From Mobula hypostoma (Eukaryota), in NCBI RefSeq assembly GCF_963921235.1, contig NC_086097.1:47866001-47930000 (forward strand): 64,000 nt of DNA, in the 5' to 3' direction. A program made the position numbers and the translations under genes. The notes beneath the pieces were generated by a model. That model saw nothing but the letters and a program-made list of their open reading frames with translations. It did no database searches and was not told the origin of the DNA. Positions 1-64,000 of this stretch are shown one piece after another. How positions within the stretch are numbered: position 1 is the stretch's first letter; each line of letters opens with the position of its first letter.

Positions 1-3000
1 AGGTTAACCAAACTCGCACTCAAACGGTGACATCTCATACGCCGAATACTGTAAGGTGTTATGGGCAACTGCTATCCACATAAAAACAGTTTCACCATTC
101 ACCTGGTCTTTCCAAAGTGAGGCATCTTAGAGTACATTCTAATTCCTGTTTGGTCTACTCCGTCTGGCTGTTGGACTGCGGGTGAAACCCAGAGAAAAGG
201 CTTGCTGTTGCCCCTATCAGTTTGCAGAACACCCTCTAGAAATGTGATGTGAATTGTGGACCATGATCTGAGACAATGTCCACCGGAATCTGTGGGTGTT
301 GAAGACTTGGTCCAGGATAATCTCAGCCGTTTCCAACGCAGTGGTAGCTTCTCCCAAGGCAATGAACTTGCAGGCTTTCGAAAACCGATTGACAACTGCC
401 ATGATGACTAACTTCCTCTTGGATGGTGGGAGATCTGTGACAAGGTCCATGGAGATGTGTGCCCAAGGTCTTTCCAGAACAGGTAGGGAGTGGAGGAGCC
501 TTTGAGATTAGGTACGGGATTCCTTGTTCTGGACGCATGCCTCACATGCCTACACGTACTGCTGAACATCTTGCGTCATTCCGGGCCACTAATACCTCCT
601 CTTAATAAACTCGAGGGTTCTGGCAATCCCAGGGTGTGTGGTATTTCTCAACAAATGCCCCCGTTGGAGTACCTGGGATCAGACAGAACTTGGGATGAAC
701 AACCTACCTGGAGGACAGTTCCTAGGAATCTCCCCTTGTACTTGGGCCTTGTGAACAAGAGTGTCAATACCCTAACGAATTGGTGCTACCATCCTGGCCT
801 GTAGGAAAATGGTGGTCGGCTGCTCCTCTTATTGTAATTCATCAAACAGATGTGACACCGCATCAAGATTCTGGTTTTTTCAACCCCAGTCTGTAGGTCA
901 TGATAAATTCAAAGCAGTTAAAGAACAAAGCCCACCCGGCTTGCCTGGAATTCAGCCTCTTGCCCTCCTGAATATAAGTTAGGTTCTTGTGGTCAGTCCA
1001 AATGATGAAAGGGTTCTTGGCCCCCTTTAGCTAGTTTCGCCATTCCTCCAAGGCTAACTTAACTGCAAGAAATTCCCAATTCCCAATGCCATAGTTCCTC
1101 TCTGCCAGGGATAGCTACCTGGAGAAGAATGCATGTGGATGCAATTTACCATCTGAAGGTGATCATTGGGACAAGATGTCACCCATTCCGATGTCTGAGA
1201 TGTGCGCTTCCATGATGAAGGGAAAATCCGGGTTAGGAGAAACTAAGATCGGAGCTGTTGTGAACCACTGCTTAAGTTCTGCAAAAGCAGCCTCCACTTC
1301 AATCATCCAGACAAAAGGTCCTGTGAATTTCTTAGTTGGGGCTGTCAGTGGAGCTGCCACTGAGCTGAAGTTCCTGACGAACTTCTGGTAGGAGTTAACA
1401 AACCCCAAGAATCGCTGAGCTTGTTTGATACTGGATGGTGGTTGCCAGTCTCACTGTCTGGGATCTGATAGGGTCCATCTTGAGATTGCTGTTGGAGATG
1501 ATGAAACCCAAAAATGAAACAGTTGTCACATAAAACTCTGACTTCTCTAACTTGACATAAAGTCCATAGTCTAAGAGCCTCTTTAAAATGTCCCTGACAT
1601 GAGCGACTTATTCCTCCATGGACTTTGAGAAAATTAGGATATCATCCAGGTAGACAAAGACATGCTTAGGACGAGTATCCTGGAGCATGTAGGTTCTAAG
1701 GGCTTGGAAAACAGCTGGAGTGTTTGCAAGGCCAAAGAGCATAACCGGATAGTCATAGCGCCCTGTGGGTGTATTGAATGTAGTCTTCTAGTTTTGCGAA
1801 TGTCCTTGCTCCTTGGAGCATCTTGAAAGCCATATTCATGAGTAGAATATTCAATTCTTGGCTATTATGTGATTTAATCCCCTATAATCAATGCACGGCC
1901 GCAGGCTCCCATCTTTCTTTTGTACGAAGAAGCCTGCACTGGCAGCTGATGTGGATGGTCGAATGAAGCCCATGGCAAGAGCTTCCTTTATATACTCCTC
2001 CATTGCACCTCTCTCTGGGCCTGAGAGCATGTACAATTGACGCCCGCCCCCCCCCTCCCCAGGGGACAGGTACTAGGCAGCGGGTCTATAGAATAGTTGT
2101 AGGGACAGGGCGGTGGAAGAGTCGAGGCCTTTACCTTACTGAAGACCTCTTCCAAGTCCTTGTAAACAGAAGGGATTTTGACCAGTCTAGATGTTGCTAT
2201 CTCCTCCAGATCTTCCTTTCAGGACAACTCCTAAGACTTGGGTGACAAGGGTGACACTCACAAAGTTCCTTCATAGAGACACTGACCAAATCAGAGTTTG
2301 AATCCCCGTGTGTATCCTCGGGTAATGACAGTGAGGCGGTTTAGAGGGTTCCTGTCCCCTGCCCCGGAACAGGCTTCAAGGATCAGTGTACAGAGTCTGT
2401 CCCTTCCTGGAGACTTGGCGGTGAATTTCCCAAACTGCTTGGGCATCTCCTTCGACCTTTCCTGAACTAGAGATTCCCTCTCTCTAGTTCCTGTCAGATC
2501 CCAGCTGGACAGTGCTGGGATACACACAGTCCCGTTGGCTGGAACTGGCTTGTCCACTCTTAAGGACATGAGTAGGTCTCTAGAAGGTTTTGGGTTCATT
2601 AACAGTGACGGCTACCCCTTTATTGGTCAATGGTCGTGGGAGAATCTGGGTGTCGGAACACCATGCACACAACTGTGCGGCAAACAAACCCTCTTACAAT
2701 GACTGGACCAAGCAATGATTCTCCCCTCCCCCCCCCGCCATTCCACAGATATGTTATGCTGCGACAGCCAAGGGTACTAAAGAATCAAGGGTATGAGTGG
2801 AGAGTCAATAATGTGGAAACTAATGTCCTCCACATGATCCCCTAACCTCATCTGCAACATCAGAGTCTCTTGCTAGTTCTGCCCAGAAACTAGCGAGTGG
2901 CCATCCGGGACTATTGTGGGTATGGACTGGCTCAACTCTCACAGCGGTATGTCAAACCTTTGGGTGGTTCATAAATCCAGAAAATTACCTGCTGCCCCTG

Positions 3001-4397
3001 AGTCCACAGAAGCTCGTGCCTGCCTCAAGTTCTTACCCCAGGTGAGCTCCATCTTTAGAATGAAACCAGAATCCGTGGGATTGGGCGTAGTGGCTGCTAC
3101 TGCCACAGTCCTCCCGAGACTAGATAGCTTTAGCAGTTCTCTCGGTGGCTGCAGCTTCTGACATTTGGCCCGCAGGTGACCCTCCCCACAGTTAATGCAG
3201 TGACCTTGACTCCAACGCTGGGACCTCTCATTGGCGGATAGTCCAGTGCCACTGACCTGCATGGGTTCGACTAGATCTTGAGCAGGCAACAGGCTGGTTA
3301 TGGTCCATGGTTGGGGACTGGAGTTGCAAAGCGTAGGGACCGGGCTCGGACTGGCTGTCTTCAACTTCCTGACGTAGTCCCACTCCCGCTCTGCCAAATG
3401 ATTATCAAGACAGACGGACTGGTCAATCAGAACCCTCAAGTTCTTTGCTGTCCCTGCAAAGATGAGGGCATCCTTCAGTTCATCTCTGAGTCCGTGACGG
3501 TGTAGCATGGCAAAGGCCTCCCCGTTTCATCCACTCTCCTGGGCCAAATTCTGAAATTCATTTGCATTTGCCGCTGACCCCCGCCCCCCCACCCACCCAC
3601 CCACCCGACAGATCTTCATCAGGCGGTTCAAGGCAGGGTGATGAAACACCGTCCATCATGGCAGCCCTGAATTCCTTCAAATCCAAGCAAATCTCTGAAT
3701 GCAAACCTCCTAATGCACGGTGGCCCAGGCCAGGGCTTTTCCAGTCAGAAGAGACCATCTTTCTGCACTCTGAAAGGAACCGGGACGGCTGGACTAATGA
3801 GCATTGGACGAGAAAGCTGTGGCAAGAACCCAGGTCACCAAAGAATCTCTCTGGGGTTGGAAGCTGGACTGGCTGTGCAGAATGACTGACTGCCCAAGCG
3901 ACTTTGGCTTTCTCCCTGCAATAGTCAGCAAATGGTGACCTGGAGGTCATGTATCTCCAGGCTCTGTCTGAAAGGTTTCTTGCTGTGGCTAGCCACAGCT
4001 GAGGAAAGGCTCCGAAATCCCGGTGGGTCCATGCTCATTCAATCATACTGTGACTAGAGTCCTTGACAAGGATGGTTTGGACCCAAATACTAGGATATCC
4101 AAAGCAAGATTCAAGACACAGTATGAAACTGGATCTGAGCACAAACCAAAGCTAGGCGATATCACTAGTAGACTTACAATTGAGCACAGAACCACAGCTC
4201 AGGTGTTCATTTACTACTCAATTCTTGGTGCTTGAAACCTGATTACCAATTAGCAGAACTGTTCTGAACCCTTAAGGCTATCTGTACTCTGGGGGAGTTT
4301 GAGCATCTAAATCCCTGAAGCTGACTGAATGGGGGCATCTCATTACAGGAGATGGGGCAGTCAGCACAGCTTTGTGCCTGGAAGGATGTGTCTTACA
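1..4397 (-). mobile_element. Degenerate Ty3/Gypsy LTR retrotransposon, Tf1/sushi-like; 3' part runs off the window start
   Basis: Minus-strand fragments in gag-PR-RT-RH-IN order: gag (PERFFGDLGSCHSFLVQC; C-x2-C-x3-H-x4-C knuckle CINCGEGHLRAKC), protease VDSGAAGNF (~2970-3010), [35 protein letters not shown] (1851-2036), RNase H (1163-1408), integrase MDLVTDLP..VVNRFSK (217-450). Many stops and frameshifts. Confidence 0.92.
4049..4397 (-). repeat. 5' LTR of the sushi-like Gypsy element
   Basis: Reads TGTAAGAC...GTCACA on the minus strand, followed after 16 nt by ATG GAC CCA (MDP gag start). Confidence 0.7.
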
Positions 4398-4399
4398 AG

Positions 4400-5550
4400 T
4401 CTTTTGGTGTTGTTCAAGGATAGGTTAGGATAGGACAGTGGATATTGCCTGTCTGGACTTTATCAAGGTCTTTTAGGTCCTTCATGCAGGCTAGTATCGA
4501 AGGTTAGAGTGCATGGGATCCAAGGGAGAGAGCTGATTGGATTCATAATTGACTCAATGCTAAGAAAGAGAGGGTGATTGAGAGTTGGTTCTTGGATTAG
4601 AGACCTTTGTCTTGTAGTCTACCGCAGGTGTTGGTGCTAGGACCTTTGTAATTTACCTTTATAAACAAATTGAATGTAAATGTACAAGGCATATTTAGTA
4701 AGTTTATGGATTAAACGAAATAAGGTTGTGTTGTAGATTGTGTAGACAGTTATTACAAAACAATGCAGAGGGGTCTTGACCGGCTGGGTATGTGGGCTGA
4801 GGGTTGACAGCTGGATTTCTATCCAGATAAATGTGAGATGTTGTAGTTTGTGAGATCGAACGAATATAGAAGTTGGACAATGAATTGTAGGTCCCTGGGG
4901 AGTGTAATGGAATTGAAGGCGCTCAAAATACATATGCAGAATTTGTTGATAGCAGCATCTCAGGCAGAGAAGGTGCTGAAGAAGGCTTTTGATATGCTGG
5001 TCTTCATCAATTACACCACTGTGTTGCAGTTATATAAGACATTGGCAAGGCCTCTCTTGGAGTTTTGTGTACACTTTTGGTCACCCTGTTACAGTAAAGA
5101 TGTTATTAAACAAGAGTGCAGGAGAGATTTGTTAGCATTATTGTTTGGACTTGGGGCATCTGAGTTACGAGGAGAGGATGCATAGACTAGGACATTATTG
5201 CCTGGAATATAGGTGATTGAGGGATGACCTGATAGAGAAGTATATAAGATCATGAGGGTGAAAGCACATGTTTTTCCCCCAGGGTGTGCTAAAAACAAGA
5301 GGGCATAGTTTTAAGATCCAGGGGTAAAATATTTAAAACGGACACCAAGTGTAGCCTCTTCACATTTTAGAATAAGCTACCATATACAGTAGTTGAGGCA
5401 GACACATCAGCAATGTTTCAAAGCTATCTAGATAAGTACATGGATAGGAGAAGATCAGTTGATTATACAGACCAAATAGAGGCAGATGGAACTAGCTAGC
5501 TGAGCAGGCGAGAGATCGTGGAGGAGTTGGGTTTTCATGCTGTTAGATTC
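4400..5550 (+). mobile_element. Degenerate CR1 LINE 3' part
   Basis: RT C-terminal remnant LQLYKTLARPLLEFCVHFWSP and CR1-like 3' UTR. Confidence 0.85.
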
Positions 5551-6849
5551 TGAAAGGATGGAATCCTAATAAATATGCAGTTTAAATAATTCAAATTAAA
5601 ATACTCACTTTCACTCTCCACAGATGCTTCCTGATTTGCTGAGTATTTCTGACATTTTCCATTTTTTGTCGCTAAACTGTTTTTGTTCCTTCAGGTGGAT
5701 CCAGAACTTCTAAGCTGTTCTGCGGAAGAAAGCAAAAATGTTTTGTACCACTTGCATTCCTTGGTGCTTCTGAACCCTTAGACCATCATTCTGAAGATGT
5801 GGCAATGGTCAGCAATCTTATGTTAAGGAAAAAATGGAGCCTGTTAAATACAGAATAATATTTTTCTCCTACTAGGCAAATTTGAGTGACCTCTTTGAAA
5901 GAAACTGTTGTAGCTTATGGGGCAAAAGAAATGATGAAGCAGTTGGGTAAAATCTGGATTACAAAGTACTTGGGTACAAATTGAGCAACATAATTGAAAA
6001 GAATTACTTGTTAATTAAGTATAAAATTTATTACATGAGAAAAAATTGTCTATAGCGAGCAGTTATAACCTTGCTTTCACTTTGTTAATGTATGGAAAAG
6101 ATGGGCAGTTCTGGTATTGATGAACAAAACCACTTAAAGTATCTTACTGGTTGTAACATTATTTTGTTCAGTGGTTAATGATAATAAAGTGCAATTATGA
6201 GCGCTGTCATGTGTCTGAGTTTGAAATTTATTTGAAGTCTTTTACACAAAGTATTTCGACTATATATTCCATTTGGAATTGCATCTCCTTGTGCTCAGTA
6301 GTGTTATTTATTTATCTCTCTGCCTGTCTATTTATTTATTATAGCCAGGTGATACTATGGTGGATCTGGGTGCAATTGTATTAACATAGTGTAACAATAT
6401 AAACTGCATATGTCACTGAATTCACCTGTGTCTAGTTTGTCCAGAGTATTGGAAAGCATGGTTCTACTGCAGATTGGCTCCTGAGTACTTCCCTTACTGT
6501 ATTAGTTGCTTTAACAGGTCATGTTTCCTTACGGTGCAAAATACAGTAAAGCTCTTATTTCTCATCTCCATGACATTGGCATAAACATCTAATTCTTCAC
6601 TCCCAGACACTGAATACTTAATGTGAAGAAACATGCAAATTAGCAAGATATCAGGGTTAGCCATCATTTAGAGTTTCAAGGTTGGATACTAATAGCTGAT
6701 CTGTATCTAACCTTGACACTAAATGACAGATTTCCATGTTTTCCATAATGTAGTATTTTTGTGTCGTGGCTTAGTTCAAGTCCCATCACAAAATGTAGTG
6801 AAATCTGGTTGGTTATCTGATGAATTATGGAGAAATAATAGAGGAATAA

Positions 6850-7625
6850 TGAATGTTTTAGGAGTATGAGGTGCAGGTCCTTCAATTTGCTTCTGTCTTC
6901 AACATGGCATTGGAAGAGGTTGTGGAAATGAGGAGTGGAACTGAAATATTTGGCTAGCAAGAGATCTTGACTATTGTGGCAAATGGAGTGGAGGCAGTCA
7001 ATGAAATGATTTCCTTCAGTTTGTGTCAGGTCTCAGTAATATAGAGAAAGGCTACATTGGAAGTGCCAGGTACTATAAATGACAGCAAAGGTTTCGGATG
7101 TGAAGTTCTACCTTACTGTAGTGGAGGAGCAACACTTAATATTCAGTCCTGGTAGCCTCTAATTGATGGCATCAATATCAATTTCTCTAACTTCTGTTTA
7201 AACACTCCCCACTGTTTCCGATCACCCATTCTCATTTCCTTTTTTTCCTTTATTTGTGGTCCCATTGTCTGGTCTCTTTCCCCTCATCACCTGCCCATTA
7301 CCTTCATCTACCTCCGTCTGGTTTCCTGTCTGCTTCCTTTACTCGATAGATACTGTCTTCCTGTCAGATTCATTCATTCTTCAGCCCTTTGCCTTCCCCA
7401 CCTTTCACTTCCCAGCTTTTTGCATTATTCCGTTTTCTTCTCTTTTCACTTGTCACCTGCCAGCTTCTGCATCTCCTCGTTCCCTTAGACCTTTATTCTG
7501 GCTTCTACTCCCTTCCTTTCCAGTCTTGATGGAAGCGTGTTGGCTTGAAATGTCGACTATTAATTTTCTCTCGTAGATGCTGTCTGACCCGCTGAGTTCC
7601 TCCAGCATTTTGTGTGTGTTAACAT
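6850..7625. mobile_element. Old Penelope-like remnant with inverted parts (minus ~6850-7110, plus ~7120-7625)
   Basis: Similar to the GIY-YIG end and 3' tail of the younger copies at 60.3-63.2 kb. Degenerate hammerhead-like motif at ~7522-7560. Confidence 0.65.
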
Positions 7626-7764
7626 TTGCATTAATGTACATTTGTAGTCTGAACTGCAAATCACTGTGGACTTGCTGACTGCAGCACATGCATGAATGAC
7701 ATCATCCTTAACATTCACAAAACAAAAGCACACAACTGACAGCACTATCACTTCAATTGGAGTA

Positions 7765-10322
7765 CTGCACAGGCGCAACAGAAGTGTTCTCATCCAGGTC
7801 CGGTGAAGAGCTTTGAAAAGGAAGTTATTCAGCAGGAGTCTTCGATTGGAGTACTGTGCAGATGCAACAGAAGCATTGCTGGCAAGGCCTAATGAAGAGT
7901 TTTAAAAATCCAGTCTCTATAAAAGATATGTGCCGCCTAGCAGAGCAGTCATTGTGGGAGCGGTCATCATTGGAGTGGTGGTTTTTGGAATAGTCTGAAT
8001 AAGTGTAGCAAGGCTTCGGCAAGAACTGGTGAAGGCAAGGTAAGTTTATATCTTTTTTTTCCTGAATTAACTCTTGAGAGAATAGGGGGTATGTTTGGAC
8101 AGCCAGTGTTCTGTTCTGGGTGTCAGATGTGGGATTTCTAGGAGACTACCAGCCACCCCAGTGGCCACATCTGCACCAGGTGCATCGAGATGCACCTCCT
8201 TGGAGATTGTGTAAGGGAACAGGAGCTGTAGCTCGATGACCTTCAACTTTTAAAAGAAAGTGAGGTGATAGGCAGGAGCTACAGGGAAGTAGTCACCACA
8301 AGGCTACAGGAGAGAGATAAATATGTGACTGTCAGGAGAGGGAAGGGAGAACGTCAGAGAGTGGAGAGCACCCCTGTGGCCATTCCCCTCAACAATAAGT
8401 ACTCCATTTTGAGTATTGTTTGGGGGGGGGTGTGACCTACCTGGGGGAAGCAACAGTGGCCGTGCCTTTGGCATTGAGTCTGGCCCTGTGGCAGGAAACT
8501 GAAGAGGATGACAACAGTAATTGGGGACTTGATAGTTAGTGGGGTAGACAGGTGATAAAGTGGACATGAAAACAAAACATGGATGGTTGTTTCCCTCCCA
8601 GATGCCAGGGTTCGTAATGTTTCTGAAAACGTCCACAATATCCTGAAAAGGGAGGGTGAGCAGCTAGAAGTCCTGGTACATATTGGTACTAACAACATGG
8701 GTAGAAAAAGGGAGAAGGTCCTGAAAACAGAATACAGGGCATTAGGAAGGAAGCTGAGAAGCAGGATCTCAATCTCGGGATTGCTGCCTGTGCCACGTGA
8801 CAGTGAGGGTAGGAATAGAATGAGGTAGTGGATAAATACGTGGCTAAAGAATTGGAGCGGGGGCAGGGATTCAGATTTCTGGATCATTTGGACCTTTTCT
8901 GGCACAGTTTGGACCTTTACAAAAGGGAGGGGTTGCACTTGAATCTGAGGGGGATCAATATCCTTGTGGGCAGGTTTGCAGGAGCTGTTGGGAGTGGTTT
9001 AAACTAATATGGCATGAGGATAGGAACCAGTGTGATAGAGCTGAGTATGACCCAGCAGGTTTACAAGTAGATAATGTAATCTGAATGTAAGGAAGGACAA
9101 AGCAATGACTGGGTACAAATGCAGACAGAGCAAAGAGTTAAATTTTATCACAGTGGCAAAATTCAAAAGGACGAAGAATGCAGGACCAAAGGTGCTGTAT
9201 TTAAATACTGTACACATAGCATTCAGAATAAGGTGGATAAACTCATGGTGCAATTAGAGATTGGTGGATATGATATGGGTATCACTGAGTCATGGGTGAA
9301 AGAATGTCATAGTTGGGAGTTTAACATCAAAGGATATACTTTGTATTGAAAGGACAGGCAGGAAGGCAGAGGTGGTGGTGGTGTGGCTGTATTGGGAAGA
9401 GATGGAATTACATCTTTGGAAAGAAGTGACATAGGGTCAGAGAATGTTGAATATTTATGGGTGGAATTTAGGAACTGCAAGAGTTAGAAGAAAAAAATGG
9501 GAATCGTATGTAACCTCCAAATAGTAGCCAAGATGTGGGGTTAAGATTGCAATGGGAGCTGGAAAGGGCATGTAATGAGGGTAATGTCACAATTGTAATG
9601 GGGGTATAAATATTTAAGGGGAATGAGAAAATCAGATGGTTGTTGGATTGCAAGAGATGGAATTTGTTGAATTCCTACGAGATGGCTTTTTAGAGCAGCT
9701 TGTGCTTGAGCTTACTTGGGGAAAGACCATGTATAACGCTGATTTTATTCGTCTGCTTAACGTAAAGGAACCCTGAGGAGGCAATGATCATAATATGATT
9801 GATTTCATACTGCAATTTGAGAGGGAGAAGCATGACTCACATCTATCAGTATTGCAGTAGAATAAAGGGAATTACAGAGGGATTCAAGAGGAGTTTACCC
9901 AGTTGGATTGGAGGGGAATATGGGTGGGGAACAGAGGTGGCTGAAGTTTCTGGGAATAGTTCACAATGCACAGGATAGATAGGTCCCACAGAAGAAATTG
10001 TTCTCAAATGGCAGGGCTAGGCAACCGTGGCTGACAAGGGAAGTTAAAAGCCAAGGAAAGGGCATATAATGTAGCAAAAGTGAGTGGGAAGTTGGATGAT
10101 TGAGAAGCTTTTAAAATTCAAGAAAAGGCAACTGTTTTTTTTTAAAAAAAGCTATAAGATGGGGAAAGATGAAATATGATAGCAAACTAGCTAATAATAT
10201 AAAGCAGGATACTAAAAGATATAAAGAATAAAAGATAGGTGAGAGTTGATGTTGGATGGATGGAAAATGATGCTGGTGAGGTACTAATGGCGGGGGTGGG
10301 GGGCAAAGAAGTGGCAGATGAA
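7765..10322 (+). mobile_element. CR1 LINE 5' portion: 5' UTR, ORF1 with Cys motif and SGNH-esterase domain, APE endonuclease; decayed
   Basis: ORF1 VVSLPDARVRNV..VLVHIGTNNMG (8583-8828). APE-like SIQNKVDKL..GITESW (9119-9349). Confidence 0.85.
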
Positions 10323-10527
10323 CTTTCCAAAATGCATCAGGCTTGTTTAGATGTTCCTTTGAACCTTTTGAATCAAACTTTTTGGCCGCAATGAGCAAAG
10401 GTATGTTTGGAGAAAAAAGGGTGCAGAATTTCATGAAAAGAACCCCTCTCCAACTGTTAAGCACGGGGGTGGATTGATCATGCTTTGGGCTTCTGTTGCA
10501 GCCAGTGGCACGGGGAACATTTCACTT
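10323..10527. mobile_element. Tc1 transposase fragment containing an internal inversion
   Basis: The minus strand of ~10323-10361 encodes KEHLNKPDAFW. The plus strand of ~10375-10527 encodes KLFGRNEQRYVWRKKGAEFHEKNPSPTVKHGGGLIMLWAS. Confidence 0.75.
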
Positions 10528-12712
10528 TGAAGGTATGAGATGTGAATTAGCTAAGATAGACTGGGAAATGATACTTAAAAGGGTTGACGGTGGATATGCA
10601 ATGGCAAGCATTTAAAGATCGCATGGATGAACTACAACAATTGTTCATCCCAGTTTGGCAAAAGAATAAATCAGGGAAGGTAGTGCACCCATGGCTGCAA
10701 GGGAAATTAGGGATAGTATCAATTCCAAAGAAGAAGCATACAAATTAGCCAGAAAAAGCGACTCACCTGAGGACTATGAGAAATTCAGAGTCCAGCAGAG
10801 GAGGACAAAGGGCTTAATTAAGAAAGGGAAAAAAGATTATGAGAGAAAACTGGCAGGGAACATAAAAACTGACTGTAAAAGCTTTTATAGATATGTGAAA
10901 AGAAAAAGATTGGTTAAGACAAATGTACTTCCCTTACAGACAGAAACAGGTGAATTGATTATGAGGAACAAGGACATGGCAGACCAATTGAATAACTACT
11001 TTGGTTCTGTCTTCACTAAGGAGGACATAAAATAATCTTCCGGAAACAGTAGGGGACAGAGGGTCTGGTGAGATGGAGGAACTGAGGGAAATACATCTTA
11101 GTAGGAAAGTGGTGTTAGGTAAATTGAAGGGATTAAAGGCAGATAAATCCCCAGGGCCAGATGGTCTGCATTCCAGAGTGCTTAAGGAAGTAGCCCAAGA
11201 AATAGTGGATGCCTTAGTGATAATTTTTCAAAACTCTTTAGATTCTGGACTAGTTCCTGAGGATTAGAGGGTGGCTATGTAACACTGCTTTTTTAAAAAA
11301 GGAGGGAGAGAGAAACAGGGGAATTATAGATTGGTTAGCCTAACATCGGTGGTGGGGAAAACGCTAGATGTGATAATAGCACATTTGGAAAGCGGTGAAA
11401 TCATTGTACAAAGCCAGCATGGATTTGTGAAAGGAAAATCATGTCTGACGAATCTCATAGAAATTTTGAGGATGTAACTAGTAGAGTGGATAGGGGAGAA
11501 CCGGTGGATGTGGTACATTTGTATTTTCAAAAGGCTTTTGACAAGGTCCCACACAGGAGATTAGTGTGCAAACTTAAAGCACATGGTATTGGGGGTAAGG
11601 TATTGATGTGGATAGAGAATTGGTTGGCAGACAGGAAGCAAAGAGTGGGAATAAACGGGACCTTTTCAGAATGGCAGGCAGTGACTAGTGGGGTACCGCA
11701 AGGCTCAGTGCTGGGACCCCAGTTGTTTACAATATATATTAATGACTTAGATGAGGGAATTAAATGCAGCATCTCCAAGTTTGCGGGTGACACGAAGCTG
11801 GGCGGCAGTGTTAGCTATGAGGAGGATGCTAAGAGGATGCAGGGTGACTTGGATAGATTAGGTGAGTGGGCAAATTCGTGGCAGATGCAATTTAATGTGG
11901 ATAAATGTGCGGTTATCCACTTTGGTGGCAAAAACAGAAAAACAGATTATTATCTGAATGGTGGCCGATTAGGAAAAGGGGAGGTGCAACGAGACCTGGG
12001 TGTCATTATACACCAGTCATTGAAAGTGGGCATGCAGGTACAGCAGGCAGTGAAAAAGGCGAATGGTATGCTGGCATTCATAGCAAAAGGATTCAAGTAC
12101 AGGAGCAGGGAGGTACTACTGCAGTTGTACAAGGCCTTGGTGAGACCACACCTGGAGTATTGTGTGCAGTTTTGGTCCCCTAATCTGAGGAAAGACATTC
12201 TTGCCATAGAGGGAGTATAAAGAAGGTTCACCCCCAGATTGATTCCTGGGATGGCAGGACTTTCGTAAGAAAGACTGGATCGACTAGGCTTATACTCTCT
12301 GGAATTTGGAAGATTGAGGGGGGATCTTATTGAAACATATAAAATCCTAAAGGGATTGGACAGGCTAGATGCAGGAAGATTGTTCCCGATGTTGGGGAAG
12401 TCCAGAATGAGGGGTCACAGTTTGAGGATAAAGGGGAAGCCTTTTAGGACCGAGATTAGGAAAAACTTCTTCACACAGAGAGTGGTGAATCTGTGGAATT
12501 CTCTGCCACAGGAAACCGTTGAGGCCAGTTCATTGGCTTTATTTAAGAGGGAGTTAGATATGGCCCTTGTGGCTAAAGGGATCAGGGGGTATGGAGGGAA
12601 TGCTGGTACAGGGTTCTGAGTTGGATGATCAGCCATGATCATACTGAATGGCGGTGCAGGCTTGAATGGCCAAATGTCCTACTCCTGCACCTATTTTCTA
12701 TGTTTCTATGTT
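10528..12712 (+). mobile_element. Young 5'-truncated CR1 LINE (ORF2 RT plus 3' UTR)
   Basis: KSPGPDGLH, FQKAFDKVPH, SGVPQGSVLGP, RPHLEYCVQFWSP; ends in (TTCTATGT)n. Confidence 0.95.
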
Positions 12713-12714
12713 TG

Positions 12715-12867
12715 TAAGAGTAAAAGACAAAAATTGAAATTGCAGTTACAAAAAGAAATGAATGGCAAATTAACTAAAATGGAATTAGACACTGGCTCTG
12801 CTGTTTCAGTCATTCCACAAAATGAGTTTGAACAGTACTTTAAAGATACTCAACTGAAGCTGCAGAT
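12715..12867 (+). mobile_element. Gypsy protease fragment
   Basis: MELDTGSAVSVIP; same family as 23440-23560. Confidence 0.7.
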
Positions 12868-13470
12868 CATAAACAAGAGAAAATCTACAGATGCTGGAAA
12901 TCTGCGCAACACACACAAAATGCTGGAGGAACTCAGGCCAGGCAGCATCTATGGGGAAAAAAGTACAGTCAACATTTCAGGCTGAAACCCTTTCGCAGGA
13001 CTGGAGAAAGGAAGCTGAGGAGTAGATTTGAAAGGTGGGGGGAGTGGAGAGAAACGTCAAGCAACAGGTGAAACTGGAAGGGGGAGGGATGAAGCCAAGA
13101 GCTAGGAGGTTGATTGGTGAAAGAGACAGAAGGCCATGGAAGAAAGATGGGCGGAGGACCATCAGGGGGAGTGATGGGCGGGCAAGGAGATAACATGAGA
13201 GAGGGACAAGGAGATGGGAAATGGTGAAGGCAGGGGAGGGGGGGGTTGGGTGGAGACATTACTGGAAGTTTGAGAAATTGATGTTCATGCCATCAGGTTG
13301 GAGGCTACCCAAACAGAATATAAGGAGTTGTTACTCCAACTTAAGTATAGCCTTATTCTGACAGTGGAGGAGGCCATGGATGGACATATGGGAATGGGAA
13401 GTGGAATTAAAATTGCCATGGATGGACATATCGGAATGAAAATGGGAAGTGGTGCCATGGATGGCCATAT
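12868..13470 (-). mobile_element. Penelope-like 3' fragment with short tandem re-duplication at its truncated 5' end
   Basis: Homologous to 62640-63215. GCCATGGATGG(A/C)CATAT occurs three times at ~13373-13470. Confidence 0.8.
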
Positions 13471-13523
13471 AGGGCCATTCCCAGTATAATTAGAAATTTG
13501 GTTAAAAAGCAATTCCATTTTGA

Positions 13524-13655
13524 AGTCCTGACGAAGGGTCTCGGCCTGAAACGTCAACTGCACGTCTTCCTAGAGATGCCGCCTGGCCTGCTGCGTTCAC
13601 CAGCAACTTTTATGTGTGTTGCTTGAATTTCCAGCATCTGCAGAATTCCTGTTGT
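13524..13655 (+). mobile_element. Short Penelope 3'-end insertion beginning at the hammerhead motif, with ~10-bp TSD
   Basis: Near-identical to 63081-63215. Flanked by TTCCATTTTG at 13513-13522 and 13656-13665. Confidence 0.8.
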
Positions 13656-14104
13656 TTCCATTTTGGAGGGATTTTTTGATTAAATATAGCTAACTTAATT
13701 TTTTCAAGTCAAATTTCTAATTTTGCCTCAGAATGTTTGAATTGAAATGGAAAACATAAATTCAGTAGATGTGAATGACGAGCCTGAAGATGTTCACCTG
13801 GTTGGTGCATCATTGTCAGTAAATACCTGAGGTATTTCAAAACCTATTTCAGACAAGGCATAATTAAAAACAGATGATCTATTTGTCTGAGTAGTAATAT
13901 GTTTGTAGAGGAAAAAAATATTGTTGAAGTCCAAAGGTTTACATTGGATGTTAGCTTTTCACATCTGTCCATGAAATCATTTGATAAGTTAGGAAATTAT
14001 GTTCTGTAGATGAATTTGGATCCTCCACATTGGGGGAGTGTAATTGGCCTAGCTTATAAATGATGTAATGCAGAATTTGTGTTTCAGAACTGAGAGCTTC
14101 CAGC

Positions 14105-14240
14105 AAGGAATCTTGATGAAGAGTCTTGGCCTGGAACATCAACTGTTATTCATCTTCATAGATGCTGCTTGACCTGCTGAGTTCCTCCTGCATGTTGTGC
14201 GTGCTGTTCAAGATTTCCAGCGTCTGCAGAAACACTTGTT
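14105..14240 (+). mobile_element. Old Penelope 3' tail
   Basis: Degenerate version of the same terminal sequence (..ATAGATGCTGCTTGACCTGCTGAGTTCCTCC..GATTTCCAGCGTCTGCAG). Confidence 0.7.
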
Positions 14241-14439
14241 TTATGATTCAGCATGGATGGAAATTGTGCCTATGCTGTGTTTACTCTGTATCAGTGCCAA
14301 CATTTGTAATACATTTTCCTTGGACGTACATGTCTATGAAGTAGGCCTGATTACTGTAAGTGGGGCCCAGATACATGCCATTGACCATAACTTAGGTCCT
14401 GAGAGAGTTATGAAACGCCACCTTTGATGTTATGAAAAC

Positions 14440-16320
14440 AAGTTATGAAACAACTTGCCCCTCACATCTCCTTTGAACTTGCCCATCACCTTAAATGCAT
14501 GCCTTCTTGTAGTAATTGTTTCAACCCTGGGAAAAAAATACTGCCCATCTACTCTATCTTTGCCTCTAATAATCTTGTAAACCTCTATCAGATCTGCCCT
14601 CAGCTTTCACCCTTCCAGAGAAAACAATACATGTTTGTCCAACCTCTAATCCAGGCGGCATCCAGGTATACTTCTTCTGCACCCTCTTCAAAGTCTTGAT
14701 ATCCTTCCTATAATGTGGTAACAATACTCCAAATGTAGCCTAACTAGAGTTCCATAAAGCTGCAACATAACCTCCTGACTTTTGAATTCAATGGGTGAAT
14801 TAATTAAGGCAAGCATGCCATTGGCCTTCTTAACCACCCTATCAATCTGTGCAGCCACTTTCAGGGGGCTATCAATTTGGACTACAAGATCCCTCTATTC
14901 ATCAATACTCTCAATAGTCTTGCCCTTAAATGTTCTGTCTCTTTATATATGACCTACCAAGGTGCATCCTTTCACATTTGGCTGGGTTAAATTCCATCTA
15001 CTATTTCTCCGCCCATATCTATAACTGATCTATATCCTGCTGTGTTTTTGCCAGTCTTTTACGCTTATCCACAACACCACCAATCTTTGTTTCATCTGCA
15101 AATTTACTAATGCACCAATCTACATTTTCACCCAAGTAATTTGTATACATACAAATAGTAGAGAATTTCCCTACCACTGATGTGAGACTCATCTATTGTT
15201 TCCAGGATTATCCCAAGTTCTCTTCTTGTATAGTGGAACAACATTAGCTACTTGCCTGTCTTTTGGAGCATCGCCTGTGACTAGAGAGGGCGCAAGGATA
15301 TTGGTCAGGTCTCAACACTCTCTTGTCTCTCTCAATAACCTGGGCTATATCCCATCAGACCCAGGGTATGTATCCACCCTAATGTTCTTTAAGAGATCCA
15401 ACACCACCTCCTCTCTTACCTCAAAATGCCTGAGCACATCAGTATGCTCAGCACTCGTCTCCCTATCCTCCAAGTCCTTCTCCGTTTAAATATTAATGTA
15501 AAGTATTCATTGAAGACTTTGGCCACATCTTCTTCATCCAAGAAGATGTCCCACCTTTATCCTTGAATGGTCTTGCCCTCTCTCTAGTTAGCATCTTATT
15601 CTTGATGTACACATAGAAGGCCTTGAGATTCTCTTTAATCCTACTTGCCCAGGACTTTTCATGGCCCCTCCTGGCTTTTTTACTTCCCTTCTCAATTTCC
15701 TTTCTAACTTCTTTATAACTTCTTTTTGATTCTAGCTTCCTAAGCTTTACATAGTTTTTGTTTCCCTTTTCCTTCTTGACTAAATTCATCACCCCTCTCG
15801 ACATTACTCAACACCAGGTCCAGTACAGCCCTTCCTCTAGTTGGACTATCTACATATTGATTTAATAAACTTTCCTAGATACACTTGACAAATTCAGTCC
15901 CACCTAAACCTCTTGCAATTAGTAGGTCCCAGTTTATATTAGGGAAGTTGAAGTCCCACATGATAACAACCCTTTTAATTTTACACCTTTCCTTAATCTG
16001 CCTGCATATTTGTTCTTCAATCTCTGGTAGCTATTGATAGGTCTGTAGTGTAATTCCATCAGTGATTGCACAGTTCCTATTTCTGAGTTCTACCTCTATA
16101 CTGTAGACTCAGTGGACGAACCCTCCATTGTGTCCCCTCTGAGCACAGCTCTGATATTGTCCCTGAATAATAGTGCAACTCCCCACCATTCCCCTCTTTT
16201 ACCACCATCTCTATCTTTTCTAAAACATTGAAACCCTGGGACATTAAGCACCCATATCTGTTCCCCTCTCCACCACATCTCTGTAATGGCCACAACATCA
16301 GAGGTCCATTGAACCACCTA
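14440..16320 (-). mobile_element. Degenerate, internally deleted CR1 LINE
   Basis: DVVAITEMW (APE), ARRGHEKSWASRIKENLKAFYVYIK, RT remnants. Confidence 0.8.
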
Positions 16321-16555
16321 AAGCCACCTTTGCATTACAGTATTTACAAATGTAATATTCTTAGTTATGTGCTTTGAAGAAAAGTAGTGGGTTCAGCCTG
16401 ATATTGCAGGCTCACCTATGATAGTGTGAGAAAATACACTGATGCCAAACATCCATTAGTTAACAGCTCTAATATGTATATTTGATATATGCTCCAGCCA
16501 TAGAGCTTTGTTTTATATGAAAATCTGCAAGAGGATTGATTGCATTAAATGTTTA

Positions 16556-19362
16556 TGTTATACTTTATACTTTATTGTCGCCAAACAATTGATACTAGAA
16601 CGTACAATCATCACAGCGATATTTGACTCTGCGCTTCCCGCTCTCTGGATTACAAATCGATAGTAAATATTAAAAATTTAAATTATAAATCATAAATAGA
16701 AAATAGAAAAATGGAAAATAAGGTAGTACAAAAAAACCGAGAGGCAGGTCCAGATATTTGGAGGGTACGGCCCAGATCCGGGTCAGGATCCGTCCAGCAG
16801 TCTTATCACAGTTGGAAAGAAGCTGTTCCCAAATCTGGCCGTATGAGTCTTCAAGCTCCTGAGCCTTCTCTCGGAGGGAAGAGGGACGAAAAGTGTGTTG
16901 GCTGGGTGGATTGTGTCCTTGATTATCCTGGCAGCTCTGCTCCAACAGCATGCGGTGTAAAGTGAGTCCAAGGACAGAAGATTGGTTTGTGTGATGTGCT
17001 GCGCCGTGTTCACAATCTTCTGCAGCTTCTTTCAGTCTTGGACAGGACAACTTCCATACCAGGTTGTGATGCACCCTAGAAGAATGCTTTCTACGGTGCA
17101 TCTATAAAAATCAGTGAGGGTTTTAGGGGACAGGCCAAATTTCTTTAGTTTTCTCAGGAAGTAAAGGCGCTGGTGGGTCTTCTTGGCAGTGGACTCTGCT
17201 TGGTTGGACCAAGTCAGGTCATTTGTGATATTGACCCCGAGGAACTTAAAGATTTTGACCTGTTCCACTTGTGCACCACTGATGTAAATGGGGTTGTGCG
17301 GTCCTCTACTCCTTCTGAAGTCAACAACCAATTCCTTCGTCTTGCTGACGTTGAGGGATAGGTTATTGTCTTCGCACCATGCCACCAGGTTCTTAATTTC
17401 CTCTCTGTACTCAAACTCATCATTACCCGAGACACAGCCTACAATTGTTGTGTCATCAGCAAACTTATATATTGAGTTCGATGGAAACTTGGCTACACAA
17501 TCATGGGTATACAGTGAGCACAGGAGGGGGCTGAGTACACAGCCTTGTGGGGCACCGGTGCTCAGAGTGATTGTAGAGGAGAGCTTGTCCCCTATTTTTA
17601 CAGCCTGGGTCCTGTCTGTGAAGAAGTTGAAGATCCAGCTGCGGATCTGAGTGCTAAGGCCCAGGTTCTGGAGCTTTGGAATCAGTTTATTTAGAATGAT
17701 GGTATTAGAAGCAGAGCTGTAGTCAATGAAAAGGAGCCTTATGTATGTGTCTTTATTCTCCAGGCGTTCTAAGGAAGAATGTAGAGCCAGAGAGATGGCA
17801 TCTGCCGTTGACCTGTTGCTCCAGTAGGCGAATTGCAAAGCATCAGGGTTGACCGGTAGGCTGTGGTTGATGTGTGCCATAACTAGTTGCTCGAAGCACT
17901 TCATAGCAATTGATGTCAAAGCCACAAATCGATAGTCATTCAGGCATGCCACCTTGCTCTTCTTCGGCACTGGGATTATCGTTGCCTTCTTAAAACATGA
18001 GGGGATCTTAGTCTGAAGCAAGGAGCAGTTGAACATGTCAACAAACACTCCAGCTAGCTCGCTTGCACAGGCCCAGAGAACCCATCTGGGGACGCCATCT
18101 GGGCCCGTCGCCTTCCTTGGATTTATCTTCAGGAAGGCCCATCTAACGTCCTCCTCGGTGACGATGAATCTCGATGCCACCGGGTCCGGGTCATCCAGAG
18201 GGAGTGGGACGCTCCTCTTCTGTTCGAATCTTGCGTAGAATACGTTAAGTTCGTCAGGAAAAGAAGCGCTACTGTTATTGATATTCCCAGCCTTTTCTTT
18301 GTACCCAGTGATCTCATTTAGACCTTGCCATAGTCTACTGGCATCTCTCTGGTTAGCCTGGGCTTCCAACTTGGCTTGATATTGCCTCTTGGCGCCCTTA
18401 ATGGCTTTCCGGAGTTCACGCCTGGATTCCATGTAGCGACTGGTATCCCCGGACCTAGAAGCCTCAGCTCTAGCCTCTAAAAGGGACTTGACCTCATAAT
18501 TCATCCAAGGTTTCCGGTTAGGGAATACCCGGATCGTCTTGCGAGACACACAGTCCTCCATGCATTTCCAAATAATGTCTATAACAGCTGAGGCATACTC
18601 ATCGAGGTTAGCTGCCGAGGCCTTGAATACTAACCAGTCCACCGATTCAAAGCAGTCACAGAGGGCCTCATCTGTTTCCTCCGTCCAACGCGACACTACT
18701 TTTGACACCGTGACCTCCCGCTTCAGTTTCTGTTTGTAAGCCGGGAGGAGTACGGCCTGATGGTCTGATTTTCCGAAGTGGGGTCATGGGATGGAACGGT
18801 AGGCATCCTTGACTGCTGTGTAGCAGTGGTCAATTATATTCGGGCCTCTAGTGAGGCAGGAGACATGTTGATATAACTTTGGCAGCGCCTTTCTGAGGTT
18901 GGCCTGGTTAAAGTCCCCGGCTGTAATGAGCAAAGCCTCCGGATACCTGGTCTCAACTTCACTGATGTTGGCATACAGTATGTTCAGAGCACACTCCACG
19001 TCCGCCTGGGGGGGGAATGTAGACCGCTATCAGTATGACCGAAGTGAATTCCCATGGCAGATAGTAGGGATGACACTTCACCGACAAGTGTTCCAAGTTT
19101 GGGCTGCAGGAGCTTGTCAGTGCCACTGTGTCTGAGCACCATGCAGTGTTGACCAGTAGGCAGACACCACCTTCCCTCGTCTTGCCCGAAGATGCCGTGC
19201 AGTCCATCCGATGAATCGAAAATCCCTCCGGTCGGATGGCACAGTCGGAGGTGGCAGGGGAGAGCCAGGTCTCGGTGAAACAGAATACACAGCAGTTCTG
19301 CATCTCCCTGTAGTCGGTGAGTCTCCCTTTAAGATCATCCACCTTGTTCTCTCTGGCTTGCA
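16556..19362 (-). mobile_element. Rex1/Babar-type LINE, 5'-truncated, fairly young
   Basis: APE FCFTETWL..SIHRMD..GGVC, long RT ORF, 3' tail AATAAAGTATAAAGTATAA. Confidence 0.9.
17032..18708 (-). CDS. Reverse transcriptase ORF (558 aa, partial ORF2) of the Rex/Babar LINE
   Basis: FPNRKPW, KATGPDG, LNDYRFVALTS, LFIDYSS, GAPQGCVLSP, YKFADDT. Separated from the APE and C-terminus by stops or frameshifts. Confidence 0.85.
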   Translation of the reverse strand: MSKVVSRWTEETDEALCDCFESVDWLVFKASAANLDEYASAVIDIIWKCMEDCVSRKTIRVFPNRKPWMNYEVKSLLEARAEASRSGDTSRYMESRRELRKAIKGAKRQYQAKLEAQANQRDASRLWQGLNEITGYKEKAGNINNSSASFPDELNVFYARFEQKRSVPLPLDDPDPVASRFIVTEEDVRWAFLKINPRKATGPDGVPRWVLWACASELAGVFVDMFNCSLLQTKIPSCFKKATIIPVPKKSKVACLNDYRFVALTSIAMKCFEQLVMAHINHSLPVNPDALQFAYWSNRSTADAISLALHSSLERLENKDTYIRLLFIDYSSASNTIILNKLIPKLQNLGLSTQIRSWIFNFFTDRTQAVKIGDKLSSTITLSTGAPQGCVLSPLLCSLYTHDCVAKFPSNSIYKFADDTTIVGCVSGNDEFEYREEIKNLVAWCEDNNLSLNVSKTKELVVDFRRSRGPHNPIYISGAQVEQVKIFKFLGVNITNDLTWSNQAESTAKKTHQRLYFLRKLKKFGLSPKTLTDFYRCTVESILLGCITTWYGSCPVQD

Positions 19363-20714
19363 CATATTATTCACTGTGTTTCTTTCTTGTTGCTTAATAT
19401 ATCGTATTTGGCTTCCTTAAATAAGAGTAGTGAAATGAGTCATTTGCATGTCACTAACACTGCTGTTTTAGTTTTTGAAATTACAAATGCTTTATTTAAA
19501 ACCATAGATTTTCTAATATTGTATTACCTTATACAATATGATTGACAGGCACCTGAACTAGAGGGGAACTAATACACTTGGGGGAAGTTTTTCTAGTGCT
19601 GCATAGGGGGTGGGGGAGCTATTAAACTGGAGCTGCAGGGGAATAGGAAGCAGTGGAGTGATGTTAAGCGTACATGCAAGGTCAAAAATTGAAAAGTTGA
19701 GAACGGTGGGAATAATATTCTGAGTTGTGTGTTTTTCAATGCAACAAATATTGTAGGAAAGGCAGATTACTTCAGGGCATGGATCAGCATGTGGAATTAA
19801 GACAGTTGTAGCTATTAGTAAGACTTGGTTGCAGAAGGGACAGGACTAGCACTCAATGTTCCAGGGTTCTATTGTTTAAGACATGATAGAGCAGGAGGGA
19901 CCAAAGGGAGAATGATGGCATTACTAGTCAGGGAAAGACAATGTTCAGATAGGACAGACTGGAGAGCTAGTTTATTGGGGCTATATAGGGGGAAATGAGG
20001 AATAAGAAAAGGATGACCATATTAATGGGATTATATTACAGACCAACCAATAGTCAGTAAGATTTAGAGAAGAATATTTGGAAATACAGTATTACAGAAT
20101 ATGGCCAGAAACACTAAGTTTCTTGCTTATAAGGTTTCTTGATTTTAACTTTCTACATATTGAATGGTAATCCCATACCGTAAAAGGGCTGGATGGGATA
20201 GAGTTTGTCAAATGTATTCAGGAAAGTTTCATTGCTCAATATGTAGAGTTCCCAATGAGAGGGAGTACAGTACTAGATCTCCTATTAGCAAGTAAGACAG
20301 GACAAATGTCAGAAGTTTGTTTAGGAGAACACTTTGCATCTGTTGATCATAATGCCGTTAGTTTCAATATAATTATGGAGAAGAATAAGTCTGGTCTTCA
20401 GGTTGAGATTCTAAATTGGAGAAAGGCCAAATTTGATGGTATCAGAAAGGATCTAGCAAGTGTGGATTGGGACGGGTTGTTTTCAGGCAAAGGTGTGCTT
20501 GGTAAGTGGGTGGCCTTCAAAAGTAACGTTTTGAGTGGACAGAGTTTGTACATTCTTGTCAGAATAAAAGGAAAGGATAACAGGTTTCGGAAACCTTGGT
20601 TTCGAGAGATATTGAGGTCCTGGGTAGGAAGGAGGTTCATAGCAGGTATAGGCAGGAAGGAACAAGTAAGGTACATGAGGAGTGTAAGAAATGCAAGAGA
20701 ACACTTTAGAAGGA

Positions 20715-21001
20715 TACCAACCAAGACTTTCAAACATTGTGGGGACCTTTTTTTGAATTATTTTCAAAATCTTTGATTTGCTGTTGAAGCACAGATGATG
20801 ACTAATAATTTTCTTTTCCTTTTTTTCTTTACTAATCAGCTTTGGTCTTGGTAGTGGGTTAGATTTTTTTTATCAATGTTACAAATTAATTAATCTGTAT
20901 GAATATAGGATAAGGAGTCTTTATATGCGATTTAATATAATGTATTGATATTTTTTTGTACTCTATTATATGTAAAATTAATAATAAAAATATTGGAAAG
21001 A
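20715..21001 (+). mobile_element. L1 3'-end fragment inserted in the CR1
   Basis: Resembles 32385-32730. A-rich end; apparent TSD AGAAGGA at 20708-20714 and 21002-21008. Confidence 0.7.
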
Positions 21002-21084
21002 AGAAGGAAACCAGGAGAGCTAAAAGAAGGCATGACGTAGCTCTAGCAGACAAGGTGAAGGAGAATACAGAGGATTTCACTATA

Positions 21085-21410
21085 TGTATGTATTTATTTA
21101 TCTATTTATTTGGAGATAGAGTGTGGAATAGGCCTACTGCCCTTTGAGCAACACTATTCAGTAACCCCGCCCCCCCCACCCACAGACACAACTCCAATTT
21201 AACTCTAACCTAATGGTGGGACAATTTACAATAACCAATTCACCTACCCAGTACATCTTTGGATTGTGAGAGGAACCAAAGAAAACCCATGCTTTCCAAT
21301 GGGAGGACATAGAACGACTCCTTACAGAGGATGCTGGGATTGAACTCCAAACTCCAATGTCTTGAACCATAATAGTGTCATGCTAATGGCTACATTACTG
21401 CAGTGCCCCA
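21085..21410 (-). mobile_element. tRNA-derived SINE (V-SINE-like)
   Basis: Degenerate A/B-box head (..TAGCCATTAGC..GGAGTTCAATCCC) and (AAAT)n tail; similar to 39135-39395. Confidence 0.65.
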
Positions 21411-23299
21411 AATGCATTAACAGATCTGCAGAGGTATTAAGAGCAAAATGATTGCAAATGACAAAGTAGATGAGTGGTCATCTATGCATGGAACCGAAAG
21501 GGATGGGGGAGAGCTTTATGCATTTGTATTTACTCAGGAGGTGGATGCAGAGTCTATAGAACTGAGGCAAATCAGCAGGAGGTTAGAGACCATATTCAGA
21601 TTATAGAGGAGGAGGTATTTGCTATATGAAGCAAGTTAGGGTGGAATAATCCCTAGGGCCTGACAAGATGTTCCCTTGGTCTTTATGGGAGGCTAGTGCA
21701 GAAATTATAGGGTCCTAGCAGAGATGCTCAAAAAAGTATGAGCAACAGCTGAGGTAACAGAGGATTGGAAGATAGGTAATATTGTTCCATTGTTTATATA
21801 TAAGCTGGAAAATTATAGGCCGGTGAGCTTGGCTTCGGTAGTAGGTAAGTTATTGGAAGGTATGCAAAGGAACTGCATATATAAGTATTTGCATAGAAAC
21901 AGACTGTTTAGACATAGCTATCATGTCCTTGTTCGTGGTAGGTGGTGTGTAACCAATCTTACAGAGTTTTTTGAGGAGGTTACCAGGAAAGACAGTGGTT
22001 ATTGTCTACATGGACTTTGGCAAGGCTTTTGACAAGGTCCGTATGGGAGGTGGTCAAGAAGATTCAGTTGCTTTGATTAGACATGGGCTTCACAGGAGAA
22101 GCCAGAGGGTAGTAATAGATGGTTGCCTCTGGATCAACCTGTGACTGGAGGCCAGGGACTAGTGGTGTGCCACAGGGATTGGTGCTGGGTCTGTTGTTGT
22201 TTGTCTTGTATATCAATGATCTGGATAATAATGTAATAGACTGGATCAGTAAATTTGGAGTTGACACCATGATTGGGGCTGTATTAGATAGTGAGGAAGA
22301 CTATTAAAGCCTGCAGCAGGATCTGAACCAGCTGGAAAACTGAGCTGGGAAATGGTAGGTGGAATTTAATGTAGACAAGTGAGAGCTGTTACACTTTGGG
22401 AGGACACACCAGGGTACAATGCACACCGTTAGCAGTAGGACTCTGAGAAGTGTGGTAGAACAGAGGGGTCTGGGAATACAGATTCATAATTCCTTTAAAG
22501 TGGCATCACAAGGAGATAGGGTCATAAAGAGGGCCTTTGGCACATTGGCCTTCATAAATCAAAGTATTGAATACAGAACTTGGAATGTTATGTTGAAACA
22601 TGTTATATGTTAATATATGTGAATGGTATATATCATCATGCCACTATATCATACGTGAATGTCTCGCTGAAAGTAGAAACAAAACTAAGATGCGCCATTC
22701 ATGGGGCAATTGTTTTTTTTTTACTATGTGATTAAATACATTCAACTTTTATTTTGATAAGCAGTTTCAGATCTGTATTAGGTCACTTCCTGTGCAGTCA
22801 GAAAGTAAGAAGTAGGAAAACACATTGGCTGGCAGAAGGCCAGAGGTTTATATTAGGAGCAAAATAAGTTTCAATCTAAAGGCATCCTATTGTTTACCCA
22901 TTAGAAGTTGATGTTATATTGTTTACAAGTTAATCTAAAGATATTGAGGTTTGCTGAAATAAAATTGTATTTTTGAGTTTATTAGACACCAGCCTAGATG
23001 CTAATAGATTACACATAATATTTTCCTGTAGTATTTACTTGTCAGAATCCTATAATATTTACCTGCAGGAATCTTAACTAAGTTCTTATTTATCTGTGTA
23101 TATTTACTAGTATGAATGGAACACTGTGCTAATTGCGCTATATTTTGGGTTTTTTTCAGTTTCATTCCTTATTCACTATGTTATGCTATTGAGTCGGCAA
23201 TAAAACCAAGGAGCTGGGATGCTATACCCTGACTCTTGTGTCATTTTTGAATGGAGTTTGGCTGACTGTCTAGTTGAGGTAACAACACCTTAGCGAGGG

Positions 23300-24030
23300 C
23301 AGTACACACATTCTGGACTCCCTCATTTTTCTTTCAATTAGTTGATGTTAGATTGTTTACGTTTTAGAGTTACAAAACATAACAGTAGGGATGAGGAAGT
23401 TTTAAATGAACCCAAGATGACAAGCAATATGGCTTACACCAGAAGTGAACGGCAAATTAATTAAAATGGAATTGGACACCAGTTTGGCTGTTTCAGTCAT
23501 TCCACAAAATGAGTTTGAATGGTATTTCAAAGATACTGAACTGAAGCCTGCAGATATCCAAATAATAACTTATGCTGGATAAAAGATAACTCCTGTTGGA
23601 ATGACATTCATAACAATGCAATACAACAACCAACAAGCCACATTGGATTTCTCAAAACTATCTTGGGCTTGTATGTGGTTAAACCTGGAGGGCCAACATT
23701 GTAATGGCTAAGCCAATTAAAACTTGATTGGAGAGCCATCCACCATTTGCATGCCATATCCCTTGCAGCGGAGTCAACTGAAAATGAATTAAGAAAGGTA
23801 CTGGATGATGCCACAGCATTGTTCAAGGATGATATTAGAAAGCACAAACATATCAAGAGTAAAATTGTGTTAAATGCAAATGCCACATCCATGTTTTACA
23901 AAGCCCATTCAGTTTCTTATACCATCCCTGATAAAGTAGCCAGTGAGCCACAATAGATCAGATGGTGGTATTTGTATCTGTACTCTGGCAGAAAGCTATG
24001 AACAAGGTGCTGCAAGGCTTTCTAGACACT
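23300..24030 (+). mobile_element. Gypsy remnant: LTR end, degenerate PBS, protease, spacer, RT scrap
   Basis: ..AAACATAACA/GTAGGGATGAGG, MELDTSLAVSVIP-like protease, LWQKAMNKVLQG. A probable LTR start also lies at ~22600-22690. Confidence 0.65.
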
Positions 24031-24585
24031 CATTTTACAGAGGGCTGTGGTCTGGATGCAGGTCAATGGAACTAGGTAATTTAATGATTTGCATTGCATG
24101 TATGGGGTGAAGGACCTGTTTCTGTGCTGTAGTTTTCAATGTGTCTATAATGCATTCTTCCTCTGAATAGCTTATACAATAGGGTCTTGCAGATACAATA
24201 GGGTCTTAGGTACATGGAGCTTAGAAAAAGAGAGGGCTATGTGCTTGGGAAATTCTAGACAGTTTCTAGAGTAGGTTACATTGTTGACATAACATTGTGG
24301 ACCGAAGGGCCTGTAATGTGCTGTAGATTTCTGTTCTATGTGAACCCATTTGGTGAAAACAGTCATTTCTCTAGCCTTGCATAAGTATTTAATGGTACCA
24401 GGCAGATTACATTTTTGGGTGGAGAGGATGAACATTTCCTTCCATTTTGCATATGTTAGTAATTCTCTGTTTTGTGTTGTCTCTTTAGGACTGGCAGATT
24501 AAGAAAAAGTTACATTGGTGCTTTGTGTATTTTAGGTTGGAATCCAGTTATTTGTGCCTCTATATTGGAAGAACATGATCTAGAA

Positions 24586-25545
24586 CAGGGGTCCCCAACC
24601 TTTGTTGCACTGCGGACCGGTTTATTATTGACAATATTCTCGCAGACTGGCCGACCGGGGGTTGGGGGGGGGCGCGGTGTTAGGGTTGCCAACGGTCAAA
24701 AGTAGCAGTCAAGTACGTTGTGTTTACCCTGAGAAAGACTACCATGACCATAAAGCCTTGCACGGGCACCAGTGCGCATGCGTGTACGTGCCGATTTTTT
24801 TTCAACAAATCGTTTTTGGCGATTCTGTTCAGGGGTGGGGGTGGTGTTAATCACGACCAGAATATAGGTGATAAATGGCTAACACACTCAATTTTGTTTC
24901 TAAAAAGCTTTATCTGACGAATTTAATATTGAACACACAGTGCATATTTTCCTCGCATGAATATAGTGATAAGTCAATTATAAGTCAATAGCATCATTAC
25001 ATTTTAAGTAACGTTTAGATATTAAACACACAGCACATATTTTTCCCATATGATCATATAAAATGATTGCAACACACCAACATGGCTGTATCAGTGGGAG
25101 CCCTGGGCTTGTTTTCCTGCAACAAGACGGTGCCATCGAGGGGTGATAGGAGACAACGATACTCGAAGGGGGTTCCTTATGTCCAGTCTATTCCGCAGTT
25201 TAGTTTTCGTTGCATTCATTGCAGAGATATGTTGGAAATGGAAGTAACGTTTTCAGTGCTTTCATGGCTATCTCAGGATATTTAGCCTTGACTTTGATCC
25301 AGAATGCCAGCAGAGATGTTATGTCAAACATACTTTTCAGCCTGTCGTCATTTGCAAGTTCGAGGAGTTGATCTCCTTCCCACGCTGACATGGATGACGC
25401 ATGGGTAATGAGCTCGCGTGCGTTCAAGCTCAACAGTGGATGTGACGGAATGAGGAAAGGTGCAGCTGACTCATATCGCCAAATCATATCGTTTCCTCGC
25501 GGCCCCGTAGCACATGCTTTGCGGCCCGGTGGCTGGGGACCGCTG
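24586..25545 (-). mobile_element. Non-autonomous hAT (Charlie/Buster-type) DNA transposon, 960 bp
   Basis: TIRs CAGGGGTCCCCA / TGGGGACCGCTG. 8-bp TSD ATCTAGAA at 24578-24585 and 25546-25553. Dimerisation-domain remnant FWIKVKAKYPEIAMKALKTLLPFPTYLC. Confidence 0.93.
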
Positions 25546-25980
25546 ATCTAGAAGTTACGTTTGATGTGCATTTTGTTGATACTGACAAGTTGGATGTGGT
25601 ATTATGTTACTCTGAGTTTAAGAAACTTATTCTGATTTTGTGCTCTAGTGTTCTACGACTCTATAGACTACTTTTCAGAATTCTGTGAGTTGCAGACACT
25701 AATCTTTTATCTTATGCTATGTGTCTATGCATTTCCTGGCTAATAGGTAGAGAGGAAATTATCTTACATTATGTTCAAAGTTCTTCTCATAATATTTTCA
25801 TGGGTCTCTCTCCACACCCCTCCTCCCCATGGGGACAGGTAGTTAATTTTAATTTGAGTAATAATAATTTCACTGACTGTTACCATGTTGTGATTGCCTT
25901 TACAAATCAATGAGTCTTCAGAGGGACACTACCAACTTCCCAGAAAAAGCATTTTTAGAAATGACAGTGCCTTGTAAAAT

Positions 25981-26836
25981 AACACACATCAAAGTTGCTG
26001 GTGAACGCAGCAGGCCAGGCAGCATCTATAGGAAGAGGTGCAGTCGACGTTTCAGGCCGAGATCCTTCGTCAGGACTAACTGAAGGAAGAGTGAGTAAGA
26101 GATTTGAAAGTTGGAGGGGGAGGGGGAGATCCAAAATGATAGGAGAAGACAGGAGGGGGAGGGATAGAGCCGAGAGCTGGACAGGTGACAGGCAAAAGGG
26201 ATATGAGAGGATCATGGGACAGGAGGTCCAGGAAGAAAGACGGGGGGGGGGGATCCCAGAGGATGGGCAGGGGGTATATTCAGAGGGACAGAGGGAAAAA
26301 AAGGAGAGTGAGAGAAAGAATGTGTGTGTAAAAATAAGTAACAGATGGGGTACGAGGGGGAGGTGGGGCATTAGCGGGAGTTAGAGAAGTCGATGTTCAT
26401 GCCATCAGGTTGGAGGCTACCCAGACGGAATATAAGGTGTTGTTCCTCCAACCTGAGTGTGGCTTCATCTTTACAGTAGAGGAGGCCGTGGATAGACATG
26501 TCAGAATGGGAATGGGATGTGGAATTAAAATGTGTGGCCACTGGGAGATCCTGCTTTCTCTGGCGGACAGAGCGTAGGTGTTCAGCAAAGCGGTCTCCCA
26601 GTCTGCGTCGGGTCTCACCAATATATAGAAGGCCACATCGGGAGCACCGGACGCAGTGCTCCAGAATGCCGGCAGAGATGTTATGCCCCTCTCCCTCCCA
26701 CTTTCAAATCTCTTACTAGCTTTTCCTTCAGTTAGTCCTAGCGAAGGGTCTCAGCCCGAAATGTCGACTGTACCTCTTCCTAGAGATGCTGCCTGGCCTG
26801 CTGCATTCACCAACAACTTTGATGTGTGTTGCTTGA
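25981..26836. mobile_element. Penelope insertion with inverted arms (minus 25981-~26656, plus ~26685-26836)
   Basis: GIY-YIG C-terminus and 3' UTR on minus, followed by a second 3' end on plus. Confidence 0.88.
26042..26077 (-). ncRNA. Minimal type I hammerhead ribozyme motif
   Basis: Minus strand AGTC-CTGACGA-AGG atctcgg CCT-GAAA-CGTC-GACT: intact core with stem I AGTC/GACT and stem II AGG/CCT. Confidence 0.8.
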
Positions 26837-29800
26837 CCTGTGATAATTGCTTTTCATGACTTCTAAACTAAGGTTTCTATAATTCGCCAATCTTGTCGGT
26901 TAGGTATGATTAACTTTGAAGATTATAAGATAAGGCTGGTCAAGGATTATTCACCTGAGGTAGTAAGTGAACATTTTAAGTATAAAAAGGTCATGGCGGA
27001 GTTATATAACAAAGGCTATAAACCTTCACTAAATTACCCCGCTCGCCTCAGGATCATTTTGGAAAATGGATCTCCTAAGTGGTTTCTTTCGATTGAGGAA
27101 GTGCACGATTTTCTTCAGGCCAAATCAAGTCCAGAAGACTAATTGTTTAATACTGTATCATATAAATTACACTTCCTTAGCTTGACAGATTCTTTGTTGT
27201 TGGAAGTTTGCAATCTAATGGTTTAGTACGTCTTTTTTTTTTGAACAATTCTCTCTTCTATTCTCGTATACTCTTATAATTAGTTTCTGTTCTTATCGTA
27301 TTTTCTTTGCTGAGTTAATTTTTTTTCAACATGATGTTTTGAACTGTTCTTTAGTTTTTTGGAATAATATTTAGTCTATCAATTCCAGAAGTTTAACATT
27401 TTATTTCTGCTTCAAATAACCTTGTTCCCTCAGTTTGACTGATCAATGTGTTGCAATTGTGCAGTTTATTACTTCTTTCTTTGAACAATTCTTTTTTCTA
27501 TATATTTTCACAAATAATAATTCTTTTTCTTCTTGTTTTTATTTTTTCTGTTTAGGAAATTAATAGACTTAACTTCAGTAAGTTTTTTTTGTAATTGTTT
27601 TTTACAAACATGTTCTGATTTTTTTTAGTTCTTTTGAAGGTTATTTAGTCTAGGTTGGAATTCATTCTGTATTAATCTTTTCTTCTCCTGGAGCTCTGCC
27701 AGTCGGATGTCGGGGGTGAGATTTATCAGTAGATCGGCTTTCGCCCTCCCTTGGGTGATTTTTTTTCTTTGGGAGGGGGTGGACGGGAGGGGGCTGTTTT
27801 TTTTTTCTTTTTCCTTTTTATTAGCTGTTTGGTTATCCCTGCCTCATCTATTGCTTGGTTAAGTATTTTGAATTTTAAGGTTTGGATTTTTGGTGTATTC
27901 CAGTGGTTTATATGTTTAACCTCTGTCTTAAACATATTTAAATGGTATACAATATTAATTTTCTTAGTTTAAATGTGAAAGGTTTAAACCACCCTGTGAA
28001 AAGCAGTAAAATTTTTACCTATATTAAGAAATAGAATGCTTCAATTTTTTTTTACAAGAGACACATGTTCACAGATCTGACTGTGGGCATTTGTTCAAAT
28101 GTTGGAATGATCTAGCTTTTCATTCTTCCTTTCAAGCCAAGGCCAGAGGTACTTCAATTTTGATTGACAATTCAGTTGTTTGTGTTCACATGATGTAATG
28201 TCTGACCCCAATGGGCGGTTCGTTTTAGTCTCAGGGAAATTAGATAACTAATGGTTTTTGCTAATCTCTATGCCCCGAATATAGATGATCCCGGCTTTTT
28301 TGAACTTTTTTTTCTTTTTTACCAGACTTAAATTTGTACTCTTTAATCTTGGGAGGGGATTTTAATTGCTGTCTTGACCCTGTTTTAGACTATTCATCTT
28401 TGAAACGATTGCATATTAGTAGATCTGCCTCCTATATCCAATCTTTTCTAATGAAATGTGACATTATTGATGTTTGGCATTTTTACACCCAACAAGTGGA
28501 GAATATTCCTTTTTTTCTCATGTTCATCATACCTATTCCAGGATTGAATTTTTTTGTCAATAGTCATTTGATACCCTCTATTCGATCCTGTGAATGTAAA
28601 GAAATTGCCGTTTCAGATCATGCCCCCGTCTTTTTATCTTTAAATCTTCCGGGTGTTTCTCAATCAAACAGATTTTGGCGTTTTAATCTAATTTTACTAT
28701 CGGATAAGGCTTTTTTACAATTTTTAGAGAGTCAAATTACTTTTTTCTTTGAAGAGAATACGCTAGATGGCACTTCTAGCCTTATTATTTGGGATGCTTT
28801 CAAGGCTTATGTTAGAGGCCAAATTATTTCCTCTACAGCAAGTATTAAGAAAAAAGCTAATAAGAAGAGAACTGATTTAGCCAATCAGCTGAAACATTTA
28901 GATCAAAAATATGCTTCTGATCTATATCCCGTCTTATATAAAAGACATGTGGAAGTTAAAACTAAATATGATCTGTTTTTAACTTACCCTGTTGAAACTC
29001 AACTTTTAAAAGATAAAAGTCAATTTTATGTTCATGGTGATAAAACGGGCAAACTTTTGGCTAATCAACTTAAAACTTTAATCGTTAAATGTCAAATTAA
29101 GGAAATCTCCAAAGCGAATGGTGATATAGAAACATAGAAACATAGAAAATAGGTGCAGGAGTAGGCCATTCGGCCCTTCGAGTGTGCACCGCCATTCAGT
29201 ATGATCATGGCTGATCATCCAACTCAGAACACTGTACCTGCGTTCTCTCCATATCCCCTGATCCCTTTAGTCACAAGGGCCATATCTAATTCCCTCTTAA
29301 ATATAGCCAATGAACTGGCCTCAACTGTTTCTTGTGGCAGAGAATTCCACAGATTCACCACTCTCTGTGTGAAGAAGTTTTTCCTCATCTCGGTCCTAAA
29401 AGGCTTCCCCTTTATCTTTCAACTGTGACTCCTCGTTCTGGACTTCCCCAACATTGGGAACAATCTTCCTGCATCTAGCCTGTCCAATCCCTTTAGAATT
29501 TTATACATTTCAATAAGATCCCCCCTCAATCTTCTAAATTCCAGCGAGTATAAGCCTAGTCAATCCAGTCTTTCTTCATATGAAAGTCCTGCCATCCCAG
29601 GAATCAATCTGGTGAACCTTCTTTGTACTCCCTCTATGGCAAGAATGTCTTTCCTCAGATTAGGAGATCAAAACTGCACACAATACTCCAGGTGTGGTCT
29701 CACCAAGGCCTTGTACAACTGCAGTAGAACCTCCCTGCTCCTGTACTCAAATCCTCTTGCTATGAATGCCAACATACCATTCGCCTTTTTCACCGCCTGT

Positions 29801-32731
29801 TGTACCTGTATGCCCACTTTCAATGACTGGTGTACAATGACACCCAGGTCTCGTTGCTTCTGATACTTTTATAACTTCATATCAATTAGAAATAAATGAT
29901 ACTTTTAGAGAATTTTACTCTAAACTGTATAGTTCTGATTCCCCTAAAACCAATTTTGCTATGAATAATTTTCTAGATTGTTTAAATATTCCCTCACTTT
30001 CTGAGGTTAATTGAAAATGGTCAGATCAACCTTTCTCTTCTGAGGAAATTGCCTGGGTTGTCCATTCTCTGAGTTCGGGAAAGGCTCCCAGTCCGAACGG
30101 ATTTTCTGGAGAGTTCTACAAGGCTTTTGCTTCTTTGCTTATTCCTCACTTACTTTCTGTCCTTCCTGACTCTCTTAAATTAGGCAGGTTGCCACAATCT
30201 TTTTATGACGCCTCTATTTCACTTATTCTCAAAAAGAATAAAGATCCAACTGATTGCTCTTCCTACAGACCTGTTTCTTTACTTAATGTTGACGCTAAAA
30301 TTTTATCTAAACTTTTGTCTCATAGGATGGAAAACATACTGACTTTTATTATCTCTGATGACCAGACTGGATTTATTAAAAATCATTATTCTCATTTTAA
30401 CATTTGGCATTTACTGAATGTTATTTATTCTCCCTTGAAAGAAACTTCAGAATGCGTGATTTCTTTAGAAGCTGAGAAAGCCTTTGACCAGGTTGAATGG
30501 AATTATTTATTTAAAATATTAGAAAAATTTAACTTTGGGTCCAATTTTATTCAATGGATTAGATTACTTTATTCATCTCCCACTGCACAGGTTCTTACTA
30601 ACTCTCAGAGTTCTAAACCATTTAATCTCCAACGTGGATCTACACAAGGATGTCCTTTGCTTTTTGATTTGGCTATAGAGCCTTTAGCCATCACATTTCG
30701 TGAATCCGTTGACATCTGGGGTACTTTAAGGAGGGGTATCACTCATAAGTTGTTGCTTTATGCTGATGACCTTTTGCTCTACATCTCTAATGTGGAGTCC
30801 TCTCTATCCTCAATACTCTCTTTACTTTCTGAATTTAGTCAGTTCTCAGGACATAATCTTAATCTTCATAAGAGTGAACTTTTTCCTTTGAATAATTTGG
30901 TATCAGTCAACTCTGACCTTCCTTTTAAAATTGTAAGAAATCAATTTACTTATTTGGGTATAACAATTACTAGGAATTATAAATTATAAATTTCTTTTTA
31001 AAGAAAACTTTATCACTCTTTTGGAATATGTTAAGAAGGTACTATTAAATTGGTCTCTCCTTTCTTTATCGCTGATTGGACATATTAATTCTATTAAGAT
31101 GAATATTTTGCCTAAGTTTTTATATTTATTTCAAGCCCTACCGGTCTTTATTCCTAAATCCTTTTTTGACTCTTTAGATTTGATTATATCTTCTTACTTA
31201 TGGAAGAATAAAACCCCCCGATTAAACAAAGTTCATCTTCAGAAAACTGAAAAAAGATAGGAGATTAGCCCTACCAAATTTTAGGTTTTATTACTGGGCA
31301 GTCAACATACGCTACCTTACGTTTTGGTTATAGTACATTAATCGTGAAGACTGTCCAGTTTGGGTTTCTTCAGAAGTTAATTCTGTTAATAAGTTTTCTA
31401 TTATTTCTCTTCTTGGTTCTTCAATTCCTCTATCCTTGAGTAATTTAACTGATAATTATGTAGTTAAGCATTCTTTGAGAATTTGGTTACAATTTAGAAA
31501 ATTCTTTGGGTTATTTGGTTTTTCACTCTCTAGTCCCATTTTTTCTAATTTTTTTTTAAACCTTCTTTGACTGATGTCGTTTTTAAAGAGTGGAATAAAC
31601 TAAGTATTAAATGTTTTCAGGATCTATTTGTTGGAAATAGTCTTTCCTCATTTGATCAACTATCTATTAAATATAATCTTCGTAAAGCTCATCTTTTTAG
31701 ATATTTACAAATTAGAGACTTCTTGCATTCTCAACTTCATACATTTCCTAAATGTCCAGATAAGAATTTAATTGATACAATTTTTACTTTGAAATCTTTT
31801 CATAATGGATCTATTTCTAATATTTATAGTATGTTGTTGGCAATGAGAAACATTCCGTTAGACAAAATTAAAAACCTCTGGGAACAAGACCCACAAACTT
31901 CAATTGATGAGGATACCTGGAATAAAATTTTTAAACTTGTTCACACCTCTTCGTTAGGTGCGCGTCACTCTCTTTTACAATTTAAAGTGGTTCATAGAGC
32001 CTATATGACTAAAGATAAGTTCTCTGGTTTTTACTCAAATTTTTCTCCATACTGTAATAGGTGTAATGTCGAAGAGGCCTCTCTAATTCATATGTTTTGG
32101 TCCTGTCCGTGGCATGATAAATTTTGGAAAGAAATGTTTTAAACTTTCTTGGAACTTTTTAAAGTAAACTTTAAACCCAACCCTCTGACTGCCTTGTTTG
32201 GTGTTGTTGGAGAAAATAATTTTACTCTTAAGCTGCATGATTTGCATATTTTGGCTTTTATTTCTTTTTTAGCCAGAAGAGTTTTGTTGCTTAAATGGAA
32301 AGATGCTGCTCCGCCCACTCATGCCCATTGGTTGATTGATGTTATGTCATGTTTAAATCCAGAGAAGATTAGGTGTTCTATTTCTATACCTAGACAAGAT
32401 TTTTTCACATTATGGGGACCTTTTTGAAACTACTTTCACAGTTTTCGATTTGTTCAACAAGATGATGGCTATTATATGTTTGAATTTACGACTATATATC
32501 AGAGATTTTTTTCTTTTCTTTTAACCAAGCAGCTGTTTTCTTTCTCTCTTTTTTTTTGTTATGGGGTTTTGATTTTGCTTTAGATTAAAATAAAATATAC
32601 CTTTTCAATATTATGGTTAATTTACTATATATAGTTATGGGGCATTTCAATCTTGTTTCTGCTTCCATAATATCATAATGTATTTTGTATTCGTCTATGC
32701 AAGTAATTCATAAAAATATTAAAAAGAAAAG
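26837..32731 (+). mobile_element. L1-clade LINE, 5'-truncated in ORF1, T-rich inter-ORF spacer, pseudogenised ORF2, A-rich tail
   Basis: ORF1 C-terminus PVIIAFHDF*TK..IRLVKDYSPEV..YPARLRI. APE GGDFN..SDHAPV..WRFN. RT SYRPVSLLNVDAKILSK..YADDLL. CCHC CNRCNVEEASLIHMFWSC. Confidence 0.93.
29127..29860 (-). mobile_element. Young CR1 3' fragment nested in L1 ORF2
   Basis: Reverse complement closely matches 11985-12710; (ACATAGAA)n tail. Confidence 0.93.
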
Positions 32732-32789
32732 AATCTTACCGGTGAACATTGAAAATGGTAAGTCTTATTGCGAGCTTCACTCGAGCTAT

Positions 32790-33570
32790 TAAAAAGAATT
32801 GAGGTTTAAGTGGAGCAGCCATTGAGGGAGCTGCCGTAGTATGAGTGGGCAGTGATAGAATGGGGAACTGGGGGTTTCGTGTGAAGATGCTGAGACCATT
32901 ACAGAACAGCCATGGTGTGAGTGGGCTGACAGAAGCATCTGAGATCTGTGGCTTCGCTTCAAGTTGCTTTGGCAAAGAGGCACAGGTGTGTAGCAGGTAA
33001 GAATGGGTAAAGGTTTTTCTTTGATATGGTAGAGTTAACCAAAAGGATACCTAATTACAGCAAGTTAAATACAAATGTTTGTACAATAGGATCTAGGATC
33101 AGGGGATATGTTGCAGCAGCATAACTTGTGAGCTGGTGGACAGCAATATTGTTCCTGGTGACCCTATCTGCACCAAGTTTTGGCTTCTCAAAGAACTCAG
33201 GCTCAAAGTTGCTGACTTGGAATCTGAGTTACAAACACTGTGATGCATCTGTGAGGGGGTGAGTTACATGGCTATGTTATTTCAGGAGGCAGTCACACCA
33301 TTGGATTGGCCAGGTACTCAGGGGTGGGTCTGCAACTGAGGCAGGTAGGGGGATCCAGGAGGTGGTGTTGGAGGAACAGAAGCCCCTGAGCTTACACAAC
33401 AGGTCTAAGGTTGTCGCTCCCTGTGAGGATGAGATTGCGGTCCGTAGGAAGGATGAGCAACTGAACCGTAGTTCGGAGAGCCATAAGGGGGGAGGACGAA
33501 TGGAAGGGAAAAGTAGTTTTAATTGGTGATGGTATAGTCAGGGGAATAGATACAATTCAATGCAATCCCT
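32790..33570 (+). mobile_element. CR1 5' UTR/ORF1 remnant
   Basis: Similar organisation to 7900-8550 (Cys motif, coiled coil, VVLIGDGIVRGID). Confidence 0.65.
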
Positions 33571-33667
33571 TAAGAAAATGTATCTCCAGTTTGTATACTG
33601 TGAGATATATGTACTTTGATAATAAATTTACTTTGAACTTCCTCACATTAAATATTCAGTACTCTGG

Positions 33668-34040
33668 ACCATTTCTCCAGCAATGGAAAAGAGACTAGAA
33701 GCAGCTGAATTATGGTTCTACAGGAGAATGTTAAAAATATCATTGACCACACACACATCAAATGAAGAAGTTCTCAGAAGAGCCCAAGCAGTTCGATCAC
33801 TCATACCAACAATAAGAGAAAGACAATTCAGATGCGGAAAGATGAACTAGAAAAACTCATACTCTCTGGAAAGATTGAGGGGAGTAAACCTAGAGGAAGA
33901 CCTCGGCTTATGTACATCAAAAGCATAGCCAGGTGGCTACACATTCAGGAAATGGAAGTCATCCAAAAAATTAAGGATAGATCTATATGGAAAACCATGG
34001 TCACCAAAGTCTGCATCGGATATGGTGCCTAGACAGACAG
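33668..34040 (+). mobile_element. RTE-type LINE 3' fragment with 7-bp TSD, absent from copy B
   Basis: AMEKRLEAAELWFYRRMLKI..GKIEGSKPRGRPR; (AGAC)n tail; TSD ACTCTGG at 33661-33667 and 34041-34047. Confidence 0.88.
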
Positions 34041-34329
34041 ACTCTGGGAGTGATGAATTAGATATTTATGCCAATGTCTCAGTGGTGACAAATACGAGTT
34101 TCACAGTTTTTTGCACTATGAGGGGGAACCAAGGTTGTTAAAACAACTGAAGATACAGTAAACCAATCTGCAGTACAGCCAAACACTCCAATGCTCTGAA
34201 CAGAAGTGAATCCAGTGACATATGCTGTATACATAGTTCCACTGCATTAATGAAATTGCAGCCAAATTGACCTAGTATCACGTTACCATATTCCTGAGCA
34301 CAAGGATTTCCAATTTCAAATTGAATATA

Positions 34330-34820
34330 CACTCAGTAGCTATTTGATTAAGTACAGCTGTATACTTGCTTGTTAATGCAAATAGGTAATCAGCTAATCA
34401 GGTGACAGCAACACAATACACAAAAACACGCAGACATTGTTAAAAGTTAAGTTGTTGTTCAGATTAAACATCAGAATGGTGAAGAAATGTGATCTCAGTG
34501 ACTTTGACTGTGGAATAATTGTTGGTGCCAAACGGGGTGGTTTGAGTATCTCAGAAACTTCCTGGCATTTTGACGCACAACCCGTACTAAGTTTACAGAA
34601 GATGTTACAAAATGCAAAAAAACATTCAGTTCTTAAAATCCCAAAGGTGCTGTGGGGGCAAAGCACCTTGCTAACGAGAGGAAATCAGAGGAGAATGGTC
34701 AGACTCGGTCACACTGACAGGAAAGCAACAGTAACTCAAATTACCATGTGTTACAACAGTGGCGTGCTGAGGAGCATCTCGGAATGTACAACACATCATA
34801 CCTTGAAGTTCACGGACTAG
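34330..34820 (+). mobile_element. Tc1-like non-autonomous element remnant (paralogues at 36712-36852+44580-44990, 49005-49168+50120-50178, 52996-53136+56047-56450)
   Basis: Begins CACTCAGT.G.TA.TT..TTA.GTAC; HTH remnant KKCDLSDFDCGIIVGAKRGGLSISET. Confidence 0.75.
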
Positions 34821-37034
34821 AGAGCAACTTCTTCAAACTTGTCTGCAGAAACAGCTTAATTTCTAACTCTAATGTCTCTTTTTTCTCTCCTTTTCAATGT
34901 GGATGGGTTCTGTCACGCCCTTGACCTGCATCTGCACTCATACTGTGGTTCTTTATGGCAATGGTTCCTGCTCCCTGAGATGGCCGAAAGGCTGTTTTAA
35001 AATATCCCATTGGCGTGGAAAGAAGATGAGTGTACCTTCGGTGCACTAAGGCTTTACAGCCCTGTGGACAAGCTGATTCTAGGCTGCTACTGCTGACTGA
35101 AGCTTCACGGGAGAAAACAGAATATCAGGAACAGTGGATCAGCTGTCGGAGGTCACTGTACCCGGTGAACTGCTCTCTGACTCCTCTAACTTTCTCTCGG
35201 TGGGGGGGTGTTTGCTGCTAATTCTCGTGTCAGAGAACTTGAAAAACACGATGCGGCATACTTTAATGTCATAAATCAGCGAGTTTTGTTCTTGTTGGTC
35301 TCCCCTCGCTGTGTGACACCTCTCTACCCCTTTATTATGGAGAGAGAGAGCCTGTGGCACGTCAAAATGGTCGGCTAATGATTAGTTTTTCTGTACTTCA
35401 GATCATGGTCTCTCTTGGGGCCTCTGCGATTGCTTGCTTGGTGGGTACTGGGTGCTGATGCTTTTTGCTGAAACATGAAGGCGAGTGGGAAAGCTGATGC
35501 TTTATTGCAGCTTGCGCTTGGGAGGGGGAGAAGGCAGATTTTGAGGTTCTAACATTTTTACTGTCATTCAATCTTTTGGGTACTCCTGTTTTTGAGAATG
35601 TCTGAGAAGAGAAATGATTTCAGGTTGCATATTGTATACATTCTCTGACCTTAGATGGAACTATTGACCTATTGAAGTATTGAAAATACATTGCCTAATG
35701 TGTAAATACTGACTAATGTATAAAGCATTATCTAAGTTAGCAAACATTTTTCTATGAAAATATGTGCTGGCCATCAAAATCAATTAGTAATTACAAATCT
35801 GTTGCCCAGGAGTTGAACATGCTTTCCTTCTCATGATTCTCTCGTTGGACATCAGGAAAGGTGAATTTCTGAGATTGAGTTCGTGCTTCAGGTGGAGACA
35901 AGAAAATCGGAATACAAGGTGTCGCTGGTCCACTCTGCAATAAGGCAGCCTTTCATATGTGTATCCATTGGTGTCATTTGTTGTATGTGGAGGTCCAAGA
36001 GTGACCTTCTCTATATCCTGTTGGGCCTAACACAGATCAGGTGAAATTGCTTTCTTGAGTGCCCTTTCCCTGTCTGCTGCAACAGACAGGTTCTCCCACT
36101 ATTTTAATTCAACTCCGCTCTTTCACGGCCTCTTCCGCTGCCAAGTTGAAGCCAGGCACAGACAGGAAGAGTAACACCTCATATTCTTAATACATTCATT
36201 ATTCCTCGATAGTTTCTGCATGCTTCATCAGATAAATTAACTATTCTCCAATAGAAACTTTGGTTGCTACACCAACTAAGCTGTTGCAAAAAATCCTACA
36301 TTTTAAGGTAAAAGCATGGATTTCACAAATTGGCACGAACATGTCGAATTTAACGGTTGTATACAGACTAGTGGAGAAAACTCTAACGTACTCATTTACA
36401 TGTTTTCTCACATTAGGTATTCAGTATTCTGAGAGTGATGAATTAGCTATTTTTGGCAATGTAACAGATGTAGCAAATACGAGTTTCACAGTCTTTTGCA
36501 TGATGTAGGGAAACACGGTCTATGTTAAAACAACTAAGGAAGATACAGTAAGTCAATGTGCCGTACGGGCAAGCACTCCAATACCTTGATCAAACTAGAG
36601 ACAGAAGTGAATCCAGTGACAGTGCAGTTTACATAGCATTAATACATTTGCAGCCGGGTGTCACCTCACCATATCCCTGAACACAAGAATTTCCATTTCA
36701 AATGTAATGTCCACTCAGTGGTTACTTAGTTAGGTACACGGGTACACCTGCTTGTGAATGTAAAATCTAATCAGCCAATCATGTGAGAGACCTCAATGCA
36801 TAAAAACATGCAGACATTGCTAAAAGGTTCAGTTGTTGTTAAGACCAAACATCGTTCATGGATGAAGAGTTGAGAGAGTGGATAGATTTGAAAACTAGTG
36901 TGGACGTGGTATAGTTGATTGCAGTTGGAGCAAAGGACTGAGCCTACTGTTGGGAGTTTCCTCTCGGGCAGGAAGTGGGGTAGAGATGGCAGGAAGTGTC
37001 AGAGAAGACTGAAATAGCGATTGGGAAGTAGTAT

Positions 37035-37560
37035 TGGATCGCCTCACGATAGGAAAGATGTGGAAACCATAGAAAGGGTGCAGAGGAGATTTACAAGGAC
37101 ATTGCCTGGATTGGGGAGCATGCCTTATGAGAATAGATTGAGTGAACATGGCCTTTTCTCCTTGGAGCGACGGAGGATGAGAGATAACTTGATATAGGTT
37201 TACAAGATAATGAAAGGTATTGATCGTGTGGATAGTCGGAGGCTTTTGCCCGGGACTGAAATCACTAGAATGAGCGGGCACAGTTTTAAGGTGCTTGGAA
37301 AGAGATACAGAGGAGATGTCAGGGGTAAGTTTTTTATGCAGAGAGTGGTGAGTTCGTGGAACGGGCTGCCGGCGACGGTTGTGCAGGTGGAAACAATAGG
37401 GTCTTTTAAGAGACTCCTGGATGGCTACATGGAGCTTAGAAGAATAGAGATCTATGGGTAAAGCCTAGGTAGTTCTAAGGTAGGGACAAGTTTGGCACAG
37501 CTTTGTGGGCCAAAGGACCTGTATTGTGCTGTAGGTTTTCTATGTCTGTATGTTCTATGC
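37035..37560 (+). mobile_element. CR1 3' fragment (paralogue ~53320-53850)
   Basis: MKGIDRVD..FFMQRVVSSWNGLP; TTCTATG tail. Confidence 0.85.
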
Positions 37561-38188
37561 TCTATAGGAGTTGTATCGAGGAAGGTGAATGGCAAGTTTC
37601 TGGGAAACAGAAAAATAAGGGCTAGTTGAAGATTGTAGTGGCTAATTGTCCAGTGATGAAGGCAGAAGACAGGATTTAAATAAAAGAAGGAAGGAAGAGT
37701 TTAAGAATTTGTTGAGCTTTGAATGTTGTCCAGTTTCTGATAGCAATCCAATTAGGCTAACTAAGGATTTGAAAAACCATTAGGAAATATTGTGGGTGCA
37801 AATCCCTTAAAAGAAGGGGCACTCTTTTTATTTTGTAATGATAGTAAGCAATGTGAGAAAGCTTTGGGGTTAAAAGCTGTGGGAGGAAGGAAAGTAACAG
37901 CAAGAAATTCTATTGAATGACATTGGCTTTGGGGATTCATCTCTGTGGTGCTTCTAGATGTGACCAAGGACCAAGTTAAAAATAATTTGTTTGGGGAAAA
38001 GTTTGCATATGCTATATATTTCAAAGGGTTTCATCATGGAGTCTGAGCAGATAGCTTATTGGTGTTGGTTATACTTGATGGAAAAACAGCTGCTGCATAG
38101 GCTTCATTTAGGTTAGTGAGATGTATTGTTTGGCTCTGTATGCTGCTCCATCAGAGATGTTTCAATGGAAGAAATTTGGTCATTAGCG

Positions 38189-38728
38189 GCTGTGTGTAAG
38201 GGTAAAGGTGAGGGTAGATGTGGGGCTGTGTGTGAGGGTAAAGGTGAGGGTAGATGTGGGGCTGTGTGTGAGGGTAAAGGTGAGGGTAGATGTGGGGCTG
38301 TGTGTGAGGGTAAAGGTGAGGGTAGATGTGGGGCTGTGTGTGAGGGTAAAGGTGAGGGTAGATGTGGGGCTGTGTGTGAGGGTAAAGGTGAGGGTAGATG
38401 TGGGGCTGTGTGTGAGGGTAAAGGTGAGGGTAGATGTGGGGCTGTGTGTGAGGGTAAAGGTGAGGGTAGATGTGGGGCTGTGTGTGAGGGTAAAGGTGAG
38501 GGTAGATGTGGGGCTGTGTGTGAGGGTAAAGGTGAGGGTAGAGGTGGGGCTGTGTGTGAGGGTAAAGGTGAGGGTAGATGTGGGGCTGTGTGTGAGGGTA
38601 AAGGTGAGGGTAGAGGTGGGGCTGTGTGTGAGGGTAAAGGTGAGGGTAGATGTGGGGCTGTGTGTGAGGGTAAAGGTGAGGGTAGATGTGGGGCTGTGTG
38701 TAAGGGTAAAGGTGAGGGTAGATGTGGA
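38189..38728 (+). repeat. 36-bp minisatellite, 15 units
   Basis: Unit GCTGTGTGTGAGGGTAAAGGTGAGGGTAGATGTGGG (AVCEGKGEGRCG). Confidence 0.97.
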
Positions 38729-39134
38729 GGAGAACATGATTATGGCAATTATGTAGAAGGCATTAGTCTAAATTGTAGCAACTGTGGAGAAGAACATAGC
38801 TCTGCTATGCAGGGTGTTGCGAATATAAGAAAGGTGTCAAAGTGTAACGTGTTCAGCTGGAAATGGGCATGTCATATTCAGAGGCTCCGCAGAAAGTACA
38901 CAAGACAATAGGTCTCATTGACACTAATGTCCAGATTATAGATAGTTTATAGACAATGTCTAAAGTGCACACTGTATTACCAAGGATTCTCTGATTGTTG
39001 ATAAAGTGAGGTTTGTCACTTTCGTGACAGATGTGGTAAATTGTTAAACTCAAACTAAGAGAAAAATGAAAGTTATTTTAAAAGCTGTAGAAAAAACATC
39101 TGGAGATAAAAGGCATAACTCTAGAAGTTTTCTT

Positions 39135-39395
39135 TTGAGATGCAGAGCGGGATAAGACTTCCTGGCCCTTGAAGGCATGTCACGCAACGATGCCCCAATT
39201 CAATCATAGCCTAATAATGGGACAATTTACAATTACCGATGAACTTACCAACTGGTACGTCTTTGGGCTGTGGGAGGAAACTGGAGGAAAACCACGAGAT
39301 CACGGGGAGACTGTACAAACTCCTTATAGGCAGCACCAGGAATTGAACCCTGGTCACCTGTGTGCTAACCACTATACTACCATGCCACCCCAATG
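39135..39395 (-). mobile_element. tRNA-derived V-SINE-like element (paralogue ~55065-55315)
   Basis: Minus strand GGTGGCATGGTAGTATAGTGGTTAGCAC..GGGTTCAATTCC..GGAGTTTGTACAGTCTCCCCGTG. Confidence 0.75.
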
Positions 39396-39713
39396 GTTTT
39401 AAGTTATTACTGGTGAAGCCCCTTCAATTACTCCAAAAGACTGAGGTTGGGTAAAATACTGAAAGGCTTTTATTCGCTGTACAATACGACCTCCATGGTG
39501 AGTGTCTGCCCCCGGACTGAGGGGGAGGGGCAAGGCGAAACACCTTTATACAGGAATCTGTGGGAGGAGCCACAGGGACAGTCAGCAGAGGGGCGTGTCC
39601 AGACAGTTAACCCAGTTACAACATATATATGGTTTACCACATTCACCCCTCCTTTTGTTTTAGAAAAGAGTCCCGCGGGGTGAAGTGACTGACAATATTT
39701 AAAACAAGTATAT

Positions 39714-41267
39714 TTACAGGTGAAGTCTATCAGGCGGTCGAGTCCGTCGCTGTGATCTACGTAGCACCGGTGGTGATTGCATCGGCGACGGCGGTTGTGC
39801 TGGCTCCGGCCTGACTTGAGGTGCCAGCACATTAGGCGTTGGTAATCCCTCGTGCGTGTGTGTCGCGCCCGGTATGGGAGTGTCGTGTGGTATCTGTGTG
39901 GGGCTTGGAGTGCGCGGTGTCTCGTGGGTATATATATCGGTGGTTACGGGGTCAATAGTCACCACGGAGTGTTCAGGGTAGGGTCCCGGTGCTCCTGCGG
40001 GCGCCAGGTCGCGGATGGAGACTGTGTCCTCCCGCCCATCAGATAAAACCACGTAGGCATACTGAGGGTTTGCATGAAGTAAATGAACCCTCTTGACAAT
40101 CGGGGAGTATTTATTGCTCCTCGCATGCTTCCAGAGCAGCACTGGCCCCGGGAACGTCAGCCAAGTTGGTAGGGTCGTCCCTGTGGTCGACTTTCTGGGA
40201 AATGAAAAGAGCCGCTCATGAGGGGTGGCATTGGTGGACGTACATAACAGGGAGTGGATGGAGTGGAGTGCCTCGGGAAGGACCTCCTGCCAGCGGGAGA
40301 CCGGCAGTCCCTTTGACCTGAGGGCTAAGAGTGTGGCTTTCCACACTGTGCCATTCTCCTTCTCTACCTGTCCATTCCCCCGGGGATTATAGCTCGTGGT
40401 CCTACTGGTTGCAATTCCCCTAGTCAGTAGATATTGGCGCAGCTCGTCACTCATAAACGAGGACCCTCCGTCACTGTGGATATAGCATGGGTATCCGAAC
40501 AGAGTGAAGAGCTTGCGCAGGGCTTTTATAACTGACGTAGTAGTGGTGTCGGGGCAGGGGATGGCGAAGGGGAACCGCGAGTACTCGTCAATTACGTTAA
40601 GGAAGTACACATTGCGGTTGGTGGAGGGAAGGGGGCCCTTAACGTCAACACTCAGTCGCTCAAAGGGGCGGGTGGCCTTGATGAGTGGTGCCTTTTCGGG
40701 TGGGTAGAAGTGTGGTTTGCACTCTGCGCAGACTTGGCAGTCCCTGGTCATCATCCTGATCTCCTCAAGGGAGTAAGGCAGGTTCCGGGCTTTCACAAAG
40801 TGGAAAAGCTGGGTGACCCCCGGGTGGCAAAGATGTACATGTAGGGTGTATAACCGGTCAATCTGTGCGCTGGCGCACATTCCCCGGGATAGGGCATCGG
40901 AGGGCTCGTTGAACTTTCCAGGCCTGTACATGATGTCATATTTGTAGGTGGAGAGTTCGATTCTCCACCTCAGAATTTTATCATTTTTAATTTTGCCCCG
41001 CTGTTGGTTACTAAACATGAATGCGACTGAGCGCTGGTCTGTTAGCAGGGTGAACCTTTTGCCAGCAAGATAGTGCGTGCAGTGCCTAATAGCTTCCACT
41101 ATGGCCTGGGCCTCTCTCTCCACTGCGGAGTGCTGAATTTCAGGGCCTTGAAGGGTACGGGAGAAGAACGCCACTGGTCTTCCCACCTGGTTGAGGGTAG
41201 CAGCCAGTGCAAAGTCGGAGGCGTCACTCTCCACTTGGAAGGGAATGGCCTCATCCACCGCATGCAT
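39714..41267 (-). CDS. Gypsy pol fragment: RNase H and integrase (517 aa)
   Basis: VESDASD..LTDQRS; HVHLCHPG..CQVC; SVDVKGP..IHSDGG..GNGQVEKEN; ends RRSQRRTRPPDRL; no chromodomain. Confidence 0.9.
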   Translation of the reverse strand: MHAVDEAIPFQVESDASDFALAATLNQVGRPVAFFSRTLQGPEIQHSAVEREAQAIVEAIRHCTHYLAGKRFTLLTDQRSVAFMFSNQQRGKIKNDKILRWRIELSTYKYDIMYRPGKFNEPSDALSRGMCASAQIDRLYTLHVHLCHPGVTQLFHFVKARNLPYSLEEIRMMTRDCQVCAECKPHFYPPEKAPLIKATRPFERLSVDVKGPLPSTNRNVYFLNVIDEYSRFPFAIPCPDTTTTSVIKALRKLFTLFGYPCYIHSDGGSSFMSDELRQYLLTRGIATSRTTSYNPRGNGQVEKENGTVWKATLLALRSKGLPVSRWQEVLPEALHSIHSLLCTSTNATPHERLFSFPRKSTTGTTLPTWLTFPGPVLLWKHARSNKYSPIVKRVHLLHANPQYAYVVLSDGREDTVSIRDLAPAGAPGPYPEHSVVTIDPVTTDIYTHETPRTPSPTQIPHDTPIPGATHTHEGLPTPNVLAPQVRPEPAQPPSPMQSPPVLRRSQRRTRPPDRLHL

Positions 41268-42109
41268 TGCTGCTTTGGCAATGCCCCTTTTATGCGGTTG
41301 AAGGCCGCGTGGGCCTCGGCAGAGAGGGGGAATGTGGTGGACTTGACCAGGGGGCGGGCCTTGTCTGTGTAGTTAGAGACCCATTGGGAGTAATATGAAA
41401 AGAAGCCCAGGCACCTTTTGAGGGCTCTGAGGGTGTTGGGAAGAGGGAGTTCCAACAGGGGGTGCATATGGTCAGGGTCAGGGCCAATGACTCCATTCTC
41501 CGCGACACACCCAAGGATAGCAAGTCGGGTGGTCCTGAATACACACTTGTCCTTGTTATAGGTGAGATTGAAAGCTTTGGCCACTTGGAGAAATTTTTGT
41601 AGGTTGTTGTTATGATCCTGCCGGTCATGACCGCAGATGGTGATGTTATCCAGATATGGGAACGAGGCCTTCGGTTGGCACTGGTCCACCATCCGGTTCA
41701 TTTCCCTTTGGAAGACAGATACACCATTCGTGACACCGAAGGGGACGCGCTGGAATTGATAAAGCCCGCCGTCCGCCTCGAAGGCAGTGTAAGGGTGGTC
41801 CTCCTGGCGGACGGGGAGCTGATGGTAAGCGGATTTTAGGTCTATGGTCGAGTACACCTTGTAATGTGCTATCTGATTGATCATATCTGCGATGCCGGGT
41901 AGAGGGCACGCATCGAGCTGCGTGAACCTATTGATGGTCTGGCTATAGTCCACGACCATCCTATTCTTCTCCCCGTTCTGAACAACGACCACCTGCGCCC
42001 TCCAAGGACTTGTGCTTGCCTCAATGATCCCTTCCCTGAGCAGCCGCTGCACCTCTGACTTAATGAAGGCTCTGTTCCCCACGCTGTACCTCCTGCTTTT
42101 AGTTGCCAC
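41099..42109 (-). CDS. Gypsy pol fragment: reverse transcriptase
   Basis: SPWRAQVVVV..RMVVDYS..IDLKSAYHQL..PFGVTNG..YLDNI (YLDD mutated). Confidence 0.88.
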   Translation of the reverse strand: MATKSRRYSVGNRAFIKSEVQRLLREGIIEASTSPWRAQVVVVQNGEKNRMVVDYSQTINRFTQLDACPLPGIADMINQIAHYKVYSTIDLKSAYHQLPVRQEDHPYTAFEADGGLYQFQRVPFGVTNGVSVFQREMNRMVDQCQPKASFPYLDNITICGHDRQDHNNNLQKFLQVAKAFNLTYNKDKCVFRTTRLAILGCVAENGVIGPDPDHMHPLLELPLPNTLRALKRCLGFFSYYSQWVSNYTDKARPLVKSTTFPLSAEAHAAFNRIKGALPKQQCMRWMRPFPSKWRVTPPTLHWLLPSTRWEDQWRSSPVPFKALKFSTPQWRERPRP

Positions 42110-45100
42110 AGGTTGACAGTCGGGGGGGTCAGGTTGACGAACAGTGGTGGGAAAGGGATCCTGAGGGTGGAGAGGCCGCGAGTGGCGTCGGTAGTGCGGC
42201 AGTTGGCATGGTGTTGGGTGGGATGTGCGGGTCGGTGTGTGTGTGTGTGGTCAGTAGTGGGGTATGTGACGTATTCCTACAAAACTGGGGATTTAAGACA
42301 GTAATTGGCGGGAGGGGCCCAACATACTCCATTGTCACACTTTTCAGGTGGCTCTGGAAGTCCAACCCCAATAGCACAGGGGCACACAGTTGAGGCATGA
42401 CCAGTAATGTAAAGTCTCGATATTCTGTGCCCTGCACCACAAGTGTCGCTACAAAACCCCCCCCCGGATGTCTGTTGTATGCGACCCGGAAGCCATGGTG
42501 ACCTCTGACTTACCGGCCGTATCATGAGTCCGCAATGCTGCACCATGTCGGGGTGGATAAAACTCTCCATGCTGCCAGTGTCAAACAGGCAGCTTGTCCT
42601 GCGCCCCTCCACCAGGATGTCCATCATTGACCATGTGAGCTGGTGGGGAACGCTTTGGTCGAGGGTCACGGAAGCCAAGGTTGACTCACTGTCTTGGTCC
42701 GGCGTGGTGGGGTGCCCCGTGAGAACCCGTTGGTCGTAGGCAGTGGGAGGTGGCGCCGACCAAGATGGCCACCCCCATCTCTCGCATGTGATGGTGGCGT
42801 GCAGGGAAGATGGCGGCAGGCAAGATGGCGACCCCCATGTTTCGCACGCGGCGCTGCTCGATCCCGCTCGCGGTTTGGACTTACAGGCCTTGGTGAAGTG
42901 GCCCTTCTTTCCGCAGCTGGAGCAGGTAGCTTCTCGGGCCGGGCAGCGTTTCCGGGGGTGCTTCTGGAGTCCGCAGAAGTAGCACTTTGCGGACTCGCGA
43001 CTGGCAGCAGCCGAGGTCGATTCGCTGGTGGGTTACGGGGTCTGCGGCGCCCACGAGGCCATCGGGGGATCGCGTGCCTGGAGAGCCTCGGAGTTATGCA
43101 GAGCGGCCTTCAGAGTGTCGGCCAGTTTGATCGCCGAACTTAAGGTAAGATCGGCTTTTTCCAAAAGCTGCTGGCGCCCATACACTGACCTGGTCCCCGT
43201 GACGAAGGCGTCCCTCTCTAGGAGCTCTGCATGCTGCGCCGCCGTCAGCTCCTGGCAATTGCAGGCTCGCACGAGTGTCTGTAGGGCCTGGACAAACTCA
43301 GCACTCGATTCCCCGGGCCGTTGTTGCCGTGTCGCTAAGCGGTGCCGAGCATAGACGCTGTTTATCGGCTGCAGGTATTGTCTTTTGAGGGTGCTCATCG
43401 CGCCCTCTTAGCTCAGCTGGTCTCTGATCAGCGAATAGACCCGTGGACTGACCCTGGAGAGCTGAACTCTGCAGTTCGCTACGGGGTCGGTCGCTTTAAT
43501 CTCCTCTAGGTACGCTTTGAAGCAGGCCAGCCGTAGTTCAAAAGCGTTTCCAGCTTCAGGCGTTTGCGGATCGATGTCTATCTTGTCGGCCTCAGAGCGT
43601 GTTCCATGCTTTAAAATTTACAGCGAATAAAGTTGAAGCACCTTTAATTACTCCAAAAGACTGAAGTTGGGTAAAATACTGAAAGGCTTTTATTCGCTGT
43701 ACAATACGACCTCCATGCTGAGTGTCTGCCCCCGGACTGAGGGGGAGGGACAAGGCGAAATCACCTTTATTCAGGAATCTGTGAGAGGAGCCACAGGGGC
43801 AGTCAGCAGAGGGGCGTGTCCAGACAGTTAACCCCATTACGACATATATATGGTTTACCACAACTGGTACCTTACAAGAAGTAGTAAATAATATTCAGAC
43901 TTCAAAGGAGAGTTGTTAATTTTTTTTCTTATCTTACAATGGAATGCCAGAAAGCCTGTTTGCAAATGGTCCACAGATTAAGAAATTTATTGAAGATTTA
44001 CCTAATAAACCTGTTATATGTGTACAGGAAGCCTGGTTGAAATCTTGTCTAAGTTTCAAGGTACAAGGTTATGTTGATATAAGATGTGATCAGAAAATGG
44101 GTCATGGAGGAGGAGGGGCAGCAAAGTTGGGATAAGGAAAAGACAGGATGAGAACTCAGCTGGTAGAATGGTATAAAAGGAGAGAAGTTGTACATTACAT
44201 ATTGGACATACTAGGTTGAATAATTCCCGGTTCAGAGTTAACATGCATGATACTGGCATGTGTAGGGAGTGCACTTGTCAAGAAATGGTGGAGCATATCT
44301 TGTTTGAATGCAGTTGCTATGAGATGATAAGGAAACATCTCATCACTCAATTGAGATATTTGGGACAAAGTTTAACATGGAAAGTTCATTGGAATATCAC
44401 TGCCATCATAATGTATGTAAGTGTGTATTTGCCTTTCAGAAAAGTATTTGACGTTTTGATATTAACTAGGTTTTTGGGGGAGTGGAATTTACTGGGTATA
44501 CTTCCCTTCTCTTTGCTCCACACTCCAACTCAGTAGGTGACTGTAATAGCCAACTGTCAAGAAACATTACAAGAAGAAGAAGACCAAACATTAGAAAGGG
44601 GAAGAAATGTGATCTAAATGACTTTGACCAGGGAATGATTGTTGGTGCCAAATGGGGTGGGTTGAGTATCTCAGAAACTGATGAGCTCTTGGGATTTTCA
44701 CACACAACATTCTGTAGATCTTACAGAGAATGGTGTGAAAAACAAAAAAAATACATTCAGTGAACGGCAGTTCTGTGGGCAAAAATGCCTTGTTAATGAG
44801 CAGAAATCAGAGGAGAATGGTTAGACTGACGGAAAGCTGGCAGTAACTTTGATAACTACACTGTAGCACAGTGGTGTACAGAAGAGCATCACTGAATGCA
44901 AAACAGGTTGTACCTTTGAAGTGAATGGACTGCAGCAGCAGAAGACCACATAAACACAAAGTCAGTGGCTGCTTTATTAGGTACCACCTCATTTCTACTG
45001 TGTATATATTGGCTAGGTTTCAGTTTCTTGGCAATTCTAGATACATGATTATTTGGAAGCACGTAGGCTATGTGCTGATGGATAATGAAAATTAAATTGC

Positions 45101-45319
45101 ACAATGTATGGTGTAATACAAAAATAAGATTACTGTCATGTAAAACGTAGTCAAAGTTAACACATACTTTTCTTGGAAATAATTTGTGACAATAAACATC
45201 AGTTAGTCATTACAAATCTGCTGAGCAGGAAGAGTTGAGCATGTTTTCCCTTTCATGTACTTTCATGACTGAGTGGAAGATCTTCTAGTTGATCATCAGG
45301 AATAGTGAATATCTTGAGA

Positions 45320-46230
45320 CAGAATCCTACCACCAAACACATCTTTACCTCCTACCCCTTACTCTCCACTTTCCGCAGAGATTGCCCACTCTGTGATTCT
45401 CTTGTTTATTCATCTTTCCCTATTAATCTCCCTCCTGGCATATTTCCCTGCAAGCAACAGAAATGCTACACTTTCCCATTTAACTCCTCCCTTACGTCTA
45501 CTCAGGCCTGAGAGCAGTCTTCCAAGTGAGGAACACGTTACCTGTGAATCTGTTGAGGACGGCTATTGTATCCGGTGCTCCTGAAGTGGCCTGCTCTACA
45601 TTGGTGCGACCTGACATAAATTGGGGGGAAACCACTTTGTCAAGCACCTTGGCACCATCTGCCAAAAGTGGAATTTCCTACTGACCAACCATTTAAGTTC
45701 CTATCCCCATTCCTTTTCCAACAAGTCAGTCCATGGCATCCTCTTGGTTGGTCCATGCCATGATGAGGCCATTCTCAGGCTTGAGGAGCAACACCTCATG
45801 TTCCGTCTAAATAGCCTCCAACCTGATGGCAGGTGCATTGATTTTGCCTTATGGTAAAAAACAAATCCCTCCCCCTTCTCTCTTCTATTCCACTCTATAG
45901 CCTCATACTTGTTCTCCTCACCTGCCTATCAGCCCCCCTTCTTCGCTTTCTCTTGTAAGCCACTCTTTTCTCCTATCAGATATTTTCTTCCCCATCACTT
46001 TACCTTTCTCACCCACCCAGCTAACCTGTCACCACCTAGCTAGTCCTCTTTCCCCATCTCTACCTTTTTATTCTGGTGTCTTCTCCTTTCCTTTCCAGTT
46101 TTGAAGAAGGGTCTTGGCCCAAAATGTCAACTATACTCATTTCCATAGATGCTGCCTGACCTGCTGAGTTTTTCCAGCATCTTGCGTGTGTTTCTTTGGA
46201 CTTCCAGCATCTGCAGATTTTCTCTTCTTT
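45320..46230 (+). mobile_element. Old Penelope remnant (paralogue ~56780-57690; more decayed copies at ~35875-36190 and ~52160-52475)
   Basis: PTTKHIF..PPGIFPCKQQKCYT..RLEEQHLMFRLNSLQPDG, then the 3' tail. Confidence 0.85.
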
Positions 46231-46234
46231 GTTT

Positions 46235-47383
46235 CTTCTCAAGATGGATCTGTTTATGTGCACCATGCCCTGATCAAAAACAACTTTCAGAGTACCTTTA
46301 GAAGAAGAATTATAGAAATGCATGAAACTGGAAAAAGCTACAAAAGCATTTCTCAAGACCTGATTGTTCATCAGTCCACAGTAAGAGAAATTGTTTACAA
46401 ATAGAGGAAACTCAGTACTGTTGCTACTTTTCTAAGGAGTGGGTGTCCTGCAAAGATCACACCAAGAGCACAAGGTGCAATGCATTATAAGAAAAACAAG
46501 AATGCTCTTCATGGAAGGACATCATGGAGGAAGCCACTGCTCTCCAAAAAAAAAATATTGCTGCACCTCTTAAGCTTGCAAAGGACAATCTGGATGTTTT
46601 ACAACACTTCTGGGACAATGTTCTGTGGACAGGTGAGACAAAAGTTGAACATTTTGGCAGAGGTGCACATGTTTGTGTTTGGAGGAAAAAGGGCACTGCA
46701 CACCAACACCAAAATCTCATCCCAACTGTGAAGAATGCTTGAAGGAGCGTCATGGTTTGGAGCTGCTTTGCTGCCTCCTTGAAGGAACACTTAATTCAAA
46801 GCTGTATCAAGATACTTTACAGGAGAATATTAGAGTAGCAGTCTGTCACCTGAATCTTGATAGAATTTTTATGATGCAACAAGTCAATAATCTGAAAAAC
46901 AAGAGTAGATCAACAACAGAGTTGTTCAAAAAGGAGAAAATTTGTTTTTAGAAATGGTTGAGTTGAAGTCCAAACCCTAATCCTATAGAAATGTTGTGGA
47001 AGGACCTGAAGCCAGCAGTTCACACAAGGAAATCCACCCACAACCCAGTTATAGCAGTTTTGTAAGGAGGAAGCCTAAAATTCCTCCTAGCTGATGTGCA
47101 AGACTGATCAACAGTTCCTGGAAACATCTGGTTGAAGTTATTGCTGTACAAGGGAATCACACCAGTTACTGAAAGCAAAGGTTCACATACTTTTCCAACA
47201 AATACATGTTATATTGGATATTTTTCTCAATAAAGAAGCAAGTATTATGGATTATGTTTTATTTATTTTCTTGGATTATCTTTATCTAGCTTTAGAAGTT
47301 AAATGAATATCTGATATTTTAGGTCATATTTATCCAGAAATAGAGAAAATTCTACAGGGTTCACTAACTTTCTAGCACCACTG
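46235..47383 (+). mobile_element. Tc1 transposon, 5'-truncated and decayed (paralogue ~57700-58838)
   Basis: HETGKSYKSISQDL, FWDNVLWTGETKVEHFG..NLIPTVK; ends ..TAGCACCACTG followed by TA. Confidence 0.88.
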
Positions 47384-47589
47384 TATGTTTATGCTTTGCA
47401 TGACCTTGCTGTTTTCTTGCAATGTACCTTCATTTTACAGTTCTTATTTTGTTGTGGAGCAAATTGTTCAGTGTGGCATTTGGAGCATTCAACATCCATT
47501 TCTGCCAAAAAGTATTGTGCAATTCCAATATAAATCTGCATTGACATTGATGACCCATCTTTCATGGCATAGTGTACCAAACAACAGTT

Positions 47590-48690
47590 CAGATTGGCAA
47601 CAACTTCTACTTCACGAGGTGCACCTCAAGTCTGGATGCTTATCCCCCTATGCCTAGTGGCTTTACACTTATGACTGTGTGGCTAACACACCTCCAAAGC
47701 CATATTCAAGTTGGCTGATGACACTAATGTCATAGTCGGAATCAAAGGTGGTAATGAATCAGCGTGAAGGGAGGGAGATTGAAAATCTGTACCGAGTGGT
47801 GCCATAACAACAACCTCTTTCAATGGCAACAAGAGCAAGGACTTTATTGACTTCAGGAGAAGGAAACTGGAGGTCCATGAACCAGTGCTCAATGGTGGAT
47901 CAGAGGTGGAGAGGGTCAGCAACTTTAAATTCCTTGGTGTTATTATTTCAGAAGACCTGTCCTGGGCCCAGCACATAAGTACATTACAAAGAAAGCATGG
48001 CAGCGCCTCTACTTCCTGAGAAATTTGCAAAGATTTGGCATGACATCTGAAACTTCGATGAACTTCTATAGATGTACAGTGGAGAGTATATTAACTGACT
48101 GCTAATATCCTGGCATGTAAACACTAGTGAATGAAAAGTCCTACAAAAAGTTTTGAATATGGCCCAGTTCATCATGGAGAAAGCCCATCCAACCATTGCG
48201 CGCATCTACATCGAGTGTTGTTGCAGGAAAGCAGCATCTGCCGTCAGAGACCCCCACCACCCAGGACATGCTCTCTTCTCACTGCTGCCACCAGGAAGAA
48301 TGGATAGGAGCCTTTGGATACACACCACCGGGTTAGGGAATATTCATTGCCCCTCAACCATCAGGCTTTTGAACCAAAAGGGATAACTACATTCAACTTC
48401 ACTTGTCCCATTATTGAAATGTTCCCACAAGCTATGGACTCACATTCAAGGACTCTTCGTCTCATGTTCTAGATATGTATTGCTTACTTATTTATTTTTG
48501 TTATTCCTTTCATTTTGTGTTTATACAGGATGTTGTCTTTTGCGTACTTGTTGAACACCCATGTAGATTGATTCTGTTATGCTTGTTATTCTTTTTTCTG
48601 GATTTATTGAGTACTCTCTCAACAAAATGTATCTCTAGTTTGTATACTGTGATATATATGTACTTTGATAATAAATTTACTTTGAACTTC
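47590..48690 (+). mobile_element. Rex/Babar LINE 3' part at the junction of duplication copies A and B
   Basis: KLADDTN.., RLYFLR.., DPHHPGHALFSLLPPGR; tail AATAAATTTACTTTGAAC, also present at 33620-33640. Confidence 0.8.
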
Positions 48691-49169
48691 CTCACATTAA
48701 GTATTCAGTACTCTGGGAGTGAGGAATTAGATATTTATGCCAATGTCTTAGTGTTGACAAATACGAGTTTCACAGTCTTTTGCATTATGAGGGAAACCAA
48801 GGTCTTTGCTAAAACAACTAATGAAGATACAGTAAACCAATCTGCAGTAGAACCAAATACTCCAATGCTCTGAACAGAAGTGAATCCAGTGACGTATGCT
48901 GTTTACATAGTTCTACTGCATTAACGAAATTGCAGCCAAATCAACCTGGTATCATGTCACCATATTCCTGCGCACAAGGATTTCCAATTTCAAATTTAAC
49001 ATATACCCAGTGGCTATTTGATTAGGTACAGATTTTACACTTGCTTGTTAATGCAAATAGGTAATCAGCCAATCATGTGACAGCAACTCAATGCACAAAA
49101 ACATGCAGATATTGTTAAAAAGTTCAGTTGTTGTTCAGATTAAACATCAGAATGGTGAAGAAATGTAAT

Positions 49170-50085
49170 TAGAGTCAGAATCAGGTTTATTATCACTGAC
49201 ATGTGACATGAAATTTGTTAACTTAGCAGCAGCAGTTCAATTGAATACATAATATAGAAGAAAAAAAAACAAATAAAATAAAAATAATAAATAAGTAAAT
49301 CAATTACAGTATATGTATATTAAATAGATTTTTTAAAGTAAAAGAAACAGAAATACAGTATATTTTTTAAAAAAGTGAGGTAGTGTCGAAAGGTTCAATG
49401 TCCATTTAGGAATTGGATGACAGAGGGGAAAAAGCTGTTCCTGAATGGCTGAGTGTGTGCTTTCAGGCTTCTGTATCTCCTACCTGATGGTGACAGTGAG
49501 AAAAGGGCATGCCCTGGGTGCTGGAGGTCATTAATAATGGACGCTGCCTTTCTGAGACACCGCTCCTTAAAGATGTCCTGGGTACTTTATAGGCTAGTAG
49601 CCAAAATGGAGCTGACTAGATTTACAACCTTCTGCATCCTCTTTTGGTCCGGTGCAGTAGCACCCTACCCCATACCAGACAGTGATGCGGCCTCTCAGAA
49701 TGCTCTTCATGCCACATCTATAGAAATTTTTGACTGTATTTGTTGATGTGCCAAATCTCTTCAAACTCCTAATGAAGTATAGTTGCTGTCTTGCCTTCCT
49801 TATAACTACATTGATGTGTTCAGAAGTTATGTCCCCAGAGATCTTGACATCCAGGAACTTGAAGCTGCTCACTGTCTTCACTTCTGAACCCTCTATGAGG
49901 ATTGGTGTGTGTTTCTTCATCTCACCCTTCCTGAAGTCCACAAATAGCTCTTTCGTCTAACTAACGTTGAGTGCCAGGTTGTTGCTGCGACACCACTCCA
50001 CTAGTTGGCATATCTCACTCCTGTACGGCCTCTCGTCACCACCTCAGATTCTACTAATAATGGTTGTCAGCAAATTTATGGATGG
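49170..50085 (-). mobile_element. Rex/Babar LINE 3' fragment specific to copy B
   Basis: VSSFKFL..KARQQLYFIRSLKRFG..NFYRC. Confidence 0.85.
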
Positions 50086-50178
50086 TATGTAAATTTGCTG
50101 ATGCAGGTGACTGAATGTAGAATGACTGTTGGTGCCAAACGGGATGGTTTGAGTGTCTCAGAAACTTCCTGGCATTTT

Positions 50179-51345
50179 AGAAAATAGAACATAGAACATA
50201 GAACATAGAATAGTACAGCACAGTACAGGCCCTTCAGCCCGCAATATTGTGCCGACCCTCAAACCCTGTCTCCCATATAACCCCCCACCTTAAATTCCTC
50301 CATATTCCTGTTCAGTAATCTCTTAAATTTCACTAGTGTATCTGCCTCCAACACAGACTCAAGCAGTGCATTCCACGCACCAACCACTCTCTGAGTAAAA
50401 AAACCTTCTTCTAATTCCCCTTGAACTTCCCACCCCTTACCTTAAAGCCATGTCCTCTTGTATTGAGCAACGGTGCCCTGGGGAAGAGGTGCTGGCTATC
50501 CACTCAATTTATTCCTCTTATTATCTTGTATACTTCTATCATGTCTCCTCTCATCCTTCTTCTCTCCAAAGAGTAAAACGCTAGCTCCTTTAATCTCTGA
50601 ACATAATGCATACTCTCTAAACCAGACAGCATCCTGGTAAATCTCCTCTGTACCCTATCAAATGCTTCCACATCCTTCCTTTAGTGAGGTGACCAGAACT
50701 GGACACAGTACTCCGAGTGTGGCCTAACCAGAGTTTTATACAGCTGCATCATTACCTCGCGACTCTTAAACTCTATCCCTTGACTTATGAAAGCTAACAC
50801 CCATAAACTTTCTTAACTACCCTATCCACCTGTGAGGCAACTTTCAGGGATCTGTGGACATGTACCCCCAGATCCCTCTGCTCCTCCACACTGCCAAGTA
50901 TCCTGCCATTTACTTTGTACTCTGCCTTGGAGTTTGTCCTTCCCAAGTGTACCACCTCACACTTCTCCGGGTTGAACTCCATCTGCCACCTCTCAGCCCA
51001 CTTCTGCATCCTATCAATGTCTCTCTGCAATCTTTGACAATCCTCTATACTACCTACAACACCACCAACCTTTGTGTCTTCTGCAAACTTGCCAACCCAC
51101 CCTTCTACCCCCACATACATGTCGTTAATAAAAATCACGAAAAGTAGAGGTCCCAGAACCGATCCTTGTGGGACCCCACGAGTCACAACCCTCCAATCCG
51201 AATGTACTCCCTCCGCCATGACCCTCTGCCTTCTGCAGGCAAGCCAATTCTGAAATCCACCTGGCCAAACTTCCCTGGATCCCATGCCTTCTGACTTTCT
51301 GAATAAGCCTACTGTGTGGAACCTTGTCAAATGCCTCACTAAAAT
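50179..51345 (-). mobile_element. CR1 3' fragment specific to copy B, replacing ~490 bp present in copy A
   Basis: GVPQGSVLGPLLFVIFIND; (ATAGAAC)n tail. The flanks match 34570 and 35060 of copy A. Confidence 0.9.
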
Positions 51346-54300
51346 CCTGTGGACAAGCTGATTCTAGGCTGCTGCTGCTGACTGAAGCTTCACGGGAGAA
51401 AACAGAATATCAGGAACAGTGGATCAGCTGTCGGAGGTCACTGTACCCGGTGAACTGCTCTCTGACTCCTCTAACTTTCTCTCGGTGGGGGGTGTTTGCT
51501 GCCAATTCTCGTGTCAGAGAACTCGAGAAACACGATGCGGCAGACCTTAATGTCGTAAATCAGCAAGTTTTGTTCTTGTTGGTCTCCCCTCGCTGTGTGA
51601 CACCTCTCTAACCCTTTATTATGGAGAGAGAGAGCCTGCGGCACGTCAAAATGGTCGGCTAATGATTAGTTTTTCTGTACTTCAGAACATGGTCTCTCTT
51701 GGGGCCTCTGCGATTGCTTGCTTGGTGGGTACTGGGTGCTGATGCTTTTTGCTGAAACATGAAGGCGAGTGGGAAAGCTGATGCTTTATTGCAGCTTGCG
51801 CTTGGGAGGGGGAGAAGGCAGATTTTGAGGTTCTAACATTTTTACTGTCATTCAATCTTTTGGGTACTCCTGTTTTTGAGAATGTCTGAGAAGAGAAATG
51901 ATTTCAGGTTGCATATTGTATACATTCTCTGACCTTAGATGGAACTATTGACCTATTGAAGTATTGAAAATACATTGCCTAATGTGTAAATACTGACTAA
52001 TGTATAAAGCATTATCTAAGTTAGCAAACATTTTTCTATGAAAATATGTGCTGGCCATCAAAATCAATTAGTAATTACAAATCTGTTGCCCAGGAGTTGA
52101 ACATGCTTTCCTTCTCATGATTCTCTCGTTGGACATCAGGAAAGGTGAATTTCTGAGATTGAGTTCGTGCTTCAGGTGGAGACAAGAAAATCGGAATACA
52201 AGGTGTCGCTGGTCCACTCTGCAATAAGGCAGCCTTTCATATGTGTATCCATTGGTGTCATTTGTTGTATGTGGAGGTCCAAGAGTGACCTTCTCTATAT
52301 CCTGTTGGGCCTAACACAGATCAGGTGAAATTGCTTTCTTGAGTGCCCTTTCCCTGTCTGCTGCAACAGACAGGTTCTCCCACTATTTTAATTCAACTCC
52401 GCTCTTTCACGGCCTCTTCCGCTGCCAAGTTGAAGCCAGGCACAGACAGGAAGAGTAACACCTCATATTCTTAATACATTCATTATTCCTCGATAGTTTC
52501 TGCATGCTTCATCAGATAAATTAACTATTCTCCAATAGAAACTTTGGTTGCTACACCAACTAAGCTGTTGCAAAAAATCCTACATTTTAAGGTAAAAGCA
52601 TGGATTTCACAAATTGGCACGAACATGTCGAATTTAACGGTTGTATACAGACTAGTGGAGAAAACTCTAACGTACTCATTTACATGTTTTCTCACATTAG
52701 GTATTCAGTATTCTGAGAGTGATGAATTAGCTATTTTTGGCAATGTAACAGATGTAGCAAATACGAGTTTCACAGTCTTTTGCATGATGTAGGGAAACAC
52801 GGTCTATGTTAAAACAACTAAGGAAGATACAGTAAGTCAATGTGCCGTACGGGCAAGCACTCCAATACCTTGATCAAACTAGAGACAGAAGTGAATCCAG
52901 TGACAGTGCAGTTTACATAGCATTAATACATTTGCAGCCGGGTGTCACCTCACCATATCCCTGAACACAAGAATTTCCATTTCAAATGTAATGTCCACTC
53001 AGTGGTTACTTAGTTAGGTACACGGGTACACCTGCTTGTGAATGTAAAATCTAATCAGCCAATCATGTGAGAGACCTCAATGCATAAAAACATGCAGACA
53101 TTGCTAAAAGGTTCAGTTGTTGTTAAGACCAAACATCGTTCATGGATGAAGAGTTGAGAGAGTGGATAGATTTGAAAACTAGTGTGGACGTGGTATAGTT
53201 GATTGCAGTTGGAGCAAAGGACTGAGCCTACTGTTGGGAGTTTCCTCTCGGGCAGGAAGTGGGGTAGAGATGGCAGGAAGTGTCAGAGAAGACTGAAATA
53301 GCGATTGGGAAGTAGTATTGGATCGCCTCACGATAGGAAAGATGTGGAAACCATAGAAAGGGTGCAGAGGAGATTTACAAGGACATTGCCTGGATTGGGG
53401 AGCATGCCTTATGAGAATAGATTGAGTGAACATGGCCTTTTCTCCTTGGAGCGACGGAGGATGAGAGATAACTTGATATAGGTTTACAAGATAATGAAAG
53501 GTATTGATCGTGTGGATAGTCGGAGGCTTTTGCCCGGGACTGAAATCACTAGAATGAGCGGGCACAGTTTTAAGGTGCTTGGAAAGAGATACAGAGGAGA
53601 TGTCAGGGGTAAGTTTTTTTTATGCAGAGAGTGGTGAGTTCGTGGAACGGGCTGCCGGCGACGGTTGTGCAGGTGGAAACAATAGGGTCTTTTAAGAGAC
53701 TCCTAGATGGCTACATGGAGCTTAGAAAAATAGAGGGCTATAGGTAAAGCCTAGGTAGTTCTAAGGTAGGAACATGTTCGGCACAGCTTTGTGGGCCAAA
53801 GGGCCTGTATTGTGCTGTAGGTTTTCTATGTCTCTAGTTTTATGTTCTATAGGAGGTGTATTGAGGAAGGTGAATGGCAAGTTTCTGGGAAACAGAAAAA
53901 TAAGGGCAAATTGAGGATTGTAGTGGCTTATTGTCCAGTGATGAAGGCAGAAGACAGGATTTAAATAAAAGAAGGAAGGAAGAGTTTAAGCTTTTGTTGA
54001 GTTTTGAATGTTGTCCAGTTTCTGATATCAATCCAATTAGGGCTAAGTAAGGATTTGAAAAACCATTAGGAAATATTGTGGGCGCAAATCCCTGAAGAGA
54101 AGGGACACTCTTTTTATTTTGTAATGATAGTAAGCAATGTGAGAAAGCTTTAGGGTTAAAAGCTGTGGGAGGAAGGAAAGTAACAGAAAGAAATTCTATT
54201 GAATGACATTGGCTTTGGGGATTCATCTCTGTGGTGCTTCTAGATGTGACCAAGGACCAAGTTAAAAATAATTTGTTTGGGGAAAAGTTTGCATATGCTA

Positions 54301-54474
54301 TATATTTCAAAGGGTTTCATCGTGGAGTCTGAGCAGGTAGCTTATTGGTGTTGGTTATACTTTATGGAAAAACAGCTGCTGCATAGGCTTCATTTAGGTT
54401 AGTGAGATGTATTGTTTGGCTCTGTATGCTGCTCCATCAGAGATGTTTCAATGGAAGAAATTTGGTCATTAGCG

Positions 54475-54654
54475 GCTGTGTGTGAGGGTAAAGGTGAGGG
54501 TAGATGTGGGGCTGTATGTGAGGGTAAAGGTGAGGGTAGATGTGGGGCTGTGTGTGAGGGTAAAGGTGAGGGTAGATGTGGGGCTGTGTGTGAGGGTAAA
54601 GGTGAAGGTAGATGTGGGGCTGTGTGTGAGGGTAAAGGTGAGGGTAGATGTGGA
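54475..54654 (+). repeat. 36-bp minisatellite, 5 units
   Basis: Same unit as 38189-38728. Confidence 0.95.
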
Positions 54655-57600
54655 GGAGAACATGATTATGGCAATTATGTAGAAGGCATTAGTCTAAATT
54701 GTAGCAACTGTGGAGAAGAACATAGCTCTGCTATGCAGGGTGTTGCGAATATAAGAAAGGTGTCAAAGTGTAACGTGTTCAACTGGAAATGGGCATGTCA
54801 TATTCAGAGGCTCCGCAGAAAGTACACAAGACAATAGGTCTCATTGACACTAATGTCCAGATTATAGATAGTTTATAGACAATGTCTAAAGTGCACACTG
54901 TATTACCAAGGATTCTCTGATTGTTGATAAAGTGAGGTTTGTCACTTTCGTGACAGATGTGGTAAATTGTTAAGCTCAAACTAAGAGAAAAATGAAAGTT
55001 ATTTTAAAAGCTGTAGAAAAAACATCTGGAGATAAAAGGCATAACTCTAGACGTTTTCTTTTGAGATGCAGAGTGGGATAAGACTTCCTGGCCCTTCAAG
55101 GCATGTCACTCAGCAATGCCCCAATTCAATCATAGCCTAATAATGGGACAATTTACAATTACTGATGAACTTACCAACTGGTACGTCTTTGGACTGTGGG
55201 AGGAAACTGGAGGAAACCCACGAGATCACAGGGAGGCTGTACGAACTCCTTATAGGCAGCAGCAGGAATTGAACCCTGGTCGCCTGTGCACTAACCACTA
55301 TACTACCATGCCAATGATTTTAAGTTATTACTGGTGCCTTACAAGGAGTAGTAAATAATATTCAGACTTCAAAGGAGAGTTGTTAATATTTTTCTCATCT
55401 TACAATGGAATGCCAGAAAGCGTGTTTGCAAATGGTCCACAGTTTAAGAAATTTATTGAAGATTTAGCTAATAAACCTGTTATATGTGTACAGGAAGCCT
55501 GGTTGAAATCTTGTCTAAGTTTCAAGATACAAGGTTATGTTGATATAAGATGTGATCCGAAAATGGGTCATGGAGGAGGAGGGGCAGCAAAGTTGGGATA
55601 AGGAAAAGACAGGATGAGAACTCAGCTGGTAGAATGGTATAAAAGGAGAGAAGTTGTACATTACATATTGGACATACTAGGTTGAATAATTCCCTGTTCA
55701 GAGTTAATATGCATGATACTGGCATGTGTAGGGAGTGCACTTGTCAAGAAATGGTGGAGCATATATTGTTTGAATGCAGTTGCTATGAGATGCTAAGGAA
55801 ACATCTCATCACTCAATTGAGATACTTGGAACAATGTTTCAGATGGAAAGTTCATTGGGATATCACTGCCATTATAGCGTATATAAGTGTGTATTTGCCT
55901 TTCAGAAAAGTATTTGACTTTTTGATATTAACTAGGTTTTTGGGGGAGTGGAATTTACTGGGTATACTTCCCTTCTCTTTGCTCCACACTCCAACTCAGT
56001 AGGTGACTGTAATAGCCAACTGCCAAGAAACATTACAAGAAGAAGAAGACCAAACATTAGAAAGGGGAAGAAATGTGATCTAAATGACTTTGACCATGGA
56101 ATGATTGTTGGTGCCAAATGGGGTGGGTTGAGTATCTCAGAAACTGATGAGCTTTTGAGATTTTCACACACGACATTCTGTAGATCTTACAGAGAATGGT
56201 GTGAAAAAAAAACATTCAGTGAACGGCAGTTCTGTGGGCAAAAATGCCTTGTTAATGAGCAGAAATCAGAGGAGAATGGTTAGACTGACAGGAAGCTGGC
56301 AGTAACTTTGATAACTACTCTGTAGCACAGTGGTGTACAGAAGAGCATCACTGAATGCAAAACAGGTTGTACCTTTGAAGTGAATGGACTACAGCAGCAG
56401 AAGACCACATAAACACAAAGTCAGTGGCTGCTTTATTAGGTACCACCTCATTTCTACTGTGTATATATTGGCTAGGTTTCAGTTTCTTGGCAATTCTAGA
56501 TACATGATTATTTGGAAGCACGTAGGCTATGTGCTGATGGATAATGAAAATTAAATTGCACAATGTATGGTGTAATACAAAAAATAAGATTACTGTCATG
56601 TAAAACGTAGTCAAAGTTAACACATACTTTTCTTGGAAATAATTTGTGACAATAAACATCAGTTAGTCATTACAAATCTGCTGAGCAGGAAGAGTTGAGC
56701 ATGTTTTCCCTTTCATGTACTTTCATGACTGAGTGGAAGATCTTCTAGTTGATCATCAGGAATAGTGAATATCTTGAGACAGAATCCTACCACCAAACAC
56801 ATCTTTACCTCCTACCCCTTACTCTCCACTTTCCGCAGAGATTGCCCACTCTGTGATTCTCTTGTTTATTTGTCTTTCTCCATTAATCTCCCTCCTGGCA
56901 TATTTCCCTGCAAGCAACAGAAATGCTACACTTTCCCATTTAACTCCTCCCTTACGTCTACTCAGGCCTGAGAGCAGTCTTCCAAGTGAGGAACACGTTA
57001 CCTGTGAATCTATTGAGGACGGCTATTGTATCCGGTGCTCCTGAAGTGGCCTGCTCTACATTGGTGCGACCTGACATAAATTGGGGGGGAAACCACTTTG
57101 TCAAGCACCTTGGCACCATCTGACAAAAGTGGAATTTCCTGCTGACCAACCATTTAAGTTCCTATCCCCATTCCTTTTCCAACAAGTCGGTCCATGGCAT
57201 CCTCTTGGTTGGTCCATGCCATGATGAGGCCATTCTCAGGCTTGAGGAGCATCACCTCATGTTCCGTCTAAATAGCCTCCAACCTGATGGCAGGTGCATT
57301 GATTTTGCCTTATGGTAAAAAACAAATCCCTCCCCCTTCTCTCTTCTATTCCACTCTATAGCCTCATACTTGTTCTCCTCACCTGCCTATCAGCCCCCCT
57401 TCTTCGCTTTCTCCTGTAAGCCACTCTTTTCTCCTATCAGATATTTTCTTCCCCATCACTTTACCTTTCTCACCCACCCAGCTTACCTGTCACCACCTAG
57501 CTAGTCCTCTTTCCCCATCTCTACCTTTTTATTCTGGTGTCTTCTCCCTTCCTTTCCAGTTCTGAAGAAGGATCTTGGCCCAAAATGTCAACTATACTCA

Positions 57601-59509
57601 TTTCCATAGATGCTGCCTGACCTGCTGAGTTTTTCCAGCATCTTGTGTGTGTTGCTTTGGACTTTCAGCATCTGCAGATTTTCTCTTCTTTGTTTCTTCT
57701 CAAGATGGATCTGTTTATGTGCACCATGCACTGATCAAAAAAGAGGACCTTTGGAAGAAGAATTGTAGAGATGCATGAAGCTGGAAAAGGTTCCAAAAAC
57801 ATTTCTCAAGACCTGATTGTTCATCAGTCCACAGTAAGAGAAATTGTTTAAAATGGAGGAAACTCAGTACTGTTGCTACTTTCCCTAGGAGTGAGCGTCC
57901 TACAAAGATCACACCAAGAGCATAAGGTGCAATGCATTACAAGGAAAACACTGAACAAGAATGGAGTTCATGGAAGGACATCATGGAGGAAACCACTGCT
58001 CTCCAAAAAAAAACATTGTTGCACCTCTTAAGTTTGCAAAGGACAACCTGGATGTTTTACAACACTTCTGGGACAATGTTTTGTGGAGAGGTGAGACAAA
58101 AGTTGAACAATTTGGCAGAAGTGCACATTTTTATGTTTGGAGGGAAAAGAGTACAGCACACCAACACCAAAACCTCATCCCAACTGTGAAGAATGCTTGA
58201 AGGAGCATCATGGTTTGGAGCTGCTTTGCTGCCTCATTGAAGGAACACTTAATTCAAAGCTGTATCAGGATATTTTACAGGAGAACATTAGGGTAGCAGT
58301 CTGTCACCTGAATTGTAGTAGAAGTTGTATAATGCAACAAGTCAATAATTTGAAAGACAAGAGTAGATCAGCAACAGAATTGTTCAAAAAGAAGAAAATT
58401 TGTGTTTAGAAATGACTGAGTCAAAGTCCTAATCCTAATCCTATAGCAATGTTGTGGATGACCTGAAGCAAGGAAATCCACCAACAACCCAGTTATAGCA
58501 GTTTTGTAAGGAGGAATGGTCAAAAATTCCTCCTAGCTGATGTGCAAGACTAATCAGCATTTACCAGAAACTTCTGGTTGAAGTTATTGCTGTACAAGCG
58601 AATCACACCAGTCACTGAAAGCAAAGGTTCACATAATTTTTCCAACAAATACGTGTAATATTGGATAATTTTTCTCAATAAATAAAGAAACAAGTATTAT
58701 GTATTGTGTTTTATTTATTTAATTGGATTATCTTTATCTAGTTTTAGGACTTACAGGAAGATCCGATCATATTTTAGGTCATATTTACTCAGAAATAGAG
58801 AAGATTCTGCAGGGTTCACTAACTTTCTAGCACCACTGTATGTTTATGCTTTGCATGACCTTGCTGTTTTCTTGCAATGTACCTTCATTTTACAGTTCTT
58901 AATTTAGTTGTGGAGCAAATTGTTCAGTGTGGCATTTAGAGAATTCAACATCCATTTCTGCCAAAAAGTATTGTGCAATTCCAATATAAATCTGCATTGA
59001 CATTGATGACCCATCTTTCATGGCATAGTGTACCAAAAAATAACTTGAACTTGAGCTTTGTCTGGACAAGTGAAGTGCAAGCTTGTGAAAAGTAATGGAG
59101 CCTTTGCAGTATTTGTCTAATAAATTTCAAGTGATCCAAGATAGTGGAGTAACCACTTTCTCCTAACAACTGACTTCTTGTCCAGAACCTCATTATTAAC
59201 ATAAATCTGAAAGGAATATTCTCTAATACAATAATTGTATTCTTGACACGAGTTACTATACTTGATGCATGTATTGGAAAGCTCATTCTGCAATTCACCA
59301 AATGGAGTTAAACATAAATACAGATCACAAATCAATGGACATCTTGTGTTCATTAGTTGTTGAACAAGCCATGCTCAAAACAATTATTGTGTTCGATTGA
59401 TCATTTCCTAAAGCTTACTTCAAAACAATAAAGCGGTAAATGTCCAAACCAGTGTACACAATGACACAGCCTTGCTTTGTGTCTCTATCTGATCTGATAC
59501 TTCATTCAA

Positions 59510-60030
59510 ATTTGATTCTTCATTTGAAGAAGTTTGGTATGGGCCCCCAGATCCTAAGAACTTTCTATAGGAACACAATTGAGAGCATCGTGACAGGCTG
59601 CATCACTACCTGGTGTGGGAACTATACTTCCCTTCACAACAGTCTGCAGAGAATGGTGCGGACAGTCCAGCACATCTGTAGATGTGAACTTCCCACTATT
59701 CAGGACATTTACAAAGACGGGTGTGTAAAAAGGGCCCAAAGGATCATTGGGGACCCGAGTCACCCCAATCACAAACTGTTCCAGCTGCTACCATCCGGGA
59801 AATGGTACCACAGCATGAAAGCCAGGACCAACACGGTCTGGGACATCTTCTTCCACCAGGTCATCAGACTGCTTAATTCATGCTGACACAACTGTATTTC
59901 TATGCTATATTGACTGTCCTGTTGTACATCCTATTTATTATAAATTGCACATTTAGACAGACACGTAACATAAAGACTTTTACTCTCGTTTATATGAAGG
60001 ATGTAAATAATATAGTCAATTCAATTTAAT
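59510..60030 (+). mobile_element. Rex/Babar LINE 3' fragment
   Basis: LKKFGMGPQILRTFYRNTIESI..DPSHPNHKLFQLLPSGK; (ATTCA)n tail. Confidence 0.85.
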
Positions 60031-60357
60031 TCAACTCAATTCAATCTTAATATTAACCTTCATTTTCTTACGGAATTTTCTGAATAAGGAGAATGCATTT
60101 TGTTTCAAGTTCAATTTCAGTTTATTGTCATTCAACTGTATACATGCATACCGCCAGACAAACAATGTTCCTCCAGACCAAGATGCACGACATGGTGCAT
60201 ATAACCCACACGCATAACACATAAAGTAATATTACCACAAATAATCAGGTGCATTTACAACACAAGTTAAAAAGAAACCAGTATAAAGCTGCTGGCAACA
60301 CACATAAAAGTTGCTGGTGAACGCAGCAGGCCAGGCAGCATCTCTAGGAAGAGGTGC

Positions 60358-60393
60358 AGTCGACGTTTCAGGCGGAGACCCTTCGTCAGGACT
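60358..60393 (-). ncRNA. Minimal type I hammerhead ribozyme motif
   Basis: AGTC-CTGACGA-AGG gtctccg CCT-GAAA-CGTC-GACT on the minus strand. Confidence 0.8.
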
Positions 60394-62044
60394 AACTGAA
60401 GGAAGAGTTAGTAAGAGATTTGAAAGTGGGAAGGTGAGGGGGAGATCCAAAATGATAGGAGAAGACAGGAGGGGGAGGGATGGAGCCAAGAGCTGGACAG
60501 GTGATAAGCAAAAGGGATACAAAGGGATCATGGGACAGGAGGTCTGGGAAGAAAGACAAGGGGGGGGGGGACCCAGAGGACAGGCAAGGGGTATATTCAG
60601 AGGGACAGAGAGAGAAAAAGGAGAGTGAGAGAAAGAATGTGTGTATAAAAATAAGTAACAGATGGGGTACGAGGGGGAGGTGGGGCATTAGCGGAAGTTA
60701 GAGAAGTCGATGTTCATGCCATCAGGTTGGAGGCTACCCAGACGGAATATAAGGTGTTGTTCCTCCAACCTGAGTGTGGTTTCATCTTTACAGTAGAGGA
60801 GGCCGTGGATAGACATGTCAGAATGGGAATGGGATGTGGAATTAAAATGTGTGGCCACTGGGAGATCCTGCTTTCTCTGGCGGACAGAGCATAGGTGTTC
60901 AGCAAAGCGGTCTCCCAGTCTGCGTCGGGTCTCGCCAATATATAAAAGGCCACATCAGGAGCACCGGATGCAGTATATCACCCCAGCTGACTCACAGGTG
61001 AAGTGTTGCCTCACCTGGAAGGACTGTTTGGGGCCCTGAATGGTGGTAAGGGAGGAAGTGTAAGGGCATGTGTAGCACTTGTTCCGCTTACACGGATAAG
61101 TGCCAGGAGGGAGATCAGTGGGGAGGGATGGGGGGGACGAATGGACAAGGGAATTGCGTAGGGAGCGATCCCTGCAGAATGCAGAGAGATGGGGGCAGGG
61201 AAAGATGTGCTTAGTGGTGGGATCCCGTTGGAGGTGGCGGAAGTTACGAAGAATAATATGTTGGACCCGGAGGCTGGTGGGGTGGTAGGTGAGGACCAGG
61301 GCAAACCTATTCCTAGTGGGGTGGCGGGAGGATGGAGTGAGAGCAGATGTACGTGAAATGGGGGAGATGCGTTTAAGAGCAGAGTAGATAGTGGAGGAAG
61401 GGAAGCCCCTTTCTTTAAAAAAGGAAGACATCTCCTTCGTCCTAGAATGAAAAGCCTCATCCTGAGAGCAGATGCGGTGGAGACGGAGGAATTGCGAGAA
61501 GGGGATGGCGTTTTTGCAAGAGACAGGGTGAGAAGAGGAATAGTCCAGATAGCTGTGAGAGTCAGTAGGCTTATAGTAGACATCAGTGGATAAGCTGTCT
61601 CCAGAGACAGAGACAGGAAGATCTAGAAAGGGGAGGGAGGTGTCGGAAATGGACCAGGTAAACTTAAGGGCAGGGTGAAAGTTGGAGGCAAAGTTAATAA
61701 AGTCAACGAGCTCTGCATGCATGCAGGAAGCAGCGCCAATGCAGTCGTCGATGTAGCGAAGGAAAAGTGGGGACAGATACCAGAATAGGCATGGAACATA
61801 GATTGTTCCACAAAGCCAACAAAAAGGCAGGCATAGCTAGGACCCATACGGGTGCCCATAGCTACACCTTTAGTTTGGAGGAAGTGGGAGGAGCCAAAGG
61901 AGAAGTTATTAAGAGTAAGGACTAATTCCACTAGACGGAGCAGAGTGGTGGTAGAGGGGAACTGATTAGGTCTGGAATCCAAAAAAAGCGTAGAGCTTTG
62001 GCTCCTTACTGTTAATAATTTCTCCTCATTCTAGGAGGAGGGAG

Positions 62045-62788
62045 ATGTCTTCCTTTTTTAAAGAAAGGGGCTTCCCTTCCTCCACTATCAACTCTGCTCT
62101 TAAACGCACCTCCCCCATTTCACGTACATCTGCTCTCACTCCATCCTCCCGCCACCCCACTTGGAATAGGGTTCCCCTGGTCCTCACCTACCACCCCACC
62201 AGCCTCCAGGTCCAACATATTATTCTCCGTATCTTCCGCCACCTCCAACGGGATCCCACCACTAAGCACATCTTTCCCTCCCGCCCTCTCTCTGCATTCC
62301 GCAGGGATCGCTCCCTATGCAACTCCCTTGTCCATTCGTCCCCCCCATCCCTCCCCACTGATCTCCCTCCTGGCACTTATCCGTGTAAGCGGAACAAGTG
62401 CTACGCATGCCCTTACACTTCCTCCCTTACCACCATTCAGGGCCCCAAACAGTCCTTCCAGGTGAGGCAACACTTCACCTGTGAGTCAGCTGGGGTGATA
62501 TACTGTGTCCGGTGCTCCCGATGTGGCCTTTTATATATTGGCGAGACCCAACGCAGACTGGGAGACCGCTTTGCTGAACACCTACACTCTGTCCGCCAGA
62601 GAAAGCAGGATCTCTCAGTGGCCACACATTTTAATTCCACATCCCATTCCCATTCTGACATGTCTATCCACGGCCTCCTCTACTGTAAAGATGAAACCAC
62701 ACTCAGGTTGGAGGAACAACACCTTATATTCCGTCTGGGTAGCCTCCAACCTGATGGCATGAACATCGACTTCTCTAACTTCCGCTAA
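62045..62788 (+). CDS. Penelope ORF C-terminal part (thumb/linker and GIY-YIG endonuclease), open to its stop, 5'-truncated
   Basis: 247-aa ORF with GIY-YIG motifs, ending QPDGMNIDFSNFR*. Confidence 0.85.
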   Translation: MSSFFKERGFPSSTINSALKRTSPISRTSALTPSSRHPTWNRVPLVLTYHPTSLQVQHIILRIFRHLQRDPTTKHIFPSRPLSAFRRDRSLCNSLVHSSPPSLPTDLPPGTYPCKRNKCYACPYTSSLTTIQGPKQSFQVRQHFTCESAGVIYCVRCSRCGLLYIGETQRRLGDRFAEHLHSVRQRKQDLSVATHFNSTSHSHSDMSIHGLLYCKDETTLRLEEQHLIFRLGSLQPDGMNIDFSNFR

Positions 62789-63080
62789 TGCCCCACCTCC
62801 CCCTCGTACCCCATCTGTTACTTATTTTTATACACACATTCTTTCTCTCACTCTCCTTTTTCTCTCTCTGTCCCTCTGAATATACCCCTTGCCTGTCCTC
62901 TGGGTCCCCCCCCCTTGTCTTTCTTCCCAGACCTCCTGTCCCATGATCCCTTTGTATCCCTTTTGCTTATCACCTGTCCAGCTCTTGGCTCCATCCCTCC
63001 CCCTCCTGTCTCCTCCTATCATTTTGGATCTCGCCCTCCCCCTCCAACTTTCAAATCCCTTACTCATTCTTCCTTCAGTT

Positions 63081-63116
63081 AGTCCTGACGAAGGGTCTCG
63101 GCCTGAAACGTCAACT
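63081..63116 (+). ncRNA. Minimal type I hammerhead ribozyme motif (one stem I mismatch; identical copy at 13524-13559)
   Basis: AGTC-CTGACGA-AGG gtctcgg CCT-GAAA-CGTC-AACT. Confidence 0.72.
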
Positions 63117-63387
63117 GCATCTCTTCCTAGAGATGCTGCCTGGCCTGCTGCGTTCACCAGCAACTTTTATGTGTGTTGCTTGAATTTCCAGCATCTGCAG
63201 AATTCCTGTTGTTTGTGTTTTTAAAGCTGCTGGCACTCATACAAAATGATACGTGGACGGTAGCAAGGAGTTCAGCAGTCTCACAGCCTGGGGGAAGCTG
63301 TTTCCCACCCTAACAGTTTTTGTCATAATTCTACAGTACCTCCTGCCTGATGGCAGGCAGTCAAAGAGATTGTTGGACAGACGGGAG

Positions 63388-64000
63388 TGTCATGGTCTGG
63401 TCCGTGAAGTCTACATTCCGGTTCATGGTCCAGTCTGTGGACTCAGGACTCTGGATCTTCCAGCTGTCCCTTGTTTCGGTTGGGTTAATCATAGGCACCT
63501 GACTCCCATCTTGGGGCTTGGAATGTAAGTAGCCTAGGGGTTGAGTGTGGGCTGCTGGTTTGTCTTGTCAAGATCCCCTGGGAGCAACCTGCCGGAGGAA
63601 GGCTGGAGCAGCCACTTGCCATCTTTAGGCCGCGTTGGAGAAGCATCGCTTCATGGAGCCTTGCTGTCGGTAGTCGGAGCGGTCCTTGCGGTATGGATTC
63701 GGCCGTTTCCTGGGCCAGCTGAGGGGCCATCAGCCACTCCGAGATAGGTAGGGATCCGGCTGTTTCCATAGCCAGCTGAGATTGCTGGCCGTAACTGTGA
63801 CTCAGAGCAACCCCAATGCAGAGATAGAACTGTCTGTCATTCTTCGGTGTTTGTCTCTTCTTGTCCTCGCCTCCGTGGGGTAAGTCAGGCCATTCTGCAG
63901 TTGCCCTGCGGGGGGATCTGTCTTGTCTTGTCTTTGCCTCTGTTGGGTAAGTCCGGCCATTCTGCCGTTACCCGATGGATGGACCTGTCTCACCTTGATG
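63388..64000. mobile_element. Probable LTR start, running off the window
   Basis: Abrupt switch from a LINE tail to GC-richer sequence starting TGTCATGG, with an internal direct repeat GGGTAAGTC.GGCCATTCTGC. Confidence 0.5.

Follow-up and report, generated by a model that had tools for sequence, protein, structure and literature searches.

A compact animal Gypsy clade without a chromodomain that probably primes reverse transcription with its own LTR RNA

A Ty3/gypsy element in the genome of Mobula hypostoma raises the question of how minus-strand DNA synthesis begins when the site behind the 5′ LTR carries no tRNA-type TGG and instead pairs with the LTR itself. The window analyzed here, a 64,000-nucleotide stretch of contig NC_086097.1, contains a whole but decayed copy of 4,449 bp on the minus strand (39414–43862). 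Its 5′ LTR (43634–43862; 229 bp, TG...CA ends) and 3′ LTR (39414–39641) show 12 differences across 229 columns, and the copy is flanked by the target-site duplication CCAGT, upstream at 43863–43867 and downstream at 39409–39413. Between the LTRs, the same strand holds a broken stretch with gag (ATG at 43607, double CCHC knuckle) and the start of the protease (42280–43607), an open stretch with reverse transcriptase (RT) (41099–42250; RVT_1, E 1e-23), an open stretch with RNase H and the integrase core whose C terminus has neither chromodomain nor GPY/F (39714–41372), and a polypurine tract 4 nt 5′ of the 3′ LTR (39646–39656). LTR ends, target-site duplication, polypurine tract and the domain order gag–PR–RT–RH–IN all fit a Ty3/gypsy LTR retrotransposon, which the element is. 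The first-pass annotation had described it as full-length, with a 5-bp duplication and 229-bp LTRs. Its extent, its two LTRs and its duplication bear this out, but the 3′ LTR measures 228 bp and the coding region is interrupted by frameshifts and stops.

The surroundings of the element are themselves repetitive. A decayed chromovirus-type Gypsy element lies on the minus strand at 1–4100; its RT piece matches chromodomain-bearing fish and amphibian elements at ~70%, and it served to find controls. The parts 35200–38850 and 43900–46850 form a segmental duplication with 51490–58300 (93–99% identity; offsets ~16.3 and 11.5 kb), and because the offset changes between the two parts, the second copy is suggested to lack the element and to hold the empty site. 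A 36-nt unit forms a tandem array at 38150–38740, a short version of which lies near 54440–54810 inside a duplicated segment. Finally, 60295–63180 is occupied by a presumably Penelope-like element whose inverted arms are long (889 nt, 97% alike).

The putative primer-binding site (PBS) of the window copy (minus strand, 43619–43631) is the exact 13-nt complement of 43689–43701 (LTR 162–174), a putative self-primer segment on the same strand whose 3′ end is an AATAAA hexamer, the likely poly(A) signal (minus strand, 43689–43694), 55 nt 5′ of the LTR end. When the LTR was base-shuffled, 13-bp pairing arose in 2 of 20,000 cases; dinucleotide shuffling gave it in none of 2,000. The fold of 43615–43701 reaches −25.6 kcal/mol (z = −5.5; equally stable in 0 of 200 shuffles), with a predicted inner stem-loop (minus strand, 43639–43680) closing the primer/PBS hairpin. 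There is no TGG in the first 20 nt past the 5′ LTR, the earliest being that at the gag ATG, 26 nt on. Exact match, shuffles and fold thus agree with the initial proposal of an LTR-complementary PBS region without a tRNA-type TGG, and the hexamer does lie inside the paired stem. The bulged extension of the stem that had also been proposed is missing from the minimum-energy fold, in which another inner stem forms; the shape of the inner stem is not conserved between families.

The same layout recurs across the M. hypostoma genome. An LTR search gave 2,376 first-look candidates, of which 40 were scored and 30 fetched, a sample biased toward the window copy. Full 14/14 pairing was present in 10 of the 30 copies and at least 13/14 pairing, counting G–U, in 26; in 28, a one-base gap separated the LTR-terminal CA from the paired site at maximal pairing. 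Exact-pattern counts over the genome returned 520 junctions whose next base extends the pairing versus 44 of the window type, so that the family numbers at least 564 exact junctions, none with a tRNA site. Since most junctions continue the pairing, which reaches ~16 bp in the seven fetched copies whose next base extends it, the 13 bp of the window copy is a shortened version of the family's pairing. The self-primer segment in most genome copies corresponds to about LTR 160–175 (43688–43703 in the window). The base after the site was also considered as a reverse-transcribed cap and rejected, as it is the majority state and LTR-templated. Some genome copies retain single open frames of ~1,290 codons. 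A tree of 27 of the 30 copies is star-shaped with end branches near 0.066, a shape that we read as an old burst and that is uninformative on recurrence. Only one family seems to be present in this genome: Gag pieces of three other elasmobranch families, used as queries, led to many shared loci, and identity was flat among them.

More distant relatives were obtained from a genome-contig scan, which yielded nine related loci on eukaryotic contigs inside bacterial bins. The 5′ junction was readable at six (L033, L034, L035, L036, L038 and L039) and not at L037, L040 and L041. The six loci represent four families (L033, L034, L035/L036/L038 and L039), which together with the window make up the five families compared here. 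RT identity to the window is 59% for L033, 65% for L034 and 51–59% for L035/L036/L038, the RT of L039 being too broken for a score. For L033 and L034, which lie on contigs with a single LTR, the LTR ends were deduced from the polypurine tract and from the TG and CA. Several of the source bins (G001–G004; L035–L081) are made up mostly of host DNA of eukaryotic origin, in which intact Gypsy elements are abundant.

In L033, L034, L036/L038 and L039, the LTR-terminal CA is followed by one base and then by a perfect complement of 14, 13, 14 and 14 nt, respectively, reached in 0, 1, 0 and 0 of 2,000 shuffles. The paired LTR segment in these four families consists of 6–8 nt plus the poly(A) hexamer. 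The decayed L035 copy, from the same family as L036, keeps 10 bp (5 of 2,000 shuffles). Among the five families the site occurs in four clearly distinct versions, and in every case it fits the LTR of the same family. In a cross test of the 8 nt 5′ of the hexamer, each LTR formed 6–8 contiguous pairs with its own site and 0–5 with those of other families. Covariation extends into the hexamer in L033, where ATTAAA in the LTR is met by TTTAAT in the site. The distance from hexamer to LTR end varies from 23 to 55 nt across families while the one-base register is constant, and TGG after the 5′ LTR is absent in all five. Loss of complementarity among relatives had been named as a check on the pairing; the five testable core families all keep it, with different letters. 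The available text of PMC6317226 recognizes a self-priming site by a complement of at least 10 nt to the element's own LTR starting 0–5 nt past the LTR, and the five families have 13–14 nt at offset 1–2. Two further regularities were noted at the element ends. Just past the hexamer, where the duplex ends, the LTR continues with G, mostly GCC, in four of five families (listed for L033, L036, L039, L048 and the window), possibly a mark of the cut site. At the junction of polypurine tract and 3′ LTR, all five families carry GAA or similar ahead of TG, a counterpart to the short spacer at the opposite end.

Thirteen further in-clade or near-clade stretches (L042–L054) were inspected, 10 of which have no 5′ LTR junction. 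Two decayed, more distant families (L047/L049 and L048) show no clear pairing layout. The first is a long-branch sister family (L047:898–1260, L049:438–800) with neither TGG nor a clear self-complement and with junctions that look deleted; L047 has 5 bp of pairing only, a value reached in 1,514 of 2,000 shuffles. In L048 (LTRs 74% alike, RT 39%), the expected place has only a partial match, and 9 bp of pairing, reached in 59 of 2,000 shuffles, involve a different part of the LTR. As outgroup controls, 19 other Gypsy loci were taken from the same bins, and an LTR pair accompanied by a purine tract was identified at 16. TGG followed the LTR in 15 of these 16, the exception being L066, where a second repeat pair has TGG; self-complementarity was at most 8 nt in all 16. 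A metagenome scan with one RT returned two short contigs with no LTRs, and two scans of viral contigs returned no related loci.

The self-complementary families were then placed among Gypsy elements. The chromodomain (PF00385) is found neither in the window ORF nor in any of 120 relatives and is listed in the chromodomain-bearing control set; GPY/F is present in 0 of 120 relatives versus 13 of 15 chromodomain-bearing controls, and the double CCHC knuckle in 84 of 120 relatives versus 0 of 15 controls. In RT trees, the window, the self-complementary families and their homologues form one clade on a long branch (SH-aLRT 99–100), separate from TGG elements and from chromodomain-bearing vertebrate elements (15 and 7 in the two trees). 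Both were quick trees with vertebrate chromoviruses as the only chromoviruses (no fungal or plant ones) and no named references; the first leaves out L032 and L039, whose RT is too short, and the second retains 39 of 80 rows after long, decayed and redundant rows were dropped. Forcing the clade together with chromoviruses gave p-AU 0.148, so that a sister position is not rejected. The suggestion of a different, non-chromodomain Gypsy lineage is thus supported by domain content and by the separate long branch, while a place as sister to chromoviruses stays compatible with the data. An origin of self-priming independent of the Tf1 group is likely on these trees, and no firmer than that because the chromovirus grouping is unrejected. 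Members of the clade share LTRs of 118–229 bp, single ORFs of ~1,150–1,300 amino acids and a double-knuckle Gag. The nearest named proteins come from rays and sharks (69–88%), followed by marine metagenomes, cnidarians and Trichuris (55–65%), and homologues also occur in Cydia moths. The clade therefore ranges over rays, sharks, cnidarians, a nematode and moths, known in these named hosts from proteins, the DNA of the window host apart.

Across the five families, then, an LTR segment of 13–16 nt ending on the hexamer pairs with a site one base past the 5′ LTR. We propose, by analogy with Tf1, that this compact, single-ORF, non-chromovirus clade of animal Gypsy elements uses its own RNA as the primer for minus-strand DNA synthesis, and we put the probability of this reading at about 0.75. 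The RNA would fold back, laying the LTR segment onto the site behind the 5′ LTR; cleavage just past the last base of the hexamer (RNase H is the cleaving enzyme in Tf1) would leave a free 3′-OH; this end would prime a short strong-stop DNA of ~24–56 nt, which would jump to the RNA 3′ end through the stretch between hexamer and poly(A) site. Self-priming from the LTR, raised as a candidate by the first-pass annotation, gains from the constant register, from covariation in five families and from the TGG sites of 15 of 16 outgroups. The fixed one-base register in particular favors it, as a primer must end 1–2 nt from the LTR end and a masking hairpin need not.

Where the transcript starts bears on how long the primer would be. 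If plus-strand synthesis copies the primer, the LTR would rewrite the site in every cycle, and perfect pairing with a sharp far boundary at the RNA start would follow; that pattern favors a start at the paired segment. A candidate core promoter lies at 43735–43771 on the minus strand, comprising two motif matches, a TATA-like and an initiator-like one. The TATA-like site (LTR 92–97) reads TATAAA in the 3′ LTR and 10 of 30 copies and AATAAA in the window 5′ LTR and 13 of 30, and the initiator-like site TCAGTC (LTR 123–128) is present in 26 of 30. The pair sits ~35 nt upstream of the paired segment, and none of the five families has a TATA box 30 nt 5′ of that segment. In this family the pair points to a start at about that distance upstream, in keeping with the original caveat that TATAAA in the 3′ LTR lies further upstream than a start at the paired segment would predict. 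The sequencing runs examined, all of them assembled contigs, showed neither a transcript start nor an end. A start at or beside the first paired base is most likely and takes about two thirds of the probability given to self-priming; a longer primer from an upstream start takes about one third.

The explanation that best survives beside self-priming is that the hairpin serves solely to conceal the 5′ poly(A) signal, with reverse transcription started by another primer, a host RNA or a protein. The duplex ends on the hexamer and covers all of it in five families, the hexamer change in L033 is matched in its site, and, in the window's family, the TATA/initiator pair would place the transcript start 35 nt upstream. 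We nevertheless consider masking alone unlikely. It has no need for a 3′ arm one base past the LTR-terminal CA, which is a primer's place, nor for a register that stays fixed while the hexamer drifts between 23 and 55 nt from the LTR end, and it leaves the element without a primer site. Only the 5′ LTR is followed by the pairing partner, so that the 5′ poly(A) signal would be hidden and the 3′ one free, and the duplex probably does mask the 5′ signal as well. Priming and masking are more plausibly two functions of a single structure than competing explanations.

In a less probable variant, the primer is not the 5′ fold-back but the segment's 3′ copy, or else short transcripts that ended prematurely and act in trans. 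The 3′ LTR carries the segment too, which enables the 3′ end of the RNA to pair with the site, and sequence cannot separate the two copies. However, the local fold-back is very stable (z −5.5) and should form first during transcription, and a 3′-OH would become available only after loss of the poly(A) tail. Priming by a half-tRNA, with an incidental LTR match, is very improbable: such priming exists in some copia lineages, according to the available text of PMC6317226, but a tRNA would have to change in step with four clearly different sites in five families, each fitting its own LTR. No tRNA genes were found within the 64-kb window. A chance complement or a one-off duplication in the window copy, although the AT-rich hexamer supplies 6 of the 13 pairs, is refuted by the shuffles, the 30 copies and the recurrence with different letters in four other families.

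A broader reading joins these elements: a pan-animal Gypsy clade, from cnidarians to rays, self-priming independently of Tf1, with a primer that ends on the element's own poly(A) hexamer, one duplex serving as primer and as 5′ poly(A) silencer, and the primer cut from inside the RNA if the start lies ~35 nt upstream. We advance this combination tentatively. A primer cut from the RNA interior, given that upstream start, would be a mode undescribed for Tf1. Self-priming is proven only in Tf1-type chromoviruses and predicted in a few plant lineages. If true here, abandoning tRNA priming would be a repeated and lasting strategy, found in several animal phyla and in hundreds of copies in a vertebrate genome; such elements would escape control by tRNA fragments, 'PBS-less' Gypsies would gain an annotation rule, and priming would be tied, testably, to poly(A)-site choice. 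The LTR/PBS pairing is real, and self-priming is a known mechanism of which a variant is proposed here. The openly accessible papers that we searched describe neither self-priming in an animal Gypsy clade outside the chromoviruses nor a primer that ends on a poly(A) signal, and the available texts of PMC3670739, PMC2774666 and bioRxiv 10.1101/2023.10.26.564294 contain nothing on either point. A prior mention is quite possible.

Among known animal elements, two groups invite comparison. Elements with the TGGCGACGAG site, which we take to be of Mag type, have weak Gag similarity to the window clade (26–29%), RT ~29–31% identical to it, a TGG tRNA site and no self-complement. Cigr-1 of Ciona intestinalis, described by Simmen and Bird in 2000, reportedly has LTRs of ~245 bp, one ORF of ~1,210 codons and a Gag like that of echinoderm SURL/Tgr1. 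By that description it resembles the window clade in LTR length, ORF length and Gag; the window clade may be the Cigr-1 clade, which we offer as a lead only. Cigr-1 motifs had no match in one paper's supplements or in the wider collection searched. The Cigr clade also occurs in molluscs and annelids, and the main texts on it, as available, do not mention its primer site (PMC6238403, PMC8556966).

The mechanism has closer counterparts outside animals. As in the window clade, a complement of at least 10 nt between LTR and PBS predicts self-priming in plant Tcn1 chromoviruses and in TAR (Houba/Osr-1) copia elements; these belong to other lineages and hosts, and poly(A)-signal overlap is absent from their description in the available text (PMC6317226). 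In Tf1, the PBS is paired with the first 11 nt of the RNA, and cleavage by RNase H falls between nucleotides 11 and 12 (PMC7175516), and self-priming has likewise been proposed for Tj1 of S. japonicus (PMC4600332); as far as the accessible portions of these sources go, it is known in Tf1/sushi and predicted in plant Tcn1 and TAR (PMC6317226, PMC3601003, PMC5006619). The window clade resembles Tf1/Tf2 of Schizosaccharomyces pombe, Tj1 and the Tf1/sushi group at large in having no tRNA site and a PBS that pairs with an LTR segment shortly upstream. Unlike Tf1/sushi, it has neither chromodomain nor GPY/F, and its RT is 25–32% identical to those of 15 vertebrate chromoviruses, no closer than to tRNA-primed Gypsies (23–36%). 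It differs further in its double CCHC knuckle and in a putative primer of 13–16 nt that ends on the poly(A) hexamer.
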